Below are positions 1 to 64,000 of a DNA stretch of 64,000 nucleotides, piece after piece. The translations under genes were made by a program, and so were the position numbers. Source of the DNA: Escherichia phage vB_EcoM_ESCO47. Under the pieces are notes generated by a model. That model was not told the DNA's origin. It searched no databases and saw nothing but the letters and a program-made list of their open reading frames with translations. Every line of letters begins with the position of its first letter. The first letter of the stretch is position 1. The stretch lies in the sequence record OM386662.1; one strand, written 5' to 3'.

Positions 1-1222
1 CACCACGGCCTGCACCACGAACAAATAGTCCTCGCATATCAGGAATACCCGGGTTCTGAGCATTTCCACCGAAGCGAGTACCGACAACAGATGCATACAC
101 AGGGTATGAAGCAGCGGAAACAGAACCACCTGTGCACATACGCCATTTATCGTTAGGAGCAGAAGTACCAGCCCACATAATAATAGTACCAACCGGAGCG
201 TCTTGAACCACTGTGTCTTGAGTTACAATTGCACTTCCGTTAACATTGCCCGCTGACATATTTACAGTACCGGTGATATTAGCTCCACCTCCAGCAATTG
301 TAAGTGTGTTATTAACTCGAAGAGTTCCATTAATAGTTTGGCCGCCTCTTTGATGTATTACATCGGCATTCCACGCTAAAGCTGATGCAGCGTCACCACC
401 ACTTTGCGAACCTGCTGTAGTTGTTAATCGAACAACACCACGTAAAGATGTCGTGGAAGCTCGTCCATTTAATGTAGCACCGGTTACAACAACCGATGCG
501 TTGTTGCTATTTACTTCAGCCTGTGTGCCTAGTTTAACGACGCCTTTATTAGAATCCGTGGCTACGGTATTCATAAACGTATATGGTGATATGGCATAGC
601 CTTCACGCAGTGTGCCCTGATAAGCTTGTGCTACAGTCGCCAATCGAACAACACCAGTAATAGATTCTGATGCATTGTCATTATTTGGGGCAATTTGGGC
701 AATTAATTTAATTGCCAACTGTTGGGTTTTCAACGGTGTCATTGCTGTGGTGTCATCAGATCCGGCTAACGCTGCTGCCGAGGTAGAAATTTTAATTACC
801 CCATTATTAGATTCAGTGGAATTACGAGTCAAAAACGCGTTATCAATACTCCCTAATAATTTTAATGGAGTGATTGAAGCATCATCAATAGTCCCGTCGA
901 TTGCTTCAGCTTCGGTTGCATAACGCGTCAAACCATACTGGGTTTCAGTGGCATTAGGATATTGTAAACGTGCATTTAATGTTGCAGGCGTTACCGCTTT
1001 ACTATTATCCAACCCATCAATAACTTCTTGATGAGTTGCTAATTGAATAATTCCAGGATCAGTTGTAGTTGCTTCTGGGACACCATCAACACCGACAGGA
1101 CTAATAGAAGCTAATGCATCCTGGACTGTTGTAATTGTATCCGGAAAACTCGACCCGGTAGGGTCGAATTCAACATATTGAGATTCATTTGAAACGTGTT
1201 GGTATGTATTGTTATTACTCAT
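1..1222 (-). CDS. 12: Short tail fibre protein gp12 (partial; 3' end lies beyond window start)
   Basis: Minus-strand frame open to window edge; N-terminus [21 protein letters not shown] resembles recalled T4 gp12; ATGA overlap with gene 11 stop. Confidence 0.85.
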
Positions 1223-1878
1223 GAGGCTCTCACAAAGTGATAGAAAACAGTAGGAGTGGTATGATTATCGAGAGTAACCGTCTGGGCACCCAATAAATTC
1301 CATGTTCCATAACCTGATTTAGATTCGGATAATATTTCTTGTGTTGTGGTTATTCCAAGGGATGAATGTGGATTTAATACATGTCGTTGGTTATCCAAAT
1401 ATACTATTTGGAGTTTATTACCTTCAGTTGGATGGTCCTGATAAGAAGCAATAGCCACACGATTTGCTATTGCATTCTGTAATGCTATACGGACTTGTGC
1501 AGTGAATTCGTTATCAGTCATACCAACAGTAGCATCGACATGAAGTCCAAATACATTAACAATAACAGGGTCACCGTCATTTAAAGTATCTTCCGTAACG
1601 GTTCCGGAAAACGTCCAATAATCTACTTGGGCTGTGCCTTCAGGAGAAACCCCACTTGTGTTTGTAATAACCGTGCCAATATCAGCGCGTGCTATATTAT
1701 GGACGTCATTTATTGCAGATTCGACGTTGGCTTCATAAAAACCTTTTGCCAACTGCGAAATAGTAACAGAACCGACGGATTGATTATTCAAAACATCGAT
1801 TTGCTGGTTGTTTTTTCTAAAATCTAAAAAATCTGCATGGCGGGATATGACTCCCGCCTTAGTATTAAGAATAGTCAT
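1219..1878 (-). CDS. 11: Baseplate wedge / short tail fibre attachment protein gp11
   Basis: 219-aa product [13 protein letters not shown]... T4 gp11-like; start set at TAATG overlap with gene 10 stop (ORF-track start 1896 is an upstream in-frame Met). Confidence 0.85.
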
Positions 1879-3683
1879 TATGCAATCCTTACCCAACGGT
1901 ATACGGTTATAGATGGTTGGATATTAGTTACCGAACGAGCCGGAGTATGAGATTCGTTAGTTGTAGCAAAATCTTCACGATACTTCGTATACACAGGACC
2001 TTCAGTATCAGGATCATATTGACAACCACCGATAATTACAGGACCATTCTCATCGGAAATAAGAACCTTTTCATCGGTTTTAGTTGCAGGTAAATCTGCA
2101 TTTTCTAATGTAATAGTTGTAACACCGACTGTTCCACCTGCAGTATGTGTTGGGTTGCCTGATACATCAAGGTCATTATTATTTAATGCAAAGTTAGGAT
2201 CAGAAATATCATCATTCCAACCTGCAAGAACTTTACCTTGTCCCCACAATTTCCATGAACCAAAACCTAAATACGTCGCTGGGTTATTAGGGTTAACGGC
2301 GTTTTCGTAAATAGTTCCTACAGGATAAATTGTATCAAATATCGCTGCCACTGAAGTGAATTGACGTTCATATGTAGGAACAGGCTCTACATTAGGCCAT
2401 CCAATTTTATCGAAATCTGTTAATGCAACGTCACCGGTAATTTCAGCATTAGGACCTTGAGAAACATATGTCTCGTCAGTTACATCAAGGATTTCGTCCA
2501 TTTCTAAAAGAGTTCCTAAGTCATTATTAAACCATGTGATATTAATAATGTCCTGGTCTTCAAATTGGCGATCAAACAAAATTGCGGTCGGGATATTATC
2601 CGTATATTCGATAGAATAATCGGTATTAGATTGCACCCAAGTTCCACCTAATTCAGCACAACCTTCCATCGAGTCCGAATCAGCGCCTTCACAACGGAAA
2701 ATCGGCATCCCGACTGTTCCAGCTAATTCTTGAAGAATACCATTAAAACGAACTTCTAATGAATTAGGATTCACCGGTTCAGTAGGATTAACACCAAACG
2801 CTTCAAATGGGATAGAACGAAGAGTTGTCAAATCATCAACTAAAATACTGCCTGGGATAGATTCCTTTTTAGTAAATCTAGAATCTAGAATTCTGATTTG
2901 GCGGCGACTATATGAACTACGCCATTGTGATACACCATCTAAGAATGTTTCGATTTGTACGGTGTCACCGATATTACAAGGTTGACGTAAACGAATATTA
3001 AATCCATCTAAAGCTATTACTTCACCATCATTAGCGCCCGGAGAACCGAAATCACTGTTATCACTAAACACATCACCGTAATACAATTCGTTACCACGAT
3101 GTTTTACACGGATGTTATTGACATTGTATGCAGTACCATTGAAAACATCTAAGAAGTCGGTTTGGCCTTGAGTTTCGATTAGAAATTCTCTACGAGCAAC
3201 ATTACTAATATCAGAGCTAACGATTTTATCGATTTGTTTATTTTTAATATATTCCCAACGACCTGGTGAACAATAAACTAGCTCTAAATCAGAGAATTGA
3301 ACATTGATTTCTACAGGGGATGAAGAACCTTTAATTGTATCACCAACAGCCGGAATTAACGTTACAGGGTTGATATTCCATGTAGCGAATACATCACGAG
3401 CACGAATAACTTTATTGTAATCTTCAGTGGTTCCTTTAGGGAGATTTAAAGAAACACGTCCTGCTGTAGTGTCAATAGCATATGATTTACCCCATGACGC
3501 CGCTAAATTAAGTCCATCAGATGCTTTATATGTTTTCCATGCGCCTGCGGCATATGGAACTTCTCCATCACCTAATTCGTAATAGATTTCGTCAAAGTTC
3601 TCATTTATTTTCTCGCCACCACGACGAAGGTAATCGCCTTGTCCGTCATCAACGACGTTACCAATTTTAATATTTTGTTTCAT
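1878..3683 (-). CDS. 10: Baseplate wedge protein gp10
   Basis: 601 aa, size and position match T4 gp10 (602 aa); coupled to genes 9 and 11. Confidence 0.85.
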
Positions 3684-4555
3684 TATTGAGCGACCCCAAT
3701 TTTCTGTGTTGAGATAACTTTAACTGCTGTACGTAATCCAATAATAGAGGATGTTACCGTCATAGTAGCAAAGTTGTTAACTATAGCAAAGCTAATATTA
3801 GCAATTTCATCTGCCTCATCAACGTTACCGACTCGCATAACAGCATATTCTGTTGAAAGGACCTGAGAATTGATTGCATCTATTAGAATATTTATTTCGC
3901 AAGTTTTAATTTTTCTACCATCAGTTGACTGGCACGTTACTAACAACTTCGCAGTATTATAATCCGTGCGATAGAACAACGGAATGTCCACTGATGTACC
4001 TGTTAAGCTCCATGTTCCGTCAACCGGAGATTCCTTTTGCCCAAACATACTATCGATGGAATAGTTCCAAACCGATTCACCGCCATTGCTTGAAATACAA
4101 CGAAGAACGACATGAGTAAATGGAGTAGAAATAACAAGATTTCCGAGAACACCTTTAATGGAACCATTTGTTACTTGAATACTTAACGGGTTGTTTACAG
4201 AAATAGACCCATTAGAGTTAATGAATTCCACCGAATCACCTAGCTCAGCACGGTCAACAATTGCAATAACACCGCCTTCGGTAGTGTCGATATCATGCAT
4301 TGTGCCTACTGCAACAGGTGTTTGATAATCAGTTGCCTTTCCTTTTTGATAATAGCCTGTTGCATAAATGGTTTGTCCACTAGGACCAGTTCCATTAGCT
4401 GTAGCCATTTTACGTTGGTCACCAAATGCGTTGTAAATAGCATTGATGTCATCATTTATTTTATTACCACCGTCGAATAAGATATCACCAGTAGAGGCGT
4501 TACCAATTTCACCGGTGTCAATTAATTGTTTAGGGGTTTGCCTAAAGAATGCCAT
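3683..4555 (-). CDS. 9: Baseplate wedge protein gp9 (long tail fibre socket)
   Basis: 290 aa, synteny and size match T4 gp9; late promoter TATAAATA upstream on minus strand. Confidence 0.85.
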   Translation of the reverse strand: MAFFRQTPKQLIDTGEIGNASTGDILFDGGNKINDDINAIYNAFGDQRKMATANGTGPSGQTIYATGYYQKGKATDYQTPVAVGTMHDIDTTEGGVIAIVDRAELGDSVEFINSNGSISVNNPLSIQVTNGSIKGVLGNLVISTPFTHVVLRCISSNGGESVWNYSIDSMFGQKESPVDGTWSLTGTSVDIPLFYRTDYNTAKLLVTCQSTDGRKIKTCEINILIDAINSQVLSTEYAVMRVGNVDEADEIANISFAIVNNFATMTVTSSIIGLRTAVKVISTQKIGVAQ

Positions 4556-4588
4556 AATTCCACCTTTTGTTGTCCGATATTATAGTAC

Positions 4589-4596
4589 TATTTATA
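4589..4596 (-). promoter_or_regulatory. T4 late promoter (gene 9)
   Basis: TATAAATA on minus strand about 35 nt upstream of gene 9 start. Confidence 0.6.
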
Positions 4597-4601
4597 GATA
4601 C

Positions 4602-4625
4602 AAAAACGGGAGCCCGAAGGCTCCC
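4602..4625 (-). terminator. Intrinsic terminator after gene 8
   Basis: Minus-strand hairpin GGGAGCC-TTCG-GGCTCCC followed by GTTTTTG. Confidence 0.6.
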
Positions 4626-4630
4626 TAAAA

Positions 4631-5635
4631 TTAGAACACAAACAAAATATTAATTTCTTCCGTCTGGTCCATTGCCATAATAATTGGCGGACGGTTTTCC
4701 ATGTAAATCATTTCACCTGAATGTCGTTGTAAATCTTTGGGGTCATAATAGTCCTTTTCAGCTTTAACATTAGGGTCATTAGGATTTTTCTTGGCTTCTA
4801 ATGGGTTAGCGATAATAGAGATTTGACGAAAACCTCTATTACCAGGTAGAGCCGCTTCTGGAAAATACACCGAATCTAAATACGCTTTAAAACGCATCGT
4901 GTTGGCTTTAACACGATATATCAATCCAAAATCATCTTGCTGCCACGTTAGGTTATTTTCATATCCCCAACGAGAAGGGTCTTCTTTGATTTCTTCTGGC
5001 CACGGAACAACAAGGTATTCGTTAGTGCAACGGTTTATCGATACATCAGGTGGAATCTCATAAAGATATTCCCAAATGTAACCATCACCGGTTTCAATAA
5101 TACCGTTTGCATCACCACGTCCTTCAGGAGGCGACATTGAACGAATAGATGGAGTCCATTTACCACCTAATTTGAGACACTCTTCTTTATTAGTAAGAGA
5201 TTCTATTGAACATAATCCTACATCCGGCACATCTAAACAACGATAAATTAACCATCCAGCGCCAACTTCGGTGGCATTATACGGAGCGGTATTACATGCA
5301 ACGATATCATTAATTCTAAACGTATATGGATCAGGATAACGCACATCGCCCCAATCACGTCTAGGAATAACGGAATCTAGCATAGAAGGTAAAACTTTTA
5401 CGGTGCCCATCATATGGGTCCACATATCAGTTACACCGAGAACAGAATCTGTAGGATAAGGTGGGGCAAAGCCCACCTCATTCTCGTTTGCTGACCATGG
5501 TTCAGAACGTCCAAATGTAATAAAAATGGTGTTCTTGTCTTCCCCATTTCCTACCGAATTATAAAAATTCAGCATTTTCTCTGTTCTAAATTTTGATGTA
5601 ACTATTGCACGATAGATAACACTTGAATCATTCAT
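4631..5635 (-). CDS. 8: Baseplate wedge protein gp8
   Basis: 334 aa; sequence MNDSSVIYRAIVTSKFRTEKMLNFYNS... closely matches recalled T4 gp8. Confidence 0.9.
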   Translation of the reverse strand: MNDSSVIYRAIVTSKFRTEKMLNFYNSVGNGEDKNTIFITFGRSEPWSANENEVGFAPPYPTDSVLGVTDMWTHMMGTVKVLPSMLDSVIPRRDWGDVRYPDPYTFRINDIVACNTAPYNATEVGAGWLIYRCLDVPDVGLCSIESLTNKEECLKLGGKWTPSIRSMSPPEGRGDANGIIETGDGYIWEYLYEIPPDVSINRCTNEYLVVPWPEEIKEDPSRWGYENNLTWQQDDFGLIYRVKANTMRFKAYLDSVYFPEAALPGNRGFRQISIIANPLEAKKNPNDPNVKAEKDYYDPKDLQRHSGEMIYMENRPPIIMAMDQTEEINILFVF

Positions 5636-8600
5636 CTAATTTAACCTGTGGTGGATTCACGGGGTCTCTAGGATTTCCTACATTATCGATTAGTCTTTTC
5701 TCGACTAAATCTCTGAACTGAGCAAACGTAGTACCAGACGCATCGAATAATGGGCTCATCAGTTTACGACGTTCTGATGGTAATTGACCTTGGAAAATGG
5801 AGTTATCATTTTCTGCGTTGTAGTCGGCAGGTAAAGGATATTCCTGTCCAGCCATAGGACCTGCATCATATAATGCTTCGCCTGTAACAGGGTCGTATTC
5901 AACATTACCTTGAGGGTCCAATCTTGCCACCCGGTCAGCGTATTGCGTAGGTAATCCAGAATCCCACTTATAGTTTTTATATTTATTAATTATTGTTTCA
6001 ACATGTTTAAGCGTTAATCCAACGTTAATAAACATTGTCAAAAGAGTTATTGCGATGAAGCCAAATCCAACCGGATGAACAAAACGTAATACGTCAGATT
6101 TCCATCTAGACGAAGGCAGATTTGATTTAATCTTCATTACATAATAAGATCTACCACGATTTATGTAGTCTATATTGTTTTGAGATAATTCTTTACCTTT
6201 GATTCCACGAACGATCATACCGTCAAAGCTCGGAAGTCTTTCCGCTTTAACTTCTTGTCCCTCAATAAGACGACCTAAAAGGTTATGAATCGTTACAGTC
6301 CACTGCAATTTACCCTTAGAGTAGCTTCTTTCTAAATAAGTAACATTACAACGTCCTGTGGCCGTGAATATTGTCTGTCCTACTAAATCTTCTGTAATAG
6401 TGTCAGACTCAACAACAATATCATACTCGGTCCCAGAAGACGATTCTATTTCGACTTCAACGTCTTCATTATACAAAACTTTAAACAAGAATTTATATGA
6501 CGCTTCAGTTCCTTTTGTCGAATAGAAATCATAACTTCTTGACTCAAAGAATCGAGCCACCAAATCACGCTTTTCAGCATTAAGGTAAATATTTCGCTTA
6601 TAAATCTCAGACCATAAGTATTCCCATGCGTGTTCTTCACGTGGATACTGGTTTTTAATAAGATTTAACAGGTTGTTATAGTGGGTCCCATATCCATCTG
6701 ATAAGTATTGGATATATGCTTCACAGAACGCTTCAAAGTTTGAATTATCTAGCAAATACGATTCTGGCATCATAGTCGTGATCAAAGGACGTAAATCCGG
6801 ATCTGCAATACCGTTCTCTTCAACAGGATTCCATGGAGTTTCTCTTTCCTGATTTTGTAAAAATGCCAGTAAGAACGTTTCGGTAGGTTTCCAAATAATG
6901 GAAACGTTATCTCTTACACGATAACTAAAGTCGTAATAGGAAATAATCTCACCTGATGATTTATAGAAAATCATACCGGATGCATATTTTTTAAAGCCGG
7001 TGAAATCAATATTAGGCATAACGATAGTACAATCGCCATCATTCCAATATTCGTGTACTTTTCTATCCGGAGAAGACGCTGGTAAGTTTTCAACGGCCTT
7101 TGTATATAACAACTCAGAATAAATGACAACAGCCCTATCTGAGTTATTAATCCAACAACGGGTGTCAGACTTTCTTGAATAGTTAAAGAAAGGTTCTGCA
7201 TAGTATTTCATAGGTTGCGGACTAAATGATTCCCAACCGGACTCTTCTGTTGAAATGAATGCCATCATATGGTAATGCTTATCAGCAAGCCATTCTCGCG
7301 GGTATTCATATTTTACTGCGCCAAGAAGACCGTACTTTATTTGGGTGACCGGGTCATTAACAATATCAGATTCCAAGAATTTAAAATTGCTTGACGAAAT
7401 AAAGAGTTCGGTGCCATCTGTGGACATACTGGTGAATGCAGGTTCAATACGACGACGTTCTTCTTCAGTATTACCAAAGACTCTAGTAAATGTACCTGTG
7501 GAGTGGTCTAGTACGTAAACTCCTTTATCAACAGAATCAAGAATAGGATTTGTTCTAGGGTCGTCATTCACATTAGCAACTTCGCCAATAATCAATGCAA
7601 ACACCTTACCACCGATAGAATCCATTTTATAACAAACAGCTTTAGGATTACCTGTAATATTAAATGTTTCCGGCTCGAACAAACGCTCAGAATATGTCGG
7701 AGACAATGGGTCTGAATCAATAGGAGCATTACTCGTTCTAATAAAGCGAACTTTATCTCGAGCAGCAACATATACATAATCGTCGTTACAAACAATAGCT
7801 TCTGCGACACGAGATACGTTTGCAGGTAACGATGCATAGTTACCGAAGATTTCTACGTCAAAACCTAAATTCAATTGGTCGCCAATTTTAGCAAATGTTA
7901 CGTCTTGAGAACTAAATCGAACGTCATCAGACGACCAACGAACATCCGTCGATTTACGTCCATAAAATACTTTATCATAGCCGAGAACATAAGTTGTGTA
8001 ATCAGATTGATAATAAACTGTGCGAGATAATGGATATCCCACGCGGTCATTAAACAATTTAACGGCTTTCCATGTTTGGCCTTTGTCATTAGATACTTTA
8101 ACCACAGGCTGATAACGTTCAAACAAGTAAAGAATACCTTCAGATTCCATCAAATAAACACGATTAATATCTCGACAAACATGTTTAATGGACCCTTGAA
8201 TTTCATGGTACTCATTTTCACCAACGATAAAGTTTCTAATGGATGAAATATCAGCATAAGCCGGACTGAATTGGAACGATTCGTTCATCAATGCGGCCAT
8301 GATAGTGTCGTTATTAAAATCGACATAGGCATGGTTATTATTTGTAAATTTTTCACGAATAAAACTATTTGCCAACTGCATTTCAATCATATTTTGAAAT
8401 GTATAAGCGTTGGTTTGAAACGTTTCAAAAATTTCTGTTTGAACCCAGTCAGATTGAGTAAATCCTTCTGCTGCTGTTGCTACACGCATAGTATAAGACG
8501 TTAACGGGTCCAAGCCACTTTCAAAGTAGTTACTATTTGCTGTGTAGCCTAAATTAATCCAACGATAACTAGACTGGGGAATATCCTCCCCAGCGGCTGT

Positions 8601-8726
8601 TTTAGTCTCAGCAATTTCTACGAAATAGTAGAAATTAGCACCAACGTCATCCCAGCGTATTTGAACTTGGTTTGCGGACAACTTGGATATTCTGAGACTT
8701 GTGACTGCTGGCGCTTTTACGGTCAT
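5628..8726 (-). CDS. 7: Baseplate wedge protein gp7
   Basis: 1032 aa, identical length to T4 gp7; synteny between 6 and 8. Confidence 0.85.
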   Translation of the reverse strand: MTVKAPAVTSLRISKLSANQVQIRWDDVGANFYYFVEIAETKTAAGEDIPQSSYRWINLGYTANSNYFESGLDPLTSYTMRVATAAEGFTQSDWVQTEIFETFQTNAYTFQNMIEMQLANSFIREKFTNNNHAYVDFNNDTIMAALMNESFQFSPAYADISSIRNFIVGENEYHEIQGSIKHVCRDINRVYLMESEGILYLFERYQPVVKVSNDKGQTWKAVKLFNDRVGYPLSRTVYYQSDYTTYVLGYDKVFYGRKSTDVRWSSDDVRFSSQDVTFAKIGDQLNLGFDVEIFGNYASLPANVSRVAEAIVCNDDYVYVAARDKVRFIRTSNAPIDSDPLSPTYSERLFEPETFNITGNPKAVCYKMDSIGGKVFALIIGEVANVNDDPRTNPILDSVDKGVYVLDHSTGTFTRVFGNTEEERRRIEPAFTSMSTDGTELFISSSNFKFLESDIVNDPVTQIKYGLLGAVKYEYPREWLADKHYHMMAFISTEESGWESFSPQPMKYYAEPFFNYSRKSDTRCWINNSDRAVVIYSELLYTKAVENLPASSPDRKVHEYWNDGDCTIVMPNIDFTGFKKYASGMIFYKSSGEIISYYDFSYRVRDNVSIIWKPTETFLLAFLQNQERETPWNPVEENGIADPDLRPLITTMMPESYLLDNSNFEAFCEAYIQYLSDGYGTHYNNLLNLIKNQYPREEHAWEYLWSEIYKRNIYLNAEKRDLVARFFESRSYDFYSTKGTEASYKFLFKVLYNEDVEVEIESSSGTEYDIVVESDTITEDLVGQTIFTATGRCNVTYLERSYSKGKLQWTVTIHNLLGRLIEGQEVKAERLPSFDGMIVRGIKGKELSQNNIDYINRGRSYYVMKIKSNLPSSRWKSDVLRFVHPVGFGFIAITLLTMFINVGLTLKHVETIINKYKNYKWDSGLPTQYADRVARLDPQGNVEYDPVTGEALYDAGPMAGQEYPLPADYNAENDNSIFQGQLPSERRKLMSPLFDASGTTFAQFRDLVEKRLIDNVGNPRDPVNPPQVKLDE

Positions 8727-10696
8727 TGTGAAATAGGCTCCAAATCTATAGTTAAGTATTGCGGACGTAAATCGTTTTCAAATACAATTAAGGAACCATC
8801 TTTTGTAAAAATAACATCATCTGTTGGATCCGAGTACAGTTCAATAGTTTGAACTTCAAAACGATCGGAAGAGAGGTCAATTTTATCAATATTCCAATAA
8901 ATCGAATCGGAAGGATAATTTATATCACCGATTGAATAGTATTTGTTTCGTCCATCAGTAACAGGAAGTTTATTAAAGTCATCACCTGTATATGGTTGTA
9001 TGTTTGCATTCTCGACAACATCACCATCGGCAAATGGTCCGATAATAACCTGACCAATACCGCGGTCATTACGATCTGAACCAACAATACGCACATCATA
9101 TTTGATGGTTTTGTTTGGATCCTCGACAGTAGGACGTAATGTATCAAATGAGAATGTATTTGATTCTAGTGAACGATCTTTAATCTGGTTATTATATTTA
9201 ATACCTGCTTCTGGGGTCTTATAAAAGTTCTGAACTTCACGAACTATTTGGATAGTGGCGGACGAACCAATTACAGAGATATCAGCATTATCAACATAAG
9301 TCAACATTTTAGATTTGGCAAATGAAGAGTTAAAGATTTCAACATCTTCGATATAATACCTATCAATTTTGTTAATAATTTGACCTTCGAGCCACTGTTC
9401 AGATTCTTGCAACTTATTTAATGCATACGTAACTTTGATATTCATTTTAATGAACAAATAATCAGGAGAAATAACAACAGGAGTAATCGTTCCTAAGTTA
9501 TAGTCATTTAAGTAGTTTTTAATATCGTCACGTTGGATAGAAGTCAGATATAAACCGGATTTAGGTTTAGCAGCGATAAATGCATAACCAGGTTTAGATG
9601 AATCTGTAAATGTTCTTACCGCTTGAATAATAGAACCAAAACGTTCCGAAACAAATGTATCATAGTCCGAAGCAGTAACACATCGTTGTTGTGTTTCGAG
9701 TTTGATAGTACCTAATTCACGGATACGTTCGATATCTTCTGGGTCACCACCACCGTCAGCACCTACGAAATCAGGATTTCCACTTGGGTTTTCATTAATA
9801 TCAATAACTGTGATATTAGACAGTGTATCAGCATAAGAAAATCCTACAGCACCATTGGCGTCAGCGCCGTTAGTCGAAATATATTCGATAACGATAGTAG
9901 AACCTTGCACAGGTTTTAAACCACCAATGTAGTTAGCAGATAATGCACCTTCAGATGTGTTAAGAGAGATCTCACCTTCACCAAAGTAAAATTCAGTATT
10001 GCCATCAATAGTTTCACGCATATAATAAATGGTGGAAGTTGAACCGGCATGAACCATTGATTTGCGCGTCCAGTCAGTCCATTCTGCTCCATCAACATAC
10101 AATTTAACCAGATTGCGATCAATATTTTTATCACGAATAATAATTGGTTTTAATTTATCAAATGTTAATTCAGTGCGAACAATACGTCCTTGAGCCAAAC
10201 GAAGACGTGGGAAATATTGGTTATTTCTATCTTTAACCACAATAACATCTTCTGTTGATACAAAGTTATATGGGTTAACAGATGTATCTTTAGCATAAGC
10301 CAAGAAACGAGTACCACGTGGAATAGTAATATAGTTTCTATTCAAAGCATCCGTACAGGTAAGCATAATTTCTGTTTGCGCCGCGGATTTAGACGCAGGC
10401 AAATATCCATTATCTTGCGCAGCTTGAACCACGGAACTACGTAAGTTTGCCGTACGTATAAAGCTTTCATATACTGCACTATTACTGAACTGTTGGATAT
10501 AAAGAGTATTGTATGCTAAAAGGTCGCACAATACGTTAAGGCGTGAACCTTCAAAATCATAGTCAAGAAATTCATTTTGACCATTAAGCCATTGGATGAT
10601 GTTTTGTTTAATTTCACTAAATGTACCCCCGATAAAAATCTCGGGAATAGCATTCGCTGTTCGAACTAATTGATAATTTACAGGGGTGGTTGCCAT
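8723..10696 (-). CDS. 6: Baseplate wedge protein gp6
   Basis: Start set at MATTPVNYQLVRTANAIPEIF (matches recalled T4 gp6 N-terminus) with AGGA RBS; ORF-track start 10753 is upstream in-frame. Confidence 0.85.
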   Translation of the reverse strand: MATTPVNYQLVRTANAIPEIFIGGTFSEIKQNIIQWLNGQNEFLDYDFEGSRLNVLCDLLAYNTLYIQQFSNSAVYESFIRTANLRSSVVQAAQDNGYLPASKSAAQTEIMLTCTDALNRNYITIPRGTRFLAYAKDTSVNPYNFVSTEDVIVVKDRNNQYFPRLRLAQGRIVRTELTFDKLKPIIIRDKNIDRNLVKLYVDGAEWTDWTRKSMVHAGSTSTIYYMRETIDGNTEFYFGEGEISLNTSEGALSANYIGGLKPVQGSTIVIEYISTNGADANGAVGFSYADTLSNITVIDINENPSGNPDFVGADGGGDPEDIERIRELGTIKLETQQRCVTASDYDTFVSERFGSIIQAVRTFTDSSKPGYAFIAAKPKSGLYLTSIQRDDIKNYLNDYNLGTITPVVISPDYLFIKMNIKVTYALNKLQESEQWLEGQIINKIDRYYIEDVEIFNSSFAKSKMLTYVDNADISVIGSSATIQIVREVQNFYKTPEAGIKYNNQIKDRSLESNTFSFDTLRPTVEDPNKTIKYDVRIVGSDRNDRGIGQVIIGPFADGDVVENANIQPYTGDDFNKLPVTDGRNKYYSIGDINYPSDSIYWNIDKIDLSSDRFEVQTIELYSDPTDDVIFTKDGSLIVFENDLRPQYLTIDLEPISQ

Positions 10697-10704
10697 TTTA
10701 ATTC

Positions 10705-10998
10705 CTATTTGATAAAGACTTTTGATGAGGCCTGAGAAACAGTATCCCCACATGAAATTGGGTCGGCCATTTGAACCGCCTTCTTACCGGTGACATAAAC
10801 TTTAGGTGTACGTGGTTGAGTAACACCACCATGGGTTTCGTATGGCTTTTTAATTTCTGTATGAGGTGTTATTTGATCTCCCGCAACAAGAACAGGAATA
10901 CCACCGGTAAAAACTTTTGATTGAGAAGAATTTATTACAGTAGGTGGCCATGAAGCATGGCCAGTCGTAATGCATTTATCGTAACTTAAGCCGGACAT
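10705..10998 (-). CDS. 5.4: Baseplate spike tip PAAR-repeat protein gp5.4
   Basis: 97 aa [21 protein letters not shown]...; matches recalled T4 gp5.4 in length and sequence. Confidence 0.8.
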
Positions 10999-11513
10999 TA
11001 TGGCCTCGCATAAACATAGTTTCTAAGTTGATTAGCCCATTTACTCCAGTTTCCTACGATAGTTTTCGTATAAACCTTAACAAGTTTTCTTTGTACTGGA
11101 GCTGGTGGAGGCTCATTGTCTGAGCCACTTCCTGAGCCGCCTGTTGAACCTTCTTCTTGGTAGTTATAAATCATTTCAACTGTATAACTAAACACTTTAA
11201 CGAGATTCTGTGGAGCTCTCCACAAATATAACTGTGTGCTCTCATCTGAAGGCAGATCATCCCACGAAGAAGCAGTTTCAAAATCATCGCCTAAACGATA
11301 ATTTAATGCATCGGAAGAAAAACTAAATACGCTTTCGTATGTTCCAAATAAATGATTTCCGTCTACTGTGATGCCTTGTGTAGGTTCATAATCTGTTATA
11401 TTTATTGACACTAATGTTTCAGACGTTTCTAACTGTGGAGTAAAAAGGACGTCAATAGACGCCCCTTCCATGTCTTCTCCTAAGTCGGTATTTAGAGGAA
11501 GTATTTGTGCCAT
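10998..11513 (-). CDS. Conserved hypothetical protein (T4 5.1-like position)
   Basis: 171-aa ORF between genes 5 and 5.4; Gly/Ser-rich acidic protein. Confidence 0.5.
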
Positions 11514-11516
11514 ATA

Positions 11517-13253
11517 TTACCCAATATCAATACGTGAACCGTCGATGGTGTATTGTCCTGAAGCGATGGAACTCATAGTGTTCATTGTTTCAGCCCAGTT
11601 CCCAGCCACAGTCATGTCAACGTTACCATTAACGGTCCATTTAACGTTACCATTAACAGTATAATCATGATTTCCTTCAACCTGAGTTTTAGCGTCACCT
11701 TTAACTAGGATATCGGCATTTCCATCAACAACAATTTTAATATTGCCTTTGACATAAAGTGTCCCATCACCTTCAACTGTTTTTACTTGGTCGCCTCTAA
11801 TAAAAATAGTGTCAGTGCCATCTATTTGATGGAGACGATTTGCCATGTTGTAATAAATTTCATCACAACCAACGTTAACTTTTTTATTACCGGAAACAAG
11901 GAAATTACCATCGCCGTTAGTTATATCGAAAAGGTCTTCAACTGTTTTACGAGTTTTACGTCCAGAAGGTGAAACCTCTTCATATGTTCCTGTTGGATGA
12001 ACTAAACGATACCGTTCTTGGCCAGGAGTATCATCGAATTCTTGGATATGACCACTTTCGGTTTCCATTGTATGAACATACGGATATTCGCCTTTATAAC
12101 TTGATTCCGGCTCTTTAAAAAGAATACGAGAATCAAAAGGAATAGGAGGCCCTGCAGGATCTTCTTCGTCATTAGAATTTGCTTTTACAAGATCAGCACC
12201 TACACCCGGTGATGGTGGAGTTTTAACAGGGACACCATACGATTCTAAGTTGCCTGTTAAAATAATCATTGTTACGCGAGACGCACGTCCTTTTGTTTGT
12301 TGGAACCATAAAGAATCACGTCCGGCTTTATATGCTGTTTTCCAATCACCTGCAGCCATGGCCGTAAGCATAGTATTAAATTTTGCTACACCGCCAACGC
12401 CCATCTGAAAACACATATTTTCTAATGCCATCTGACGAGATCTATTCATTTGAGCATAAACAGGACCCACCTTAGAGTTAGCCTTAATATCACGTTGCAT
12501 TTTAGCAATGTCTTTCTCAAATAAATTTGTAGCTTCTTCAAGTGTAATAGTTCCTGGGTTACCAGTTACTTCACGTCCTATTTGGTCAGAAAGAAGTTTA
12601 TTAATTTTTACCATATCACGAGTCTGTTCCATTGTGATAAGGTGTCCTATACCAATTGTAGGATAACCGAGATGATCCCAATAAACTTTATCACGAAGAC
12701 CTTCATCACGACGTAGCATTTCGGTTATTGTATAATTTGGATCATCGTCAGATGGAATATTGGCAATATCTGTATCATCAGGATTAATACCAACATCTAA
12801 GTTGTTGTCTTGAATAATGTTTGAAGTGGAATAATAACCTGCTTCTCCACCCTGGTTCAAAACGTTTGTGTCATTACCTAATCGACGCGGATACTGTCCT
12901 GTTGGGTCCGAAAATCCTTGAAGTCTATTCGGTTTCTCACGAACTATACCACCGTAAGTGCCTAAAACAATCCCATTTGTTTTCCATTTGTCTAAGAAAT
13001 GACCATATACTCTTGTTCCTTCAACTGGGCCTGTGACGGATCCACCAATACCTGACATAGCGGCAGAAGTTATAGGTTGGATAACTGTCATCCACGGAAG
13101 TTTCTCGGTAGGAATACCTTGAACATCACCTTGGGCTCTTTGCGCAGGATGAAGACCTATAACGCGTACACGTACACGTCCTTGTTTCAACGGGTCCATA
13201 CGATCTTCAACGACACCGACGAACCAATTTAAACTATTACTGATCATTTCCAT
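11517..13253 (-). CDS. 5: Baseplate hub / tail lysozyme gp5
   Basis: 578 aa MEMISNSLNWFVGVVEDRMDPLKQGRVRVRV...; OB-fold, lysozyme and beta-helix (VxGxxxxx repeats) as in T4 gp5. Confidence 0.9.
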   Translation of the reverse strand: MEMISNSLNWFVGVVEDRMDPLKQGRVRVRVIGLHPAQRAQGDVQGIPTEKLPWMTVIQPITSAAMSGIGGSVTGPVEGTRVYGHFLDKWKTNGIVLGTYGGIVREKPNRLQGFSDPTGQYPRRLGNDTNVLNQGGEAGYYSTSNIIQDNNLDVGINPDDTDIANIPSDDDPNYTITEMLRRDEGLRDKVYWDHLGYPTIGIGHLITMEQTRDMVKINKLLSDQIGREVTGNPGTITLEEATNLFEKDIAKMQRDIKANSKVGPVYAQMNRSRQMALENMCFQMGVGGVAKFNTMLTAMAAGDWKTAYKAGRDSLWFQQTKGRASRVTMIILTGNLESYGVPVKTPPSPGVGADLVKANSNDEEDPAGPPIPFDSRILFKEPESSYKGEYPYVHTMETESGHIQEFDDTPGQERYRLVHPTGTYEEVSPSGRKTRKTVEDLFDITNGDGNFLVSGNKKVNVGCDEIYYNMANRLHQIDGTDTIFIRGDQVKTVEGDGTLYVKGNIKIVVDGNADILVKGDAKTQVEGNHDYTVNGNVKWTVNGNVDMTVAGNWAETMNTMSSIASGQYTIDGSRIDIG

Positions 13254-13828
13254 TATGCGATCTCCATCTCACGAATCAAATCGGTAATAAAGGAGTTAAT
13301 ATCTTCTTTTGCCACAATTTTTATTTTACGTAATGCTTCGTTTTCAAGGACTGCCGCTTCATATGTATCAACTGCAGCTAAAGGACCTTTATACTGAGGA
13401 TATCTACGAGCTTTATCGCCCTTGTCATACCAAACTAATGGCTCATCAGGGTAAGAAACTAAATTATAAAATTTCTCACGATTTTCATTTATATGATAAA
13501 GAACTTGGTCTCCACCGGCATTAGCGTATTTTTGAATAGACGCTTGGTACGCCGCTTCTTGGGATGTAATCCAACCATAATACGGGTCGTAATTATCATT
13601 ACACATTAAAAGCACCCAGTACAACTGTGGATTGCCATAGATTTGGTTGGCTAGTTCTTCTGGGCGAGGAGAACCTTTAATATAATACGTACGTAATCTA
13701 TAATTGGCAGCAACGCGTTTAAAGTACTCTTTATAGTTACGAAATATATCAGTCATAGGAATAACAGGCGCATTCTTATCAATAGTTTTAGCACTGTACC
13801 CTATTGGATCAAAAAATGTAAAGAGCAT
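13253..13828 (-). CDS. 53: Baseplate wedge protein gp53
   Basis: 191 aa MLFTFFDPIGYSAKT...; T4 gp53-like; GGAGG RBS; divergent late promoter. Confidence 0.85.
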   Translation of the reverse strand: MLFTFFDPIGYSAKTIDKNAPVIPMTDIFRNYKEYFKRVAANYRLRTYYIKGSPRPEELANQIYGNPQLYWVLLMCNDNYDPYYGWITSQEAAYQASIQKYANAGGDQVLYHINENREKFYNLVSYPDEPLVWYDKGDKARRYPQYKGPLAAVDTYEAAVLENEALRKIKIVAKEDINSFITDLIREMEIA

Positions 13829-13850
13829 GGCTCCTCCAAGTATAAATTGG

Positions 13851-13858
13851 TATAAATA
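13851..13858 (+). promoter_or_regulatory. T4 late promoter (gene 4)
   Basis: TATAAATA about 27 nt upstream of gene 4 ATG. Confidence 0.65.
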
Positions 13859-13865
13859 ATAATAC

Positions 13866-13873
13866 TATTTATA
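13866..13873 (-). promoter_or_regulatory. T4 late promoter (gene 53), divergent from gene 4 promoter
   Basis: TATAAATA on minus strand about 38 nt upstream of gene 53 start. Confidence 0.6.
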
Positions 13874-13884
13874 AGGAGAACGCT

Positions 13885-14334
13885 ATGTCTTACTCTGGCA
13901 AATGGGTTCCCACCAATTTAAAAAAATATCGTGGAGATCCCACTAAAATTACATATAGGTCAAACTGGGAGAAATTTTTCTTCAATTATTGTGATAAAAA
14001 CCCTGACATCATTGCTTGGGGAAGTGAAACTGCGGTAATTCCATATTTTAGTAACGCAGACGGTAAGAAACGACGCTACTTCATGGATATATGGATGAAA
14101 GATGCTTCAGGCCAGGAGTTCTTTATAGAAATAAAACCAAAGAAAGAAACTCAACCACCTATTAAGCCTGTAAATCTTACAACTGCAGCAAAGAAACGTT
14201 ATATGAACGAGATCTATGTGTGGTCTGTTAACACAGATAAATGGAAAGCCGCGTCAGCGTTAGCAGAAAAGAAAAATATAAAATTCCGAGTTTTGACTGA
14301 AGATGGATTACGCAAACTTGGATACAAGGGGTAA
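13885..14334 (+). CDS. 4: Head completion protein gp4
   Basis: 149 aa [33 protein letters not shown]... matches recalled T4 gp4; late promoter TATAAATA at 13851. Confidence 0.9.
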
Positions 14335-14336
14335 TA

Positions 14337-15167
14337 ATGAGCATATTCCAACTAGTTACTGAAGGCACACAAGCCCCAAAGGTTGCACAGTCATTAAACG
14401 AAAAGAAATGGGTTGAGATTGGATTAGAATATAAGAAAGCTAAAGAGAAAGGAACCACCGCAAAGCAGTTTGCTGAAGCAAAAGGATTAAAATACTCATC
14501 CTTTACTGCAGCAATGTCTCGTTATGCATCGGCAATTAAACTTGCTCAAAAAATTGAAACACTTGAATCTAAACCTAAAAATAAACTTAGTAAACAAGAC
14601 CGCCAATTGATTATGATAAATTCATTTCGTAGCTCGATTAGAGAAAAAATCCGAAATGAAGGCGCAGCAGTTAATAACAAGTCAGCAAAATGGTTTGCTG
14701 ATACAATTAAAAAGAGTGTTAAAGGTCATAAGGTCGCAAAACCTCAACCTGGTAAAATTTATGCTTACATGTATGACGCAAAACATAAAGACACTCTCCC
14801 TTATTGGGATAAGTATCCTTTAATTATTTATTTAGGGCTAGGTAAACAAGGTTCAACTCCATTGATGTATGGATTGAACTTACACTATATTCCGCCTAAA
14901 GCTCGCCAACAGTTCCTTGAAGAATTGCTGAAGCAATATGCTAGCACGCCTACTATTACTAATAATACTAAGTTGAAAATCGACTGGAGTAAAGTGAAAG
15001 GTTTTAAAGGGACAGACAAGATGATTAAAGCTTATCTCCCTGGTCATATTAGAGGAACACTAATGGAAATAGCTCCTAAAGACTGGGCTAATGTAATTAT
15101 GTTACCTACTCAGAGCTTCCAATCTAAAGGAAAACGTTTCTCTGCTAATACCGTTTGGAAATCATAA
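14337..15167 (+). CDS. 2: DNA end protector protein gp2
   Basis: 276 aa, basic; size and synteny match T4 gp2 (274 aa). Confidence 0.75.
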
Positions 15168-15268
15168 TTCTATTCTCTTCCGTTCTTCTGAGTATCTGCT
15201 TAACCGGATTAATGGAAGAGACCTAAAACCATTATACTGTATTTTTACGAAAGCATTTTGAGGTGCTT

Positions 15269-15850
15269 ATGACTCGTCCTACGAGACAGATTTTTAACCA
15301 AGCGAATATAACAAACTTTGTTGTTGATATTCCAGATAATGACCGAGTATCAGGATTCGTCCTTAATGCTCAAGCTGCGCCTCTTCCTGGCGTAAGAATT
15401 CCAATAGTTGACACTGTCACGGGCACTATGGGATTAGGACGTGCGTCTCGCGCTGGCACATCATTTGAATATGACCCATTTATAGTTCGCTTTATCATAG
15501 ATGAAGACATGACGTCCTGGTTGAACATGTATAAATGGATGCTCAGCACTAATAACTATATTACAGGTGAGAATACTGCCCAAGCAGATGGTCCTGAGTT
15601 CGCTACACTACACATCTTGGATAACTCTAAGACAAAAATTGTTTTAACAGCGAACTTTTACAAACCCTGGGTTTCTGATCTATCTGAAATCGAATTTAGC
15701 TATACTGAAGATGCTGATGTTGCAATGGTTTGTACTGCTACTATACACTATGCATATATGACCATTGAAAAGGACGGAGAAATCATCCAGACTCAACAAC
15801 CTAAGGAATACGGTACGCTTTCACGCCCAAGACACCCTTCTCTACGATAA
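15269..15850 (+). CDS. 3: Tail completion / sheath stabiliser protein gp3
   Basis: Start moved to ATG 15269 with GAGG RBS (ORF-track start 15263 is GTG); synteny between 2 and 1. Confidence 0.75.
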   Translation: MTRPTRQIFNQANITNFVVDIPDNDRVSGFVLNAQAAPLPGVRIPIVDTVTGTMGLGRASRAGTSFEYDPFIVRFIIDEDMTSWLNMYKWMLSTNNYITGENTAQADGPEFATLHILDNSKTKIVLTANFYKPWVSDLSEIEFSYTEDADVAMVCTATIHYAYMTIEKDGEIIQTQQPKEYGTLSRPRHPSLR

Positions 15851-15903
15851 TCGCTTTTAGTTCCATATGATATAATTCCTCATAAATTAACTGAGGAAAA
15901 CTT

Positions 15904-16635
15904 ATGGAACTAATCTTCTTAAGTGGTCTCAAACGCAGTGGTAAAGACACTACAGCAGACTACATCAATTCAAACTTTAAATCCATTAAATACCAATTGG
16001 CCGCACCGCTAAAAGACGCTCTAGCTATTGCATGGGCTCGCAAACACGACGAAAATCCGGATGTGTTCATTGAATTAAAATATGAATATTTTGAAGGTGT
16101 CGGGTATGATCGTGAAACACCATTAGACCTTAACAATTTAGACGTTATTGAACTAATGGAAGAAGCTATTACTTATTTGCAAAAGTGTTATTTGCCTATA
16201 GGTGATATTAAAATACTGTCGGCTGGAGACGAATACTCTTATTTAGATGTTAAATCCTACAATGCTCTGCGAGACGTTATAAATAAAATCAACGACACAT
16301 GGTCTATCCGCCGTCTTATGCAAGCCCTCGGTACGGATGTTGTTGTTGATTTATTTGACCGTATGTATTGGGTTAAGCTTTTTGCATTAAACTATATGGA
16401 TTATATTGGAAGTGATTTTGATTACTACGTTGTAACCGATACACGCCAAGTCCATGAAATGGAAACCGCTAGAGCGATGGGTGCTACAGTTATTCACGTA
16501 GTTCGCTCTGGACAGGAATCCAATGATACACATATTACAGAAGCTGGGTTGCCTATTGAAGAAAGCGACCTGGTTATTACAAACGACGGCTCCCTAGAAG
16601 AGCTTTATTCTAAAATTGAAACTATCTTAAGGTAA
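15904..16635 (+). CDS. 1: Deoxynucleoside monophosphate kinase gp1
   Basis: P-loop SGLKRSGKDTTAD; sequence close to recalled T4 gp1. Confidence 0.9.
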   Translation: MELIFLSGLKRSGKDTTADYINSNFKSIKYQLAAPLKDALAIAWARKHDENPDVFIELKYEYFEGVGYDRETPLDLNNLDVIELMEEAITYLQKCYLPIGDIKILSAGDEYSYLDVKSYNALRDVINKINDTWSIRRLMQALGTDVVVDLFDRMYWVKLFALNYMDYIGSDFDYYVVTDTRQVHEMETARAMGATVIHVVRSGQESNDTHITEAGLPIEESDLVITNDGSLEELYSKIETILR

Positions 16636-16639
16636 TAAA

Positions 16640-16870
16640 ATGTCTACTGAAACTATCGAAAAACTGCAGTCCGAAATCGTTACTCTGAAATCTCGTATTC
16701 TTGATACCCAGGACAAAGCTACGGCTATCCAGCAGGAATCTCAGCTTCTTGGTAATGCATTGGCTAAAATTGCTAATCTGGTCGGTATCACCGGTGAATC
16801 TGTTAAAGTTGATGATCTGGTAGAAGCGGTTCGTTCCCTGGTTGAAGATTCTACTGAAGAAGCTGAATAA
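16640..16870 (+). CDS. 57A: Tail fibre assembly chaperone gp57A
   Basis: 76 aa coiled-coil MSTETIEKLQSEIVTLKSRILDTQDKA... like T4 gp57A. Confidence 0.8.
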   Translation: MSTETIEKLQSEIVTLKSRILDTQDKATAIQQESQLLGNALAKIANLVGITGESVKVDDLVEAVRSLVEDSTEEAE

Positions 16871-17326
<456 letters not shown>

Positions 17327-17338
17327 TTTCACAAACCA

Positions 17339-17379
17339 GTTTACAATGTTATAGGGCTATGTTATAGTAGTCCTATCAA
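17339..17379 (+). promoter_or_regulatory. T4-type early promoter
   Basis: GTTTAC -35, ~17 bp, TGnTATAGT extended -10, conserved CCTATCAA start region. Confidence 0.55.
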
Positions 17380-17405
17380 AACAAAACCAAATTAAAGGAA
17401 ATAAA

Positions 17406-17717
17406 ATGAAAACTTATCAAGAATTTATCGCCGAAGCTTCTGCTGCGCCAAAGACATTCATTATTAATACTCAGGTAGGTCTTGACGATGAGTATGCGGA
17501 TGCAATTCTGAAGTCACTTGCTAAGAACGGCGTTGAAGTAATCGCTTCGGACTTTAAGAAAGGGGCTTCCGAGATGTTTATTTCTATAACTAAAGGATCT
17601 AAAGCTAAGATCAAATCATCGTTCGGAGTTGCTCGCACCGATCAAATCGACAGACATGACTTTAAACAAACCGGTGTTAAACGACAGAACACAATTGCAT
17701 CACGTGGAATAAAATAG
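17406..17717 (+). CDS. Internal head protein (IpI-like) with capsid targeting sequence
   Basis: N-terminus MKTYQEFIAEA = T4 internal-protein capsid targeting sequence with LxE prohead-protease site; own early promoter. Confidence 0.7.
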   Translation: MKTYQEFIAEASAAPKTFIINTQVGLDDEYADAILKSLAKNGVEVIASDFKKGASEMFISITKGSKAKIKSSFGVARTDQIDRHDFKQTGVKRQNTIASRGIK

Positions 17718-17730
17718 TTTCACAAACCAT

Positions 17731-17771
17731 GTTTACTTTTAGATGGGGTAGTGATACTATTACCCTATCAA
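17731..17771 (+). promoter_or_regulatory. T4-type early promoter
   Basis: GTTTAC ... TGATACTAT ... CCTATCAA. Confidence 0.55.
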
Positions 17772-17820
17772 AACAAAACATCCAAATGGAAACTAAAATG
17801 AAAACATATCAAGAATTTAT
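17752..17820 (+). repeat. 69-bp direct repeat (promoter, leader and first codons of an internal-protein gene), copy 1
   Basis: Identical to 18095-18163. Confidence 0.8.
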
Positions 17821-18070
17821 CTCCGAATCCAGCCTTAATGAAGAAGTAAAAATTAACAAACCCGTTAAGGCTATTATCGATAATATAAACTATCTTTATA
17901 ACATCGATCTTACAAACTATATATTGATAGGCAATAAACGGAACTTTTTTACATTTGATATCTCGGAACTTGACCAGAATCAAATCAATAATATTGAACG
18001 CTTTGCTAATGACAAAGGGTTACGCCACGAGACAGCCGGCTATAAAAAATATGCAATTTATCTAAAATAA
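17798..18070 (+). CDS. Internal head protein family member (capsid targeting sequence)
   Basis: Start set at MKTYQEFISE (ORF-track start 17729 is upstream); 69-bp leader repeat shared with next gene. Confidence 0.65.
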   Translation: MKTYQEFISESSLNEEVKINKPVKAIIDNINYLYNIDLTNYILIGNKRNFFTFDISELDQNQINNIERFANDKGLRHETAGYKKYAIYLK

Positions 18071-18073
18071 ATT

Positions 18074-18114
18074 GTTTACAACGGGCTCTAGTGGTGATAC
18101 TATTACCCTATCAA
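18074..18114 (+). promoter_or_regulatory. T4-type early promoter
   Basis: GTTTACAACGGGCTCTAGTGGTGATACTATTACCCTATCAA. Confidence 0.55.
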
Positions 18115-18163
18115 AACAAAACATCCAAATGGAAACTAAAATGAAAACATATCAAGAATTTAT
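18095..18163 (+). repeat. 69-bp direct repeat, copy 2
   Basis: Identical to 17752-17820; adjacent 44-bp promoter block 18071-18114 also recurs at 18366-18409. Confidence 0.8.
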
Positions 18164-18365
18164 TGCAGAAGCTAAAAGACATGAAGATGAACTGCCTTTT
18201 GTTTCAAAAACCGTTGTTGGAACATTGGCTGATTTTAAAAAAATTCCTAATGATAAACTTGCTAAATTGGTTGGTTCTATCAGTGAAAAAGGTGGCAAGG
18301 TCACATTTACTGCTCAAGGCACAGCCAATCTTAAAAAACTTTTGAAAGCAGCTGGTGTTGAATAA
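18141..18365 (+). CDS. Internal head protein family member (capsid targeting sequence)
   Basis: Start set at MKTYQEFIAEAKRHEDE; identical promoter/leader repeat as previous gene. Confidence 0.65.
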   Translation: MKTYQEFIAEAKRHEDELPFVSKTVVGTLADFKKIPNDKLAKLVGSISEKGGKVTFTAQGTANLKKLLKAAGVE

Positions 18366-18368
18366 ATT

Positions 18369-18409
18369 GTTTACAACGGGCTCTAGTGGTGATACTATTA
18401 CCCTATCAA
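18369..18409 (+). promoter_or_regulatory. T4-type early promoter
   Basis: Exact repeat of promoter at 18074. Confidence 0.55.
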
Positions 18410-18424
18410 CTTGAGGAGAATAAA

Positions 18425-18610
18425 ATGAAACGTTGTGAATTAATTAGAAATGTTACTGCACTGGTCGCTGTTACTGCTTTTGGTTTTAGCATGTTTGCAG
18501 GATTCATGCTCGATATGCTTTCAACTTCCGAGAATATAATCTCTTTAGTAGTGGCATTTTTAATTGGTTCAATCTCTTTTGTTATGGATAAAATCTCTAA
18601 AGGTGGCTAA
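18425..18610 (+). CDS. Small hydrophobic membrane protein
   Basis: Start at MKRCEL with GAGGAG RBS; two predicted TM segments. Confidence 0.5.
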   Translation: MKRCELIRNVTALVAVTAFGFSMFAGFMLDMLSTSENIISLVVAFLIGSISFVMDKISKGG

Positions 18611-19017
18611 TGAACGTTGAATATTATGTATATGCGGATTATGAAAATAACCCGTCTAAAGATGAAGATAACCGTTTAGGCGTTGATCCTTTTGATTCTC
18701 CTGGTGCAGCTTGGCAATGGATTGAAAGCACTGATATTCCATATCGCTATATTGAAGTTGTTGACCAGGTTGGTAATAAGTATCCTAAGGAAGCATACGT
18801 CCCTTCAGGTAAGGTGAATTTTCTTTTGTTCGCCGGTGATAACTATTATCCACGTGGCGGCTATACCGATTTAATCGCTAAAGCATTTTCTGAAGACACA
18901 TTACGTGAAATCATTAAAGAAAACGAGAATAAGCCGCGATACGGTTCTGATCGTTTCGACTGGTGGCAGATTGTTAATGCCATCACCCATACTATTGTTG
19001 ATGAGGGTCAAGCATGA
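18610..19017 (+). CDS. Hypothetical protein
   Basis: 135-aa ORF, TAATG coupling to upstream gene; no recognisable domain. Confidence 0.5.
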   Translation: MNVEYYVYADYENNPSKDEDNRLGVDPFDSPGAAWQWIESTDIPYRYIEVVDQVGNKYPKEAYVPSGKVNFLLFAGDNYYPRGGYTDLIAKAFSEDTLREIIKENENKPRYGSDRFDWWQIVNAITHTIVDEGQA

Positions 19018-19298
19018 TTCTTTATGCTAAAGTATCATCCATTGAAAATGGATATAAAGGCGACCAAGATGCAGCAAAACAGTTGATTGATGTCTATGGT
19101 ATTTTAACATGTTTTGAAGTTGAAAAGGTTTATATCGACCGTTCATCTTCACAAGTCAAATTGATTTGGGAAGACCGTAAATTCAACACGGTTAATTTTG
19201 ATTTCTTTATTGAAACTGAATCAGGCCCAGTTGAATACGACATCTTCAAGAATCCTTTAGGACTGGATTGCATTCAGAACACATACACAATATGGTGA
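19014..19298 (+). CDS. Hypothetical protein
   Basis: 94-aa ORF, ATGA-coupled; no recognisable domain. Confidence 0.45.
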   Translation: MILYAKVSSIENGYKGDQDAAKQLIDVYGILTCFEVEKVYIDRSSSQVKLIWEDRKFNTVNFDFFIETESGPVEYDIFKNPLGLDCIQNTYTIW

Positions 19299-19330
19299 GA
19301 AATTGTTTTACTGACAGTAAAAATGATTAA

Positions 19331-19357
19331 TTTGCTTTAAGAATTATGTGTTATTAT
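19331..19357 (+). promoter_or_regulatory. MotA-dependent middle promoter candidate (upstream of tRNA cluster)
   Basis: MotA box TTTGCTTTA, 12 bp, -10 TATTAT. Confidence 0.45.
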
Positions 19358-19418
19358 TAATAAGTACCCTCTATTACCAAAGGTTCTTCCCTCAAAGAGC
19401 CTTTCATAATAGAATTAT

Positions 19419-19493
19419 GGCCCTTTAGCTCAATGGGAGAGCTGTCAGCTCATAACTGATAGGTAGCTGGATCGAAACCAGCAAGGGTCACCA
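19419..19493 (+). tRNA. tRNA with CAU anticodon (Met or lysidine-modified Ile)
   Basis: Manual cloverleaf: acceptor GGCCCTT/AAGGGTC, D-arm GCTC..GAGC, anticodon loop CTCATAA, T-stem GCTGG/CCAGC, 3' CCA encoded. Confidence 0.75.
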
Positions 19494-19497
19494 ATTT

Positions 19498-19569
19498 GGA
19501 TGCATAGCTCAGTGGTAGAGCAGTTGACTGTTAATCAATTGGTCCATGGTTCGAATCCATGTGTGTCCG
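19498..19569 (+). tRNA. tRNA-Asn (GUU anticodon)
   Basis: Manual cloverleaf: D-loop AGTGGTA, anticodon loop CTGTTAA, T-arm CATGG-TTCGAAT-CCATG; acceptor with G-U pairs; no encoded CCA. Confidence 0.7.
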
Positions 19570-19576
19570 CAAATTA

Positions 19577-19652
19577 CGAGGCATAGCTCAGAAGGAAGAG
19601 CAAGGACCTTCTAAGTCCTAGGTCGTAGGTTCGATCCCTACTGTCTCGACCA
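19577..19652 (+). tRNA. tRNA-Arg (UCU anticodon)
   Basis: Manual cloverleaf: acceptor CGAGGCA/TGTCTCG, anticodon loop CTTCTAA, T-loop TTCGATC, CCA encoded; T4 also carries tRNA-Arg(UCU). Confidence 0.75.
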
Positions 19653-19813
19653 AACAAGAAACCGGGTCGCTACCGGCAAGTCGTCGGACTGATGTTCCCT
19701 GTTTAAGGACTGGCATTAACAAATCTTTATGTTTTGTTAATGCCCCCTTACATCACAACAGAAACGGCGCATTGAACACTTACCTAGTAGGTGGAAACCC
19801 CGACAAGGTATAT
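19653..19813 (+). ncRNA. Candidate small structured RNA downstream of tRNA cluster
   Basis: Non-coding stretch with perfect 12-bp hairpin (19712-19744) ending at intrinsic terminator; T4 encodes small stable RNAs at the equivalent position. Confidence 0.3.
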
Positions 19814-19842
19814 AGCCCCTTCCGAAAGGTTGGGGCTTTTTT
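19814..19842 (+). terminator. Intrinsic terminator after tRNA/small RNA region
   Basis: AGCCCC-TTCCGAAAGGTT-GGGGCT followed by TTTTTT. Confidence 0.7.
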
Positions 19843-19843
19843 G

Positions 19844-19851
19844 TATAAATA
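19844..19851 (+). promoter_or_regulatory. T4 late promoter
   Basis: TATAAATA immediately after terminator, 36 nt upstream of ORF 19887. Confidence 0.55.
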
Positions 19852-19886
19852 TAGTAAACAATAAACCTACTTTCTAAGGACCATCA

Positions 19887-20507
19887 ATGTATACCTTTAA
19901 TGAATTTTTAGCCGAAACGGAAGTAATCACCGAAGCCGGTGTACGTATGACAAAAGAGAAATGGCAAGCTGCTTACGACGCTATTTCTGGTACAAAAACT
20001 AGTACAGAGTTTTTCAAAAACGTTCAAGCCATGTACGGTATCGACACTTCCAGCCAAAAAGAATATTACAGAGCTTCTAAAGCATTCAAAGATATTGTTA
20101 GTGGTGGTGTTTCTGCTAAATCAGGTTCGCCTAAAGTAAAACCTGCTCCTACCATTCCTAAACCTGCGTCCCCTAAAGCAAAACCTGAGCCTAAGCCGGA
20201 AGTAAAAGCAACTCCTAAAGCTCCTGCTCTTAAGTTTGATACTTCTAGCCTGGAAAAAAAATATAAACAACTATCTTCGCTTGTTCGTGATATTGAATCT
20301 GATACATCTTCACTCGTTCGTGAATTCAATAGTCTTCGTAATGGCCAACATATCAACAACCTTGATACCCCAGACCTTTATCGTCTTTATTTGACTATCG
20401 AAGGTTTGAAGTACACTCAACCACTTCATGATGAGATTAAAGAAAAACTTCGTCAAGCAGGTCGTTTGGCTGCTGACGCTGCTCAGTATGCAAAAACTCG
20501 TAAGTAA
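19887..20507 (+). CDS. Hypothetical protein with CTS-like N-terminus and Pro/Lys-rich linker
   Basis: MYTFNEFLAETE resembles the capsid targeting sequence; KPAPTIPKPASPKAKPEPKPE linker; late promoter TATAAATA upstream. Confidence 0.55.
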   Translation: MYTFNEFLAETEVITEAGVRMTKEKWQAAYDAISGTKTSTEFFKNVQAMYGIDTSSQKEYYRASKAFKDIVSGGVSAKSGSPKVKPAPTIPKPASPKAKPEPKPEVKATPKAPALKFDTSSLEKKYKQLSSLVRDIESDTSSLVREFNSLRNGQHINNLDTPDLYRLYLTIEGLKYTQPLHDEIKEKLRQAGRLAADAAQYAKTRK

Positions 20508-20510
20508 AGA

Positions 20511-20530
20511 ATGGGGACTTCGGTCCCCAT
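20511..20530 (+). other. C(UUCG)G tetraloop RNA hairpin
   Basis: ATGGGGAC-TTCG-GTCCCCAT directly after stop codon of ORF 19887-20507. Confidence 0.6.
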
Positions 20531-20568
20531 TAGGGGTCTATAACTTACTGAAAAAGTTGTTTACTTCT

Positions 20569-20608
20569 TCCCTAGATGTGTTACTATAGACCTATCAACA
20601 ACATGAGG
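20569..20608 (+). promoter_or_regulatory. T4-type early promoter
   Basis: GTTTAC ... TGTTACTAT ... CCTATCAA. Confidence 0.55.
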
Positions 20609-20616
20609 AGAATATT

Positions 20617-20922
20617 ATGAGTCTTTACACTGAACTGAATAAAAAAACTGAAGAATCTGCTGAAACTATTTTTAAAAACGTGCAAAAGCGTATTTTAGAA
20701 AAGATGTATAACGCTGCAGCTAAAGGTGAAAAATCTTGTCGGTTTCCGATGAGGTGTTCTTCTGATTTATGCGCAAATACTATTGAATGGTTGGAAAGTG
20801 AAGGTCTTACGGTAGAGAAAAACCCGGCGACTTCTATTGATGGCGAATCATATATTAGTATTTCTTGGGATAAACCACGTATGAATGAAGGACACTACAA
20901 GTTGTTAAGTTGGAAAAATTAA
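20617..20922 (+). CDS. Hypothetical protein
   Basis: 101-aa ORF with GAGGAG RBS and own early promoter. Confidence 0.5.
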   Translation: MSLYTELNKKTEESAETIFKNVQKRILEKMYNAAAKGEKSCRFPMRCSSDLCANTIEWLESEGLTVEKNPATSIDGESYISISWDKPRMNEGHYKLLSWKN

Positions 20923-20931
20923 AAATAATGA

Positions 20932-20970
20932 TGTATAAACACCAATGATGGTGATACTATAGACTTATCA
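20932..20970 (+). promoter_or_regulatory. T4-type early promoter (variant -35)
   Basis: GTATAAAC ... TGATACTAT ... CTTATCAA. Confidence 0.4.
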
Positions 20971-20989
20971 ACTACAGAGGAGAAACAAA

Positions 20990-21217
20990 ATGGCTAAAGT
21001 TAGTATTGATGTCGTTGATTATGAATACACAGAAGAAGTTATTCGCAACCGTCACCCTGAAGTTCGTATCGATTCAGTACAAGATTCCAAGTTCTGGACA
21101 ACTGAGCTTAATCTGAGTGGTCCTTATGAAGCTGTTAAGAAGTTCATGGTTGAAGAATACTGCGAAGGAATGCACCCGGAAGACGCCAAGTTTTATGTCA
21201 ATTTGATTAAAAAATAA
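20990..21217 (+). CDS. Hypothetical protein
   Basis: 75-aa ORF with GAGGAG RBS. Confidence 0.5.
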   Translation: MAKVSIDVVDYEYTEEVIRNRHPEVRIDSVQDSKFWTTELNLSGPYEAVKKFMVEEYCEGMHPEDAKFYVNLIKK

Positions 21218-21252
21218 TTTACAAACTCTTGAGAGCAGAGTATAATGCTCTC
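21218..21252 (+). promoter_or_regulatory. Sigma70-type promoter with -10 embedded in a palindrome
   Basis: TTTACA-N17-TATAAT; inverted repeat GAGAGCA / TGCTCTC brackets the -10. Confidence 0.5.
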
Positions 21253-21287
21253 ATTGGATAATAAACCACCAATTGAAAGGTAATAAT

Positions 21288-21881
21288 ATGAACACACTGA
21301 AGAAACTTGTTGAATTCATCCGCACTAAACTGGGTACTGCTATGGCTAAAAATCTTACTGTCGAAGAACAGTATAACGCAGCTGCAGATAAGTTGATTAC
21401 CCAAATCAAAGAACTAAAAACGGCTTCTGTTAAATCTATTAATGAAGAAAAACGTATTCGCGAACTTGTTAATGAAAAGAACAAGCAAGCCGCTTCTAAG
21501 GAACGTGAAATTCGTAAGCTCCTGGCTGAAGGACAGGATGTTACCATGCATGCTAAGCTTGGTCTTCTGTATCGTCGAACTGCCGAACAACTTAATACAA
21601 AAGCTGATGGGTATGCCGCTATGCGAATTGAAATTGCTCGTAAGGTGGTTGAACTTGACGATGCTCGTCAGAATCTGGCAATCAAACTCGAATACATTCG
21701 TGAAACTCGAGCAGCCAATGCCCTTGGTATCTCTACGGCTGATGATGTAATTGAAATCGCTGCACTGACTAAGGTTGATATCGAAGACACTCTGACTCGT
21801 GTTGAAACGTTCAATGGCTCTCCAGCTGGTGTCGAAACCACTTCTGCTGATGTACAAGAATATATTAACTCTTTGAAATAA
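21288..21881 (+). CDS. Hypothetical coiled-coil protein
   Basis: Start set at MNTLKK with GAAAGG RBS; long predicted helical/coiled-coil region. Confidence 0.5.
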
Positions 21882-21889
21882 AATAATAC

Positions 21890-21911
21890 GGAGGACTCCG
21901 GTCCTCCTTTT
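21890..21911 (+). terminator. Intrinsic terminator
   Basis: GGAGGAC-TCCG-GTCCTCC followed by TTTT. Confidence 0.65.
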
Positions 21912-21930
21912 GGATAATAAAGGAGTTAAC

Positions 21931-22533
21931 ATGCGAAACCAAAATAATGATATTGACTCAATGTTCGAAGAGTTCCGAGATAAGGTAAATCCACCTACGT
22001 CTTTAGTTGATTCATTACGATATGTTGCAACCGGACGTAAATGGTACTGGTCGTCTTCTTATGAGACCACCGAGAAAACGGCTAGCCATAGCAGAAAATC
22101 TTTATTAGCCCCAGGTATTATGATTCATGATATCGGAGCTATTGCTAAACTAGTTGCAGACCATGATATTAGATTCACTGATTTCGTTGCTCCTACGTGG
22201 TCTGTTTGTTGTTTAAACACTGAATGGGAATATATCAGCGAACGCTCTGAAGATTATTATGGTTTTAGAGATAAGCTTCTGAGGTCTAATATGTTTTATA
22301 TCGATACAGAAGTTCTAGTCGATAATAAAAAATATTACTTTACGTTAATCATCGATTCTGAAACTATGTATGAAGGCAAGCCTTTGCTTAAAAGAGTTGA
22401 TGCTTTAAGTGCTATTGATGCGCTTTATGAAACTATGGTTGTTAGTCCTAATTTCACTAACAATTTAATCCTTGAGCAATTTATTATGGAATGTAGAGAA
22501 TATGTCAAAGCCAACCCTGTACATGCCAATTAA
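21931..22533 (+). CDS. Hypothetical protein
   Basis: Start set at MRNQNND after AAGGAG RBS; follows terminator hairpin. Confidence 0.5.
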   Translation: MRNQNNDIDSMFEEFRDKVNPPTSLVDSLRYVATGRKWYWSSSYETTEKTASHSRKSLLAPGIMIHDIGAIAKLVADHDIRFTDFVAPTWSVCCLNTEWEYISERSEDYYGFRDKLLRSNMFYIDTEVLVDNKKYYFTLIIDSETMYEGKPLLKRVDALSAIDALYETMVVSPNFTNNLILEQFIMECREYVKANPVHAN

Positions 22534-22897
22534 GCCCTGGGCATATGAATACAAGCGTAAATTAATCCCAAATGAAGTACTATTTGGCCCTATTTTAGCT
22601 TTAGCATTTTTAATCTTTATGATTATAGGAGCCGTTTTAGATTCTAGTGAAGTTATATCGTCTGATGCAGCATTTTCATTAATGTTCGTCGCACCACTTA
22701 TTGTACCGTTTTTATTAATGCCTATTAACTGGATGGGATATTGGTACCAAGGACGTCATCACAGAGCCAGATTAAGAGAATGGAAAGTTCAGTGCGCAAA
22801 AGCCCAAGCTCAGTATGATGAAGCTGTTAAAAAATACGAATACAATGAAGCCATGGAATTCGTTAAGGAAATAAGATGCAAAAGCCTCAACTCTTAA
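22502..22897 (+). CDS. Small membrane protein, FIKECR-tail family
   Basis: Start MSKPTLYMP after conserved junction GGAATGTAGAGAATATG; two TM segments; C-terminal EFVKEIRCK. Confidence 0.45.
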   Translation: MSKPTLYMPIKPWAYEYKRKLIPNEVLFGPILALAFLIFMIIGAVLDSSEVISSDAAFSLMFVAPLIVPFLLMPINWMGYWYQGRHHRARLREWKVQCAKAQAQYDEAVKKYEYNEAMEFVKEIRCKSLNS

Positions 22898-23235
22898 CCG
22901 TATGGCCTTCTCTTGGTGAGAACATTCTAATTTTTATTATGAGTATTGGCATGGGATTTGCCTTTGGATTAGTTGGATTTCTTATTGACAGCGTTGTGTT
23001 AGGATTTATAGGGAACACTGGTGGATTCACAGACCAATGGCAGGACTTACGGTATACCCAAGCCTTTGCATCCATCGCATCATTTTGTACTGTAGTCTAT
23101 TTTTACTACGATTTTATAAACCACAACAAGAAAAATAAAAAGGTTTACGCTTCTCAAATGATTAGTTATAATGAACTCCTAGCTAGACGTGAAAATGAAA
23201 CAATCGAAAACTTTATTAAGGAATGTAGAAAATGA
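22876..23235 (+). CDS. Small membrane protein, FIKECR-tail family
   Basis: AAGGA RBS; TM segments; ends ENFIKECRK. Confidence 0.5.
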   Translation: MQKPQLLTVWPSLGENILIFIMSIGMGFAFGLVGFLIDSVVLGFIGNTGGFTDQWQDLRYTQAFASIASFCTVVYFYYDFINHNKKNKKVYASQMISYNELLARRENETIENFIKECRK

Positions 23236-23537
23236 GTAAGATTATTGAAATTAAAGTACCAGAGTTTAATGATGCCAAATCCGCTTCAGATGCAATTTAT
23301 AAACTTCTGAATCAAGCTGAACGTATCGAAGAAGAAGCAACAAAGATCGCAGACCAATATGCCGTATCATTTTCTGTAGGTGATTATGGTAGCGGTCGTA
23401 CTTATTATCCTAAGGGTGAAATCGTATCCCAGTGGATGAAAAATGAAATTGAAAATAATGGTGGCGATGTTAAGCGTGAAGGTAATGGTTACGTTATTAC
23501 TGAAGGTGCTTGGGTTTCGTCTTCTGCGTTGTGCTAA
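23232..23537 (+). CDS. Hypothetical protein, GWVSSSxxC-tail paralog 1
   Basis: ATGA coupling; C-terminus GAWVSSSALC shared with the next two genes. Confidence 0.5.
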   Translation: MSKIIEIKVPEFNDAKSASDAIYKLLNQAERIEEEATKIADQYAVSFSVGDYGSGRTYYPKGEIVSQWMKNEIENNGGDVKREGNGYVITEGAWVSSSALC

Positions 23538-23546
23538 GGAATCACT

Positions 23547-23819
23547 ATGTCTAAAGAACAAACCGAACTGGCTGAAGCTGTAGCAAAAATCTATGCATCT
23601 ATTGAGGCAGCCAAAGAAATTGCTGATAAACAAAACACCACGTTTAATTTGTATCCGGCATATGGTATGGGCGGAACCTATCATTCACCAGGTTATCTTA
23701 AAGCCGACCTTGAACATCATACTAAACATGGTAACCCTGAATGGGCTGACGTTTACCAATATGACTACAACCTGAGCCTTGAAGATGGCGGTTGGGTTGC
23801 ATCTTCTCACACTTGCTAA
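23547..23819 (+). CDS. Hypothetical protein, GWVSSSxxC-tail paralog 2
   Basis: AAGGA RBS; C-terminus GGWVASSHTC. Confidence 0.5.
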   Translation: MSKEQTELAEAVAKIYASIEAAKEIADKQNTTFNLYPAYGMGGTYHSPGYLKADLEHHTKHGNPEWADVYQYDYNLSLEDGGWVASSHTC

Positions 23820-23828
23820 GGAAACCAT

Positions 23829-24026
23829 ATGTCTCGTGAATTAGATTGTGCTGTACGTACGGCAGTAGCTGCTCTGGAAAACCTGTTCCAAATTGCAACA
23901 GAAGAACGCGAAGAAGTTACATTATGGATTGAAGATAACGCAGGTCTGAATCTCCAGGACGCGATTTCATTATCCCACAATAGTATTACTGTTCAAGGCT
24001 GGGTATCATCTAGTTATTCTTGCTAA
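23829..24026 (+). CDS. Hypothetical protein, GWVSSSxxC-tail paralog 3
   Basis: AAGGA RBS; C-terminus QGWVSSSYSC. Confidence 0.5.
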   Translation: MSRELDCAVRTAVAALENLFQIATEEREEVTLWIEDNAGLNLQDAISLSHNSITVQGWVSSSYSC

Positions 24027-24030
24027 AACA

Positions 24031-24072
24031 GTTTACAACAAGATAGGGCTATGTTATAGTAGTCCTATCAAA
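24031..24072 (+). promoter_or_regulatory. T4-type early promoter
   Basis: GTTTAC ... TGTTATAGT ... CCTATCAA. Confidence 0.55.
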
Positions 24073-24088
24073 TTAAATGGAGTCCACA

Positions 24089-24328
24089 ATGATTTATTAC
24101 GAAAGTATCGGAACCGAAGTAGTTGCTAAAACTATTACTCGTGAAAAGTTTGCAAAGATATTCGATATGCGTTATAAAAAATCTGAACACAAAGGCATCC
24201 GATTCAAAGATGCGCACTGTACAATTTGCCCTTATAATGAAGACATAAATGGTACAATCGTTCCATTGGTAGAGGCTTCACATGATGACCTCTGGGATGA
24301 ATATAATATCGCATGTCGTGAAATTTAA
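24089..24328 (+). CDS. Hypothetical protein
   Basis: Start set at MIYYESIG after early promoter. Confidence 0.45.
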   Translation: MIYYESIGTEVVAKTITREKFAKIFDMRYKKSEHKGIRFKDAHCTICPYNEDINGTIVPLVEASHDDLWDEYNIACREI

Positions 24329-24353
24329 GTAATCTAAATTCGAGGAAATTATT

Positions 24354-25310
24354 ATGATGTTAGTTATTGGTTCTCGTGCACTTCACTATCACGGTCTTAT
24401 TGATTCTAGCGCTATTAAAAATAGTGATTGGGACTTTATTGCGGATCAAGGTTCTTGGAATGCATTCAAAAATCAAATGATGGGTGTATATGTTCACCAA
24501 GATAACCCTGATGTCCAAGTTTTCAAATGCTTCCATAATGGACGCGAAACTCATTTTGAAGCATATATTGTTCCGGCAATCACTAATGTCCGTGAATTAG
24601 TCGGTGAACTCACTCCTGAAGATTTCACGTCTTCTTATGACCTTTTAAAATACGCCAGGAAAAATTTGACTAAAGACCGTTTGAACGGGTTTTACTGGGC
24701 AACTCCTGAGATATGTCTTGCAATTAAGATGTCTCATCGTTTCAAGAAAAATAATCCATTCTTTTTAAAGACTATGAACCATATTCAGTATCTTCGTGGT
24801 AAAGGTGTTACACCGAACGATGAACTTACTGAAATTATGCTGAAACGCCAGAAAGAAACCTTGAATTATGCTCACCCAGTTCTTGACACTTCTAAAAGTG
24901 CGTTCTTTAAAGATGACATCTATACATATGACCATGATACTATTCATGAAGCCATTGCACTAACAGACCGTCCAGCGTATACATTTTATATGAAAGACGG
25001 TTCTGAAGTCATGACCTCACGCGAGAAGTTCGAATTGTTACCAGAAATGGTCAAATTGGCCGGTGTATACGAAGAATCATGTGTACTAGCATTAGAACGT
25101 TCTCAGATTCCTAATGACTTTAAAATTAACCCTGAAGCCAGTTTCATGATGGCATTGGAAAAAGTCTGTACAAGCATCACCTCCGGTTGGTTCCGTGAGT
25201 ATGCCTGGGAAAACTACAGCAAAGTAGTAAGTATGTACCAAAGCTTAGGACATGATGATTACATCAAACGTTTCAAACAAAATTTCCATATGGTAAAACC
25301 TTTCAAATAA
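24354..25310 (+). CDS. Predicted nucleotidyltransferase-fold protein
   Basis: N-terminal GSRALHYHG...SDWDFIAD fits the minimal nucleotidyltransferase GS...DxD signature; GAGGA RBS. Confidence 0.5.
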   Translation: MMLVIGSRALHYHGLIDSSAIKNSDWDFIADQGSWNAFKNQMMGVYVHQDNPDVQVFKCFHNGRETHFEAYIVPAITNVRELVGELTPEDFTSSYDLLKYARKNLTKDRLNGFYWATPEICLAIKMSHRFKKNNPFFLKTMNHIQYLRGKGVTPNDELTEIMLKRQKETLNYAHPVLDTSKSAFFKDDIYTYDHDTIHEAIALTDRPAYTFYMKDGSEVMTSREKFELLPEMVKLAGVYEESCVLALERSQIPNDFKINPEASFMMALEKVCTSITSGWFREYAWENYSKVVSMYQSLGHDDYIKRFKQNFHMVKPFK

Positions 25311-25322
25311 CTTCACAAAACT

Positions 25323-25363
25323 GTTTACAACATGATAGGACTATGTTATAGTAGTCCTATTAA
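25323..25363 (+). promoter_or_regulatory. T4-type early promoter
   Basis: GTTTAC ... TGTTATAGT ... CCTATTAA. Confidence 0.55.
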
Positions 25364-25380
25364 AACATGAGGAGAATATT

Positions 25381-25686
25381 ATGAAATTAGGCGAAACCAA
25401 CCGAATTGGCCTTTTAACAATATTTGCATCACCTTTTTACGCAGCCCTTTCTGTTGCAGTATTACAAAAGGCTTACGATATGGATGGTGTTCCTGGTTTT
25501 GTATTCTTATCACCGTTTTTATTATTCGTCGGAGCATTGTTATTATATGCAACTACCGGTTTAGACCATAATGTCTGGGTCAATTATAAATGTAAATTGT
25601 CTGAAGAAGAACACGCAGAAGCTCGTAAAAAAACTATTGAATCTACCAATCTAGAAAATTTCATTAAAGAATGTCGAGGAAAATAA
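25381..25686 (+). CDS. Small membrane protein, FIKECR-tail family
   Basis: GAGGAG RBS; TM segments; ends ENFIKECRGK. Confidence 0.5.
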   Translation: MKLGETNRIGLLTIFASPFYAALSVAVLQKAYDMDGVPGFVFLSPFLLFVGALLLYATTGLDHNVWVNYKCKLSEEEHAEARKKTIESTNLENFIKECRGK

Positions 25687-25687
25687 T

Positions 25688-26374
25688 ATGAATAGTTCTA
25701 AAGTGTTTAATAGTCAAGCTCGTGCAGTAGGTGGTTTTGCTCATGCGATTAAAAACGGCCAAATTAAAAACGAGACTATGTTCTTTAACTGCGATTTGAA
25801 TTTTGCTTTTGATAATGGCGGCCCAATTACTCGTAGCTTTATCCAAAATCTTCCTGACGATTGGAAAGACTCGGATGTAGTATTTGATTCACGAGTCCAC
25901 ATGCTGATGCCTGGTTGGTATCCTGCTATCCCAGGTTATCACCATGACGATGTACCACGCCCTGATATTCCAGTTGGTCAACACTTTATTACTGCAGGAC
26001 AACCTGACTATGACAATCCTCGCTATTTGTCTGAACATATTCTTGGACTTGTTAACGCTGATGTGTGTCCTACTCATTTTGCAACAGGAACTGCAGAGTT
26101 CAGTCAGATTCCTGATGGCGAACTTATCTATCGTCAGTGGCACAAAGAAGTCCTCGAAAAAATCGAAAAAGGTGAACTAGAGAAATGGGAAGCTCCAGAT
26201 CGTACTCTTCTTCAGTTTGATTGGCAAACATGGCACACTGGTTCTCGTGCAATTAGTAACGGATGGCGTTGGTTCGGACGTGTATCTCGTAATACAGACC
26301 GAGTTAAAAAGATTACCAATGAAATTCGTGTCAATGCTCAAGTTTATCTGGAATTCCCTATGGAAGGCTGGTAA
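25688..26374 (+). CDS. Hypothetical protein
   Basis: 228-aa ORF with GAGGA RBS; no confident domain. Confidence 0.5.
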   Translation: MNSSKVFNSQARAVGGFAHAIKNGQIKNETMFFNCDLNFAFDNGGPITRSFIQNLPDDWKDSDVVFDSRVHMLMPGWYPAIPGYHHDDVPRPDIPVGQHFITAGQPDYDNPRYLSEHILGLVNADVCPTHFATGTAEFSQIPDGELIYRQWHKEVLEKIEKGELEKWEAPDRTLLQFDWQTWHTGSRAISNGWRWFGRVSRNTDRVKKITNEIRVNAQVYLEFPMEGW

Positions 26375-26865
26375 TGATTAACAAAACATATTGGTCTAAT
26401 ATTGACGACGGCAATGAAGGTATTTCGTACTATTCAGTAGATTGGACAGGATGTCCATCCTACTTAGTGAAACGTATTTGCCAAGAATTTAAAATCAACC
26501 AGCCAGCAGGTATTATCGTGAACAGATACATTAATGGATATCAACCTATCGATGAAGTAATACGAACAACTCAAGCTGATCTTGAAAAGTTTTTCAATAA
26601 GTGCCAATGGATAACAGGATGGATTATATTTGTACCGTCGGTATGGTTTTTCAGTACTAAGGTGAGTTCTTTCGGTTTTGTTGATATTATCGCTATCTTA
26701 TTAGCATCTACTATTGTAAGTGTTGTTGGTGGCATCATTGGCGGCGGTACCGCCGCCATCATTATTAATCTTATTAAAAGTAGTTTACAAGAACATAAAG
26801 ACAAGATAAAAGCCAAGAATAATGAAGTTGAACGTTTTATTACCGAATGCAGGAATTTGAGATGA
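26374..26865 (+). CDS. Membrane protein, FIKECR-tail family
   Basis: TAATG coupling; Gly-rich TM segments; ends ERFITECRNLR. Confidence 0.5.
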   Translation: MINKTYWSNIDDGNEGISYYSVDWTGCPSYLVKRICQEFKINQPAGIIVNRYINGYQPIDEVIRTTQADLEKFFNKCQWITGWIIFVPSVWFFSTKVSSFGFVDIIAILLASTIVSVVGGIIGGGTAAIIINLIKSSLQEHKDKIKAKNNEVERFITECRNLR

Positions 26866-27098
26866 GTATAGCAATTTACATTAAGTCAGAATCATGTGAT
26901 AGTTATCTGTACACATACGATAAAGATGTGTCAGAAGAAAAAATCAAAGACGACCTTAATATGGACCTTGATATGTTCTGTCCTATTGCAGATTACAAAC
27001 TTGCGGTCTCTAATAGTGAAAGTCCATCTAAAGAAACGCGCATTGAAGAATTTATGTCCGAATTAATGGCCAAATCATGGAACAGAGATGATGAGTAA
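26862..27098 (+). CDS. Hypothetical protein
   Basis: ATGA-coupled start at MSIAIYIKSE. Confidence 0.45.
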   Translation: MSIAIYIKSESCDSYLYTYDKDVSEEKIKDDLNMDLDMFCPIADYKLAVSNSESPSKETRIEEFMSELMAKSWNRDDE

Positions 27099-27546
27099 GA
27101 AAAATAAAGTGAAAGAGCTATCAGCCGGTATTATTTTCCTTACCGAAGATAAAGAGTTATTCATGGGGCGTGTAACTGGTTCTCGTCCTAAAGGTGCATT
27201 AGCTCATCGGTGGGATATTCCTAAAGGCCGTGTCGAACCTGGCGAATCTCCTATTGAAGCCGCTATTCGTGAATGCGAAGAAGAAACTGGGTTTACACAG
27301 TATGATCCGGCCTTCCTGAAAGATCTAGGTGAACATCGATACTCAGATAATAAGAATATTCATCTGTTCTATTATACGATCCCTGTAGAGCACGAGCAAT
27401 TCAGACACAGTGTTTGTAGTGCTTATCATACATTCCCTGATGGAACTTCTATCCCAGAATTTGATGCATTTGCACTAATTAAACCGAGTCAATGGGAATA
27501 TGTAATGGGTAAATCTTTATATAAGGTGCTCACTGCCATTCTGTAA
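27088..27546 (+). CDS. nudE: Nudix hydrolase NudE
   Basis: Nudix box GESPIEAAIRECEEETGF; immediately upstream of e as in T4 (e.1). Confidence 0.85.
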   Translation: MMSKKNKVKELSAGIIFLTEDKELFMGRVTGSRPKGALAHRWDIPKGRVEPGESPIEAAIRECEEETGFTQYDPAFLKDLGEHRYSDNKNIHLFYYTIPVEHEQFRHSVCSAYHTFPDGTSIPEFDAFALIKPSQWEYVMGKSLYKVLTAIL

Positions 27547-27553
27547 TTAATAA

Positions 27554-27580
27554 ATACCTCCTATAAACGTGGGAGGTATT
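27554..27580 (+). promoter_or_regulatory. RBS-sequestering hairpin with embedded late-promoter-like box upstream of lysozyme e
   Basis: Perfect 8-bp stem ATACCTCC / GGAGGTAT; 3' arm contains the SD GGAGG; loop TATAAACGTG. Confidence 0.65.
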
Positions 27581-28075
27581 ATGAATATATTTGAAATGCT
27601 TCGTAATGACGAAGGTCTTAGACTGTCTTTATACAAAGACACTGAAGGCTTTTGGACGATTGGCATAGGCCATTTAGTAACAAAGAACCCGTCTTTAGCC
27701 GTAGCTAAAGCTGAACTTGACCGAATGATAGGTCGTAAATGCAACGGTACAATTACACTTGATGAGGCTGAAAAGCTATTTAATGAAGACGTTGATAAAG
27801 CCGTTCGCGGAATCTTGGGTAATGCTAAACTAAAACTGGTTTATGATTCTTTAGATGCGGTGAGACGTTGTGCATTAATAAATATGGTCTTCCAAATGGG
27901 TGTAGCAGGCGTCGCAGGTTTTACTAATTCTCTTCGTATGCTTCAGCAGAAACGTTGGGATGAGGCAGCAGTAAACCTTGCCCAGAGCAAGTGGTACCGT
28001 CAGACGCCTAATCGCGCAAAACGTGTGATTGCTACCTTTAAAACTGGTACATGGACCGCGTATAAAAATCTATAA
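27581..28075 (+). CDS. e: Endolysin (T4 lysozyme, gene e)
   Basis: [32 protein letters not shown]... near-identical to recalled T4 lysozyme; start set at MNIF (ORF-track start 27569 upstream). Confidence 0.95.
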
Positions 28076-28079
28076 AGTT

Positions 28080-28113
28080 GTTTACTTTGTCCTGTGACCA
28101 TGATACTATATCC
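28080..28113 (+). promoter_or_regulatory. T4-type early promoter
   Basis: GTTTAC ... TGATACTAT. Confidence 0.5.
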
Positions 28114-28115
28114 AT

Positions 28116-28193
28116 AGTTACTTGAACAGACAAATCACTAATTAAAATATTTACATTTAGAACTCATATGAAAACATATAAAGAATTTATCGC
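28116..28193 (+). repeat. 78-bp direct repeat (leader and CTS codons), copy 1
   Basis: Matches 28602-28679 with one mismatch. Confidence 0.8.
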
Positions 28194-28566
28194 AGAGAAT
28201 GTAATTCCTGCATCTAAAGAACTTTTGGTGACGTTTGAATCCGAAGAGTTCACCGAAGAACTGAATGAGAACCTGACTACTGCCACACCTCAGGTTATCC
28301 GTGTTCGTAACGCCCTGCAGTCAGGCATGCCGGCCGGTGTCTCTAAGACCATGAAGTTGGCATTCACTACTTCTAATAACGAAGACTTTGGCAACGGTAT
28401 CGCTATGAACACTGGGCAGTATTATGTTGAGTGGAACGGTGAAACCGGCACGGCTAAGATTCGTCAGACACGTGCCGCTGGTGGCAAAATGCTGGACGTT
28501 AAACTAAACGTTAAAGAGAAAGACGTTGTAGCTCTGTTCAAGAACTGGATGAAATCTTACAAATAA
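28168..28566 (+). CDS. Internal head protein (IpIII-like position) with capsid targeting sequence
   Basis: N-terminus MKTYKEFIAEN; position after e as T4 ipIII. Confidence 0.65.
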   Translation: MKTYKEFIAENVIPASKELLVTFESEEFTEELNENLTTATPQVIRVRNALQSGMPAGVSKTMKLAFTTSNNEDFGNGIAMNTGQYYVEWNGETGTAKIRQTRAAGGKMLDVKLNVKEKDVVALFKNWMKSYK

Positions 28567-28600
28567 GTTTACATCTCCTAGAATTGTGATAGTATATCTA
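28567..28600 (+). promoter_or_regulatory. T4-type early promoter
   Basis: GTTTAC ... TGATAGTAT. Confidence 0.5.
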
Positions 28601-28601
28601 C

Positions 28602-28679
28602 AGTTACTTGAACAGACAAATCACTAATTAAAATATTTACATTTAGGACTCATATGAAAACATATAAAGAATTTATCGC
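28602..28679 (+). repeat. 78-bp direct repeat, copy 2
   Basis: Matches 28116-28193 with one mismatch. Confidence 0.8.
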
Positions 28680-29229
28680 TGAAGCTTCTGTAGCAAAAGC
28701 CCAAGGCATTAATAAAGACGAGTGGACTTACCGCGGAAATGGCTTTGACCCTAAAACAGCTCCTATCGAACGGTACTTAGCTACAAAGGCTTCCGACTTT
28801 AAAGCCTTCGCTTGGGAAGGACTTCGCTGGCGTAACGATCTAAATATTGAAGTTGACGGACTTAAATTTGCCCATATTCAAGATGTTGTTGCTAGTAACT
28901 TGGACGCAGCTTTTGTTAAAGCTGACGGTGACCTTCGTCGCTGGAATTTAAAACTATTCTCTAAACAGAAAGGTCCGGTGTTTGTGCCTAAAGCTGGTAA
29001 ATGGGTTATTGATAATAAATTAGCTAAGGCTGTCAACTACGCTGGTCTTGAATTCGCCAAGCATAAATCAAGATGGAAAGGTCTTGATGCAATGGACTTC
29101 CGTAAAGAATTTGCCGATGTTATGACTAAAGGCGGCTTTAAGGCAGAAATAGATACCTCTAAAGGTATGTTTAAAGACGCTAATATTCAGTACGCGTATG
29201 CTGTTGCTAATGCAGCCCGTGGTAATTAA
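28654..29229 (+). CDS. Internal head protein (IpII/IpIII-like) with capsid targeting sequence
   Basis: N-terminus MKTYKEFIAEA; 78-bp leader repeat shared with previous gene. Confidence 0.65.
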   Translation: MKTYKEFIAEASVAKAQGINKDEWTYRGNGFDPKTAPIERYLATKASDFKAFAWEGLRWRNDLNIEVDGLKFAHIQDVVASNLDAAFVKADGDLRRWNLKLFSKQKGPVFVPKAGKWVIDNKLAKAVNYAGLEFAKHKSRWKGLDAMDFRKEFADVMTKGGFKAEIDTSKGMFKDANIQYAYAVANAARGN

Positions 29230-29267
29230 TAAGGCCTATACGGCTTATTTACATTTAAAGGAAACAT

Positions 29268-29570
29268 ATGAAAACATATCAAGAATTTATTACTGAAGCG
29301 CGAGTGAGTGCAGGTAAATTAGAAGCCGCTATAAATAAAAAGGCCCATTCATTTCATGATTTGTCCGATAAAGACCGTAAGAAACTTGTAAGCCTTTATA
29401 TTGACAAAGAGCGTATTCTCGCTCTTCCTGGCGCTAATGAAGGTAAACAGGCCAAGCCTTTGAATGCTGTCGAAAAGAAAATTGATAACTTTGCTTCTAA
29501 ATTTGGTATGTCTATGGATGACCTTCAGCAAGCGGCTATCGAAGCAGCTAAAGTAATTAAAGGTAAATAA
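29268..29570 (+). CDS. Internal head protein family member with capsid targeting sequence
   Basis: N-terminus MKTYQEFITEA. Confidence 0.65.
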   Translation: MKTYQEFITEARVSAGKLEAAINKKAHSFHDLSDKDRKKLVSLYIDKERILALPGANEGKQAKPLNAVEKKIDNFASKFGMSMDDLQQAAIEAAKVIKGK

Positions 29571-29572
29571 CA

Positions 29573-29606
29573 GTTTACTTTCTCCTAGAATTGTGATATT
29601 ATATTC
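29573..29606 (+). promoter_or_regulatory. T4-type early promoter (upstream of denV remnant)
   Basis: GTTTAC ... TGATATTAT. Confidence 0.5.
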
Positions 29607-29627
29607 ATAATTACTTGGGTGGGTAAA

Positions 29628-29756
29628 ATGACTTATATTAATTTGACTTTAGTATCTGAATTTGCTGATCAACATTTAATCGCTGAATATTGTGAATTAC
29701 CATGTGGTTTTGGTGTAATTCGTAAATACGTGGCAAAAATATTTACATTCAAATAA
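29628..29756 (+). pseudogene. denV: denV (endonuclease V, pyrimidine-dimer glycosylase) remnant, truncated after 42 codons
   Basis: [25 protein letters not shown] aligns to recalled T4 Endo[26 protein letters not shown] but Arg3, Arg22, Arg26 are replaced and the frame stops at codon 43. Confidence 0.6.
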
Positions 29757-29902
29757 AATGGGAACAACCTGGACCTCATGATTCTATGAGGGATTCCCGC
29801 CGACCTGTAATAAGGTCGAGCGCAATGCGGTAATGAGTTTACATAGCGAGTCGAAGGACCTAACATGTGCCAAGGAATGGCCCAAACCTAGAGAGAAATA
29901 AT

Positions 29903-30442
29903 ATGAGAACATTTTTAACCGGACCTTATCTATCCCTGATGAATGCTTTTACACACCATTCTGATGCTAGAGTAGAAGAAATTTGTAAGAACGGTTATAT
30001 CCCACCATTTGAAGACGTACTCAAGCAGTACTGTACACTTCGTTTAGACGGTGGCAGACAATCAGGTAAATCAACTGCAGTAACTAATTTTGCCGCTAAT
30101 TGGCTGTACGACGGTGGAACAGTTATTGTTCTTTCTAATACTTCAGCTTATGCTAAAATTTCTGCTGGCAACATTGAAAAAGAATTTTCTCGTTATTCTA
30201 GCGATGATATTCGATTCCGTTTATTTACTGATTCTGTCCGTAGTTTTATTGGCAATGAAGGTTCTAAATTCCGTGGATTAACGCTTTCTCGTATTCTGTA
30301 TATAATTGACGAGCCTATTAAAGCTCCTGATATGGATAAGATTTACAATGCCCATATTAAAACAGTACAGCACTGCTGCAAAAGCAAATATTGCATCGGC
30401 GGTATTGCTCGTCCTCAATTTTTTGTGATAGGAATGCAATGA
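29903..30442 (+). CDS. P-loop NTPase-like hypothetical protein
   Basis: Walker A-like GGRQSGKST; start set at MRTFLTG with AGAGAG RBS. Confidence 0.5.
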   Translation: MRTFLTGPYLSLMNAFTHHSDARVEEICKNGYIPPFEDVLKQYCTLRLDGGRQSGKSTAVTNFAANWLYDGGTVIVLSNTSAYAKISAGNIEKEFSRYSSDDIRFRLFTDSVRSFIGNEGSKFRGLTLSRILYIIDEPIKAPDMDKIYNAHIKTVQHCCKSKYCIGGIARPQFFVIGMQ

Positions 30443-30792
30443 CAACAGTAGAAGTTTTTGAGTATTGTTACGCCAGCCCAGTGTGTAATAAACGAGCTCT
30501 CGTAGAAAATTATGAGATCTATCATTTTAAACCTAAACGATACCGTTTGACTAAAGGACCTTTTAAAGGTGAAGAAGTTCTTTGCACAGCTCCTAATGCA
30601 CGGTTGATGACTAGTATTCCGCATTTCAAAATGGAATTCATAGGACGTAAATACAAAGGGTTGATTACACAAAGTCTGATGGCTTATGACTCTGATCCGA
30701 TTTTGATGGAACCTACTGAATTTAAATCGTATTATTCTGGTTCTGTAAAGACCGTTGAAAATAATTCTTTTACGGTGGCATATCATGGCTAA
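30439..30792 (+). CDS. Hypothetical protein
   Basis: ATGA-coupled start MTTVEVFEY (ORF-track start 30391 upstream). Confidence 0.45.
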   Translation: MTTVEVFEYCYASPVCNKRALVENYEIYHFKPKRYRLTKGPFKGEEVLCTAPNARLMTSIPHFKMEFIGRKYKGLITQSLMAYDSDPILMEPTEFKSYYSGSVKTVENNSFTVAYHG

Positions 30793-31003
30793 ATTGACTA
30801 TTGAAGGCTCTGATGAAGCTTTGAAAAGATTCGTTGAATGGTTTAATGGACCTGGTGAACAAGACTTTCTGGAAGTCCAGGACGGTGGTCAATGGAATGG
30901 CAAAGAAATGGTTTATCCGACCACTTATATCTCTGTTCAGGGTTGGACCGACGGACTTCGTTTAGTAGAATATGATATTGCAACAAGTGAGGAAGTGAAA
31001 TGA
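30785..31003 (+). CDS. Hypothetical protein
   Basis: Start MAKLTIEG overlapping previous stop. Confidence 0.4.
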   Translation: MAKLTIEGSDEALKRFVEWFNGPGEQDFLEVQDGGQWNGKEMVYPTTYISVQGWTDGLRLVEYDIATSEEVK

Positions 31004-31263
31004 TTGAAGATATTAAGGGTTACAAACCGCATACCGATGAAAAAATAGGTAAAGTAAATGCTATCAAAGACGCGGAAGTCCGTCTTGGGTTGTTGTTTGA
31101 TGCTCTGATTGAAGAAGCATATATCTTGAAAGAAAATGAAACAGAGCAACAAACCAAAGAAGATATGGGTGCAGTGCAGGCTCTTAAGTATGCTAAGCAA
31201 CATCTAAAAGAAGCCAGCATGTGGGCTTGTCGCGCAGTTTTCCGACCTGAAGAAAAATACTAA
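31000..31263 (+). CDS. Hypothetical protein
   Basis: 87-aa ORF, ATGA-coupled. Confidence 0.45.
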   Translation: MIEDIKGYKPHTDEKIGKVNAIKDAEVRLGLLFDALIEEAYILKENETEQQTKEDMGAVQALKYAKQHLKEASMWACRAVFRPEEKY

Positions 31264-31267
31264 AACT

Positions 31268-31307
31268 GTTTACTTCTCCTCTAGTTGTGTTACTATAGAC
31301 CTGTCAA
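31268..31307 (+). promoter_or_regulatory. T4-type early promoter (regB)
   Basis: GTTTAC ... TGTTACTAT ... CCTGTCAA. Confidence 0.55.
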
Positions 31308-31324
31308 TTAGAGGAGAAATCAAA

Positions 31325-31783
31325 ATGACAATCAATTCAGAAGTTTTCATTCGTCGCAACAAACTCCGTCGAATCTTCGAATCGGAGTTCCGTCAAATCA
31401 ACGCCGATATCAAGAACTCTGCAAAAGCTCTTGGTATCACAGGCTTTCATATCAAGTATTCTCAACATCTTTTAGATCGTGCTATTCAACGTGAAATCGA
31501 TGAGAACTACGTTTTTGAATTATTCCGTAAAGTAAAAAATCATGTTAAAGAAGTTGCAGAATTTTTATCAATGCCAGCACGTCCTGATGTTGACGAAGAT
31601 TTTGTCGAAGGAGTTGAGTATCGTCCAGGACGTTTAGAAATAACCGATGGAAATCTTTGGTTAGGACTTACTGTCTGTCGAGAAAATCCTGCATTTGAAA
31701 TGAAAACTCTCCAATGCAGAATGGCTATTATCAATAGCAAACGACTACCTGGAAAAGCTTCAAAAGCAGTGATTAAAATCTAG
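31325..31783 (+). CDS. regB: Endoribonuclease RegB
   Basis: MTINSEVFIRRNKLRRIFESEFRQIN...RMAIINSKRLPGKASKAVIKI matches recalled T4 RegB; own early promoter. Confidence 0.9.
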   Translation: MTINSEVFIRRNKLRRIFESEFRQINADIKNSAKALGITGFHIKYSQHLLDRAIQREIDENYVFELFRKVKNHVKEVAEFLSMPARPDVDEDFVEGVEYRPGRLEITDGNLWLGLTVCRENPAFEMKTLQCRMAIINSKRLPGKASKAVIKI

Positions 31784-31791
31784 AGGTAAAC

Positions 31792-32334
31792 ATGAGAAAA
31801 GCACTACTCGCTGGTCTGTTAGCACTATCTTTAAATGCATACAGCTCCGAGCATACTTTCAGTAATGTCCAACTCGATAACTTGAAATACGCTTATCAGT
31901 TTGGGGAACAGTTTTCTAAGGATGGAAAATTTAAAACGCACGAAAATATGCATAAGAAAGGTCTTGGTTATATAATGGCTGCGATACTATGGCAAGAGTC
32001 GTCAGCAGGTATAAATGTCAAAGACAAAAAGGGACACCATTCTTATGGTATGTTTCAAAATTATTTACCGACAATGAAATCAAGAACAAAGGAACTCGGA
32101 TATAATATGTCCGATTCTCAAATTAAGAAAATGCTATCTAAGCGGTCTAATTCAGCAAGATGGGCTTATATCGAATTTTCTTATTGGTTAAATATACATA
32201 ATGGGGATATAAGAAAAGCTATATCTTCGTATAATGCGGGATGGAACCAAAAAGCAGGCCAGAAATATGCTAGTGAAGTCCTGGAAAAGGCTAATTACCT
32301 TAAATCGCATAAACTACTGGAAACACACGAATGA
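31792..32334 (+). CDS. Secreted lytic transglycosylase-like protein (T4 vs.1 position)
   Basis: N-terminal signal peptide MRKALLAGLLALSLNA; WQESSAG motif reminiscent of transglycosylase catalytic Glu. Confidence 0.5.
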   Translation: MRKALLAGLLALSLNAYSSEHTFSNVQLDNLKYAYQFGEQFSKDGKFKTHENMHKKGLGYIMAAILWQESSAGINVKDKKGHHSYGMFQNYLPTMKSRTKELGYNMSDSQIKKMLSKRSNSARWAYIEFSYWLNIHNGDIRKAISSYNAGWNQKAGQKYASEVLEKANYLKSHKLLETHE

Positions 32335-32675
32335 CCAAAATATTGCTTTTATTGGTTAGTATAGCTTCATTTGCAGCAAACGCAGTCACCAAATATGCGG
32401 AAGTTGTGGAGTATACAAATAGAACGTCTTCTGATTATTGTGGTAAAAACAAAGCGTGCCAGGTGGATTTTGCACAAAAACTTTTATATGCATACAAAGA
32501 TGGAGAAAAAGACGGAATGTCTCCCTATAAGTCAGAGACATTAATTAAACGATACAATAAAAAATGGCAAGTACTAGAATGTTCGGCAGCGGCACCAAAG
32601 GATAAAGCATTATGTGATTCTATGGTAGACCGCTTAGTTGATTCATATACAAGAGGACTAACTTCTTGTGATTAA
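32331..32675 (+). CDS. Small exported protein at the T4 vs (valyl-tRNA synthetase modifier) position
   Basis: 114 aa with hydrophobic N-terminus; assignment by synteny only. Confidence 0.35.
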   Translation: MTKILLLLVSIASFAANAVTKYAEVVEYTNRTSSDYCGKNKACQVDFAQKLLYAYKDGEKDGMSPYKSETLIKRYNKKWQVLECSAAAPKDKALCDSMVDRLVDSYTRGLTSCD

Positions 32676-33135
32676 AAACTATATCAAGGGCGATATCGTC
32701 GCCCTGTTTTCTGAAGGTAAAAATATTGCTCATGGGTGCAATTGTTTCCATACAATGGCTGCCGGTGTAGCAGGTCAATTGGCTAAAGCTTTTCCTAAAA
32801 TATTAGAAGCTGATAAGCTTCAAACCGAATGGGGTGATGAGACTAAACTTGGTTCATTTTCTGTTTACGAAAAGTATTTTAAAACTCATAAGGCATATTG
32901 CTTTAATCTTTATACACAGTTTGAGCCGGGACCTAATTTTGAGTACTCTGCTTTAATGAATTGTATGTTAGAATTAAATGACTTCGGTAAAAATAAATTA
33001 GCTAAACCGGTAATTTATATGCCACGAATTGGAGCCGGAATTGGTGGTGGAAATTGGGATGTCATCGAAGAGATTTTAGATACGTATTCCACTAAACTAG
33101 AAATTGTGATTGTTGATTGGGAACCGTTATTATGA
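32668..33135 (+). CDS. Macro-domain protein (TARG1/DarG-like ADP-ribose processing fold)
   Basis: GDIVALFSEGKNIAHGCNCFHTMAAGVAGQLAKAFP and later PRIGAGIGGGNW resemble macro-domain signatures. Confidence 0.55.
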   Translation: MIKNYIKGDIVALFSEGKNIAHGCNCFHTMAAGVAGQLAKAFPKILEADKLQTEWGDETKLGSFSVYEKYFKTHKAYCFNLYTQFEPGPNFEYSALMNCMLELNDFGKNKLAKPVIYMPRIGAGIGGGNWDVIEEILDTYSTKLEIVIVDWEPLL

Positions 33136-33344
33136 ATATACATTATCCACATCCATATGACCCAAAGAATAAGGCAGTAATTATTCGTCAATGGGAACGC
33201 ATTTGTCGTACCAAATGTCCAATTAATAGTCCACATGATGTAGATAAAGACTACATCGGAACATTAGTTGAATATACCTTTATTGATAAGAAAGGCCGTA
33301 AACAACATGTAGAAGAATATTGCTTAAAGGTGACATGGCTATGA
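33132..33344 (+). CDS. Hypothetical protein
   Basis: ATGA-coupled start MNIHYPH. Confidence 0.4.
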   Translation: MNIHYPHPYDPKNKAVIIRQWERICRTKCPINSPHDVDKDYIGTLVEYTFIDKKGRKQHVEEYCLKVTWL

Positions 33345-33547
33345 GTCAAACAAAAATTCTTACAGGTGCTAAATGCGAAAAATGCGAATGGCCTGTAGTT
33401 TTTGCTTTATGCAATGACGAAATGGCTTGTGATTTTGATTATTGGTGTTACTGTTCGAACAAAGGTTGTAGCAATCATAAAGGTGAAGGTTTTTACTCAG
33501 GATTTTACCCTTACCCAGATTTCGTTAAAGAAGGTGAACCTAAATGA
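33341..33547 (+). CDS. Cys-rich hypothetical protein (possible zinc ribbon)
   Basis: CEKCEWP...CNDEMACDFDYWCYCSNKGCSNH. Confidence 0.4.
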   Translation: MSQTKILTGAKCEKCEWPVVFALCNDEMACDFDYWCYCSNKGCSNHKGEGFYSGFYPYPDFVKEGEPK

Positions 33548-33726
33548 AATTAACTAAAGAAGAGAAAGCTAAACTGTTCGAACTTATCCATGACCTATTG
33601 GATGAGCAAGCAGCCACCAATGCGTACGATGAATATGCTCCTTTAACAGATGAAGAATATCAAGCATTGATGGAATCATTTGACAGGAAAGAACAAGAAC
33701 TCATTGACTACGTGAATTCACTATAA
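33544..33726 (+). CDS. Hypothetical acidic protein
   Basis: 60-aa ATGA-coupled ORF. Confidence 0.4.
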   Translation: MKLTKEEKAKLFELIHDLLDEQAATNAYDEYAPLTDEEYQALMESFDRKEQELIDYVNSL

Positions 33727-33735
33727 GGGACTCTT

Positions 33736-34317
33736 ATGGCTAGTTTAATTTTTACATATGCCGCTATGAACGCTGGTAAGTCTGCTTCATTACTTACTGC
33801 CGCACACAACTATAAAGAACGTGGCATGGGTGTATTAGTTCTTAAACCGGCTATTGATACTCGCGATTCAAAAGGTGAAATAGTCTCTCGTATTGGTATT
33901 CGTCAGGATGCCAATATAATTACAAAAGACATGGATATCTTTGAATTCTATAAATGGGCTGCAGCACAAAAGGATATTCATTGTGTATTTGTTGATGAAG
34001 CTCAGTTCTTAACTACTGAAAAGGTGTATCAACTTAGTCGTATTGTTGACGTGTACAATGTGCCGGTAATGGCATATGGACTACGAACAGATTTTAAAGG
34101 TAATCTATTTGAAGGTTCTCAAGCATTAATGGCTATTGCCGATAAGCTTGTTGAACTTAAAGGTGTCTGTCATTGTGGTAAAAAGGCCACAATGGTAGCT
34201 AGAGTCACGGAAGACGGACTTCCAATTACAGACGGCAGTCAAATTGAAATTGGTGATACCGATAGATATGTGTCATTATGCCGGAAGCATTGGAACGATT
34301 TGACAGGATTGTTATAA
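33736..34317 (+). CDS. tk: Thymidine kinase
   Basis: MASLIFTYAAMNAGKSASLLTAAHNYKERG... near-identical to recalled T4 Tk; P-loop and C-terminal CHCG zinc motif. Confidence 0.95.
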   Translation: MASLIFTYAAMNAGKSASLLTAAHNYKERGMGVLVLKPAIDTRDSKGEIVSRIGIRQDANIITKDMDIFEFYKWAAAQKDIHCVFVDEAQFLTTEKVYQLSRIVDVYNVPVMAYGLRTDFKGNLFEGSQALMAIADKLVELKGVCHCGKKATMVARVTEDGLPITDGSQIEIGDTDRYVSLCRKHWNDLTGLL

Positions 34318-34344
34318 ATACTAATATCTAACTAAGAGGTGTAT

Positions 34345-34557
34345 ATGCAGCATTTAAACGAAAGACAACTTCGTAATCTTACTGTTAGCCAATTAGATGA
34401 AATTCGAAGAGAGATTGGACATTCAATTTCTCATTTAAAAGAAGATATCCGTCAAACTGGTTCTAAAGCAGATTATACCCGTATGCGTAAGCTGGAAAAA
34501 TACCTCACAGATGTTAAGGCCGTCCAAAGGCGTAAAATTAATACAGGTCAAAAATAA
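34345..34557 (+). CDS. Hypothetical protein (T4 rI.-1 position)
   Basis: First ATG after AAGAGG RBS. Confidence 0.45.
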
Positions 34558-34569
34558 CAGGAGGCCGTT

Positions 34570-34869
34570 ATGGCCTTAAGAGCAATGGCCTTATTGGCAA
34601 TGCTTGGGTTGTTTGTAGCAACTACACCTTTTGTAAGTACTGCATATGTTGACCCACATTTTGATAACTATATGGAATCAGGGATTAAAAATGTTTATTC
34701 TCTATTTGAAATCCATAATGTAGAGAATTCTGAAAAATTTTATTCTTATATGGCTAAAAGTTTTAAAGCTAATCCCTGTCAAGATGCATTTGAATGCCAT
34801 GAACAAGGAACCAGAACCGCTAGACAGTTCGCAGAGTTTATGAATATAAAATTAAACGACTCATTCTGA
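34570..34869 (+). CDS. rI: Lysis inhibition regulator RI
   Basis: MALRAMALLAMLGLFVATTPFVSTAYVDPHFDNYMESGI... matches recalled T4 RI; N-terminal membrane anchor. Confidence 0.85.
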   Translation: MALRAMALLAMLGLFVATTPFVSTAYVDPHFDNYMESGIKNVYSLFEIHNVENSEKFYSYMAKSFKANPCQDAFECHEQGTRTARQFAEFMNIKLNDSF

Positions 34870-34893
34870 TGCATTTTAAATGCGACATAATCA

Positions 34894-34922
34894 AAGTCCC
34901 TTCCGAAAGGTTGGGACTTTTT
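34894..34922 (+). terminator. Intrinsic terminator after rI
   Basis: AAGTCCC-TTCCGAAAGGTT-GGGACTT followed by TTTT; same loop as terminator at 19814. Confidence 0.7.
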
Positions 34923-34933
34923 GGCATTTAGCA

Positions 34934-34974
34934 GTTTACATCTCGGTAAAATGGTGTTATAGTAGTCCTATCAA
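34934..34974 (+). promoter_or_regulatory. T4-type early promoter
   Basis: GTTTAC ... TGTTATAGT ... CCTATCAA. Confidence 0.55.
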
Positions 34975-34991
34975 ATAAAGAGGAGAACAAA

Positions 34992-35099
34992 ATGAAACTT
35001 TTGCTTATTGTATATGTTGTGATACAATACAACTATCCGATGTTCACATTCAATATGGTGAACAATATAATAAATCTTATTGAGAAGAGCATACAATGA
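34992..35099 (+). CDS. Small hydrophobic peptide (35 aa)
   Basis: GAGGAG RBS, ATGA-coupled to next gene; below ORF-track size cutoff. Confidence 0.35.
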   Translation: MKLLLIVYVVIQYNYPMFTFNMVNNIINLIEKSIQ

Positions 35100-35305
35100 G
35101 TTTATACGATCCTAGCGGTGATTCTGAAAATGGCGTTATCCTTTTAAAAGGTGAACGAACCAAAGAAATGGATATTGATGATGTTGAAGTGTCAAGTTGG
35201 ACCTTGATACCTGGTGGGATTTGTCTTGAACAGGACGATAACTTCATTTGCCTAGACGCTGGCCAAGTAGAAGCTCTCTATAGTATTTTAAAACATAACC
35301 GTTAA
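35096..35305 (+). CDS. Hypothetical acidic protein
   Basis: 69-aa ORF. Confidence 0.45.
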   Translation: MSLYDPSGDSENGVILLKGERTKEMDIDDVEVSSWTLIPGGICLEQDDNFICLDAGQVEALYSILKHNR

Positions 35306-35317
35306 GAGGAAATTATT

Positions 35318-35872
35318 ATGATTATTGAAACATCTGTTCTGTTTGGCGACCTGACAGCCGATGTAATTGATAATGCAATCGTGCTTAAACAAGAAGATGA
35401 TACAGTTGTTCTGACCATCCGGGATATTCAGAGTCTGTACGACTTGTCTATTATTGACACAGAGCAATATATTAGAGCGAACAGTCGACTTTTTAAAATC
35501 AATGATGAAGTCGTTGCCCGGTTACATCGTGGTGAAAACGGTTTTAATCTGGAAACCGAATGGGTTTGTTTATCCATTAATAACCGTTCAGAATTTTTAG
35601 AGAAAATTTTTAAACTGTTCCAAGAAGAGTGTGTACCTGAGCTTGAGTGGAAAGTCCCGGGTTGTGATGCAGTTATGCATTCAAGCGAAACCTTTGAAGG
35701 TGATGAAGAAGGTGATTATAATACTGAATTCAGTGTCCACCAACATCAAGGTCGCGATATGTTATCTATCATCCAAACCCACGATGGTGAAGCTGAAGTA
35801 GTATTCACTAAAGACGAATTGAAAGTTCTGGTAAAATACCTGAACACTATTATCCCAACTATGAACGCGTAA
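35318..35872 (+). CDS. Hypothetical protein
   Basis: 184-aa ORF with AAGAGG RBS. Confidence 0.5.
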   Translation: MIIETSVLFGDLTADVIDNAIVLKQEDDTVVLTIRDIQSLYDLSIIDTEQYIRANSRLFKINDEVVARLHRGENGFNLETEWVCLSINNRSEFLEKIFKLFQEECVPELEWKVPGCDAVMHSSETFEGDEEGDYNTEFSVHQHQGRDMLSIIQTHDGEAEVVFTKDELKVLVKYLNTIIPTMNA

Positions 35873-35881
35873 GGAATTATT

Positions 35882-36322
35882 ATGATTATTAATACAAACT
35901 CTTGGCACGCTAAATTACACGACCATTTTTATGACTGTCATTCTCGACCACACTCTTTATGTGCTTACTTCTGGAAAATTGTATGGGTCTGCTTTATTTG
36001 TTCTGTGCTTGCAGGCAGTACAGTCTTCGGTTTAACTGTTGCAGGTGCTGGTGTATTAGAGCATTTCTTTGTATTAAGTACTCCTGTTAGTTTGAGTCTT
36101 GGGTTTGTTTTAGGGCTGGCTATACTAGCGGTAGCATTTGGTTTAATGTACAGTCTAATGAATTTATGGTCCTGGTACGATTTACGTAAAGAAGAAAAAG
36201 AATTAGAACGAATTAAAGCCAAGCGTGAAGGCCGAGAAACTAAAGAAAACGTTTTCATTCAATATATCAAAGCTTGTAAATCTAAGATGTGTCCGGTAAT
36301 CCACTTCGAGGACATTAAATGA
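35882..36322 (+). CDS. Membrane protein
   Basis: AAGGA RBS; multiple TM segments; charged tail. Confidence 0.5.
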   Translation: MIINTNSWHAKLHDHFYDCHSRPHSLCAYFWKIVWVCFICSVLAGSTVFGLTVAGAGVLEHFFVLSTPVSLSLGFVLGLAILAVAFGLMYSLMNLWSWYDLRKEEKELERIKAKREGRETKENVFIQYIKACKSKMCPVIHFEDIK

Positions 36323-37305
36323 GAACTGTTATGAAGGGCTATTTTGGCTCACATCTTTATGGAACTAGTACGCCAGAATCTGACGTTGATTTTAAAGAAA
36401 TTTATGTCCCTCATGCTCGTGATATCTTGACCGGTAACGTTAAAGAACATATGAGCAAGAACACGAATAACACATCTTCTAAGAACACAAAAGACGACGT
36501 GGACCATGAGTTGTATAGTCTCAAATATTTCTTTAAACTAGCTGCGGACGGCGAAACCGTCGCATTAGATATGCTTCACACTCCACAAAGTCTAGTAGTT
36601 AAATCTGATTTGCCTGATGTATGGAAGTATATTCAAGATAACAGGTCTCGTTTCTATACAACTAACATGAAATCTTATTTAGGGTATGTCCGTAAGCAAG
36701 CTTCCAAATATGGTGTTAAGGGTTCTCGATTGGCTGTTCTTCGTCAAGCCCTTAAACGTTCTAATGAACGGGGACAATACTTTGATAATGGTGCAGTAAT
36801 TCGTTTATCACATATGAAGAATGTTCTGCCTGTAGGTGAATTTGCTTCGTGGGTTGAAACCGAAAACGAGAAAACAGGTAAGCAAACATTCTATAATCTG
36901 TTAGACCGTAAATTCCAAGACACGTTAACCAATAAAGAGTTCAATGCCATCCTGGTTAAACTGGAAGAGAACTATGGTGAACGTGCTCGTAAGGCGGAAG
37001 CCAACGAAGGTATTGACTGGAAAGCATTGAGTCATGCATGTCGTGGTGGACTTCAACTATTGGAAATTTACAAAACCGGCGACCTGGTTTACCCACTTCA
37101 GGATGCTCCATTTATTCTCGATGTTAAGCTTGGTAAACATACATTTAAAACTGTACAAGAATTCCTAGAAGATATCGTTGACCAAGTTGAACAAGCATCA
37201 GAACAAGCCGCTAAGAACGGTATGCAACAAAAAGTAGATATGAGTTTCTGGGATGATTTCCTTGAGCAAGTCTATCTCGAAAATCATAATTCTTACTATA
37301 AATAG
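36319..37305 (+). CDS. Predicted nucleotidyltransferase-fold protein
   Basis: N-terminal GSHLYGTSTPESDVDF fits the nucleotidyltransferase GS...DxD signature; paralogous architecture to 24354-25310. Confidence 0.5.
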   Translation: MRTVMKGYFGSHLYGTSTPESDVDFKEIYVPHARDILTGNVKEHMSKNTNNTSSKNTKDDVDHELYSLKYFFKLAADGETVALDMLHTPQSLVVKSDLPDVWKYIQDNRSRFYTTNMKSYLGYVRKQASKYGVKGSRLAVLRQALKRSNERGQYFDNGAVIRLSHMKNVLPVGEFASWVETENEKTGKQTFYNLLDRKFQDTLTNKEFNAILVKLEENYGERARKAEANEGIDWKALSHACRGGLQLLEIYKTGDLVYPLQDAPFILDVKLGKHTFKTVQEFLEDIVDQVEQASEQAAKNGMQQKVDMSFWDDFLEQVYLENHNSYYK

Positions 37306-37332
37306 ATAAATAACTCTTAACTTGAGGTAAAT

Positions 37333-37614
37333 ATGAAAAAATTAGTAATTGGTTTATTTGCAGTAATGATGGCGTTCTCTGTTGGTGCTACCACGGGTGC
37401 TACCAGCGGTAGTGCAGGCGCTGGTGGTAACCAGTCTTCTGGGCCTTCCAATGGTTCGGTAAATGCGTCACATTCTCAGGGTATTGAGAACATTAAATCA
37501 AGCTATATTAATAGCACGGCCGGACAAGCAACTGAAGCATGGTCAAAGGGTCGAGTAGTTACTCGCTCCGTATTCTGTGATATGCCTAATTATGTTGCTA
37601 AGTGCGATAAGTAA
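37333..37614 (+). CDS. Secreted Gly/Ser-rich protein
   Basis: Signal peptide MKKLVIGLFAVMMAFSVGA; GAGG RBS. Confidence 0.5.
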   Translation: MKKLVIGLFAVMMAFSVGATTGATSGSAGAGGNQSSGPSNGSVNASHSQGIENIKSSYINSTAGQATEAWSKGRVVTRSVFCDMPNYVAKCDK

Positions 37615-37618
37615 ATGT

Positions 37619-37638
37619 GGGGACCTTCGGGTCCCTTT
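37619..37638 (+). other. C(UUCG)G tetraloop RNA hairpin
   Basis: GGGGACC-TTCG-GGTCCC followed by TTT, after ORF 37333-37614. Confidence 0.6.
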
Positions 37639-37666
37639 AGGGGGTTAAAATATTTTTAAAAAAGTA

Positions 37667-37704
37667 GTGTACATGCTTTTAGGATATGTTATTATAGACC
37701 TATC
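37667..37704 (+). promoter_or_regulatory. Early/middle promoter (variant)
   Basis: GTGTACATGCTTTT ... TGTTATTAT ... CCTATCGAA. Confidence 0.35.
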
Positions 37705-37733
37705 GAAACGAAATGAGTAAATTGGAGAATAAA

Positions 37734-38714
37734 ATGTTCAACGTTCAAATCAAAAAAGGTATCTATCGTAATAACGAAATCTCTGGTTCTTATGTCGCCA
37801 CAAAGACCTGGTTCCCGGCAAAGCTTAATCCTGAGTGTTCTCACCTCGGTGATGGTAAAGTTTTCATTATGATTGATGGTTCTGAACGTGGAGTATGGGT
37901 CTTTAAATCAGATATCGTTATGGAAGGAGTTGAGACCTCTCCAGTTACAGTTGTTGAAAGCAACGAAGACATGAAAACTCGTATCAATAAACGCTTTAAA
38001 GTAATGAATATGATGACGAATGGCATTATCAATGGCAAAATTCGTTCACTCATTATTTCAGGTGCAGCTGGTATTGGTAAAACGTATTCTCTGGATAAAG
38101 CACTTAATAACGCTAATGATAATGGTTTCATCAAATACAAAAGCATTAATGGTAAAATCTCTGGTATTGGCCTTTACGAACAACTTTGGCTCAACCGTGA
38201 TGCAGACAGCGTTCTCTTAATCGACGACGTTGATGTATTCTCAGATATGGACATCTTGAACCTTCTTAAAGCAGCATTAGATACTGGTGATAAACGCAAA
38301 GTTTGTTGGAGCACTGCGTCATCTTATCTCGATGATAAGGGTATTGATAAAGAATTTGAGTTTGAAGGTACTATCGTTTTCATTACAAACGTTGATATCG
38401 ATAAAGAGTTAGAACGCGGTTCGAAACTTGCTCCACACCTTCAGGCTTTAGTATCTCGTTCAGTGTATCTTGACCTTGGAGTACACTCTAATGAAGAGAT
38501 TATGGTTCGAGTTGAAGATGTAATATTATCTACTGACATGATGCAGAAACGTGGTCTGACTGATGCAGAAACGTATAAAGCATTATCTTGGATGAAGGCT
38601 AACGTATCTCGTCTTCGCAATGTATCATTACGTACGGCTCTTTATGTAGCAGATTTTATTTCAACTGATAAAGATGGTTGGGAGGAAATCTCTGAAGTAA
38701 CTTTACTGAAATAA
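37734..38714 (+). CDS. AAA+/P-loop ATPase
   Basis: Walker A ISGAAGIGKT, Walker B VLLIDDVD; start set at ATG 37734 with GGAG RBS. Confidence 0.6.
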   Translation: MFNVQIKKGIYRNNEISGSYVATKTWFPAKLNPECSHLGDGKVFIMIDGSERGVWVFKSDIVMEGVETSPVTVVESNEDMKTRINKRFKVMNMMTNGIINGKIRSLIISGAAGIGKTYSLDKALNNANDNGFIKYKSINGKISGIGLYEQLWLNRDADSVLLIDDVDVFSDMDILNLLKAALDTGDKRKVCWSTASSYLDDKGIDKEFEFEGTIVFITNVDIDKELERGSKLAPHLQALVSRSVYLDLGVHSNEEIMVRVEDVILSTDMMQKRGLTDAETYKALSWMKANVSRLRNVSLRTALYVADFISTDKDGWEEISEVTLLK

Positions 38715-38852
38715 GCTTATAGGAAGTTCTGAGATAACAAAAGCCATAAAGATGAATAATCATATGGCTTACCTCAAAGAAGGACACCAGGAACCTACTG
38801 AGGGCATAGAAATATTTAAAAATAATGATGTACAAATCAAAGAGGATATGTT

Positions 38853-39140
38853 ATGGATTTTATGCAAAAAATTAAAGCCGCAGTCGAACTCTATGCTCAT
38901 CGTATGGTTAGTTCTACGATGCAATATAGCGAGGAGGTTCGCCAGGACTCTTCCTTGAAAGGAAAAACTAAAGCCTTAATTACCTTAGATCGTTTGCAAA
39001 AGAATGCCGTAGAGATGCTCCAGTACGACAAGGGTGTATATAAGAAAGAACAGGAAGAGAAACTTAAATCTGAAAAATTAAAGAAAATCCCGAAGTCGGT
39101 TTGGTTCAGTGGAAAAAATACCGAAAAAAGTTTCTTTTAG
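38853..39140 (+). CDS. Hypothetical protein
   Basis: 95-aa ORF with AGAGGA RBS; overlaps alternative ORF 38752-38958. Confidence 0.4.
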   Translation: MDFMQKIKAAVELYAHRMVSSTMQYSEEVRQDSSLKGKTKALITLDRLQKNAVEMLQYDKGVYKKEQEEKLKSEKLKKIPKSVWFSGKNTEKSFF

Positions 39141-39142
39141 TT

Positions 39143-39182
39143 GTTTACAAGGTCTATGGTTATGTTATTATAGACCTATCAA
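39143..39182 (+). promoter_or_regulatory. T4-type early promoter
   Basis: GTTTAC ... TGTTATTAT ... CCTATCAA. Confidence 0.55.
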
Positions 39183-39198
39183 CTACTGGAGGTAAAAC

Positions 39199-39723
39199 AT
39201 GAACGCTAAAGATATTTTCAATCTGGTAAATTATAACGACGGTAAATTTAAATCTGAAGCACAAAGCAAGTTCTTTAATGATGTTGCTTATGGTAACGAG
39301 ATTACCGTAGACGGAGGTCAGATTTTCAAATCTCGCTGGAATTGGATTGTTATCATCGATTCAGTTGGAATTGTGGAAGTCTACAAAAACACCAACAAAA
39401 AACGTACTCTTCACTGGAGTCGTGCTACAAACGCAGAGTATCAGGCAAAACGTAAAGCACATAACATGCCTACTGAGTCTGATATCCAAAACATTAAATC
39501 AGATATCGAATACTACGACAGTCTGATTGCAGAACAACAAGCAGTTATTGACAAGTTCGACGAAATCAAAGCTTGTAAAGAAATTCCTGAATTTATGCGG
39601 GAATCAGTAAACGAACAGTACGCCCTCACTTCAGGTCGTATCGAGCAGTACAAATCACAACGAGCAGAACGCCAAGCACTTCTTCGGAAATTTGAAGAAC
39701 GTTTAAAGACGGTTCACGCATAA
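39199..39723 (+). CDS. Hypothetical protein
   Basis: 174-aa ORF with GGAGG RBS and early promoter. Confidence 0.5.
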   Translation: MNAKDIFNLVNYNDGKFKSEAQSKFFNDVAYGNEITVDGGQIFKSRWNWIVIIDSVGIVEVYKNTNKKRTLHWSRATNAEYQAKRKAHNMPTESDIQNIKSDIEYYDSLIAEQQAVIDKFDEIKACKEIPEFMRESVNEQYALTSGRIEQYKSQRAERQALLRKFEERLKTVHA

Positions 39724-39785
39724 ACGCTTTACCCAAGGATGGGTTATAATGGTTTTGAGTTCCAATTCAATCTGAGGAAATAGAT

Positions 39786-40763
39786 ATGAGTATTACATCA
39801 AACGCAGTAAAACATGAAATCAATGTATTATGCTCCAAACAACTTCCGATTTGGTTTGCTACCAGCAATCGTCGCGAATCTCTTAATTATGAAGCGATCG
39901 CTGTTCAAGTTCATCAACTGTTAATTACTAAATTTGATTTCCATGTACCGTCAGAAATCTATATTAAGTTGGCTATTACGTTGCTTAAAGAGTGCAAAAA
40001 TTATGGTCGCTCTATGGCAGACGGTATTTTCAACGCGTTGAACAAGCTTAATGTTCTGTCAATGGTTAACTCAAACAATATTTTGCGTAATCTCGGACGT
40101 ACTGATCTGTTCTGTCGTGAAAAAGGTAAAATGACACTCAAACAGATCGCCCATCATCTCAACCAGAACCAGTCTAGGTTTATCGCAGTATCGGCACGGT
40201 TACAGACTGGTCTGAATCGTCAGATGAATTTTAAAACGTTTTCAAAATATCCGGGTTATAACGAATTCTTTAAATGCGAAGTCCAGAACATTGGTGGTAA
40301 AACCGTGTTGGTTGTTCGTGTAACATTTGAAGGACGTCGTCAGCATTATTTTAATATTATCGGGTCCGGCCTTCAACATTTAGGTTTTATCGACGAAGTT
40401 AAGATTTTACGTCAACCGAACGGATTCTCGATTGGGTACGAATGCACGTTAAAAGATGAGTTTTTAGAAAAAGCTCCTCCTAAATTCGTTGAAGCACCGC
40501 CGATTATGGCAACACGTGATATTGCCGAAGAAGACAAGCTTCAAGAGCTTATCGACAATCTTGAATCAGGATTTGATCAACCTGTACAGAAATTTAAATC
40601 AAAACATGCTGAACAAATCAAATATTTTGAAGAACTGATTAATGAGCTTAATGTAACTATTCAACAGACTGACGATGAAATCTCTCGATTAGCCGGTATG
40701 AATGGTAAAAATAAAACCGAACGAGCTAATCTTATTCAGGTTGTAAAACTTCTTAAGGAATGA
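39786..40763 (+). CDS. Hypothetical protein with C-terminal coiled coil (paralog pair A)
   Basis: 325 aa; GAGGAA RBS; upstream CCAAGGAYGG...TATAAT element shared with next gene. Confidence 0.5.
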   Translation: MSITSNAVKHEINVLCSKQLPIWFATSNRRESLNYEAIAVQVHQLLITKFDFHVPSEIYIKLAITLLKECKNYGRSMADGIFNALNKLNVLSMVNSNNILRNLGRTDLFCREKGKMTLKQIAHHLNQNQSRFIAVSARLQTGLNRQMNFKTFSKYPGYNEFFKCEVQNIGGKTVLVVRVTFEGRRQHYFNIIGSGLQHLGFIDEVKILRQPNGFSIGYECTLKDEFLEKAPPKFVEAPPIMATRDIAEEDKLQELIDNLESGFDQPVQKFKSKHAEQIKYFEELINELNVTIQQTDDEISRLAGMNGKNKTERANLIQVVKLLKE

Positions 40764-40821
40764 TGTACAACCAAGGACGGATGGAGTATAATCATTCTAT
40801 CTTAACCAAGAGGAGAACATT

Positions 40822-41775
40822 ATGAAAACTCGTTCACATTACATTGATTACTTTGCAGGTCTTATCGCTAACGTTCATGCCCAACGTGCTTCTGGTGTAC
40901 TAGGATTTGATGTTCCACACCGAGATGTAGTAAGTGGTATTCTTCGAGATTTTGGTACATACATAGGCCAAGAAAATCATATCTGTAAAGATACTCAAAA
41001 TGCATATTCTCATTCATTAGGGACACTGCTTCAATGGTTCAAACGTTCTCGTTTATTATCTTCTACTGTAGCTCGCGATAACATTAAAAACTTTATGAAG
41101 CCGAGCTTTATTAAATCTGTGACATCTAAAACCGATTTGGTTGAATTCACTATTGTTAATGATGTTAAAAAGACTCGTTTGGCTGATTGGTTAACTACCA
41201 TTCCTGAAACTAAATTTGCTGATAAATTTGCTTGTGAATTCAATAACCAAGTGAATATGCTTTTTAAACATTCTCGTAAATTATTCACAGGCGGCGATGA
41301 TCGTACAAATACAGTTCATGCTAAAGATTGGGTTACTGCAGTGTTCAAACCAACCGGTAATGGTACCGCATCATTATCAATTGATATTCAGGTTCCTTAT
41401 TATTACTCACGTAATCTCGGCACCATGAAAGCTGAAGAAATTAAGAAGCACAATAAAACCATTCGTTCGCTGACTTATAAACTTCGCATGATGTTAAGAA
41501 TCATGGACGTGGTAGAAATGTATGATGAAACCGAAGATAACGGTTCAATGTTATTCAGTTCTCGTATTCAAATTAAGCTGAAGAACCCTAATACGTATAA
41601 ACCTAAGCCTATTAAAGAACCTAAAGTAGAAAAAGTTGATAATTTAAGAGAAGAACGCGAATATCTCAAATCTCGTCTGAAAGAAGTCGAAGCCCAGATT
41701 GCAGAACAAACTAAATCGTTAAAAGCTCTGAATGCGAAAGCGGATGGTTTACGAAATGCCATTGAGGTTTTATAA
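40822..41775 (+). CDS. Hypothetical protein with C-terminal coiled coil (paralog pair B)
   Basis: 317 aa; AGAGGAG RBS; similar size and architecture to 39786-40763. Confidence 0.5.
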   Translation: MKTRSHYIDYFAGLIANVHAQRASGVLGFDVPHRDVVSGILRDFGTYIGQENHICKDTQNAYSHSLGTLLQWFKRSRLLSSTVARDNIKNFMKPSFIKSVTSKTDLVEFTIVNDVKKTRLADWLTTIPETKFADKFACEFNNQVNMLFKHSRKLFTGGDDRTNTVHAKDWVTAVFKPTGNGTASLSIDIQVPYYYSRNLGTMKAEEIKKHNKTIRSLTYKLRMMLRIMDVVEMYDETEDNGSMLFSSRIQIKLKNPNTYKPKPIKEPKVEKVDNLREEREYLKSRLKEVEAQIAEQTKSLKALNAKADGLRNAIEVL

Positions 41776-42080
41776 TGAAACTACGTCTTTTAGAGGATAT
41801 TGATATGAACACTAATCACCGCTTGGTTAAGTTTATTGACGATAGTTCAAAGATTGAATTTGTTCAGCGAGATAAAATCCACGGTGAAGAAGAGTTCGTT
41901 CCTCCGGCATGGAACGAAATAATGAAAATGGTTGAACGACGTGAAAATGCTGCCAAATCGGCAGCAAAACATCCATGCCCGGAATGTGGAACTATCCAAG
42001 TCCAACTGGTTAACTGGACCACTGATAACTTGAAATTGAAATGTCGTAAATGCTTCCACAAATTTGAGAGAACATTATAA
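41775..42080 (+). CDS. Zinc-ribbon hypothetical protein
   Basis: CPECG...CRKC four-Cys motif; ATGA coupling. Confidence 0.45.
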   Translation: MKLRLLEDIDMNTNHRLVKFIDDSSKIEFVQRDKIHGEEEFVPPAWNEIMKMVERRENAAKSAAKHPCPECGTIQVQLVNWTTDNLKLKCRKCFHKFERTL

Positions 42081-42493
42081 TGAGATATAGCCTTCGTTGT
42101 TTTATTGCAGCTTTAGTTTTTGTCATCATTCCATTCATTTGGAGCAGCCAGAATACTTACATGGAAACTAAAGTAATTCCTGTGGAGGTAGTGGAATTAA
42201 TCTCAGGCCAATCTACAGGAAAATATTCTAAATTGGAATTTATTGCAGTTTATAAAGATGAACAAGGTCGAGTTTTTGACAGGCATGTATCTCCATCATT
42301 TTATACGCTTCTGAATAAAGGTGATACGATAGCTATAGAAATTCGTGAGATGGATATCAAACAAACTACTAAAGATAACCTGATTTGGTTCTTTGGTACA
42401 GTGTTGATGTTCTCTATCGGTATCACAGGTTTTATTACATGTATTGTATTTGGTGTTGCATATTTAATCGATGAAAGGAAAAATAATGTTTAA
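42080..42493 (+). CDS. Membrane protein
   Basis: N- and C-terminal TM segments. Confidence 0.45.
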   Translation: MRYSLRCFIAALVFVIIPFIWSSQNTYMETKVIPVEVVELISGQSTGKYSKLEFIAVYKDEQGRVFDRHVSPSFYTLLNKGDTIAIEIREMDIKQTTKDNLIWFFGTVLMFSIGITGFITCIVFGVAYLIDERKNNV

Positions 42494-42749
42494 AGTGTAT
42501 GGTTATGACTCTACTATTCATAAATGCATTTATTGTGATAATGCGAAACGATTGCTGACTGTTAAGAAACAGCCATTCGAATTCATTAATGTTATGCCAG
42601 AAAAAGGTGTGTTCGACGATGAGAAAATTGCTGAGCTTCTGGTTAAGCTTGGACGTGAATCACAAGTCGGATTGACTATGCCTCAAGTGTTTGCTCCTGA
42701 CGGAAGTCACATTGGTGGATTTGACCAACTGCGAGAATATTTTAAATGA
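42486..42749 (+). CDS. nrdC: Thioredoxin/glutaredoxin NrdC
   Basis: MFKVYGYDSTIHKCIYCDNAKRLL... matches recalled T4 NrdC, CxYC active site; start set at MFKVY. Confidence 0.9.
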   Translation: MFKVYGYDSTIHKCIYCDNAKRLLTVKKQPFEFINVMPEKGVFDDEKIAELLVKLGRESQVGLTMPQVFAPDGSHIGGFDQLREYFK

Positions 42750-43081
42750 ACGATATTGATTTCGCCAAAGCATATAAATTTGTAGCAACTCTTCTCGGCC
42801 CTGACGCTCCTACTAAGCTTGAAGTTTTAAATTCGATTCCGACTTCATTGGTTCGAGATGCTGAAATATGGACATGGGACGACCCGGCTGTTTGTGAAGA
42901 CCTGTATATTCTGATGAATGACTTGATGGTTAAAAAGCCTGAAACAATGGTTACTATTACTGCTGAAGAATATAATCGCCTACAAGCCATAGAAGAGCTT
43001 CTGTGGAACATTGAATCAGCTTTGCCGTCTGGACTAGAATCCTGGATTGATTATGAAGAGCTCAATAAACTCCGCGGTTAA
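42746..43081 (+). CDS. Hypothetical protein
   Basis: 111-aa ATGA-coupled ORF. Confidence 0.45.
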   Translation: MNDIDFAKAYKFVATLLGPDAPTKLEVLNSIPTSLVRDAEIWTWDDPAVCEDLYILMNDLMVKKPETMVTITAEEYNRLQAIEELLWNIESALPSGLESWIDYEELNKLRG

Positions 43082-43130
43082 ACCGTGGTATTCGGCTCGA
43101 TGGGAGACTGTCGAGCCGGACGTCGAAACA

Positions 43131-43162
43131 GTTTACAACGACGAAGAAACATGTTATGATGA
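43131..43162 (+). promoter_or_regulatory. T4-type early promoter
   Basis: GTTTAC ... TGTTATGAT. Confidence 0.4.
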
Positions 43163-43200
43163 ACCTTCAATAAATGAATTAATTGATATGGAGTATGGTT

Positions 43201-43614
43201 ATGAATATTTCTGAAACTCGCGGTAAATGGTTCAAGATTGTTAAAGAAGATGAAGAACTACAAGCCAAGTTTCCTGAATTAAAGAAAGGAACAATCATCA
43301 AGGTAATTGGTATTTCAACAACGGCTGACCTGTCTGGTGGCATCGTTGAAGTGATGTTGTCTACTGGCGAGAAACTTTGCATCAACGACCGTGATATTGG
43401 TTTTTGGTGTTTCTGGGAATCTGATTCAATAGATGAACTCGAAGAAATTGACCAAGTAGTTCGTGACAGTGAACTACTTGGTGAATTCGAAGGGGAACGT
43501 ATTTCTTATGCTTTAGCTAAATTAGCCGCACAAGAAAATAATGACGGCTATGAAGGTAATCTGATGCAAGCCGCAGCGGAATACATTGAATATTTAGAAA
43601 GACGTTTAAGTTAA
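43201..43614 (+). CDS. Hypothetical acidic protein
   Basis: Start chosen at third ATG with GGAG RBS. Confidence 0.45.
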   Translation: MNISETRGKWFKIVKEDEELQAKFPELKKGTIIKVIGISTTADLSGGIVEVMLSTGEKLCINDRDIGFWCFWESDSIDELEEIDQVVRDSELLGEFEGERISYALAKLAAQENNDGYEGNLMQAAAEYIEYLERRLS

Positions 43615-43623
43615 AGGTTTATT

Positions 43624-43803
43624 ATGAAAACTGAATTATTTTATGGCGAAAGAAAAAATGGACAAAAATCCTGGAAATTTGTTATGACTGGGGCTCCAAA
43701 CAATCCGACTATGGCTACTTCAATTATTTCAGTAACACGTCCTACTAAGAAAATGATTCGTCAATATAAACGTTTTCATCGAGACTTTTATAACGTTTAC
43801 TAA
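43624..43803 (+). CDS. Small basic protein (59 aa)
   Basis: AAAGG RBS; below ORF-track cutoff. Confidence 0.35.
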   Translation: MKTELFYGERKNGQKSWKFVMTGAPNNPTMATSIISVTRPTKKMIRQYKRFHRDFYNVY

Positions 43804-43805
43804 AT

Positions 43806-43813
43806 TATAAATA
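43806..43813 (+). promoter_or_regulatory. T4 late promoter (gene 49)
   Basis: TATAAATA 30 nt upstream of gene 49 ATG, followed by a short hairpin. Confidence 0.6.
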
Positions 43814-43842
43814 CCCTTATCTATTTAAGGTAAGGGTTTATC

Positions 43843-44316
43843 ATGTTATTATCAGGCGCAAAATATAAAGAAGAAAAACAAAAATTTTATGATGCACAGA
43901 ATGGTAAGTGTCCTATTTGCCACCGTGAATTAGACCCTGATGTTCAAGGTAACCATCTTGACCACGACCACGAATTAAACGGGCCAAAAGCCGGTAGAGT
44001 TCGTGGATTACTCTGTAATCTGTGCAACGCAGCAGAAGGTCAAATGAAGCATAAGTTCAACCGTTCCGGTCTTAAAGGCTGTGATGTCGACTACCTAGAA
44101 TGGCTTGAAGCTCTTCTTGCTTATTTGAAACAAGATTATTCTGATAATAATATCCATCCTAATTTTGTTCCAGACAAAACTAAAGAGTTCTCAAGACTAT
44201 GTAAAGAGGAAATGATGGCTGAGATGCTTCAAAGAGGATTTGAATATAATGAATCTGATACTAAAACACAATTAATAGCTTCATTCAAAAAGCAGCTTAG
44301 AAAGAGTTTAAAATGA
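43843..44316 (+). CDS. 49: Endonuclease VII (Holliday junction resolvase) gp49
   Basis: 157 aa MLLSGAKYKEEKQKFYDAQNGKCPICHREL...HLDHDHELNGPKAGRVRGLLCNLCN matches recalled T4 gp49; late promoter upstream. Confidence 0.9.
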   Translation: MLLSGAKYKEEKQKFYDAQNGKCPICHRELDPDVQGNHLDHDHELNGPKAGRVRGLLCNLCNAAEGQMKHKFNRSGLKGCDVDYLEWLEALLAYLKQDYSDNNIHPNFVPDKTKEFSRLCKEEMMAEMLQRGFEYNESDTKTQLIASFKKQLRKSLK

Positions 44317-46130
44317 AAATCGAAAAAGAAATTGAAGGATTAATTCATAAAACTAATAAAGATCTTTTGAACGAGAATGCTAATAAAGATTCTCGTGTTT
44401 TTCCAACTCAACGGGACCTTATGGCTGGTATTGTGTCTAAGCACATTGCCAAAAATATGGTCCCGTCTTTTATTATGAATGCGCATGAAAGCGGAATCAT
44501 TCACATGCATGATATTGATTATTCTCCTGCTCTTCCGTTTACTAATTGCTGTTTAGTCGATTTAAAGGGGATGCTTGAGAATGGATTTAAATTAGGCAAT
44601 GCTCAAATTGAAACGCCTAAATCTATTGGCGTTGCTACTGCAATTATGGCACAAATTACTGCACAAGTTGCTTCACACCAGTATGGCGGAACTACATTTG
44701 CGAATGTTGATAAAGTTCTTTCTCCTTATGTTAAACGCACATACGCTAAACATGTTGAAGATGCAGAAAAATGGCAAATACCAGACATTCTGAATTATGC
44801 TCAATCCAAAACAGAAAAAGATGTCTATGACGCATTCCAAGCTTACGAATATGAAGTGAACACGTTATTCAGTTCAAACGGACAAACTCCTTTTGTTACT
44901 ATAACATTTGGAACAGGAACTGATTGGACTGAACGAATGATTCAGAAGGCAATTCTTAAAAACCGCATTAAAGGCCTTGGTCGTGATGGAATAACTCCTA
45001 TTTTTCCTAAACTTGTTATGTTTGTTGAAGAAGGTGTTAATCTTTATAAAGATGATCCGAACTATGATATTAAACAGCTTGCTCTAGAGTGCGCAAGCAA
45101 AAGAATGTATCCTGATATTATTTCAGCTAAGAACAATAAAGCTATCACTGGCTCATCTATTCCTGTTTCTCCAATGGGTTGCCGCAGTTTCTTGAGTGTG
45201 TGGAAAGATTCAACCTGTAATGAAATTCTTGACGGACGTAATAATCTCGGTGTTGTAACACTGAATCTTCCTCGTATCGCATTGGATTCTTATATTGGAA
45301 CACAGTTCAATGAACAGAAATTTATCGAATTATTTAATGAACGAATGGATTTATGTTTTGAAGCTTTGATGTGTAGAATTAGTTCCTTAAAAGGAGTTAA
45401 AGCGACTGTTGCTCCTATTCTTTATCAAGAAGGTGCATTCGGGGTTCGTCTTAAACCTGATGACGACATAATTGAGTTATTTAAAAACGGTAGAAGTTCA
45501 GTGTCTTTGGGATACATTGGTATTCACGAATTGAATATTCTTGTTGGACGCGATATTGGGCAAGAAATTTTAACTAAAATGAATGCTCATCTTAAACAGT
45601 GGACTGAAAGAACTGGATTTGCTTTTAGTTTATATTCTACTCCTGCTGAAAACCTTTGTTATCGCTTCTGTAAACTCGATACAGAAAAATATGGAAGTGT
45701 AAAAGATGTTACCGATAAAGGTTGGTACACTAACAGTTTCCATGTTTCAGTAGAAGAAAATATTACTCCATTTGAAAAGATTTCTCGTGAAGCGCCATAT
45801 CATTTCATTGCGACAGGTGGTCACATTTCTTATGTCGAACTTCCTGATATGAAAAATAACTTAAAAGGACTTGAGGCTGTGTGGGATTATGCTGTACAAC
45901 ATTTAGATTATTTTGGTGTTAATATGCCAGTAGATAAATGTTTTACATGTGGAAGTACCCATGAAATGACTCCTACTGAAAACGGATTTGTTTGTTCAGT
46001 TTGTGGAGAAACTGATCCTAAAAAGATGAATACCATAAGAAGAACATGTGGTTATTTGGGAAATCCGAACGAACGCGGATTTAATCTAGGTAAAAATAAA
46101 GAAATCATGCATAGGGTTAAACACCAATGA
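44313..46130 (+). CDS. nrdD: Anaerobic ribonucleoside-triphosphate reductase NrdD
   Basis: 605 aa (same as spliced T4 NrdD); C-terminal Cys cluster CFTCGS...CSVCGE and glycyl-radical region; uninterrupted ORF. Confidence 0.9.
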   Translation: MKIEKEIEGLIHKTNKDLLNENANKDSRVFPTQRDLMAGIVSKHIAKNMVPSFIMNAHESGIIHMHDIDYSPALPFTNCCLVDLKGMLENGFKLGNAQIETPKSIGVATAIMAQITAQVASHQYGGTTFANVDKVLSPYVKRTYAKHVEDAEKWQIPDILNYAQSKTEKDVYDAFQAYEYEVNTLFSSNGQTPFVTITFGTGTDWTERMIQKAILKNRIKGLGRDGITPIFPKLVMFVEEGVNLYKDDPNYDIKQLALECASKRMYPDIISAKNNKAITGSSIPVSPMGCRSFLSVWKDSTCNEILDGRNNLGVVTLNLPRIALDSYIGTQFNEQKFIELFNERMDLCFEALMCRISSLKGVKATVAPILYQEGAFGVRLKPDDDIIELFKNGRSSVSLGYIGIHELNILVGRDIGQEILTKMNAHLKQWTERTGFAFSLYSTPAENLCYRFCKLDTEKYGSVKDVTDKGWYTNSFHVSVEENITPFEKISREAPYHFIATGGHISYVELPDMKNNLKGLEAVWDYAVQHLDYFGVNMPVDKCFTCGSTHEMTPTENGFVCSVCGETDPKKMNTIRRTCGYLGNPNERGFNLGKNKEIMHRVKHQ

Positions 46131-46597
46131 ATTATGATAGATTTTATCCTTGTGATTTTGTGAATGGCCCTGGTTGCAGGGTCGTTCTTTTCGTTACAGG
46201 TTGTTTGCATAAATGCGAAGGGTGTTATAATAAATCAACATGGAATGCTAGAAATGGTATTCCATTCACTGGTGAAACACTAGAACAATTAATTGAATGT
46301 TTGAATAATGATTATATAGAAGGATTGACTATAACCGGAGGTGACCCTCTCTATCCTGATAACAGAGATGTGATTCACTCCGTGGTTCAAACTATTAAAA
46401 ATCTTTATCCAAATAAAAGCATTTGGTTGTGGACAGGATATAAGTTTGAAGATATTAAACAACTAGAAATGCTTAAATATGTTGATGTTATTATTGATGG
46501 GAAGTATGAGAAAAATCTTCCGACCAAAAAACTGTGGCGAGGATCAGATAATCAGCGACTTTGGTCAAATACCGATGGGGTGTGGAAACATGATTAA
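46127..46597 (+). CDS. nrdG: Anaerobic RNR activating enzyme NrdG
   Basis: Radical-SAM Cys cluster GCLHKCEGC; 156 aa as in T4; ATGA-coupled to nrdD. Confidence 0.9.
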   Translation: MNYDRFYPCDFVNGPGCRVVLFVTGCLHKCEGCYNKSTWNARNGIPFTGETLEQLIECLNNDYIEGLTITGGDPLYPDNRDVIHSVVQTIKNLYPNKSIWLWTGYKFEDIKQLEMLKYVDVIIDGKYEKNLPTKKLWRGSDNQRLWSNTDGVWKHD

Positions 46598-46712
46598 ATT
46601 GAATTACATTATGGATACTATAAATGGTATGATTTTTAATTTTGGTCCAGAATTTTATTCGCAATACAGTTTAGTGCTTATCAATGCTTGGTTAATCAAT
46701 TAAGGGTAAAAT

Positions 46713-46928
46713 ATGTATAAATTTCGTAAAGGTTTAGCTGATTTTCTTACAACTGTAACGTTCTTTTTGTTTATGGCAGTTGGAGCTATTTTTCTTATTC
46801 CTTTTACTGTTGTATTTTTCATGATTAGTTTAATTTCTCCGGAAAAGGGTTTATCCTCCAGCGAATTCAATGAACGTTTGGACAAAATTACTAATAAACT
46901 GAATTCTGTTCTTGATAAAAAGGCTTAA
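46713..46928 (+). CDS. Small membrane protein
   Basis: Two TM segments. Confidence 0.45.
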   Translation: MYKFRKGLADFLTTVTFFLFMAVGAIFLIPFTVVFFMISLISPEKGLSSSEFNERLDKITNKLNSVLDKKA

Positions 46929-46930
46929 TT

Positions 46931-47242
46931 ATGATTAGTTTTGAGCGGTATGTGGTGGAGAGATGGAATGGGTTTGATATGTTCGGTAATGACTATTATT
47001 TCTATGAATGTAGTCTAAATCCTAGTTTCTGGGCCGGACGTGAATCTGATCTCGAAGAAATTAATGCTCGCGCCGACCTGTTAGGTGAACTCCCTACAGT
47101 ATACTTTAGCTTTGACGAGTCAGGTTTCGTTATCCAAGTTTATTTTCCTGAAGAAAATTCAGGTGATGATTCTGTTAACCCGCCTTATTGGGCTTACCAG
47201 GGGATTATTTCTCGTGGAACAAAACAAGAACCTACAGAATAA
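46931..47242 (+). CDS. Hypothetical protein
   Basis: 103-aa ORF with AAAAGG RBS. Confidence 0.45.
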   Translation: MISFERYVVERWNGFDMFGNDYYFYECSLNPSFWAGRESDLEEINARADLLGELPTVYFSFDESGFVIQVYFPEENSGDDSVNPPYWAYQGIISRGTKQEPTE

Positions 47243-47537
47243 AATTGAAATCTACGGTATCCCTGAAGAAGTTGGTCGTTGTCCTGGATGCCATATGGTC
47301 ACAAAACTTTTAAAGGAACTCAATGCTCCTTTTACCTTTTATAAAGTCCTCACTAATAATGGTAAGATTGAATATGACCGTCCTTTAATCGTATCTCTTG
47401 CTAAACGTGCAGGATTCACTTCACTTAATATTCGTTATCCTGTCATATTTTTAAATGATAAGAAACAAAAGAATATTGCAGAGTTTAAAGAGTCTCTAAT
47501 TTCATTAGGATATGACTCTGATATAATCGAAGATTGA
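47166..47537 (+). CDS. nrdH: Glutaredoxin-like protein (NrdH-like); start uncertain
   Basis: CPGC redox motif in KIEIYGIPEEVGRCPGCHMV; only in-frame ATG (47166) overlaps previous gene in another frame; domain begins near 47241 without canonical start. Confidence 0.45.
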   Translation: MILLTRLIGLTRGLFLVEQNKNLQNKIEIYGIPEEVGRCPGCHMVTKLLKELNAPFTFYKVLTNNGKIEYDRPLIVSLAKRAGFTSLNIRYPVIFLNDKKQKNIAEFKESLISLGYDSDIIED

Positions 47538-47559
47538 CCAGGAGCCGTCTGGTCTTCTT
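47535..47559 (+). terminator. Intrinsic terminator candidate after glutaredoxin gene
   Basis: GACCAG-GAGCCGT-CTGGTC followed by TTCTTT. Confidence 0.5.
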
Positions 47560-47645
47560 TAACCCACTTCCTATATAATCTATTAGATTTCTTTCCTCTT
47601 TATCACAGTGTGCCCCTCTCAAATCAAAAATATTTTCATAAAGCA

Positions 47646-47678
47646 GTTTACTTTTGCCTATGGTGTGATACAGTAGTA
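47646..47678 (+). promoter_or_regulatory. T4-type early promoter
   Basis: GTTTAC ... TGTGATACAGT. Confidence 0.45.
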
Positions 47679-47702
47679 TTAACAACGTGTAAAGGAGCTC
47701 GT

Positions 47703-48113
47703 ATGAAGATACAAACTGATTCTACCCTAACCGAGCTCCATGAGCAAATAGAAGAACTCGGACTACCATGGTTTGAAGTTCCAATTTATGATTTCACAAT
47801 AGTGCCCTTGACTCCTGAAGATGAGGATGTCGCATCAGAGATATTTGAAGATGTTGAAATCGGTGATTCGTATGGTGTGACTCTTTCGTACAGTTCTGTT
47901 ATAGTTCTTACGATAAACTTGAATGAATCATGGGTGAACACCTTAGCGCATGAAATCGTTCATATCAAAAACAGTATTGCGGCGCATAAAGGGATAAAGT
48001 GGTGTGTAAACAATGACGAGGCTGAAGCCTACCTAGTCGGATGGTTATCTGAACAACTTTTTAAATTTTACACAAATCGTTTAAAAACAGTTTACACACC
48101 AAATGATAAGTGA
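47703..48113 (+). CDS. Putative zinc metallopeptidase-motif protein
   Basis: HExxH motif LAHEIVHIK; start set at MKIQTDS with AAGGAG RBS. Confidence 0.45.
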   Translation: MKIQTDSTLTELHEQIEELGLPWFEVPIYDFTIVPLTPEDEDVASEIFEDVEIGDSYGVTLSYSSVIVLTINLNESWVNTLAHEIVHIKNSIAAHKGIKWCVNNDEAEAYLVGWLSEQLFKFYTNRLKTVYTPNDK

Positions 48114-48130
48114 TACTATCGACCTATCAA
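48090..48130 (+). promoter_or_regulatory. T4-type early promoter (inside 3' end of upstream gene)
   Basis: GTTTAC ... TGATACTAT ... CCTATCAA. Confidence 0.5.
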
Positions 48131-48147
48131 CTACCGATGAGAACATT

Positions 48148-48330
48148 ATGCTTATCAAAGATAAAGAAATTAAAGTTGACTGGTATTATTCGGTAAATGG
48201 CTATCCTGTACAGGTAACCAAAGTGACTGACCAAGATGTATGGTATCGTCCTTTGAAACGGCCTGACTCACCATTAATGGTATGTAATCATTCGGTGTTT
48301 TGTTCGGTAGCAAAGGAAATTAAATCATGA
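48148..48330 (+). CDS. Hypothetical protein
   Basis: Start set at MLIKDKEIK downstream of early promoter. Confidence 0.4.
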   Translation: MLIKDKEIKVDWYYSVNGYPVQVTKVTDQDVWYRPLKRPDSPLMVCNHSVFCSVAKEIKS

Positions 48331-48575
48331 GCCTGAAAATACACGCAAAGAGAAATGTTATTACCCTGAATCTTGACGACGAACGTTTGATTTTTATTAC
48401 TATCACAGATAAAAATATTGAAATTGCTAATGGTCCTAAGGCTTATTGCTGTCCTGTTAAGAATTGGAAACACGTAACATTTCTTACTTTAGGCGACCTC
48501 CTTGAAGATATTAAATTGGATTTAGGAATTCGAGATATCCAATACATTAAAAATATTATTGATGCTAACTGCTGA
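48327..48575 (+). CDS. Hypothetical protein
   Basis: 82-aa ATGA-coupled ORF. Confidence 0.45.
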   Translation: MSLKIHAKRNVITLNLDDERLIFITITDKNIEIANGPKAYCCPVKNWKHVTFLTLGDLLEDIKLDLGIRDIQYIKNIIDANC

Positions 48576-48583
48576 GGTAACTA

Positions 48584-48876
48584 TGGGTAAAACTATCCGT
48601 CGTAAAGAATTGACTGTAAAAGATTTTTATTATTCAGGACGCCGTAAAGCACCTGACGGTGTAAGTCAGGATCAAGTTGAAGAAAATATCTTCCGTTCCG
48701 ATAAGTGGAAACGTATGCGCGGAACCAGTTCTGAAGTTAAAAAGCATCAAAGCAGCCTTTTACGAGGCGAAGTAAGAAAATTGAAAAAAGATGTTTACAG
48801 TAAAGAGGATTATGATTATAATACTTCTCATACTGAAGCCAAACGTAAAGCCAATGAATGTTTCAAATACAGTTGA
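48584..48876 (+). CDS. Hypothetical basic protein
   Basis: Start MGKTIRRK with GAGGT RBS. Confidence 0.45.
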
Positions 48877-48885
48877 GGAAATTGA

Positions 48886-49036
48886 TATGACTATTTTAAC
48901 AGAATCCGTAAAACGCACTCTCTACAAGCAAGGTCTTTATTCACTGCCACGTGCTCCTAAAGCAGATTCAAGCAAATGGACCCTGGCAAAGTGGATTAAG
49001 TTTATTGACGAAAATGGGACTTGGAACACAAAATGA
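48886..49036 (+). CDS. Hypothetical small protein
   Basis: Start MTILTESVK after GAGGAAATTGATATG junction (same junction precedes 49309). Confidence 0.35.
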
Positions 49037-49233
49037 ACACTGAAAATATTGTGTCATGGCAACTTCGTGAAGAACGCGCCGAATTCTTTGCCAACATGAA
49101 ACTCAACGGTGTTGAGGACGAAGACTTTTTACGCTGGTTCTGGATTTACAAATATAAAGAATGCCAACATGCCGTGCTATTGACTTGCGCAGTTATGTAC
49201 GAAGGCTGGAAAGGTGCCAAAAAGTTCGGATAA
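49033..49233 (+). CDS. Hypothetical protein
   Basis: ATGA-coupled start MNTENIV. Confidence 0.4.
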   Translation: MNTENIVSWQLREERAEFFANMKLNGVEDEDFLRWFWIYKYKECQHAVLLTCAVMYEGWKGAKKFG

Positions 49234-49236
49234 CGA

Positions 49237-49271
49237 TTTACAAACTCTTGGGAGTAGAGTATAATACTCCC
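49237..49271 (+). promoter_or_regulatory. Sigma70-type promoter with -10 embedded in a palindrome (second copy)
   Basis: TTTACA-N17-TATAAT; inverted repeat GGGAGTA / TACTCCC with compensatory changes relative to copy at 21218. Confidence 0.5.
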
Positions 49272-49308
49272 AATGGATAATAAAATTTTAATTACCGAGG
49301 AAATTGAT

Positions 49309-49641
49309 ATGTCTACTGAAATCAAAAATGTTGTTAACTCCTTTGCCTACGATAAAGTTGTAGATCTGATGGAAAAAGGCAATTCTGTTACTCCTCAAAT
49401 TCTTGATGCATGGGAAGCGCGCCTTTATGAAATCATGCAGAAACATGATCAAAAAATCGGACGTAATTCAATTCGTGAAATTCTGGTTCAGTACATTCTC
49501 TCTGAATTTGATGTTGCAGCATTTGGTGTTGAATCAAAAGCTTACCAGAAACATGAAATCTCTGAAACGACTATCCGTCGTATGAAGAATCAGCGTAAGA
49601 AAAAATTCGTTGACCTGAAAATTGTTAAGGCGGCAAAATGA
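49309..49641 (+). CDS. Hypothetical protein
   Basis: Start MSTEIKNVV after GAGGAA RBS; sigma70-type promoter upstream. Confidence 0.45.
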   Translation: MSTEIKNVVNSFAYDKVVDLMEKGNSVTPQILDAWEARLYEIMQKHDQKIGRNSIREILVQYILSEFDVAAFGVESKAYQKHEISETTIRRMKNQRKKKFVDLKIVKAAK

Positions 49642-49865
49642 GCTTAAACGAAACTTTGATTAATGACCTTCGTTTAGCTGGTTATGAAGTAAACACCAAT
49701 AACATTGGTTTGATTCAGATCGAAGGTCCTGGATTTATTTTAGAACATGAATTCAATCAGTGGTGGTTATATGAATCATATGACGATTCACTGCATTTTG
49801 AATACGTCGACCAGTTTGATCGTTTAGATGATGCTCTGGAAGCGGCTAAGTCGATGAGTCTATAG
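49638..49865 (+). CDS. Hypothetical acidic protein
   Basis: 75-aa ATGA-coupled ORF. Confidence 0.45.
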   Translation: MSLNETLINDLRLAGYEVNTNNIGLIQIEGPGFILEHEFNQWWLYESYDDSLHFEYVDQFDRLDDALEAAKSMSL

Positions 49866-49879
49866 TCGATAGTATCTCG

Positions 49880-49917
49880 TGCTTTAAGACGGGTCTTCAA
49901 ATATTATGATATAATAG
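49880..49917 (+). promoter_or_regulatory. Promoter upstream of gene 55 (class uncertain)
   Basis: TGCTTTA box-like element, TGATATAAT extended -10 and CCTATGAA start region. Confidence 0.35.
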
Positions 49918-49944
49918 ACCTATGAATTGAGCCAAGAGGTACTT

Positions 49945-50505
49945 ATGACTAATGTAAAGTTAACCAAAAATAACTATGTAAATAACAAAGAGCTTCTCGC
50001 TGCTATAACGGAGTGGAAAAAGGAGCTCCTAAATAATAAAGACCATAATAAAATTGTTCGACAGAATGATACAATAGGGTTGGCAATTATGCTAATTGCT
50101 GAAGGTCTCTCTAAACGTTTTAACTTTTCAGGATACACCCAGTCTTGGAAACAAGAAATGATTGCCGACGGAATTGAAGCTTCTATTAAAGGACTTCATA
50201 ATTTTGATGAGACTAAATACACTAACCCACATGCATACATAACTCAAGCTTGTTTTAATGCTTTTGTCCAACGTATCAAAAAAGAGCGTAAGGAAGTTGC
50301 AAAGAAATATAGTTACTTCGTTCATAATGTCTATGACAGCCATGACGATGATATGGTAGCGTTGGTAGATGAAACCTTTATTCAGGACATTTACGATAAA
50401 ATGACGCATTACGAAGAATCTGCTTATAAAGCTCCTGGGGCTGAAAAGAAGGAAACTGTTCGCGATTCACCAAGTTTGGATTTTTTATATGAGGACGACA
50501 ATTGA
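49945..50505 (+). CDS. 55: Late-transcription sigma factor gp55
   Basis: [20 protein letters not shown]...[47 protein letters not shown] matches recalled T4 gp55; start set at MTNVKL with AGAGGT RBS. Confidence 0.9.
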
Positions 50506-50707
50506 CATCTCTAATTTTTTAGAAGAACCATTTGATGAAGCATTACCTTATTCCGTAAAAATGTTGGGTCGAGAAGCATTTAAAATTAATTTCGATATCG
50601 ACCCTTTAAATCCACATGACGTATCCTTTTCAATTAATGGACAAGAAGTTGAGTACACGTTTAGTATTGAAGAGGATGGACGTTTTTATTTTAATTTGAT
50701 GAGATAA
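50489..50707 (+). CDS. Hypothetical protein
   Basis: 72-aa ORF overlapping gene 55 end; start uncertain. Confidence 0.35.
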
Positions 50708-50708
50708 T

Positions 50709-51074
50709 ATGAATACCGAGATTATTGAAAGCGCTGAACATAAATTGGCTAAAGAATTTGAAGAAATTCGTGAAGCCGAAAACAAAGAAGCCGAAGATAA
50801 AGTAGCCAAAATGCTACAAGAAATCCAAAAGAAAAATGAAGCTGAAGCCGCTAAGAAAGCCGAAAAGATTCTTAAAAAGAATCGCGGTGAACTCAACCGT
50901 CTTTATGCTCATGCGCAAGAAGCTGCAATTCAAAATAACTTCGAAGCTTATGAATACGCTATTAAAAAATCTCGTGATATTCTGCGTCAACCTTACACCG
51001 ACGAATTGATTAAAATTCAGTGGGTTACCACTCGTCAGGCTATTGAGGATATCATTAATGGCATTAGTAAATAA
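50709..51074 (+). CDS. Hypothetical helical protein
   Basis: 121-aa ORF, Glu/Lys/Ala-rich. Confidence 0.45.
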   Translation: MNTEIIESAEHKLAKEFEEIREAENKEAEDKVAKMLQEIQKKNEAEAAKKAEKILKKNRGELNRLYAHAQEAAIQNNFEAYEYAIKKSRDILRQPYTDELIKIQWVTTRQAIEDIINGISK

Positions 51075-51258
51075 ACCATTTAAACGGCTTCTAGTAGGAG
51101 CCGCTTTTAGACTTCGCTCTTATGGTGATATTTGTATCAAGCAGTCCGAAACCGAATACAAAATGATTGGACGTACGTCTGATGGTATTTTTCAGATTGA
51201 GCCTGTAGCGAAGGTATGGGTAGATTCACATCAACTTAAAAAATGGTGGCAGCGTTGA
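51058..51258 (+). CDS. Hypothetical protein
   Basis: Start MALVNKPF with GAGGA RBS; followed by intrinsic terminator. Confidence 0.4.
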   Translation: MALVNKPFKRLLVGAAFRLRSYGDICIKQSETEYKMIGRTSDGIFQIEPVAKVWVDSHQLKKWWQR

Positions 51259-51266
51259 ATAATTTA

Positions 51267-51293
51267 AAGGAAGCACTAGTGCTTCCTTTTTTT
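51267..51293 (+). terminator. Intrinsic terminator
   Basis: AGGAAGCAC-TA-GTGCTTCCT palindrome followed by TTTTTTT. Confidence 0.7.
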
Positions 51294-51317
51294 GCTTTCT
51301 ATACGGGATGATAGAAT
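51291..51317 (+). promoter_or_regulatory. MotA-dependent middle promoter candidate (genes 47/46)
   Basis: TTTGCTTTC, 12 bp, -10 TAGAAT; directly after terminator. Confidence 0.45.
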
Positions 51318-51341
51318 GAATTATCTTAATGAGGAAATGAT

Positions 51342-52361
51342 ATGAAAATTTTGCAATTAGGTGACTTCCATATCGGGGTCAAACAAGACGACCCATGGGT
51401 TCAAGATATTCAGCGTGACGGCATTCGACAAGCAATTGAGTATTCTAAGAAAAACGGAATTAACACATGGATTCAATATGGTGATTGGTTTGATGTCCGT
51501 AAAGCAATAACACATCGCACAATGGAATTTAACCGTGAACTGGTCAACATGATTACTAAAGCTGGTATTCGTGTCCATGTAACTATCGGGAATCATGACA
51601 TTGCGTTCAAGAATACAATAACACCAAATACGGTTTCTGAACTACTTACCCAATTTGAAAACTTTACAATCTATGAACATCCAACTACAGTAGATTTCGA
51701 CGGTTGTCTTATTGATATTATTCCATGGATGTGTGAAGAGAATACAGGCGAAATCTTAGAACATATCAAAACGAGTTCAGCCGCGTATTGTGTTGGGCAC
51801 TGGGAACTGAATGGCTTTTATTTCTATAAAGGAATGAAGTCTCATGGGCTTGAACCTGATTTCTTAAAGACTTATAAACAAGTCTGGTCCGGCCACTTCC
51901 ACACAATCTCTGAAGCTGCTAACGTCAAATATATTGGGACACCATGGACCCTTACTGCAGGTGATGAGAATGATCCTCGCGGATTCTGGGTATTTGACAC
52001 TGATGTTGAACGTATGGAATTTATTCCTAATGAAACAACATGGCATCGACGAATCACTTATCCGTTTAAAGGCAAAATCAATTATTCTGATTATACTAAT
52101 CTAGCCGTACGTGTTATAGTATCAGAAATTGATTCAGAGTTGACTAAGTTTGAATCTGAACTTGAAAAAGTAGTTCACTCTCTTCGTATGGTTTCTAAAG
52201 TTGATAACAGTGTTGAATCTGATGACGACCAGGAAATCGAGATTAAATCACTTCAAGATATCATTAAAGAATATATTGACGCGATTCCAGATATCTCGGA
52301 CGAAGACAGAGAAGCGCTGGTCAAATATTCCAACGAACTTTATATTGAGGCAACACAATGA
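51342..52361 (+). CDS. 47: Recombination endonuclease subunit gp47 (Mre11-like)
   Basis: MKILQLGDFHIGVKQDDPWVQ...; phosphoesterase motifs GDxHxG, GNHD; 339 aa as T4 gp47. Confidence 0.95.
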   Translation: MKILQLGDFHIGVKQDDPWVQDIQRDGIRQAIEYSKKNGINTWIQYGDWFDVRKAITHRTMEFNRELVNMITKAGIRVHVTIGNHDIAFKNTITPNTVSELLTQFENFTIYEHPTTVDFDGCLIDIIPWMCEENTGEILEHIKTSSAAYCVGHWELNGFYFYKGMKSHGLEPDFLKTYKQVWSGHFHTISEAANVKYIGTPWTLTAGDENDPRGFWVFDTDVERMEFIPNETTWHRRITYPFKGKINYSDYTNLAVRVIVSEIDSELTKFESELEKVVHSLRMVSKVDNSVESDDDQEIEIKSLQDIIKEYIDAIPDISDEDREALVKYSNELYIEATQ

Positions 52362-52615
52362 CTTTAGATGAATTTAACAATGCTGGACTCAGGCTTGAAG
52401 TTGAAATGGACGTTAAAGATGATGATGGATTCGAGAACACTATCAAGTATTGGATTGAGCCATTACGCGTTGAAGGCAATGAAGTTAAAGCAGTTCATGT
52501 CTGCACCGACTGGGCTATTGAATTTAGCTTTAATATAATGGACGACGATACTCCTGGCTCTATTCTTAAAATGGCTGAAGCATGTATCAAGGATGCGTAT
52601 AATGACGAAGACTGA
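52358..52615 (+). CDS. Hypothetical protein (T4 46.2 position)
   Basis: 85-aa ATGA-coupled ORF. Confidence 0.45.
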   Translation: MTLDEFNNAGLRLEVEMDVKDDDGFENTIKYWIEPLRVEGNEVKAVHVCTDWAIEFSFNIMDDDTPGSILKMAEACIKDAYNDED

Positions 52616-52841
52616 TTATGAAATCCATCGTCATGAATTTAGTATTGATGACGGTTATATTGGTGTCGTTGAATGGACTGAGAATTACGAGGAGACAACT
52701 CCTCGTTTCTTTGGAACAATGTATGTTACCTGTGAGTACGCACCGGGTGTTGTTATGTATGCAGAACTAGATGAATATTTTGCTGATAGAGATGACATGT
52801 TAAAATATGTAGAGGACTTCATTCGAAGAGAATACATATGA
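52593..52841 (+). CDS. Hypothetical protein (T4 46.1 position)
   Basis: 82-aa ORF with AAGGA RBS. Confidence 0.45.
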   Translation: MRIMTKTDYEIHRHEFSIDDGYIGVVEWTENYEETTPRFFGTMYVTCEYAPGVVMYAELDEYFADRDDMLKYVEDFIRREYI

Positions 52842-54526
52842 AATCATTTAAATTAAATCGTGTTCGTTATAAAAATATAATGTCTGTTGGGCAAAATTTT
52901 ATCGATATCCAATTAGATAAAGTCCAAAAGACCTTAATCACAGGTAAAAATGGTGGTGGTAAATCTACGATGTTAGAAGCCATCACTTTTGGACTTTTCG
53001 GCAAACCATTTCGTGATGTTAAGAAAGGACAAATCATTAATAGCACGAACAAGAAAGAGCTCTTAGTTGAGCTTTGGATGGAATTCGATGATAAAAAATA
53101 CTTCATCAAACGAGGTCAAAAGCCCAATATTTTCGAAATCTCCGTTGACGGTGTTCGTCTCGATGAATCTGCCAGCAGTCGTGACTTCCAAGAAGAATTT
53201 GAACGTAGCATCGGAATGTCCTATGCGTCTTTTAAACAAATCGTCGTTCTTGGTACAGCAGGGTATACCCCTTTCATGGCTCTTAGCACCCCAGCTCGTA
53301 GAAAACTTGTCGAAGACCTTTTAGAAGTCGGCACACTCGCTGAAATGGATAAAATCAATAAGTCTCAAGTTCGCGAACTTAATTCCCGGGGGCAAGTTCT
53401 CGATGCCAAGAAAGATGGTGTTATCCAACAAATTAAGATTTATAATGAGAATATCGAACGTCAAAAGAAATTATCCGGTGATAATGTAGCTCGTCTACAG
53501 AATATGTATGATGACCTGGCTAAAGAAGCTCGGTCATTAAAAGCAGAAATCGAAGAAGCTAATGAGCGACTACTTAATATCGTTCTTGACGAAGACCCTA
53601 CTGAGGCATTCAACAAGATAGGACAAGAAGCATTATTGATTAAATCTAAAATTGACTCATATAACAAAGTTATTAAGATGTATCATGACGGCGGTACATG
53701 TCCTACTTGTGCATCACAGTTGCACCAGGGTGATCCTATTGTCTCTAAGATTACCGATAAGCTTCATGAATGTAATCACTCATTCGAGCAACTTACCTGT
53801 CACAGAGATAATCTGAGTGTCCTAGTGGACGAATATAGAGCTAATGTTAAGACTAAACAGGACCTTGCATCTGATATTCGTACCAAGAAACAAGCAATGA
53901 TTGCCACTATTGATAAAGCTAAGAAAGTTAAAGCTGCAATAGAGCAAGCCTCAGCAGAATTTATCGACCATGCCGATGAGATAGCTTTGCTTCAAAAAGA
54001 ACTTGATAAAATCATTAAAACAAAATCGGATATCGTTCTTGAAAAATACCATCGTGGTATTATCACAGATATGTTAAAAGATTCTGGTATTAAAGGTGCT
54101 ATCATTAAAAAATATGTGCCTCTGTTCAACAAGCAGATTAACCATTACCTTAAAATCATGGAAGCTGATTACGTGTTTTCTATTGATGAAGAATTCAATG
54201 AATCTATAAAATCCCGTGGTCGTGAAGATTTTAGTTATGCTTCATTTAGCCAAGGTGAAAAAGCACGTATTGATATCGCTTTATTGTTCACATGGCGAGA
54301 TATTGCTGAAAAGGTTTCTGGTGTTAGAATCAATACATTAATTATGGACGAAGTCATGGATTCCGCGACTGATTCTGAAGGTATTAAAGCTATTTCAACA
54401 ATTCTTAACTCTCTAACCGATGCAAACGTGTTTATAATTAGTCACAGAGACCATGACCCACAAGCTTATGGACAACATCTTCAAATGAGCAAAGTTGGAC
54501 GATTTACTGTAATGAAAGCCTCTTAA
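52838..54526 (+). CDS. 46: Recombination endonuclease subunit gp46 (Rad50/SbcC-like ATPase)
   Basis: Walker A GKNGGGKST, long coiled coil with CPTC zinc hook, signature SQGEKARIDIAL, Walker B LIMDEV; 562 aa. Confidence 0.95.
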   Translation: MKSFKLNRVRYKNIMSVGQNFIDIQLDKVQKTLITGKNGGGKSTMLEAITFGLFGKPFRDVKKGQIINSTNKKELLVELWMEFDDKKYFIKRGQKPNIFEISVDGVRLDESASSRDFQEEFERSIGMSYASFKQIVVLGTAGYTPFMALSTPARRKLVEDLLEVGTLAEMDKINKSQVRELNSRGQVLDAKKDGVIQQIKIYNENIERQKKLSGDNVARLQNMYDDLAKEARSLKAEIEEANERLLNIVLDEDPTEAFNKIGQEALLIKSKIDSYNKVIKMYHDGGTCPTCASQLHQGDPIVSKITDKLHECNHSFEQLTCHRDNLSVLVDEYRANVKTKQDLASDIRTKKQAMIATIDKAKKVKAAIEQASAEFIDHADEIALLQKELDKIIKTKSDIVLEKYHRGIITDMLKDSGIKGAIIKKYVPLFNKQINHYLKIMEADYVFSIDEEFNESIKSRGREDFSYASFSQGEKARIDIALLFTWRDIAEKVSGVRINTLIMDEVMDSATDSEGIKAISTILNSLTDANVFIISHRDHDPQAYGQHLQMSKVGRFTVMKAS

Positions 54527-55239
54527 TGAGGCTTATGTTTACAGTTATCAAAATGCCAACGATGCATATTAGCAGGGATCCCTATTTTATCGCAATGAGG
54601 ACATTTAATTTTCTTGTCCTCTTTTTTCTTTCTGTTAGGATTTGATTTACAGAATTTTATATGCGGCTTTAACGCCGATAACTTAGTAGTTAAGCCACAA
54701 AACGGGCAAGAATCTTCTTTCCAAATTTTCGTGGCCATGGTTTTAATTATTTTATCCTTTGTTTCTTGATCAAGTTTTACTATTTTAGGCGTAGGGCCTT
54801 GTTTACAGTTATCAAAATGCCAACGTCTCATGTTTCCTTCAGTGCCAGTTAAACCGCAGTGTGGACATGTAATCTTTGGTTTATTTTTTGCAGACTCGGA
54901 CATTTTCTTACGAGTTTCAGCAGTGAATTCTTTGTTCTTTTGAACTTCTTGATTCTTACGTCGAAGCCATCCAAATAATTTGTTTTTGCTTCTATCTGCT
55001 TTAGGAGATGAGATAGTCATCATACGAGCAGCATATATTAAAGAGGCATTATCTGGATGGATTTTTACTAGCAGTTGATGTGCCAAATAATGTTCTTCTG
55101 GTGTTAAATCTACTAAGTTTAAAGCATCATCACTTCCACCTAAACATTGTGGTATAATGTAATGACGTTCTGTATAACCATCTAAACTTCTTGATTTAGC
55201 ATTGGTGATAAGCTTTTCGTATATTGAGTTATAATTCAT
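54523..55239 (-). CDS. Free-standing HNH homing-endonuclease-like protein with triple zinc-finger repeats
   Basis: N-terminal HNH-like ERHYIIPQCLGGSDDALNLVDLTPEEHYLAH; three CPHCG...WHFDNCK repeats; opposite strand to neighbours; AAGGA RBS. Confidence 0.7.
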   Translation of the reverse strand: MNYNSIYEKLITNAKSRSLDGYTERHYIIPQCLGGSDDALNLVDLTPEEHYLAHQLLVKIHPDNASLIYAARMMTISSPKADRSKNKLFGWLRRKNQEVQKNKEFTAETRKKMSESAKNKPKITCPHCGLTGTEGNMRRWHFDNCKQGPTPKIVKLDQETKDKIIKTMATKIWKEDSCPFCGLTTKLSALKPHIKFCKSNPNRKKKEDKKIKCPHCDKIGIPANMHRWHFDNCKHKPH

Positions 55240-55284
55240 TTACTAAATCCTTATTTGATACAGCAACAGATAAATTGATAAACC

Positions 55285-55292
55285 TATTTATA
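55285..55292 (-). promoter_or_regulatory. T4 late promoter (HNH endonuclease gene)
   Basis: TATAAATA on minus strand 46 nt upstream of the HNH gene start. Confidence 0.5.
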
Positions 55293-55318
55293 TTGCTTTA
55301 AACACGGAGATTTATAAT
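55293..55318 (+). promoter_or_regulatory. MotA-dependent middle promoter candidate (45.2/rpbA/45)
   Basis: TTGCTTTA, 12 bp, -10 TATAAT. Confidence 0.4.
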
Positions 55319-55508
55319 GGCTGAATTTTCAACCGGACAACAACTTCTAGCTGTTCCAGAAATTAAAAAATATGTTCTGACTAATACCTTTTCAGGTGAA
55401 GAACATATTGTTACTGAAGAAATGCTCAAAAATGCTTTTAAAAATGAGTATTATAAAATAATGTCTAATCGTTCAAATGCTTTTATTGTTAGCGACTACT
55501 ATGACTAA
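55317..55508 (+). CDS. Conserved hypothetical protein (T4 45.2 position)
   Basis: 63-aa ORF; synteny. Confidence 0.5.
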   Translation: MAEFSTGQQLLAVPEIKKYVLTNTFSGEEHIVTEEMLKNAFKNEYYKIMSNRSNAFIVSDYYD

Positions 55509-55521
55509 AGAGAGAAATAAT

Positions 55522-55938
55522 ATGTTTACTACTGCTAAAGGTTTTACTGCTGCTGATCTGAAAGTTACTTCTATTCGTACTGACGCTAACCCACATAACC
55601 GGAATCGTGTTCGTAAAGCATGGGTCCTGCATTGTGATGATGTAAGCGCTAAGAAACTTCAGTCTCTGCCACAAGAAATTAAATTCATGCTGTATGGTTT
55701 CATTGATAATGATGTTTCCGATAAGTGGATCGAACTAATGCGCAAACATCGTGAAAATGCTATCGCAGCTGGTGGTAAAATGATTCTAGATAAAGATGGT
55801 TCAGAACGATTGGAAGACTTCTATTGTGTAGACTCAAATGACCAACTTATTGCAGCCGGTGAAATTGTAGCTGCTAAGATTCCAGAATATATTGAAACAC
55901 TGCCTGAAGCTATTAAAAAGCAAATGGTTGCTGCATAA
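55522..55938 (+). CDS. rpbA: RNA polymerase binding protein RpbA
   Basis: Position immediately upstream of gene 45 as in T4; start set at MFTTAKG with AAGAGAG RBS. Confidence 0.55.
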   Translation: MFTTAKGFTAADLKVTSIRTDANPHNRNRVRKAWVLHCDDVSAKKLQSLPQEIKFMLYGFIDNDVSDKWIELMRKHRENAIAAGGKMILDKDGSERLEDFYCVDSNDQLIAAGEIVAAKIPEYIETLPEAIKKQMVAA

Positions 55939-55987
55939 TATTTTTGATATAAAATAAACTTCTTGATTTGAATTGAAAGGAAATAAA

Positions 55988-56674
55988 ATGAAACTGACTA
56001 AAGACACCATCGCTATTCTTAAAAACTTTGCTTCCATTAACTCTGGTGTCATGCTTACTCCAGGTAAGTTTATTATGACTCGGGCTATTAACGGAACCAC
56101 ATATGCTGAAGCAACTATTACTGACGAAATTGATTTTGAAGTTGCTCTTTATGACCTTAACAGTTTTTTAAGTATTCTGAGTCTTGTTTCTGATGATGCA
56201 GAAATTTCTATGAATGAAGACGGTAATATTAAAATCGCCGACACTCGTTCTACTGTTTACTGGCCAGCCGCAGACAAGAGTACAATCGTATTCCCTAACA
56301 AACCAATTCAGTTCCCGGTAGCATCGGTTATCACTGAAATTAAAGCTGAAGACCTTCAGCAATTGCTTCGAGTTTCACGTGGACTCCAGATCGATACAAT
56401 TGCTATCACTAATAAAGATGGTAAAATCGTTGTAAATGGTTATAACAAAGTTGAAGACTCTGGTCTTACTCGTCCTAAGTATTCTTTGACTCTGACTGAT
56501 TATGATGGTTCTAATAACTTCAACTTTGTAATCAATATGGCTAACATGAAAATTCAACCAGGCAATTACAAAGTTATGCTCTGGGGAGCTGGTGATAAAG
56601 TTGCAGCCAAGTTCGAAAGCTCTCAAGTTAGTTATGTTATTGCAATGGAAGCTGATTCCACTCACGATTTCTAA
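55988..56674 (+). CDS. 45: Sliding clamp gp45
   Basis: MKLTKDTIAILKNFASINSGVMLTPGKFIMTRAINGTTYAEA... matches recalled T4 gp45; 228 aa. Confidence 0.95.
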   Translation: MKLTKDTIAILKNFASINSGVMLTPGKFIMTRAINGTTYAEATITDEIDFEVALYDLNSFLSILSLVSDDAEISMNEDGNIKIADTRSTVYWPAADKSTIVFPNKPIQFPVASVITEIKAEDLQQLLRVSRGLQIDTIAITNKDGKIVVNGYNKVEDSGLTRPKYSLTLTDYDGSNNFNFVINMANMKIQPGNYKVMLWGAGDKVAAKFESSQVSYVIAMEADSTHDF

Positions 56675-56700
56675 GCTTTACGTTTAATATGTTATGATTT

Positions 56701-56723
56701 GGAGGAGAAATCCTCCACTTTTT
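56701..56723 (+). terminator. Hairpin plus T-run between genes 45 and 44 (attenuator candidate)
   Basis: GGAGGA-GAAA-TCCTCC followed by ACTTTTTG. Confidence 0.5.
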
Positions 56724-56741
56724 GATAATGAGGAAAATTAT

Positions 56742-57704
56742 ATGATTACCATCAATTCCAAAGAACACATTCTAGAACAGAAATATCGTCCTTCTTCCAT
56801 TGACGAATGTATTCTGCCTGCGTATGACCATGAAACATTCAAGTCTTTAGTATCTAAAGGAAAACTTCCTCATATTATTTTGCACTCTCCTTCTCCTGGC
56901 ACAGGTAAAACAACCGTAGCAAAAGCATTATGTAATGATATCAATGCAGAAATGATGTTCGTCAACGGTTCTGATTGTAAGATTGATTTTGTGCGTGGCC
57001 CGTTAACTGCATTCGCTCGTTCAGTCTCAATGGAAGGCAAGCCTAAAGTTATTGTTATTGATGAATTTGACCGTAGTGGCCTCGCCGAATCACAACGTCA
57101 CCTTCGTACGTTTATGGAAGAATTCTCTAGTAACTGCTCTATTGTTATTACTGCTAACAACATCGATGGAATTATTGAACCATTACGTAGTCGTTGTCGA
57201 GTTATCGAATTCGGACGTCCAACCGAAGAAGATAAAATCTCAATGATGAAGAAAATGATTCATCGTATGGTTGAAATCTGTAAGAATGAAAATATCGAAA
57301 TCGCTGATATGAAAGTTGTTGCAGCTCTGGTTAAAAAGAACTTCCCGGACTTTCGTCGTACAATCGGTCAATTAGACCAGTACTCGTCTAAAGGTGTTCT
57401 TGATGCTGGTATTTTGTCTATCGTAACTAATGACCGTGGCACGGTCTCTGATGTTATCGAAGCAATGAAGAACAAAGATATCAAACAGCTTCGTGCATTA
57501 GCTCCAAAATACGCTGCAGATTATTCATGGTTCATCGATAAATTAGTTTCAGAATGTTATGACCAAGTTGCACCTGGTAAAAGTATTATTTCGCTTTATG
57601 AAATCGCAGGCGAAAATAATAAGTTTCATGGATTAGCAAGTAATATTGAATTACATGTTATGTATATGCTTCTTCAACTGACCTGTGAACTGACTTGGAA
57701 ATAA
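56742..57704 (+). CDS. 44: Clamp loader large subunit gp44
   Basis: Walker [15 protein letters not shown] Walker B, SRC motif LRSRC; start set at [11 protein letters not shown]. Confidence 0.95.
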
Positions 57705-57705
57705 T

Positions 57706-58269
57706 ATGAACTTATTCGATGATGACGTCCGGCTTAACGAGCACCAAATTGCATGGAAGTCTAATGACGCTGATGCGATTCAAAAATGTGCTGATATGTT
57801 TAAAGAAAAACCTGAGAATGAATTCTTTAAAATCATTAATGCTATTAATGAAAAGAAATCTATGTCAATTGCTCAGGTCGACTACTCAAAATTTATGGTT
57901 GAGAACTCATTATCCCAGTTCCCAGAATGTATGCCAGCTGTTTACATGATGAACTTAGTCGGTTCTGAATTAAGTGATGAAGCGCACTTCAACTATATGA
58001 TGGCGGCAATTCCGCGCGGTCGTCGATTCTCTAAATGGGCTAAACTAGTCGAAGACACTTCAGAGTTACTAGTTATCAAACTGTTGATGAAACATTACAC
58101 AATCAACATGAATGATGCTACAGAGTATAAGCGGCTCCTTGAAAAAAATAACAAGTTGCCAATAGTCCTTAAAGAACTGAAGGCCATGGTCACTGATGAA
58201 TTTCTCAAAGAAGTTACCAAAAACGTGAAAGAACAAAAACAATTTAAAAAAATAGCATTGGAATGGTAA
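57706..58269 (+). CDS. 62: Clamp loader small subunit gp62
   Basis: 187 aa as T4 gp62; coupled to gene 44. Confidence 0.9.
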
Positions 58270-58271
58270 AA

Positions 58272-58640
58272 ATGATTGAAATTAAATTGAAGAACCCTGA
58301 AGATTTTCTGAAAGTCAAAGAGACTTTGACCCGTATGGGCATCGCTAATAACAAGGATAAAGTCCTTTACCAGTCTTGTCATATCCTCCAAAAGCAAGGT
58401 AAGTATTATATCGTCCACTTTAAAGAAATGTTGCGTATGGATGGACGTCAGGTTGATATTGACGGTGAAGACTATCAGCGACGTGATTCGATTGCCCAGT
58501 TGCTTGAAGACTGGGGATTGATTGTTATTGAAGACTCTGCTCGTGAAGATCTATTTAGCCTGACTAATAACTTCCGAGTTATCTCTTTTAAACAGAAAGA
58601 TGACTGGACTTTGAAAGCAAAATATACAATTGGTAATTAA
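58272..58640 (+). CDS. regA: Translational repressor RegA
   Basis: MIEIKLKNPEDFLKVKETLTRMGIANNKDKVLYQSCHILQKQGKYYIVHFKEMLRMDGRQV matches recalled T4 RegA; 122 aa. Confidence 0.9.
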   Translation: MIEIKLKNPEDFLKVKETLTRMGIANNKDKVLYQSCHILQKQGKYYIVHFKEMLRMDGRQVDIDGEDYQRRDSIAQLLEDWGLIVIEDSAREDLFSLTNNFRVISFKQKDDWTLKAKYTIGN

Positions 58641-58644
58641 AGCA

Positions 58645-58662
58645 ATGGGACTTCGGTCCCAT
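58645..58662 (+). other. C(UUCG)G tetraloop RNA hairpin
   Basis: ATGGGAC-TTCG-GTCCCAT directly after regA stop, upstream of gene 43. Confidence 0.6.
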
Positions 58663-58722
58663 TTGGAGTATAATGTCTATAACAACAAACAAAGACAATA
58701 ACTCGTCTATAAAGGAAAAATA

Positions 58723-61434
58723 ATGCAAGAATTTTATTTGACAGTAGAACAGATTGGTGACTCAATTTTCGAACGTTATATCGATTCTAACGGTCGTGAA
58801 CGTGTTCGTGAAGTAGAGTATAAGCCATCATTGTTTGCACATTGTCCCGAAAGTCAGGCTACAAAATATTTTGATATCTATGGTAAACCATGTACTCGTA
58901 AGTTATTCGCTAATATGCGTGACGCATCTCAGTGGATTAAACGCATGGAAGATATCGGTCTTGAAGCATTAGGTATGGACGATTTTAAATTGTCTTATAT
59001 CAGTGATACGTATCCGGTTGATATCAAATACGACCATACTAAAATTCGTGTAGCGAACTTTGACATCGAAGTAACATCTCCTGACGGGTTCCCTGAGCCG
59101 TCACAAGCAAAACATCCTATTGATGCTATCACTCATTATGACTCAATTGATGACAGGTTTTATGTATTTGACCTTTTGAATTCTCCATATGGTAATGTAG
59201 AAGAATGGTCTATCGAAATTGCGGCTAAGCTTCAAGAACAAGGCGGTGATGAAGTTCCATCCGAAATTATCGACAAAATTGTTTATATGCCGTTTGATAA
59301 TGAAAAAGAATTATTGATGGAATATCTCAATTTCTGGCAACAGAAAACTCCTGTCATTTTAACCGGATGGAACGTTGAGACATTTGATATTCCATATGTG
59401 TATAACAGAATCAAGAATATTTTTGGTGAATCCACAGCAAAACGGTTGTCACCACATCGCAAGACTCGTGTTAAAGTTATTGAAAACATGTATGGTTCAC
59501 GAGAAATCATTACATTGTTTGGTATCTCTGTTCTTGATTATATCGACCTTTACAAAAAGTTCTCTTTCACGAACCAACCGTCATATTCTCTGGACTATGT
59601 TTCAGAATTTGAATTGAATGTTGGTAAACTGAAATACGACGGTCCTATTTCTAAACTTCGCGAAAGTAATCATCAACGATATATAAGCTATAACATCATC
59701 GACGTATATCGTGTATTGCAAATTGATGCTAAACGCCAGTTCATTAACTTGAGCTTGGACATGGGTTATTATGCTAAAATTCAGATTCAATCTGTGTTCA
59801 GTCCAATTAAAACTTGGGACGCTATTATTTTTAATAGCCTTAAAGAACAAAACAAGGTGATTCCACAAGGTCGTTCGCATCCAGTTCAACCTTACCCGGG
59901 TGCTTTTGTTAAGGAACCTATTCCAAATCGATACAAATATGTGATGAGCTTCGACCTCACATCTCTGTATCCAAGCATCATTCGCCAAGTGAATATTAGC
60001 CCAGAAACAATAGCAGGAACGTTTAAAGTAGCTCCATTACATGATTATATTAACGCTGTTGCTGAACGTCCTTCTGATGTGTACAGTTGTTCTCCTAACG
60101 GCATGATGTATTATAAAGACCGTGACGGTGTTGTTCCAACTGAAATCACTAAAGTCTTTAATCAACGTAAAGAACATAAAGGTTATATGCTTGCGGCTCA
60201 ACGTAATGGTGAAATAATTAAAGAGGCCTTACATAATCCTAATCTTTCTGTTGATGAACCATTAGATGTTGATTATCGTTTTGACTTCACTGACGAGATT
60301 AAAGAAAAGATTAAAAAGTTGTCTGCTAAATCTCTTAATGAAATGTTGTTTAGAGCTCAACGTACTGAAGTTGCAGGTATGACTGCACAAATTAACCGTA
60401 AATTGCTCATCAACTCGCTTTATGGTGCACTTGGAAACGTTTGGTTCCGTTATTACGATTTGCGTAATGCAACTGCAATCACAACATTCGGTCAAATGGC
60501 TTTACAATGGATTGAACGTAAAGTTAATGAATATCTTAACGAAGTTTGTGGTACACAAGGCGAAGCTTTCGTTCTATATGGTGATACAGACTCCATTTAC
60601 GTATCTGTAGATAAAATTATTGATAAGGTTGGTGAATCTAAATTCCGCGATACTAACCATTGGGTAGACTTCTTAGATAAGTTCGCTCGTGAACGTATGG
60701 AACCTGCTATTGATAGAGGTTTCCGTGAAATGTGCGAATACATGAATAATAAGCAACATTTGATGTTCATGGACCGAGAAGCTATCGCTGGGCCTCCGCT
60801 TGGTTCTAAAGGTATTGGTGGATTCTGGACTGGTAAGAAACGTTATGCATTAAACGTGTGGGATATGGAAGGAACCAGATACGCTGAACCTAAGCTTAAA
60901 ATCATGGGTCTCGAAACACAGAAATCTTCGACTCCTAAAGCAGTACAGAAAGCTCTTAAGGAATGTATTCGTCGTATGCTTCAGGAAGGCGAAGAATCAT
61001 TACAAGAATATTTTAAAGAGTTTGAAAAAGAGTTCCGTCAGCTGGATTATATTAGCATCTCATCAGTGTCATCGGCAAATAACATTGCTAAATATGATGT
61101 CGGTGGATTCCCAGGTCCTAAATGTCCATTCCATATTCGTGGAATTCTGACATATAACCGAGCTATCAAAGGTAATATTGATGCTCCACAAGTTGTAGAA
61201 GGTGAAAAGGTATACGTTCTGCCTTTACGTGATGGAAACCCGTTCGGTGATAAATGTATCGCATGGCCATCTGGTACAGAAATCACTGATTTGATTAAAG
61301 ACGACGTGCTTCGTTGGATGGACTACACTGTTCTCCTTGAGAAGACATTTATTAACCCACTTGAAGGATTCACGTCAGCAGCGAAACTCGATTATGAGAA
61401 GAAAGCATCTCTGTTCGATATGTTCGATTTTTGA
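58723..61434 (+). CDS. 43: DNA polymerase gp43 (family B)
   Basis: 903 aa; exo motifs FDIE, YNIIDV; pol motifs DLTSLYPS, YGDTDS; sequence near-identical to recalled RB69 gp43. Confidence 0.97.
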   Translation: MQEFYLTVEQIGDSIFERYIDSNGRERVREVEYKPSLFAHCPESQATKYFDIYGKPCTRKLFANMRDASQWIKRMEDIGLEALGMDDFKLSYISDTYPVDIKYDHTKIRVANFDIEVTSPDGFPEPSQAKHPIDAITHYDSIDDRFYVFDLLNSPYGNVEEWSIEIAAKLQEQGGDEVPSEIIDKIVYMPFDNEKELLMEYLNFWQQKTPVILTGWNVETFDIPYVYNRIKNIFGESTAKRLSPHRKTRVKVIENMYGSREIITLFGISVLDYIDLYKKFSFTNQPSYSLDYVSEFELNVGKLKYDGPISKLRESNHQRYISYNIIDVYRVLQIDAKRQFINLSLDMGYYAKIQIQSVFSPIKTWDAIIFNSLKEQNKVIPQGRSHPVQPYPGAFVKEPIPNRYKYVMSFDLTSLYPSIIRQVNISPETIAGTFKVAPLHDYINAVAERPSDVYSCSPNGMMYYKDRDGVVPTEITKVFNQRKEHKGYMLAAQRNGEIIKEALHNPNLSVDEPLDVDYRFDFTDEIKEKIKKLSAKSLNEMLFRAQRTEVAGMTAQINRKLLINSLYGALGNVWFRYYDLRNATAITTFGQMALQWIERKVNEYLNEVCGTQGEAFVLYGDTDSIYVSVDKIIDKVGESKFRDTNHWVDFLDKFARERMEPAIDRGFREMCEYMNNKQHLMFMDREAIAGPPLGSKGIGGFWTGKKRYALNVWDMEGTRYAEPKLKIMGLETQKSSTPKAVQKALKECIRRMLQEGEESLQEYFKEFEKEFRQLDYISISSVSSANNIAKYDVGGFPGPKCPFHIRGILTYNRAIKGNIDAPQVVEGEKVYVLPLRDGNPFGDKCIAWPSGTEITDLIKDDVLRWMDYTVLLEKTFINPLEGFTSAAKLDYEKKASLFDMFDF

Positions 61435-61475
61435 TATAATGCCATGGACGGCAAACTAACCTAAATGAGAGAAAT

Positions 61476-62108
61476 ATGAAAACCACTCCTATTACTATCG
61501 CAATTGACGCAATCGTAAAGCAAGCTTCATCTCTGGCTACTATGGCTAAAGTAATTAGTCAAAATTCAGCTCGATACAATGCCATTCTTGAAACCTTGCG
61601 ACGTCCTGGTCTGAGTAATTATGAAAGTCGTGTAATTATTACCGGTGTCGGTAAAAATGCTAATATCGCAACTAAAGCTTCTGAAACATTTGCTTCACTC
61701 GGTATCCCGAGTATGTACTTGAACACTGGGCATTATTCTCACGGTGATGCAGGATTCATTGCGCCTAATGATGTGTTGATTCATATTAGTCGTTCTGGTA
61801 AAACTGAAGAAATGATTGGCGTGGCTAAGCATCTTAAAATGATTCGTCCGAACGTCAAACAGATTCTGTTGCATTGTAACCCGGACATTCCACAAGAAAA
61901 TGAAGCCCTTTTTGATTACTCTTTCTGTACAGGCATCGCAGTAGAGGTTGATGAGAATTCTCTGGCTCCGACTATGTCAACTACATTGTTGTTAGCGCTT
62001 ATCGATACGTTTGCTATCAACCTTTCATCTGAACGTGGATTTACCTCTAATGACTTCCTTAAGTTCCACCCTGGTGGTGCACTAGGTGCCATGTTACGAG
62101 GCGAATAA
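61476..62108 (+). CDS. SIS-domain sugar-phosphate isomerase (arabinose-5-phosphate isomerase KdsD/GutQ-like, no CBS domains)
   Basis: ITGVGKNANIATKASETFASLGIPS...SHGDAGFIAPNDVLIHISRSGKTEE...FLKFHPGGALG resembles KdsD SIS-domain motifs; ends where KdsD CBS domains would begin. Confidence 0.65.
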   Translation: MKTTPITIAIDAIVKQASSLATMAKVISQNSARYNAILETLRRPGLSNYESRVIITGVGKNANIATKASETFASLGIPSMYLNTGHYSHGDAGFIAPNDVLIHISRSGKTEEMIGVAKHLKMIRPNVKQILLHCNPDIPQENEALFDYSFCTGIAVEVDENSLAPTMSTTLLLALIDTFAINLSSERGFTSNDFLKFHPGGALGAMLRGE

Positions 62109-62251
62109 TGAAAGCAATAGCAATAGGACTTTTACTATTGATGCTTGTTATGACTATCTACTGGAGCTTAACTGCTCCAGTAATGGTTCCGACTCTTATA
62201 ATCGGATGGATTATGATTGGACTACAAGCAAAGTATGAATGCTTTAACTAG
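62108..62251 (+). CDS. Small hydrophobic peptide (47 aa)
   Basis: TAATG-coupled; two TM-like segments; below ORF-track cutoff. Confidence 0.3.
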   Translation: MKAIAIGLLLLMLVMTIYWSLTAPVMVPTLIIGWIMIGLQAKYECFN

Positions 62252-62292
62252 AATAGTGTACAATACTCCTACTTACCAATGAGGACCACAAC

Positions 62293-63978
62293 ATGAAAAA
62301 AGCTGTTATTCTTGGTGCTGGACTGGCAACTCGTTTGTATCCAATAACGCATCATATTCCTAAGGTGCTTGTTAACTATAAACAAGACACTATTCTGAGC
62401 AATTTGTATACAATTTATTCTGATCTTGGCGCAGACGAAATTATTGTAGTAGTTCATTCAAAATTTGCTGAAACTGTTCGAGCTTATTGTGAGCAAGAAG
62501 GGTTCAATGTGACTATTCGTACAGTTGATGAAGCGTATGGATCTGCTTATGCTCTTGCTAAATTACACAAAGATTTAGACGGCCATAATGTAATTGTTAA
62601 CTGGTGTGATATTATTCCTGATTTTGGTTCATGGTCATGGAATGTTAACGCAATCTATGTTAAGGGCGACGAATGTCGATATAATTTCGACGGTGAAAAT
62701 ATCACTAACGTAGGTTCAACAGGTGGTAATGTTGTAGGAATTTATCAGTTCAAAGACTGGGAATTCTATATGGGTTCTACCGATGAGGAAATTCATGAAT
62801 ACTGCAAAGGACGTGATTTCGTAGAATTCCTTTACGGCAGCGCATTCAATAAATCAGAGCTTATGAATCTAATTGATTTAGGTGATATGCCTAAACTTGA
62901 AAAAGCTCATGAAGTTCGTGAACTTAATCGTAGTTTTAATGCAGTTGAAATTGGTGAAGAAACTGTAACTAAATTCGCATTAACCGAACAGGGTCGAGCT
63001 CTTCAGAAAGATGAGATTTCATGGTATCTTAAAGTGAAATCAGATTCAGTTCCTCAGTTAGTTTCTGTTAATGAAAATAACTTTGAAATGGAACGCATTA
63101 AAGGTAGGCCGGCATTTGAATATATTAAATCCAAATCAAGTCTTGCTCGTCCACAAATTGTTGATGCAATTTTAGATGCACTGAAATTCAGCACAGACAC
63201 TTATTTTGTAAGTCCTGAAACTGTTCGTCGTGATTTCACTAAAGAATTCTATACTAAAGTTATTGATCGTTGTGAAAGCATTCAACCATTGATTGATTCA
63301 TTTGGTAAAATCACACATGTGAACTACACCAAGATTGGACGTCTGAAGCCAATGCTGAAACAAGCTTTAGAACACCTTATTCGTTATCATAACCGTTCTC
63401 AGGGACAGTACTCTGTTATTCATGGTGACCCGAACTTCAGTAATACTATGATTACTGATAACGGCGAAGTCAAGTTTATCGACCCTCGTGGATATTTTGG
63501 CGAAACCAAGATTTACGGCCCGAAATTGTATGATGAAGCTAAAGTGCTTTATGCTGTTTCAGGTTATGATGAATTCAATGCTAATCCGACCTGGGGGCAG
63601 TTTACTATTGATGAAACAACTTGTAATGTGTCTATTAACATCAATCCATTAGTTTACAAATATGGAAAGATGAGTTCGTTTAACGAGTATCATCATTTGG
63701 CAGTGGCAATTATCTGGATTGCATTAGGTGGTTATTTCAAGAATAATCCACTTAAAGCGGTAGCCGCATATTATAAAGGTATGGAACTTCTGACTAAGCA
63801 ATTACGTAACATGGGCCGTGTACTTCAGGACGGCTCTATTAGTTATGACGTAGCAGAACCTGTAACGGCTACACTGATTACAAAAAATCCTGGTAAATGG
63901 GTACTAACTGATAAAGAAACTGGTGTTTCCTATCGTCCAATCGGTGGCGATATCACTCATCAATGGGAACGAATCTAA
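62293..63978 (+). CDS. Bifunctional sugar-1-phosphate nucleotidyltransferase / sugar kinase (APH-fold) fusion
   Basis: N-terminus MKKAVILGAGLATRLYPITHHIPKVLV = NTP-transferase signature; C-terminus HGDPNFSNTMI...IDPRGYFG = aminoglycoside/choline-kinase-type catalytic loop. Confidence 0.65.
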   Translation: MKKAVILGAGLATRLYPITHHIPKVLVNYKQDTILSNLYTIYSDLGADEIIVVVHSKFAETVRAYCEQEGFNVTIRTVDEAYGSAYALAKLHKDLDGHNVIVNWCDIIPDFGSWSWNVNAIYVKGDECRYNFDGENITNVGSTGGNVVGIYQFKDWEFYMGSTDEEIHEYCKGRDFVEFLYGSAFNKSELMNLIDLGDMPKLEKAHEVRELNRSFNAVEIGEETVTKFALTEQGRALQKDEISWYLKVKSDSVPQLVSVNENNFEMERIKGRPAFEYIKSKSSLARPQIVDAILDALKFSTDTYFVSPETVRRDFTKEFYTKVIDRCESIQPLIDSFGKITHVNYTKIGRLKPMLKQALEHLIRYHNRSQGQYSVIHGDPNFSNTMITDNGEVKFIDPRGYFGETKIYGPKLYDEAKVLYAVSGYDEFNANPTWGQFTIDETTCNVSININPLVYKYGKMSSFNEYHHLAVAIIWIALGGYFKNNPLKAVAAYYKGMELLTKQLRNMGRVLQDGSISYDVAEPVTATLITKNPGKWVLTDKETGVSYRPIGGDITHQWERI

Positions 63979-64000
63979 TGCACCGTGTAGAAAACATGCT

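What the first reader, a model, noticed from the sequence alone, without database searches (positions are those of the whole stretch)
13829..13884. Back-to-back late promoters for genes 53 and 4
TATAAATA boxes on opposite strands (13851-13858 plus strand, 13866-13873 minus strand) lie 8 bp apart in a 56-bp intergenic region, each followed by a good ribosome-binding site. This reproduces the T4 divergent late-transcription unit and marks the switch between the baseplate module and the head-completion module.
Basis: partly seen in the sequence, partly recalled or inferred. Interest (0 to 1): 0.3.

Follow-up and report, generated by a model that had tools for sequence, protein, structure and literature searches.

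The report
Overlapping divergent T4-type late promoters
The 56-bp gap between the baseplate gene 53 and the head-completion gene 4 of this T4-like phage holds two exact late-promoter boxes on opposite strands, the same arrangement as in phage T4 and its relatives, so the finding is real but ordinary.

Summary
Exact TATAAATA boxes lie at 13851-13858 (+) and 13866-13873 (-) in the 56-bp gap between gene 53 (13253-13828, -) and gene 4 (13885-14334, +). Each gene has a strong Shine-Dalgarno sequence.

Two corrections:
- The gap between the boxes is 7 bp, not 8.
- The boxes are not back-to-back. The + box lies left of the - box, so each promoter fires through the other. Predicted starts are A13864 (+) and A13860 (-), giving about 5 nt of overlapping 5' ends.

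The pair is not chance. Eight of the window's 10 exact boxes sit 24-45 nt upstream of a same-strand ATG, against a 4% background. Both boxes appear together in no more than 0.08% of shuffles of the gap.

T4, RB69 and fPS-65 carry the same TATAAATA-N7-TATTTATA-AGGAG. A face-to-face pair recurs in 50 of 63 distinct gp4-upstream gaps, out to marine T4-likes. The window encodes gp55 with all promoter-contact residues identical to T4, and the gp45 clamp.

The RB69 pair was predicted in 2006 and the fPS-65 pair is annotated. Verdict: an orthologue of the known T4 gene 4/53 late-promoter pair. Low interest. No transcript data were available.

The parts
13829..13884 (.). 56-bp divergent intergenic region between gene 53 and gene 4. 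It is a quasi-palindrome made of two start codons, two SD sequences and two late boxes.
   Evidence: Single-strand DNA fold z = -3.46.
13851..13858 (+). Late promoter box TATAAATA (positions -13 to -6) for gene 4 and the downstream genes 2 and 3. Predicted +1 is A13864. The box ends 26 nt before the ATG.
   Evidence: Exact in 19 of 20 distinct enteric T4-like intergenic sequences. The -13 to -6 rule is from PMC1524935. gp55 contacts at -12, -9 and -8 are from PMC7892883.
13866..13873 (-). Late promoter box TATAAATA on the - strand for gene 53 and the downstream baseplate genes. Predicted +1 is the A opposite T13860. The box ends 37 nt before the ATG.
   Evidence: Exact in 15 of 20 distinct sequences, with the tolerated A(-13) variant AATAAATA in 4 more. 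It is the only exact - strand box between 4596 and 13866.
13859..13865 (.). 7-bp A/T-rich spacer (ATAATAC) holding both predicted start sites. The two transcripts would overlap at 13860-13864.
   Evidence: Direct reading. Spacer length varies from 7 to 15 bp in enteric relatives and from 11 to 29 bp in the more distant, mainly marine, T4-likes.
13874..13879 (+). Shine-Dalgarno AAGGAG of gene 4, directly abutting the - strand box.
   Evidence: Conserved position in T4 and RB69.
13831..13837 (-). Shine-Dalgarno GGAGGAG of gene 53.
13253..13828 (-). Gene 53, baseplate wedge subunit (191 aa).
   Evidence: phrog_232 E = 1e-70. Pfam Phage_gp53 E = 1.7e-90.
13885..14334 (+). Gene 4, head completion/closure protein (149 aa).
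   Evidence: phrog_218 E = 8.7e-61. 84% identical to T4 gp4 and 91% to RB69 gp4.
13841..13848 (+). Near-box TATAAATT (7 of 8 positions), probably not functional.
   Evidence: Not conserved in RB69 (TATGAAATT) and absent from T4.
49945..50505 (+). gp55, the late sigma factor that reads the boxes.
   Evidence: phrog_234 E = 3.9e-68. 88% identical to T4 gp55, with N13, L54, R57, F86, H95, Y97, T99 and R114 invariant.
55988..56674 (+). gp45 sliding clamp, the activator of late transcription.
   Evidence: phrog_223 E = 1.5e-85. Pfam gp45-slide_C and DNA_PPF.

Best explanation
These are two gp55-dependent T4-type late promoters that share one 23-bp core (TATAAATA-N7-TATTTATA) and fire in opposite directions through each other.

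Host RNA polymerase carrying the phage sigma factor gp55 opens the DNA at a box by reading the non-template strand. This is established for T4 and inferred here.
- From the + box it should start at about A13864 and transcribe genes 4, 2 and 3.
- From the - box it should start at about the A opposite T13860 and transcribe gene 53, gene 5 and the downstream baseplate genes.

Each box abuts the other gene's Shine-Dalgarno sequence. The crossed layout therefore fits two promoters and two roughly 20-30 nt leaders into 56 bp.

A late open complex plus its clamp covers about 60 bp, which is essentially the whole gap. From this I infer that only one of the two promoters can be occupied at a time. They would compete for initiation, but elongating polymerases move apart and never collide.

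Activation by the gp45 clamp, with gp33, depends on clamp orientation. I infer that clamps loaded on opposite strands serve the two promoters.
For: - Exact boxes at the stated coordinates.
- Box-to-ATG distances of 26 and 37 nt fall inside the 24-45 nt range of the other gene-proximal boxes in the window. Eight of 10 boxes are gene-proximal against a 4% background.
- One-mismatch variants are not gene-proximal in the first 18 kb of the window that was checked, so the exact motif is the signal.
- Both boxes together are very rare in shuffles of the region.
- The intergenic region has no sigma-70 -35/-10 pair and, by direct reading, no TGCTT MotA box.
- T4, RB69 and fPS-65 have the identical core. 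The RB69 pair was predicted by an HMM in the Nolan 2006 supplement.
- Across 20 distinct enteric T4-like gaps the boxes persist while the spacer and flanks change.
- Among 63 distinct gp4-upstream divergent gaps, 50 have a face-to-face pair. This includes marine T4-likes whose - strand neighbour is gp48 instead of gp53.
- The window encodes gp55 with every DNA-contact residue identical to T4, and gp45.
- Mechanistic facts come from PMC2988020 and PMC7892883.
Against: - There are no transcript 5' ends for this phage. I could not retrieve mapped 5' ends for the T4 gene 4/53 pair: Miller 2003 is not held, and the T4 dRNA-seq start-site table is not in the held supplement.
- The review cautions that not all 50 listed T4 late sites are proven active in vivo.
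- Whole-window octamer counts are not above chance.
- Mutual exclusion and clamp-orientation selectivity at this pair are inference only.
- For T4 the exact 6-nt rule lands on T rather than A on both strands, so start sites are good only to about ±1 nt.
Confidence: 0.9

Rival explanations
1. The palindrome itself is the functional unit. It could be a dyad-symmetric protein-binding site, such as an A/T-binding protein like DsbA. It could also be a hairpin in read-through RNA that hides the Shine-Dalgarno sequences and start codons. In T4, early oriE/repE transcription antisense to genes 5 and 53 heads toward gene 4. Transcripts started at the late promoters inside the hairpin would be translatable, as I recall is known for other T4 genes such as e, soc and 49.
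For: - The 56-bp region folds far better than shuffles as single-stranded DNA (z = -3.46).
- A + strand read-through RNA folds with z = -2.44 and pairs the gene 4 SD and AUG, while the late-initiated leaders are unremarkable (z = -0.1 and -0.5).
- T4 annotates oriE, repEA and repEB on the strand that runs toward gene 4. The review says oriE depends on an early promoter.
- DsbA sites overlapping two late promoters are mentioned in PMC2988020.
Against: - The symmetry follows automatically from two identical boxes, two SDs and two start codons in divergent orientation, so it carries no independent information.
- Spacing between the arms varies from 0 to 29 bp across relatives. That does not fit a fixed dimer site.
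- The same octamer works singly upstream of 6 other genes in the window.
- Whether early read-through reaches this gap is unknown for this phage.
- At most this would be an added layer, not a replacement for promoter function.
Confidence: 0.1
2. Only one of the two boxes is a working promoter. The other is tolerated sequence, with its gene expressed from elsewhere or by read-through.
For: - The - box degenerates to AATAAATA in 4 of 20 enteric relatives and both boxes are lost in L027.
- The review warns that not all listed T4 sites are proven active.
- Steric competition could make one promoter dominant.
Against: - Both boxes are exact here and in T4 and RB69.
- A(-13) is a common functional variant: 9 of the 50 T4 sites, and noted in Nolan 2006.
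- No other exact - strand box exists between 4596 and 13866, and no gene-proximal one-mismatch box exists on either strand upstream of genes 53 or 4 apart from TATAAATT at 13841. Each gene block therefore has no alternative late promoter.
Confidence: 0.07
3. Chance A/T-rich sequence, or sigma-70 early or MotA-dependent middle promoters, rather than late promoters.
For: - TATAAATA contains a -10-like TATAAA.
- The octamer count over the whole window is at the chance level.
Against: - The gap has no -35 partner and no TGCTT MotA box (reading).
- The pair is rare in shuffles.
- Placement of boxes relative to starts is highly non-random.
- The pair is conserved down to 42-50% gp4 identity.
- The genes served encode virion structural proteins.
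Confidence: 0.02

Closest known systems
Phage T4 gene 4 / gene 53 intergenic late-promoter pair (NC_000866.4 77338-77384)
   Same: - Same flanking genes and gene order.
- Same core TATAAATA-N7-TATTTATA, followed directly by AGGAG and the gene 4 ATG.
- Same crossed, face-to-face geometry.
   Different: - The T4 gap is 47 bp, against 56 bp here.
- The spacer sequence differs (TATTATC against ATAATAC).
- The extra bases here lie between the gene 53 SD and the + box. They include a 7/8 near-box (TATAAATT) and a small CCAA...TTGG stem.
RB69 predicted late promoters Pl:80613 (+) and Pl:80684 (-) (Nolan et al. 2006, PMC1524935, Additional file 5), and the fPS-65 'predicted late promoter' features
   Same: - RB69 is among the closest relatives in the collection (about 85% nucleotide identity).
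- It has the identical 23-bp core, including the ATAATAC spacer.
- The two published 43-nt promoter windows overlap each other across the gap between genes 4 and 53.
- fPS-65 annotates boxes with the same 15-bp offset.
   Different: - The RB69 gap is 61 bp and its gene 53 is annotated with a TTG start.
- These are computational predictions too, not mapped starts.
Generic T4 late promoter (gp55 / gp33 / gp45 system), for example P23
   Same: - An 8-bp TATAAATA at -13 to -6.
- An A/T-rich stretch before +1.
- No -35 element.
- A cognate gp55 and gp45 are encoded.
   Different: P23 and most late promoters are solitary. Here two promoters share the same DNA on opposite strands, so their open complexes cannot coexist (inference).
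Back-to-back CTAAATA pairs of Aeromonas/Vibrio T4-like phages (loci L028-L032, including a 244,834-bp contig I take from memory to be KVP40)
   Same: Divergent late-promoter pair at the same junction between gp4 and the baseplate genes.
   Different: - The box order is reversed: TATTTAG-N0-9-CTAAATA, truly back-to-back.
- The consensus is CTAAATA.
- The - strand neighbour is gp48, not gp53.

Membership tests
T4-type (gp55-dependent) late promoter | TATAAATA on the non-template strand about one helical turn upstream of the start (-13 to -6) | tested here: met
   Exact 8/8 matches on both strands. Consensus and position are from PMC1524935 and PMC2988020.
T4-type (gp55-dependent) late promoter | No conserved -35 element, and not a sigma-70 or MotA promoter | tested here: met
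   The sigma-70 scan finds no hexamer pair inside 13829-13884. No TGCTT in the gap or at about -30 of either box (reading).
T4-type (gp55-dependent) late promoter | A/T-rich segment between the box and +1 | tested here: met
   The + promoter has ATAATA (6/6 A/T). The - promoter has GTATTA (5/6 A/T). The feature is described in PMC2988020.
T4-type (gp55-dependent) late promoter | Placed a short leader's distance upstream of a late (virion) gene on the same strand | tested here: met
   26 nt to the gene 4 ATG and 37 nt to the gene 53 ATG. Other boxes in the window lie at 24-45 nt. The genes are gp4 head closure and gp53 baseplate wedge.
T4-type (gp55-dependent) late promoter | The phage encodes the cognate sigma factor gp55 with its promoter-contact residues, and the gp45 clamp | tested here: met
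   gp55 lies at 49945-50505, is 88% identical to T4, and has N13, L54, R57, F86, H95, Y97, T99 and R114 invariant (residues from PMC7892883). gp45 lies at 55988-56674. gp33 was not looked for; from my recollection of the T4 map its gene lies far from this region, so it is probably outside the window.
T4-type (gp55-dependent) late promoter | Primary 5' ends appear late, and depend on gp55 and on replication or gp45 | not testable with these tools
   No transcript data for this phage. The T4 dRNA-seq start-site table (GSE255091, preprint 10.1101/2024.04.04.588121) is not in the held supplement.
Orthologue of the T4 gene 4/53 divergent late-promoter pair | Same flanking genes, same box order (+ box nearest gene 53, - box abutting the gene 4 SD) and same 7-bp spacing | tested here: met
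   Side-by-side sequences of the window, T4, RB69 and fPS-65.
   The + box (13851-13858) lies left of the - box (13866-13873). Each box is therefore inside the other's initial transcribed region, and the predicted starts cross at 13860 and 13864.

The most novel reading that the evidence does not exclude
The crossed pair acts as a direction switch set by DNA replication. The two open complexes exclude each other, and gp45 activates only the promoter whose non-transcribed strand carries the loading site. The balance between the baseplate operon (53, 5 and downstream) and the 4-2-3 operon would then depend on which strand carries the clamps left behind by forks passing this locus. In T4 the locus lies about 2 kb from oriE. 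A second, compatible layer is also possible: the quasi-palindromic read-through RNA could silence translation of gene 4 from early antisense transcripts.
Probability: 0.1. Interest if true: 0.45.

Novelty: already known. Interest (0 to 1): 0.12.

Why it matters
It matters little beyond correct annotation. It fixes the probable 5' ends of two late operons in a phage that is only about 85% identical to the RB69-like phages, its closest relatives in the collection. It also corrects the geometry: the promoters are crossed, not back-to-back.

The comparative by-product is mildly useful. The divergent late-promoter pair at the junction between gp4 and the baseplate genes is kept across the T4 superfamily, including marine T4-likes. 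The spacing varies from 7 to 29 bp. One clade (Aeromonas/Vibrio phages) has flipped the pair to a true back-to-back CTAAATA palindrome. That makes the locus a convenient natural series for testing how overlapping clamp-activated promoters compete.

Tried and rejected
- **Whole-window enrichment of TATAAATA.** Not significant (10 found, 8.4 expected). I replaced it with a positional test.
- **One-mismatch boxes in the first 18 kb.** Essentially none is gene-proximal, so they add no promoters.
- **Sigma-70 promoter reading.** No hit inside the gap.
- **Literature for mapped T4 gene 4/53 5' ends.**
  - Miller et al. 2003 (PMC150520, PMID 12626685) and Vaiskunaite et al. 1999 (PMC94188) are not held.
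  - The T4 GenBank and RefSeq records carry no promoter features here.
  - The T4 dRNA-seq preprint's held supplement has no coordinates 7735x-7737x.
  - Searches for T4 start-site mapping or overlapping divergent promoters returned nothing specific.
- **Hairpin or terminator reading.** The fold z-scores are explained by the forced symmetry of two divergent promoter and ribosome-binding-site sets. The terminator-like hit at 13836-13820 is weak (z = -0.12 in context).
- **oriE-type 12-nt iterons in gene 5 of the window.** Only one 13-nt two-copy repeat was found.
- **RepEB.** The equivalent frame has an in-frame stop.

Full report
**What is in the sequence**

The window is a T4-like (Tevenvirinae) phage. 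Its closest relatives in the phage collection are RB69-like Mosigvirus phages, at only about 85-86% nucleotide identity. That holds over the 1,082-bp locus and over the first 25 kb.

The ORF at 13253-13828 (-) is gp53, the baseplate wedge subunit (phrog_232 E = 1e-70; Pfam Phage_gp53 E = 1.7e-90). The ORF at 13885-14334 (+) is gp4, head closure (phrog_218 E = 8.7e-61). gp2, a tail protein at the position of T4 gene 3, and dNMP kinase follow on the + strand. gp5 follows on the - strand.

The gap 13829-13884 is 56 bp and reads GGCTCCTCCAAGTATAAATTGGTATAAATAATAATACTATTTATAAGGAGAACGCT.
- TATAAATA is at 13851-13858 on the + strand and at 13866-13873 on the - strand.
- AAGGAG lies 5 nt before the gene 4 ATG.
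- GGAGGAG lies 2 nt before the gene 53 ATG.

**Geometry**

The + strand box is the left one and the - strand box is the right one. Each promoter therefore points at the other and transcribes through it. The box occupies -13 to -6 (Nolan et al. 2006, PMC1524935). This agrees with gp55 pockets for the bases at -12, -9 and -8 in the cryo-EM structure (PMC7892883).

The predicted starts are A13864 on the + strand and the A opposite T13860 on the - strand. The two RNAs would share about 5 nt of complementary 5' end. 'Back-to-back' is the wrong word; the pair is face-to-face, or crossed. Each box directly abuts the other gene's Shine-Dalgarno sequence. This is how two promoters and two leaders of roughly 20-30 nt fit into 56 bp.

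**Is it more than chance?**

The octamer is not enriched in the window as a whole (10 found, 8.4 ± 2.9 expected). Placement is another matter.
- Eight of the 10 copies lie 24-45 nt upstream of a same-strand ATG. Only 4.1% of positions and strands qualify. My binomial arithmetic gives about 3e-10, with the caveat that gaps between genes are A/T-rich.
- The two boxes of the finding, at 26 and 37 nt, sit inside that range.
- One-mismatch variants in the first 18 kb are almost never gene-proximal.
- Shuffling the 56-bp region itself, whose composition already includes the boxes, yields both boxes in 0.0085% of mononucleotide and 0.08% of dinucleotide shuffles.
- No sigma-70-type -35/-10 pair falls in the gap, and there is no TGCTT MotA box.

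**Comparative evidence**

T4 reads CAT-gggccctcctgtt-TATAAATA-tattatc-TATTTATA-aggagaatcca-ATG. RB69 has the identical 23-bp core, including the ATAATAC spacer. In Yersinia phage fPS-65 the two boxes are annotated 'predicted late promoter', with the same 15-bp offset. The supplement of Nolan et al. 2006 lists RB69 Pl:80613 (+) and Pl:80684 (-). Their 43-nt windows overlap across the RB69 gap between genes 4 and 53.

I fetched 88 IMG/VR loci encoding gp4 relatives. Among the 20 distinct enteric T4-like gaps between genes 53 and 4:
- the + box is exact in 19;
- the - box is exact in 15 and is AATAAATA in 4 more;
- the spacer changes in sequence and in length (7, 9, 10, 14 or 15 bp), and so do the flanks.

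A at -13 is a recognised variant: 9 of the 50 T4 sites have it (PMC2988020).

Over all 63 distinct gp4-upstream divergent gaps, 50 show a face-to-face pair. This includes marine T4-likes with only 42-50% gp4 identity. There the spacer is mostly 15-29 bp, the - box abuts the gp4 ATG, and the - strand neighbour is gp48 rather than gp53.

The Aeromonas/Vibrio clade (L028-L032) instead has a true back-to-back pair built from the CTAAATA variant, TATTTAG-N0-9-CTAAATA. CTAAATA is the late consensus reported for Aeh1.

In four loci (L015, L018, L033, L034) a roughly 600-700-bp insertion sits between the pair and gene 4. Its ORF matches phrog_655 homing endonucleases in the two loci tested (L018, L033). 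In at least three of the four loci it uses what was gene 4's ribosome-binding site.

**Machinery**

The window encodes gp55 at 49945-50505 (phrog_234 E = 3.9e-68). It is 88% identical to T4 gp55. Every residue shown to contact the -10-like element or the template strand (N13, L54, R57, F86, H95, Y97, T99, R114) is invariant, and so is the C-terminal SLDFLYE clamp-binding segment. gp45 lies at 55988-56674. The same promoter specificity as in T4 is therefore expected.

**Mechanism**

Established for T4 (PMC2988020; PMC7892883):
- gp55-RNA polymerase recognises the box only on opening.
- There is no -35 contact.
- gp45, loaded at nicks or primer junctions, slides to the polymerase and sits about 13 bp upstream of it together with gp33.

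Inferred here:
- The footprint of an activated complex at either promoter covers nearly the whole gap, so the two promoters cannot be occupied together and must compete for initiation.
- Polymerases then leave in opposite directions, so there is no collision.
- Clamps of opposite orientation serve the two promoters.

None of this was tested.

**Rival readings**

The region is a quasi-palindrome. The single-strand DNA fold has z = -3.46. A + strand read-through RNA folds with z = -2.44 and pairs the gene 4 SD and AUG, while the late-initiated leaders are unstructured. T4 places oriE, repEA and repEB on the strand that runs toward gene 4. A gate on translation of early read-through RNA is therefore conceivable.

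However, the symmetry is forced by two divergent sets of box, SD and start codon. The arm spacing varies from 0 to 29 bp among relatives, and the octamer also works singly elsewhere. The palindrome adds no independent evidence. The readings in which only one box is active, or in which the pair is chance, are disfavoured by conservation and by the lack of any alternative late box for either gene block.

**What could not be done**

I found no mapped 5' ends for this pair. Miller et al. 2003 and Vaiskunaite et al. 1999 are not held. The T4 records carry no promoter features. The T4 dRNA-seq start-site table is not in the held supplement. The review itself warns that not all 50 listed T4 late sites are proven active.

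**Verdict**

This is a real, conserved, functionally coherent feature, and the orthologue of the long-known T4 gene 4/53 late-promoter pair. Novelty: already known. Interest: low.

Noticed in passing
window 13841-13848 (+): TATAAATT, a 7/8 late-box 2 bp to the left of the exact + box. RB69 has TATGAAATT here and T4 lacks the segment, so it is probably inert.
   Followed up: partly
window 13836-13820 (-): On the gene 53 mRNA a 6-7 bp hairpin pairs the SD (AGGAG) and the AUG with codons 2-3 and is followed by a U-run. The scan flags it as terminator-like. In context its fold is no better than shuffles (z = -0.12). T4 has the same N-terminal codons (MLFTFFDP).
   Followed up: partly
window 11969-12118 (+) and about 13112-13228 (+): These lie antisense to gene 5. 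A RepEA-like ORF is intact (60% identity over 40 aa to T4 RepEA). The frame equivalent to T4 RepEB carries an in-frame stop. No oriE-type iteron cluster was found.
   Followed up: partly
window 54523-55239 (-) and 55285-55292 (-): A phrog_655 homing endonuclease gene lies on the opposite strand between gp46 and gp45. It has its own exact late box 45 nt upstream of its start.
   Followed up: partly
loci L015, L018, L033, L034 (about 800-1530): A roughly 600-700-bp insertion lies between the late-promoter pair and gene 4. Its ORF matches phrog_655 homing endonucleases in the two loci tested (L018, L033). In at least three of the four loci it takes over gene 4's ribosome-binding site. Gene 4 then starts at an overlapping stop/SD (…TGTAAGGAG…ATG).
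   Followed up: partly
loci L028-L032, 60-100 nt upstream of gp4: Aeromonas/Vibrio-type T4-likes have a true back-to-back pair, TATTTAG-N0-9-CTAAATA, which is a perfect 14-bp palindrome in L029-L031. It lies between gp48 and gp4.
   Followed up: partly
loci L038-L090, upstream of gp4: In marine T4-likes the - strand box abuts or overlaps the gp4 start (TATTTATATG), with no Shine-Dalgarno sequence. The spacer to the + box is mostly 15-29 bp.
   Followed up: no
window 16278-16285 (+) and 29330-29337 (+): Two exact TATAAATA copies lie inside ORFs (the dNMP kinase gene and a 100-aa ORF). They are 354 and 565 nt from the next same-strand start, so they are either internal late promoters or chance.
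   Followed up: no
window about 13000-14500: AT skew flips from about -0.06 to between +0.15 and +0.20 across the junction of genes 53 and 4. This matches the switch of coding strand.
   Followed up: no
locus L001 2074-2076 (RB69): RB69 gene 53 is annotated with a TTG start and a 61-bp gap, whereas the window and T4 use ATG.
   Followed up: no

Follow-up and report, generated by a model that had tools for sequence, protein, structure and literature searches.

Internal-protein genes sharing a capsid-targeting leader in a Mosigvirus-like Escherichia phage

Why should a stretch of phage genome hold seven small genes that open with nearly the same ten codons and share nothing thereafter? The stretch analysed here, henceforth the window, comprises 64,000 nucleotides of Escherichia phage vB_EcoM_ESCO47 (OM386662.1), which by its sequence is a T-even phage nearest to Mosigvirus. 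An earlier note, made from the sequence alone, recognised in these genes the capsid targeting sequence (CTS) of T4 internal proteins (Ips) and proposed a cassette system for diverse injected cargo, a reading that matches the published view of diverse defence-countering cargos behind a conserved CTS (Repoila 1994; Rao & Black 2010). We assign a probability of roughly 0.8 to the seven genes being T-even internal-protein (ip) genes, a reading that draws on further literature (PMC3012670, PMC2839356, PMC4122927). Tag identity, orthology, repeat structure, insertion polymorphism and leader conservation were computed here, while CTS function, gp21 cleavage and the anti-GmrSD activity of T4 Ip1, Ip2 and Ip3 are taken from earlier work. 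The diverse anti-restriction cargo system is real and already well described and, since it is understood in outline, the window adds little conceptually; the modestly new part consists of two genes annotated as hypothetical, here called w19887 and w28168 after their start positions.

Seven genes behind one leader

A six-frame regex scan of the 64 kb for open reading frames (ORFs) beginning M[KY]T[YF]xEF[IL]xE returned exactly seven, all on the + strand, with the same starts as in the earlier note for six MKTY-type ORFs and a variant at 19887. The mean count for this strict motif in 200 shuffles was 0.0, and a looser leader pattern produced zero additional candidates over the 64 kb. The leaders are MKTYQEFIAE in w17406 and w18141, MKTYQEFISE in w17798, MKTYKEFIAE in w28168 and w28654, MKTYQEFITE in w29268 and MYTFNEFLAE in w19887. 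Identity to the T4 IpII/IpIII leader, MKTYQEFIAE, is 9/10 or 10/10 for the six canonical leaders and 6/10 for w19887. Residues 1-10 of IpIII suffice for head targeting, the ten CTS residues being by experiment necessary and sufficient for packaging, and residues 4 and 7 are important in targeting, residues 8 and 10 in cleavage (PMC9026906). All seven leaders have Tyr or Phe at position 4 (T4 IpI also has Phe), Phe at 7, Ile or Leu at 8 and Glu at 10. The gp21 motif (L/I)-x-E at residues 8-10 reads IAE, ISE or ITE in six leaders and LAE in w19887, so that the L-x-E site ascribed to the whole set by the earlier note is found in w19887 only, the canonical leaders being I-x-E. The P1′ residue is Ala, Ser or Thr in six proteins and Asn in w28168 alone.

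Behind the leader, the bodies proved as unrelated to one another as the earlier note had held: once trimmed, they form seven separate BLASTP clusters, and hhalign profile-profile comparison among them gives probabilities of at most 6.7%. Predicted mature sizes span 6.8-21.8 kDa, with a predicted pI of 9.6-9.8 for five proteins and of 7.9 and 8.1 for w17798 and w28168, and for five of the seven the PHROG family bears an internal head or virion protein annotation. Six genes lie within an ip locus (57B to trna.4, or e to denV), in synteny with the T4 arrangements 57B-ipI-trna.4 and e-ipIII-ipII-denV; w19887 lies outside, past the tRNA cluster. Gene 21 and the scaffold genes (20-24) are located outside the window; to our knowledge, every sequenced T4-type phage encodes both the gp21 prohead protease and the gp22 scaffolding core. 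We propose that the CTS would bind the prohead scaffolding core, the protein thereby entering the head ahead of DNA packaging, and that gp21 would cut after Glu10 at (I/L)-x-E, freeing a small, neutral-to-basic mature protein. This protein would stay among the packaged DNA and then be ejected with the genome into the next host, and could thus act ahead of all phage gene expression.

T4 IpI-III share with the present set the CTS, the (I/L)-x-E gp21 site, the two loci and the small basic mature proteins; the phage studied here differs in having no IpI and an additional cargo gene at the e/ipIII locus. T4 Alt, a packaged ADP-ribosyltransferase, and the ejection or inner-body proteins of the giant phages SPN3US and phiKZ likewise travel inside the head, are cleaved at x-x-E by the prohead protease and enter together with the DNA so that host takeover can begin at once, but Alt and the giant-phage proteins carry other targeting signals, are much larger and form no leader-sharing cassettes; T4 Alt is, moreover, processed at both ends. 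Seven CTS genes are not unusual among relatives, in which the same interval holds 4-7 CTS ORFs, and the set is therefore expanded, as the earlier note put it, relative to T4 but not relative to its kin. At least 10 Ips have been reported in related phages (PMC12373910), the annotation of VR25 lists Ip5, 6, 7, 9 and 10 plus three unnamed, and Ip4-Ip13 of other T-even phages (Repoila 1994; VR25/VR7, T2, T6) are patchy and several per genome, as here. Across 69 IMG/VR loci, 33 unrelated cargo clusters stand behind the same leader, and so many families in so small a sample imply that most of the repertoire is functionally uncharacterised; it could be a source of new inhibitors, whether of type IV restriction or of other defences.

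Cargos of the two ip loci and their proposed role

In the first locus, where, as for all features given below, the + strand is meant, an early-promoter-like module (GTTTAC, 17 nt, TATAGT) with a ribosome-binding site (17339..17405) precedes w17406 (17406..17717), a 103-aa CTS protein of the Ip7 family (phrog_2667 'internal head protein', E=8e-41) with a predicted mature mass of about 10.0 kDa and pI of 9.8. The family is present in 283 phage records, with 90% identity in phage T2 and 49.5% to VR25 Ip7. A second such module with a ribosome-binding site (17731..17797; GTTTAC at 17731; repeat families D2 and D4) lies upstream of w17798 (17798..18070; 90 aa; phrog_7673, E=2e-53), an ortholog of Ip9 with 83% identity to the annotated ip9 of VR25, the annotation from which both the Ip9 and Ip7 names are taken. 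The third gene, w18141 (18141..18365; 74 aa), belongs to an internal virion protein family (phrog_8765, E=3e-25) found in 107 phage records. These three cargos occupy the slot of IpI, and an IpI identity was rejected for every protein in the window, the match to T4 IpI being confined to the first 7 residues.

The second locus opens with an early-promoter-like module, leader region and ribosome-binding site (28080..28167; GTTTAC at 28080) upstream of w28168 (28168..28566), a 132-aa CTS protein that constitutes the extra cargo between e and ipIII. Its family (phrog_15461 'unknown') comprises 49 phage records, all 'hypothetical', and its leader is invariant across all homologs; judged by that leader, w28168 is an unannotated Ip family. 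A near-identical promoter and leader module (28567..28653) precedes w28654 (28654..29229; 191 aa; phrog_5341, E=9e-117), the ortholog of T4 IpIII (92.7% identity over 192 aa), and w29268 (29268..29570; 100 aa; phrog_7857, E=5e-55) is the ortholog of T4 IpII (93% identity), so that two members of the set grouped by the earlier note under one leader are plain T4 orthologs. In the records examined, the w28168 and w19887 families bear no Ip name or internal-protein annotation, unlike Ip4-Ip13; both could be labelled from the leader alone, and pipelines still return 'hypothetical'. We found no virion proteomics in the literature for phages carrying either gene.

T4 Ip1, Ip2 and Ip3 each block a distinct GmrSD type IV restriction enzyme (Silas 2025; PMC12373910), and IpIII exerts its anti-GmrSD role in the cytoplasm without need for the CTS (PMC9391042; PMC12373910). 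The role proposed for the present proteins would be to neutralise modification-dependent type IV enzymes of the GmrSD family, which attack sugar-modified cytosine DNA. Orthology to an experimentally shown GmrSD inhibitor is confined to w29268 and w28654, and these two are, on sequence grounds, very probably packaged, injected and active against GmrSD. The other five show no homology to any shown inhibitor by sequence comparison or hhalign; we infer packaging and anti-defence activity for these non-T4 cargos, and for the Ip7-like, Ip9, w18141 and w28168 cargos the likeliest function is that of additional subtype-specific inhibitors. The anti-defence role that the earlier note considered most likely for the entire set thus holds for the T4 orthologs of two of its seven members and reaches the remainder by extension. 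Mosigvirus DNA is arabinosylated and GmrSD-sensitive (PMC13390438); the DNA of this Mosigvirus-like phage is therefore probably arabinosylated and not glucosyl-hmC, and the restriction-enzyme subtypes that it meets may differ from those of T4. Because Ip specificity is narrow, a 7% divergence from the T4 versions could also change the target. Injected internal proteins encounter host immunity ahead of every other phage factor and help decide which E. coli strains in the wild are open to infection by a T-even phage; by shaping host range they matter when choosing therapy phages.

A candidate packaged protein beyond the tRNA cluster

The tRNA unit is closed by a terminator-like, GC-rich hairpin followed by six U (19814..19842; -16 kcal/mol, z = -2.7), which is also present in G2469 and JS98. 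Immediately beyond it, the T4 late-promoter consensus TATAAATA (19844..19851), which occurs only 7 times on the + strand of the 64 kb, lies 43 nt before the ATG of w19887 and is kept 36-43 nt upstream of homologs in Mosigvirus, Dhakavirus and Karamvirus. The gene itself (19887..20507) encodes a 206-aa protein with the variant CTS (phrog_2280 'unknown'), whose family of 142 phage records, all 'hypothetical', includes JS98 orf135 and Karamvirus, Kanagawavirus, Winklervirus and Marfavirus homologs. A stem-loop with a UUCG loop (20510..20531; -15.5 kcal/mol, without a U-run) directly follows the stop codon, with an early-promoter module 3′ of it at about 20560. The post-tRNA slot carries CTS ORFs in RB69, JS98, G2469, F27, Mizar and CAU_ECP01. 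Structure prediction, suggested by the earlier note, furnished models and no functional clue: the AF2 model of w19887 has two helical domains (pLDDT about 85) and a disordered Pro/Lys linker. An arms-race effector would typically be hypervariable, whereas this protein is conserved.

With its leader kept in homologs from six genera, w19887 probably represents a conserved packaged protein, hitherto unrecognised, that is encoded at a third locus. We lean slightly towards its forming, with its relatives, a third and so far overlooked class of packaged T-even protein that is CTS-tagged, late-transcribed and two-domain and spans at least six genera. The gene bears the same packaging tag as the ip genes but forms a separate late-transcribed unit conserved across genera, and the role of its product after packaging may differ. 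If the third-class reading holds, these proteins would act on some conserved feature of the host or of early infection, where the GmrSD inhibitors are hypervariable and subtype-specific, and would show that CTS tagging extends beyond the two classical ip hotspots.

Alternatively, certain CTS proteins, chiefly w19887 and perhaps IpIII, could be primarily structural or DNA-organising components of the head interior and not anti-defence effectors, assisting core/prohead assembly or neutralising DNA charge. We regard this as unlikely, though it deserves some weight, since w19887, in contrast to the patchy Ips, keeps both its place and its sequence in six genera, has a late promoter as its sole promoter and is basic (predicted mature pI 9.6), with a Lys/Pro-rich linker, and since head assembly is aberrant in T4 mutants lacking IpIII or all three Ips and Ip lysines contact DNA phosphates (PMC9026906; PMC3012670). 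Against it, no w19887 homolog was found among the T4 proteins compared, RB69 carries a different CTS cargo (RB69ORF149c) at the post-tRNA slot and the corresponding slot of VR25 holds none, which argues that the protein is dispensable for head assembly in the group; the cytoplasmic, CTS-independent action of IpIII on GmrSD likewise speaks against a structural role.

Less probable again is that w19887 is not packaged at all, its leader being a relic or a chance short amphipathic N-terminus and the protein acting late inside the infected cell. The 6/10 leader identity, the low pLDDT of the leader in the AF2 model, the position outside the two described ip loci and the lack of any internal-protein annotation (0/142 records) all point that way. 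Yet Dhakavirus-type homologs carry the canonical leader MKTYNEFLNE, and the aromatic residue at 4, Phe7, Ile/Leu8 and Glu10 are kept in most homologs at 33-60% overall identity, with Ile at position 7 in the Marfavirus homolog. A second conserved site, [ILV]xE before [AS], at residues 14-16 resembles one in T4 IpI, which itself shares the Phe at position 4, and a late promoter fits a virion component.

Promoter repeats and proposed cassette exchange

Each Ip gene is preceded by a repeated module of promoter, ribosome-binding site and CTS, and we propose that homologous recombination between modules would insert, delete or swap cargo bodies; as the repeat reaches into the CTS coding sequence, such recombination would keep the packaging tag in frame. 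An exact 49-nt direct repeat with the early-promoter module (GTTTAC-N17-TACTAT; family D4, 100% identical) brackets w18141 at 18066..18114 and 18361..18409, with a spacing of 295 nt, the right copy being the promoter of the trna.4 homolog. The closest Mosigviruses, G2469 and F27, are without w18141 and keep one promoter copy in its place, their alignment breaking at 18146 and restarting at 18415. The gene is an insertion relative to these phages and a clear example of published promoter-flanked cassette shuffling, offering a clean natural case of cassette gain at promoter repeats. In the second locus, repeat family D5 (28101-28196 vs 28587-28682) shows 95% identity.

In PeSL elements, mobile regulatory cassettes described in T4-type phages (Arbiol 2010; Comeau 2014), repeated early-promoter modules lie on either side of single small ORFs, as they do around w18141, and the presence or absence of w18141 between close relatives at repeat boundaries is PeSL-like. 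After w19887, the order of a stem-loop and then an early promoter resembles a PeSL. A stem-loop was looked for in the 49-nt repeats around w18141, and none was evident there. Unlike those of PeSL cassettes, the repeats of the ip loci extend into coding sequence, namely the CTS. That the leader is a mere by-product of DNA copied by recombination, its peptide unselected, is highly improbable: repeats do span promoter to codon 10, with nucleotide identity reaching 95-100%, and the w17406-type module (family D3) also precedes non-CTS genes at 24025 and 25317, but the peptide stays constant where the DNA changes, with leaders varying at synonymous positions, is kept in distant genera with different upstream DNA and across the 33 cargo families, and is by experiment what packaging needs (PMC9026906).

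The ORF listing gave longer, upstream-extended versions of w17798 and w18141; the extensions cross the promoter module and homologs begin at MKTY, which argues that the MKTY starts are the real ones.

Genes with a capsid targeting sequence and their setting

A six-frame scan of the window for the ten-residue N-terminal capsid targeting sequence (CTS) that is cut by the prohead protease gp21 (MKTYQEFIAE in T4 IpII and IpIII), using the pattern M[KY]T[YF]xEF[IL]xE, returned exactly seven ORFs. All of them lie on the + strand, with starts at 17406, 17798, 18141, 19887, 28168, 28654 and 29268 (hereafter w17406 to w29268), precisely those reported in the earlier note. The same motif averaged 0.0 occurrences in 200 shuffles of the window, which rules out chance as its source, and a looser leader pattern added no further candidates in the 64 kb. 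The 57B product, which begins MKFEDF and fits a loose pattern, was rejected as an eighth member: the I/L-x-E is missing, and the protein is an already known anti-CBASS enzyme, Acb1. Two of the seven ORFs can also be called with longer, upstream-extended starts; these extensions cross the promoter module, and MKTY is the start in all homologs of both. The CTS feature is hence real and was rightly recognised, and it was previously known.

The window (37.6% G+C) derives from a T-even phage. Its + strand carries genes 1, 57A and 57B, three CTS genes, trna.4/.3/.2 and three tRNAs (Met, Asn, Arg), followed by w19887, homologs of e.6-e.2, nudE, e, w28168, ipIII, ipII and a denV remnant, in agreement with T4 transcription order. 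The remainder comprises baseplate genes and the replication block nrdD/46/47/44/43, with genes 20-24 and alt falling outside. The top nucleotide matches are the Mosigvirus members G2469 and F27, and both known ip loci (57B to trna.4 and e to denV) are mosaic, since no deposited phage covers at least 80% of either.

Two of the CTS genes are T4 orthologs, w28654 being 92.7% identical to IpIII and w29268 93% identical to IpII; no ortholog of T4 IpI was found in the window. The products of w17406, w17798 and w18141 each belong to a separate PHROG family with an internal head or virion protein annotation. Adopting the Ip numbering of the VR25 GenBank annotation, and not that of Repoila 1994, w17798 shares 83% identity with the ip9 gene, while w17406 shares 49.5% with Ip7 and 90% with an 'internal head protein' of T2. 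Homologs of w18141 occur in 107 phage records, and its weak PHROG cross-hits to IpII were not supported as distant kinship by leader-trimmed BLASTP or hhalign. The other two genes belong to function-unknown families, w28168 to phrog_15461 (49 phage records) and w19887 to phrog_2280 (142 phage records), with 'hypothetical protein' as the only label in those records. Phage vB_EcoM_ESCO47 encodes a protein with 100% identity to w28168. None of the seven proteins, with predicted mature forms of 6.8-21.8 kDa and pI 7.9-9.8, matched Pfam or NCBIfam above threshold, and PDB sequence searches with w19887 and IpIII returned no match. Novelty here is confined to annotation: the w28168 family as a putative, unlabelled Ip at the e/ipIII locus, and the w19887 family as a putative, unlabelled and conserved CTS protein at a third locus, predicted to be expressed late.

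Cargo diversity and cassette structure

The arsenal, described in the earlier note as expanded, is so relative to T4 (seven CTS ORFs against three) but not relative to its relatives. Counted over the gene 1 to denV interval, G2469 also has seven and F27 six, JS98 has five, and CAU_ECP01 and Mizar have five and four, each with an additional IpI-type gene. In VR25, Ip5, Ip6, Ip7, Ip9 and Ip10 are annotated alongside three internal head proteins without a name. A count of seven CTS ORFs is not unusual. Searching IMG/VR with a degenerate DNA pattern of the leader gave 69 loci, whose 117 unique CTS-led ORFs formed 33 BLASTP clusters after leader trimming. The seven ORFs of the window fall in seven different clusters, and hhalign profile-profile comparison assigned at most 6.7% probability to any pairing of their families; the profiles are shallow, and the proposed unrelatedness of the bodies holds at this sensitivity, not for very remote fold-level kinship.

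Several further CTS-led ORFs were observed in the compared loci. In JS98 (locus L075, NC_010105), a 97-aa ORF (MKTYQEFIKES...; 9796, + strand in the locus) located between 57B and trna.4 is absent from the RefSeq annotation altogether. In RB69 (L076, NC_004928), RB69ORF124c (90 aa, MKTYKEFIAES...; about 5848-6120, - strand) is annotated as hypothetical. The IMG/VR loci (L002-L070) also contain CTS-led ORFs far above classical Ip size, of 282-610 aa (cluster cl10), 296 aa (cl23) and 269 aa (cl29), which suggests that enzyme-sized cargos may be packaged via the same tag. The leader may reach beyond enterobacterial T-even phages, because several matches lie on environmental-metagenome contigs.

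Five of the six canonical CTS genes (w19887 being the non-canonical seventh) follow a module resembling a T4 early promoter (GTTTAC, 17 nt, TAnnAT, with TG upstream), and in all six a Shine-Dalgarno-like sequence leads into the leader. The nucleotide repeat shared by these modules begins at the promoter and ends with codon 10: 28101-28196 and 28587-28682 are 95% identical, though the w28168 and IpIII bodies that follow are unrelated. Flanking the w18141 gene are two copies of the promoter module, each 49 nt long and 100% identical to the other (18066-18114 and 18361-18409). In G2469 and F27, the closest relatives, alignment to the window breaks off at 18146 and starts again at 18415, and only one promoter copy is present; the w18141 body is therefore best described as an insertion of about 295 bp whose breakpoints lie in the repeats. 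This arrangement matches the modular shuffling attributed to PeSLs, the stem-loop and early-promoter mobile cassettes of T4-type phages, which proceeds by excision and integration through mini-circles (PMC2839356, PMC4122927). A feature of the ip repeats in the window is that they also hold the packaging tag, so that a crossover within the promoter/CTS repeat would leave a new cargo in frame behind it.

The same early-promoter module is also present 5' of non-CTS small ORFs (20923-20971, 24025-24113 and 25317-25405), and 24025-24113 shares with 17333-17421 an identical run over the -10 region and transcript start. The promoter repeats provide a substrate for recombination throughout the genome, not only at ip genes. 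Between the two ip loci, three consecutive small ORFs at 23232-24026 (101, 90 and 65 aa) have alike C-terminal ends (GAWVSSSALC, GGWVASSHTC and QGWVSSSYSC), suggesting a function-unknown family of tandem paralogs.

A CTS-led gene beyond the tRNA cluster

The position of w19887, past the tRNA cluster, is outside both ip loci named in the literature. Upstream, a hairpin (-16 kcal/mol) with six U is followed by a perfect T4 late-promoter octamer, TATAAATA, 43 nt ahead of the ATG and one of only seven on the + strand of the window; the octamer recurs 36-43 nt upstream of w19887 homologs in three genera. Downstream, an early-promoter module comes after a stem-loop. The leader, MYTFNEFLAE, has 6/10 identity to the T4 CTS and keeps aromatic-4, Phe7, I/L8 and Glu10, the positions shown to matter (PMC9026906). 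As far as sequence can decide, the leaders of its homologs are decisive: the Dhakavirus homolog carries the canonical MKTYNEFLNE, those of Karamvirus and Kanagawavirus carry MLNFxEFITE, and those of Winklervirus and Marfavirus carry MLKFKEFISE and MLKFKDILTE, respectively, each with an overall identity of only 33-60%. A second [ILV]-x-E|[A/S] site near residues 14-16 is nearly invariant among the homologs, recalling T4 IpI, which is cleaved after ITE19. We infer that the w19887 product is, very probably, both packaged and processed. In RB69, the post-tRNA slot is occupied by a different CTS-led ORF, ORF149c (146 aa, MKTYAEFLTEA...; about 15551-15991, - strand), annotated as hypothetical.

The w19887 family is small and phage-restricted: an exhaustive profile search of 1.84 billion proteins yielded 14 representatives, all phage-like and matched from the N-terminus, after dismissal of a spurious 2154-aa match confined to the low-complexity linker. 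The AF2 model of w19887 shows two confident helical domains (residues 20-73 and 113-206, pLDDT ~85) joined by a disordered Pro/Lys linker, whereas the w28168 model was left out of the fold search because of its mean pLDDT of 43.8. Foldseek of the w19887 model against the PDB returned no significant match, only generic helical hairpins (best E=2.2), and for this reason no functional inference is drawn. A literature search found no virion proteomics for phages carrying w19887 or w28168, and the sole T4-like virion dataset found, a Jiaodavirus preparation with >130 proteins detected, is not discriminating. Conservation and late-only regulation suggest that the role of w19887 need not equal that of the hypervariable Ips.

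Proposed anti-defence function and neighbouring genes

The description of diverse CTS-led T-even cargos, read as injected proteins that counter host defences, reportedly originates with Repoila et al. in 1994. The same view is stated explicitly by Rao & Black 2010 (PMC3012670), making the interpretation in the earlier note the textbook one, and published work on targeting and function lends it support. The first ten residues of IpIII, a leader cut off by gp21, suffice to send foreign proteins into the core of the T4 prohead (PMC9026906, PMC3012670). Infection of ECOR17 requires IpIII, which is still effective when a form lacking the CTS is provided in the cytoplasm (PMC9391042). T4 Ip1, Ip2 and Ip3 each block a different GmrSD type IV restriction enzyme, without cross-protection, and Silas et al. 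2025 propose that the proteins encoded at the two ip loci all aim at variants of the same system (PMC12373910). For the five cargos of the window other than the IpII and IpIII orthologs, packaging, processing and anti-defence activity are what we infer. Mosigviruses have arabinosylated cytosines and are still sensitive to the GmrSD-family enzyme BrxU (PMC13390438), so the same anti-GmrSD logic applies to this phage.

A nucleotidyltransferase (phrog_388) and three function-unknown ORFs of ~320 aa at 36319-41775 probably make up the sugar-precursor/arabinosylation cluster that PMC13390438 describes in Mosigvirus; this would imply arabinosylated cytosine DNA. Immediately 5' of the first ip gene lies the 57B homolog (16871-17326), which the phage Mizar annotation identifies as the anti-CBASS phosphodiesterase Acb1; the ipI locus thus adjoins another anti-defence gene. 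Downstream of ipII, denV (pyrimidine-dimer glycosylase) persists only as a remnant in the 29619-30792 region: 29628-29735 encodes residues 1-36 of T4 DenV at 75% identity, and the ORF ends after 45 aa. Past it lie unrelated ORFs at about 29867-30442 (with a P-loop-like GRQSGKST motif) and 30391-30792, an arrangement that looks like the outcome of a replacement immediately 3' of the ipII cassette.

What the first reader, a model, noticed from the sequence alone, without database searches (positions are those of the whole stretch)
17752..18409. Exact direct repeats spanning promoter, leader and first 10 codons of internal-protein genes
A 69-bp block (17752-17820 and 18095-18163) and a 44-bp promoter block (18071-18114 and 18366-18409) are identical, and a 78-bp block recurs at 28116-28193 and 28602-28679 with one mismatch. 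Such repeats provide recombination substrates for swapping or duplicating downstream effector domains while keeping expression and packaging signals, a plausible diversification mechanism.
Basis: seen in the sequence. Interest (0 to 1): 0.55.

Follow-up and report, generated by a model that had tools for sequence, protein, structure and literature searches.

The report
Shuffled injected-protein gene cassettes, T4-like phage
The repeats are the shared promoter, leader and head-targeting signal of small injected "internal protein" genes in a T4-like phage; related phages show these blocks have been crossover points for gaining, losing and reordering such genes, a phenomenon described for these same two loci since 1994.

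Summary
The three repeat pairs are real, and two extend slightly: 70 nt exact, 49 nt exact, and 78 nt with 1 mismatch inside a 96-nt pair at 95%. They lie in the two classical internal-protein (IP) loci of a T-even phage: 57B–[Ip7-like, Ip9-like, Ip8-like]–trna.4 and e–[132-aa IP, IPIII, IPII]–denV remnant. Each block combines a T4-type early promoter, often a palindrome, a Shine-Dalgarno site, and the 5' part of the 10-codon capsid-targeting sequence (MKTY[Q/K]EFIxE). Every repeat pair has a natural single-copy counterpart in a relative: RB15/G4498 for the 70-nt block, NC-G for the 49-nt block, T4 for the e→ipIII block. Homology breakpoints against about 80 related loci fall almost only in these blocks (76/79 and 44/45). 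Cassette order is permuted among phages. The block upstream of the Ip8-like gene is an exact chimera of two neighbouring blocks joined in a 20–21-nt shared core. This matches published work (Repoila 1994; PeSL papers 2010 and 2014; CTS work of Black's lab). Only the Ip7–Ip9–Ip8 order and its chimeric junction seem unrecorded. The instance is clean and instructive, but interest is low.

The parts
16871..17326 (+). 57B / Acb1 homologue; conserved left anchor of IP locus 1
   Evidence: Pfam Acb1 2e-57. Synteny with T4 57B.
17327..17405 (+). Promoter/leader block of the Ip7-like gene: -35 TTTACA 17340-17345, TG-extended -10 TATAGT 17363-17368, palindrome 17351-17376, SD GGAAA
   Evidence: (z -2.9).
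17406..17717 (+). Ip7-like internal protein gene (103 aa; CTS MKTYQEFIAE)
   Evidence: 91% identical to RB15 Ip7. phrog_2667 internal head protein.
17718..17797 (+). Promoter/leader block of the Ip9-like gene: -35 TTTACT 17732-17737, -10 TACTAT 17755-17760, 12-bp palindrome 17742-17769
   Evidence: (z -5.4).
17751..17820 (+). 70-nt exact repeat, copy 1 (-10, leader, SD, codons 1-8 of the CTS)
17798..18070 (+). Ip9-like internal protein gene (90 aa; CTS MKTYQEFISE)
   Evidence: 82% identical to RB15 Ip9. phrog_7673.
18066..18114 (+). 49-nt exact repeat, copy 1 (stop codon, -35 TTTACA 18075-18080, TG-extended -10 TACTAT 18098-18103, core)
18094..18163 (+). 70-nt exact repeat, copy 2. Together with 18066-18114 it forms the chimeric block 18066-18163.
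18141..18365 (+). Ip8-like internal protein gene (74 aa; CTS MKTYQEFIAE)
   Evidence: 92% identical to RB15 Ip8 and 95% to the T4_ev240 homologue. phrog_8765.
18361..18409 (+). 49-nt exact repeat, copy 2 (promoter of trna.4)
18425..18610 (+). trna.4 homologue (61 aa); conserved right anchor of IP locus 1
   Evidence: Synteny with T4 trna.4. phrog_1692.
27569..28075 (+). Lysozyme e; left anchor of IP locus 2
   Evidence: Homology with T4 e. Related loci.
28101..28196 (+). 96-nt repeat copy 1 (95% to copy 2; contains the 78-nt block 28116-28193). The promoter -35 TTTACT 28081-28086 and -10 TACTAT 28104-28109 lie at or just before its start.
28168..28566 (+). 132-aa CTS-bearing gene (MKTYKEFIAE), unnamed IP candidate
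   Evidence: phrog_15461, unknown function. Body found in only 44 phage records. Absent from T4.
28587..28682 (+). 96-nt repeat copy 2 (contains the 78-nt block 28602-28679)
28654..29229 (+). ipIII homologue (191 aa)
   Evidence: 93% identical to T4 IPIII.
29268..29570 (+). ipII homologue (100 aa)
   Evidence: 94% identical to T4 IPII.

Best explanation
The window comes from a T-even (Tevenvirinae) phage, and the repeats are the common 5' ends of internal-protein (IP) gene cassettes. Each cassette has four parts: a T4-type early promoter (TTTAC[A/T]-N17-TGnTA[C/T][T/A][A/G]T), often with a palindrome around the -10 box; a short leader with a Shine-Dalgarno site; a 10-codon capsid-targeting sequence (MKTY[Q/K]EFIxE, which directs the protein into the prohead core and is cut after Glu10 by the prohead protease gp21); and an unrelated, small, mostly basic body that is injected with the DNA. 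In T4 these bodies are specific inhibitors of GmrSD-type restriction enzymes. Because unrelated genes share these functional 5' blocks, the blocks give 20-130 bp of homology to the very active T4 recombination machinery. Crossovers within them, between co-infecting phages or between misaligned copies in concatemers or excised circles, insert, delete, replace and reorder whole IP genes without disturbing expression or packaging. In this genome the Ip9-like unit (343 bp) is bracketed by the 70-nt repeat, the Ip8-like unit (295 bp) by the 49-nt repeat, and the 132-aa gene unit (486 bp) by the 96-nt repeat. The exact chimeric block 18066-18163 marks a recent crossover in the 20-21-nt core shared by the two block types. 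Shown here: the repeats, cassette anatomy, homology to named IPs, single-copy counterparts, breakpoint clustering and permuted orders. Inferred: promoter activity, packaging and cleavage, homologous (not site-specific) recombination, and the anti-restriction role of the bodies.
For: The repeats are exact. T4 gene order is reproduced: 2-3-1-57A-57B-IP-trna.4 ... nudE-e-IP-IP-denV. Five of the six genes match named IPs: Ip7 91%, Ip9 82%, Ip8 92-95%, IPIII 93%, IPII 94%, and they hit PHROG internal head/virion protein families. All six keep Y4, F7, I8 and E10, the residues reported as important for targeting and processing, and the gp21 motif L/I-x-E (PMC9026906). The promoters match the published T4/PST consensus TTTACW-N17-TAYWAT (PMC4122927). 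Single-copy counterparts exist for all three pairs. For NC-G, the HSPs 16871-18114 and 18361-19294 overlap by exactly 49 nt. For RB15 and G4498, the HSPs ending at 17820 and starting at 18091 overlap by 73 nt. For T4, the HSPs 27098-28196 and 28552-29241 overlap by 126 nt. Within +-10 nt of the blocks, 76 of 79 HSP ends fall in locus 1 (expected 42%) and 44 of 45 in locus 2 (expected 28%). Cassette orders differ: window Ip7-Ip9-Ip8; NC-G Ip7-Ip9; G4498 Ip9-Ip7-Ip8; RB15 Ip5-Ip9-Ip7-Ip8; VR5 and QL01 types Ip8-Ip9; T4 IpI; L003 and L005 none. There are 24 body families in about 30 loci. The same leader sits on different bodies in different genomes. Other promoter-block pairs in the window are only 60-86% identical, against 95-100% at the IP loci. 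The gene bodies share no similarity beyond the CTS. Published precedent: PMC2839356, PMC4122927, PMC3012670, PMC12373910.
Against: There is no direct evidence of ongoing recombination in this phage population, only comparative footprints. Breakpoint statistics use non-independent related loci and approximate BLAST HSP ends, and block boundaries coincide with gene boundaries, so some clustering would arise from any gene-wise mosaicism. Averaged over genomes, leaders within one genome are no more alike than orthologous leaders (0.75 vs 0.77), so homogenisation is episodic rather than general. No TATAAATA late promoter lies directly upstream of the six IP genes, so how enough protein is supplied at prohead-assembly time is not explained from sequence. 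The prohead protease gene is outside the window. The 132-aa gene is called an IP only from its CTS.
Confidence: 0.85

Rival explanations
1. The blocks are alike only because promoter, ribosome-binding site and targeting peptide are under the same purifying selection. They play no role in recombination, and the cassette differences among phages arose by other means.
For: All block elements are plausibly functional. Fourteen similar promoters occur in the window. The codons used in the CTS are the common AT-rich ones.
Against: Constraint alone gives only 60-86% identity among the other promoter blocks, whereas the IP-locus pairs are 100%, 100% and 95-99% identical, including spacer and leader positions with no known function. 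The block 18066-18163 is an exact two-parent chimera. Relatives carry single-copy versions exactly at the repeat. Leaders and bodies are uncoupled between genomes.
Confidence: 0.05
2. Exchange is site-specific or structure-specific rather than general homologous recombination. A dedicated protein recognises the palindrome/-10 core (TGATACTATTACCCTATCAA or the GGGC...GCCC-like arms) and catalyses integron-like cassette insertion and excision as mini-circles.
For: Significant palindromes enclose the -10 box in about 6 of 14 promoter blocks. The chimeric junction lies in the 20-21-nt core. The unit sizes of 295, 343 and 486 bp are at or just below the ~400-1400 bp range of the published PeSL mini-circles. 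Arbiol et al. raised this possibility.
Against: Junctions in relatives are spread over the whole block: the promoter start (18361-18365), the core (18114/18095), the SD/ATG (17411/18415 in L003 and L005; stop-ATG fusions in L006-L011) and CTS codon 8 (17427, 17438, 17820). Half of the promoter blocks lack the palindrome. The two loci contain only IP genes, so there is no room for a recombinase gene, and no recombinase domain was seen in the neighbouring ORFs tested.
Confidence: 0.08
3. The clusters arose by tandem duplication of an ancestral IP gene followed by divergence of the bodies. The repeats are the slowly diverging remnants of those duplications.
For: The genes are tandem and co-oriented, of similar size, and share 5' ends.
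Against: The bodies share no detectable similarity beyond residues 1-17, yet the flanking blocks are 100% identical, which is incompatible with a single divergence clock. Each body has close orthologues (82-95%) in other phages in different orders and neighbourhoods.
Confidence: 0.02

Closest known systems
Polymorphic internal-protein (IP) loci of T-even phages (Repoila, Tetart, Bouet & Krisch 1994, EMBO J 13:4181; GenBank Z35082 for RB15)
   Same: The two genomic positions are the same (57B-trna.4 and e-denV). The gene families are the same (Ip7, Ip8, Ip9, IPII, IPIII). The common promoter/leader/targeting-peptide ends and the variable number and order of genes between phages also match (described in PMC2839356 and PMC4122927).
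   Different: The order Ip7-Ip9-Ip8 and its exact chimeric Ip9->Ip8 junction were not found in 50,697 phage records, IMG/VR or JGI metagenome contigs. There is an additional 132-aa CTS gene between e and ipIII, which a minority of phages share. I could not read the 1994 paper itself.
PeSL (promoter-early stem-loop) cassettes mediating modular shuffling in T4-type phages (Arbiol et al. 2010, PMC2839356; Comeau et al. 2014, PMC4122927)
   Same: These are short composite regulatory cassettes (AT-rich region, early promoter, SD, ATG) between small non-essential genes in hyperplastic regions. They flank indels and replacements between relatives. The promoter consensus TTTACW-N17-TAYWAT of the T4/PST type is met. 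Direct repeats bracket single-gene units at or just below the size of the published mini-circles.
   Different: The stem-loops here overlap the -10 box instead of lying upstream of the promoter. They are present in only about half of the blocks and have no T-run, so terminator function is doubtful. The homology also extends into the coding sequence (the CTS), which gives a second crossover zone. Arbiol et al. themselves call the IP-associated elements analogues, not homologues, of PeSLs.
T4 capsid targeting sequence (Mullaney & Black 1996; reviewed in PMC9026906 and PMC3012670)
   Same: The peptide is the 10-residue N-terminal MKTYQEFIAE, identical to that of T4 IPII/IPIII in two of the window genes. 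Y4, F7, I8 and E10 are kept in all six, and the gp21 cleavage motif I-x-E is present.
   Different: Packaging and cleavage are not tested for this phage. Variants occur at position 5 (Q/K) and position 9 (A/S/T).
Integron gene cassettes / anti-defence gene hotspots (e.g. anti-CRISPR loci)
   Same: These are arrays of unrelated small accessory genes exchanged as units at a fixed genomic hotspot, and the genes probably counter host defences (PMC12373910).
   Different: There is no integrase and no attC-type site. Each cassette carries its own promoter and a shared coding leader. Junctions are dispersed, as expected for homologous recombination.

Membership tests
T4-type internal proteins (CTS-bearing, gp21-processed, injected head proteins) | N-terminal ~10-residue capsid targeting sequence with the residues important for targeting (positions 4 and 7) | tested here: met
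   All six ORFs start MKTY[Q/K]EFI[A/S/T]E, with Y4 and F7 invariant. Residue roles come from PMC9026906.
T4-type internal proteins (CTS-bearing, gp21-processed, injected head proteins) | Prohead-protease (gp21) cleavage motif L/I-x-E at the end of the CTS | tested here: met
   I8-x-E10 is present in all six. The motif is taken from PMC9026906. Actual cleavage was not tested.
T4-type internal proteins (CTS-bearing, gp21-processed, injected head proteins) | Sequence homology of the mature part to a named IP | tested here: met
   Met for five of the six: Ip7 91%, Ip9 82%, Ip8 92-95%, IPIII 93%, IPII 94%, with PHROG internal head/virion protein families. Not met for the 132-aa protein, which hits only phrog_15461 of unknown function and is an IP candidate by CTS and position alone.
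T4-type internal proteins (CTS-bearing, gp21-processed, injected head proteins) | Location in one of the two IP loci (57B-trna.4; e-denV) | tested here: met
   Synteny with annotated T4 NC_000866.
T4-type internal proteins (CTS-bearing, gp21-processed, injected head proteins) | Physically present in the mature head and injected with the DNA | not testable with these tools
   This needs virion proteomics or injection assays.
PeSL cassettes (Arbiol 2010; Comeau 2014) | Strong early promoter; T4/PST-type consensus TTTACW-N17-TAYWAT | tested here: met
   Sites: TTTACA-17-TATAGT (17340), TTTACT-17-TACTAT (17732), TTTACA-17-TACTAT (18075, 18370), TTTACT-17-TACTAT (28081). All are TG-extended. There are 14 sites against 0.56 expected.
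PeSL cassettes (Arbiol 2010; Comeau 2014) | Stem-loop just upstream of the promoter that acts as a transcription terminator | tested here: not met
   The palindromes overlap the -10 box rather than preceding the promoter. They are significant in only about 6 of 14 blocks. Zero terminator-like sites were found in 16800-19400 and one weak site in 27500-29900. Arbiol et al. call the IP-associated elements analogues, not homologues.
PeSL cassettes (Arbiol 2010; Comeau 2014) | Shine-Dalgarno and start codon of the downstream gene at the 3' end of the element | tested here: met
   GGAAA or GGAG lies 5-8 nt before each ATG.
PeSL cassettes (Arbiol 2010; Comeau 2014) | Located in hyperplastic regions, at the borders of insertions, deletions or replacements between related phages | tested here: met
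   Single-copy counterparts exist in NC-G, RB15/G4498 and T4, and breakpoints cluster in the blocks.
PeSL cassettes (Arbiol 2010; Comeau 2014) | Recombination between neighbouring elements yields excised mini-circles | not testable with these tools
   This needs inverse PCR or long-read sequencing. Predicted circles are 295, 343, 486 and 638 bp.
Integron-like site-specific cassette system | Dedicated site-specific recombinase and a single defined crossover site | tested here: not met
   The loci contain only IP genes. No recombinase domain was seen in the neighbouring ORFs tested. Junction positions are dispersed over promoter, core, SD/ATG and CTS.

The most novel reading that the evidence does not exclude
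The exact chimeric block and the perfect flanking repeats would mean that cassette insertion in this lineage is very recent. They would also mean that crossovers are focused on the 20-21-nt -10/initiation core (TGATACTATTACCCTATCAA) embedded in a palindrome, that is, a structure- or protein-guided, semi-site-specific 'phage integron' that moves injected anti-restriction genes as 300-500-bp circles, rather than plain homology-driven exchange.
Probability: 0.08. Interest if true: 0.6.

Novelty: already known. Interest (0 to 1): 0.15.

Why it matters
Internal proteins are injected with the phage DNA. In T4, each one disarms a specific GmrSD-type restriction enzyme (PMC12373910), so the set a phage carries helps decide which strains it can infect. 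The shared promoter/leader/targeting block lets any small gene be expressed, packaged and delivered, and also lets it be exchanged between phages. This window shows the process unusually cleanly, with exact flanking repeats, a chimeric junction, and natural 'empty-site' relatives for all three repeat pairs. That is useful for annotation: the three unnamed genes can be called Ip7-, Ip9- and Ip8-like, and the 132-aa and 206-aa ORFs can be flagged as further packaged-protein candidates. It is also useful for phage engineering and host-range prediction. It does not change current understanding.

Tried and rejected
Pfam gave no family for any of the six IP bodies. PDB sequence searches of four of them gave nothing meaningful, so effector functions stay unknown. 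The terminator scan found none in locus 1, so I rejected calling the blocks bona fide promoter-terminator PeSLs. I tested whether leaders are generally homogenised within genomes (concerted evolution). The mean within-genome identity of 0.75 is not higher than the orthologue identity of 0.77, so only specific recent exchanges are supported. I looked for late promoters in front of the IP genes and found none; TATAAATA occurs only at 19844, before another CTS-like ORF, and inside ipII. I looked for homing endonucleases or recombinases in neighbouring ORFs as a rival mobility mechanism and found none. I searched for the exact chimeric junction elsewhere. It is absent from IMG/VR and JGI metagenome contigs, and a relaxed pattern only recovered ordinary Ip9->trna.4 junctions. 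The Repoila 1994 paper is not held, so its content is cited only through later papers and its GenBank record. My first two CTS regexes missed T4 IpI and the G4498 Ip8, which have variant N-termini, so the cassette table undercounts divergent IPs. I rejected an assembly artefact because the repeats (<=96 nt) are shorter than typical reads and each flank is colinear with independent genomes.

Full report
**Observation.** The three repeat pairs exist as described. 17752-17820 equals 18095-18163 exactly over 69 nt, and over 70 nt with one more base on the left. 18071-18114 equals 18366-18409 exactly over 44 nt, and over 49 nt from 18066/18361. 28116-28193 differs from 28602-28679 at one of 78 positions and lies within a 96-nt pair at 95%. 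A repeat search of the whole window shows that all long direct repeats but one are early-promoter blocks. Ordinary pairs of such blocks are only 60-86% identical, so the IP-locus pairs stand out. There are corrections of detail. The 70-nt block contains the -10 box but not the -35, and it covers 7 2/3 codons rather than 10. The two cluster-1 repeats overlap in a 20-21-nt core (TGATACTATTACCCTATCAA) that is present three times. As a result, 18066-18163 is an exact chimera: its left part equals the promoter in front of trna.4, and its right part equals the leader and start of the upstream gene.

**What the region is.** The window is from a T-even phage. Its baseplate module is about 83% identical to Mosigvirus and Tequatrovirus genomes. 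Its gene order reproduces annotated T4 in reverse orientation: 2-3-1-57A-57B-ipI-trna.4-trna.3-trna.2 ... nudE-e-ipIII-ipII-denV. Six + strand ORFs start MKTY[Q/K]EFI[A/S/T]E. Three lie between 57B (16871-17326; Pfam Acb1) and trna.4 (18425-18610). Three lie after lysozyme e (27569-28075).

Against the 1994 GenBank record of phage RB15 (57B-Ip5-Ip9-Ip7-Ip8-tRNA.4) and against T4, the identities are as follows:
- 17406: Ip7-like, 91%
- 17798: Ip9-like, 82%
- 18141: Ip8-like, 92-95%
- 28654: IPIII, 93%
- 29268: IPII, 94%
- 28168: an unnamed 132-aa protein (phrog_15461)

Beyond residue ~17 the bodies are unrelated to each other. The mature parts are 7-22 kDa and mostly basic. None has a Pfam family or a solved relative.

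**Anatomy of the repeated blocks.** Each block has a -35 TTTAC[A/T], a 17-nt spacer, and a TG-extended -10 TA[C/T][T/A][A/G]T (17340-17368, 17732-17760, 18075-18103, 18370-18398, 28081-28109). This is the consensus published for T4/PST early-promoter cassettes, TTTACW-N17-TAYWAT (PMC4122927). Fourteen such sites occur, all on the + strand between 17 and 48 kb, against 0.56 expected. A palindrome of 8-12 bp encloses the -10 box in about 6 of the 14. The one upstream of the Ip9-like gene folds with z = -5.4. None is followed by a T-run. Next come a short leader, a Shine-Dalgarno site and the ATG.

The first 10 codons encode the capsid targeting sequence. In T4 IPIII these 10 residues suffice for incorporation into the prohead. 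Residues 4 and 7 matter for targeting and residues 8 and 10 for processing, and gp21 cuts after L/I-x-E (PMC9026906; PMC3012670). Y4, F7, I8 and E10 are invariant in the six genes.

They do, for every pair.
- *The 49-nt pair.* Against NC-G (Ip7-Ip9-trna.4) the window aligns as 16871-18114 and 18361-19294. The two alignments overlap by exactly 49 nt in NC-G. NC-G therefore has one copy of the block where the window has two copies around the 295-bp Ip8 unit.
- *The 70-nt pair.* Against RB15 and G4498 (…Ip7-Ip8…) the alignments end at 17820 and restart at 18091, overlapping by 73 nt. These phages have one copy of the block where the window has two copies around the 343-bp Ip9 unit.
- *The 96-nt pair.* Against T4 the alignments 27098-28196 and 28552-29241 overlap by 126 nt. 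T4 has one e→ipIII block where the window has two around the 486-bp unit of the 132-aa gene.
- *Locus 1 against T4.* Homology stops at codon 8 of the CTS (17427) and resumes at the first bases of the 49-nt block (18364).

Over about 30 loci anchored on 57B and about 50 anchored on e, HSP ends within the loci fall within +-10 nt of the intergenic-plus-CTS blocks in 76 of 79 cases (expected 42%) and 44 of 45 cases (expected 28%). These loci are not independent, and blocks coincide with gene borders, so the p-values overstate the case. No breakpoint lies inside an IP body.

Cassette content and order vary widely:
- Locus 1: Ip7-Ip9-Ip8 in the window; Ip7-Ip9 in NC-G and phiE142; Ip9-Ip7-Ip8 in G4498; Ip5-Ip9-Ip7-Ip8 in RB15; Ip8-Ip9 in the VR5 and QL01 types; IpI alone in T4; no IP at all in L003 and L005, which join 57B to trna.4 at the SD/ATG.
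- Locus 2: N-III-II in the window; III-II in T4; III-N in JS98; other orders also occur.
- I counted 24 body families in all.

The same leader is attached to Ip9 and Ip8 in the window, to Ip7 and Ip9 in NC-G, and to Ip8 in G4498, so leaders and bodies recombine independently. Only 1 of 898 and 3 of 837 matching phage records cover at least 80% of the two loci.

**Mechanism.** The most economical reading is homologous recombination within the shared functional blocks. The junctions are dispersed over the promoter start, the -10 core, the SD/ATG and CTS codon 8, as expected for homology-driven exchange. The loci hold no recombinase gene. T4 recombination is reported to need fewer than 50 bp of homology (Singer et al. 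1982, as cited in PMC2839356).

The window's arrangement can be produced in two ways. One is a single crossover in the 20-21-nt core between an NC-G-like parent (…Ip9-P_trna.4…) and an RB15-like parent (…leader-Ip8…). The other is integration of a circular Ip8 or Ip9 unit. The perfect identity of both repeat pairs implies the event, or a later conversion, is recent compared with the 5-20% divergence from all known relatives.

A structure-guided or site-specific component (palindrome, core) cannot be excluded but is not needed. Tandem duplication with divergence is rejected because the bodies are unrelated while the flanks are identical. 'Constraint only' is rejected by the exact chimera and the single-copy counterparts.

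**Comparison with what is known.** This is the known polymorphism of the two IP loci of T-even phages. Arbiol et al. state that Repoila et al. [quoted passage not shown] Comeau et al. [quoted passage not shown] Mini-circle formation between neighbouring PeSLs was shown experimentally for RB49/phi1. Ip1, Ip2 and Ip3 are now known to inhibit distinct GmrSD restriction enzymes, and the two Ip loci are regarded as an anti-defence hotspot.

As to membership, the genes meet the sequence-testable criteria of T4-type IPs. The blocks meet the promoter, SD/ATG and indel-border criteria of PeSLs but not the upstream-terminator stem-loop criterion. They are therefore best called PeSL-like analogues, as the PeSL authors themselves say.

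What seems unrecorded is only this instance. The Ip9→Ip8 junction is not found contiguously among the best matches in 50,697 phage records. Its exact 40-mer is absent from IMG/VR and from JGI metagenome contigs.

**Verdict.** This is a very clean textbook example, useful for annotation, and of low interest as a discovery.

Noticed in passing
window 29628-29756: denV (endonuclease V) is reduced to a 36-codon N-terminal remnant, 75% identical to T4 denV residues 1-36. About 319 nt of T4 denV are missing and replaced by ~34 nt. The break lies at an AATATTTACATT motif that also occurs in the IP leaders at ~28145 and ~29245, hinting at another leader-mediated deletion.
   Followed up: partly
window 19815-20507: A 206-aa ORF (19887-20507, phrog_2280) starts MYTFNEFLAE. 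Its orthologues in relatives start with a canonical MKTYNEFLNE. It sits behind a strong hairpin+T-run terminator and a T4 late promoter TATAAATA (19844-19851). It is probably a seventh, late-expressed capsid-targeted protein.
   Followed up: partly
window 19419-19652: The tRNA cluster downstream of trna.2 has only three genes (Met, Asn, Arg), against 8 in T4 and 10 in G4498.
   Followed up: partly
window 16871-17326: The 57B homologue, annotated 'RNA ligase' or hypothetical in many records, matches Pfam Acb1 (anti-CBASS) at 2e-57. So the left flank of the IP locus is itself an anti-defence gene.
   Followed up: partly
window 29230-29267: The ipIII→ipII spacer lacks the early promoter block that T4 has at this position. 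Only a small GC hairpin (29232-29246) and the leader/SD remain, resembling the 'degraded PeSL' state described in the literature.
   Followed up: partly
window 17340-48119 (+ strand): Fourteen TG-extended early promoters all face the same way. Most are followed by a conserved (T)AGNCCTATCAA motif just after the -10 box, even where the 5' arm of the palindrome is missing.
   Followed up: partly
window 54536-54612 and 54800-54876: This 77-nt direct repeat pair at 73% identity, spaced 264 nt apart, is unrelated to the promoter family. It may mark two small paralogous genes.
   Followed up: no
L003 4526-4541; L005 3284-3300: Two metagenomic relatives join 57B directly to trna.4 with no IP gene at all. 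The junction lies in the ~16-nt SD/ATG sequence shared by the Ip7 leader and the trna.4 leader.
   Followed up: partly
L077 3898-3901 (vB_EcoM_005): In this relative the stretch corresponding to window 27979-28185 is missing: the end of e, the promoter, the leader and the first codons of the 132-aa gene. That suggests an e/IP fusion, a deletion, or an assembly problem.
   Followed up: no
L122 (LR597657.1, T4_ev240) 824-1751: A phage labelled 'T4_ev240' carries Ip5-IpI-Ip8 between 57B and trna.4, with an IpI protein identical to T4's. T4 itself has only IpI there, so this is a T4-like backbone with extra IP cassettes.
   Followed up: no
window 17786-17797 and 18129-18140: An in-frame ATG (METK-) lies 12 nt upstream of the MKTY start in both copies of the 70-nt block. 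It overlaps the SD and is probably not used, but it could mislead gene callers.
   Followed up: no
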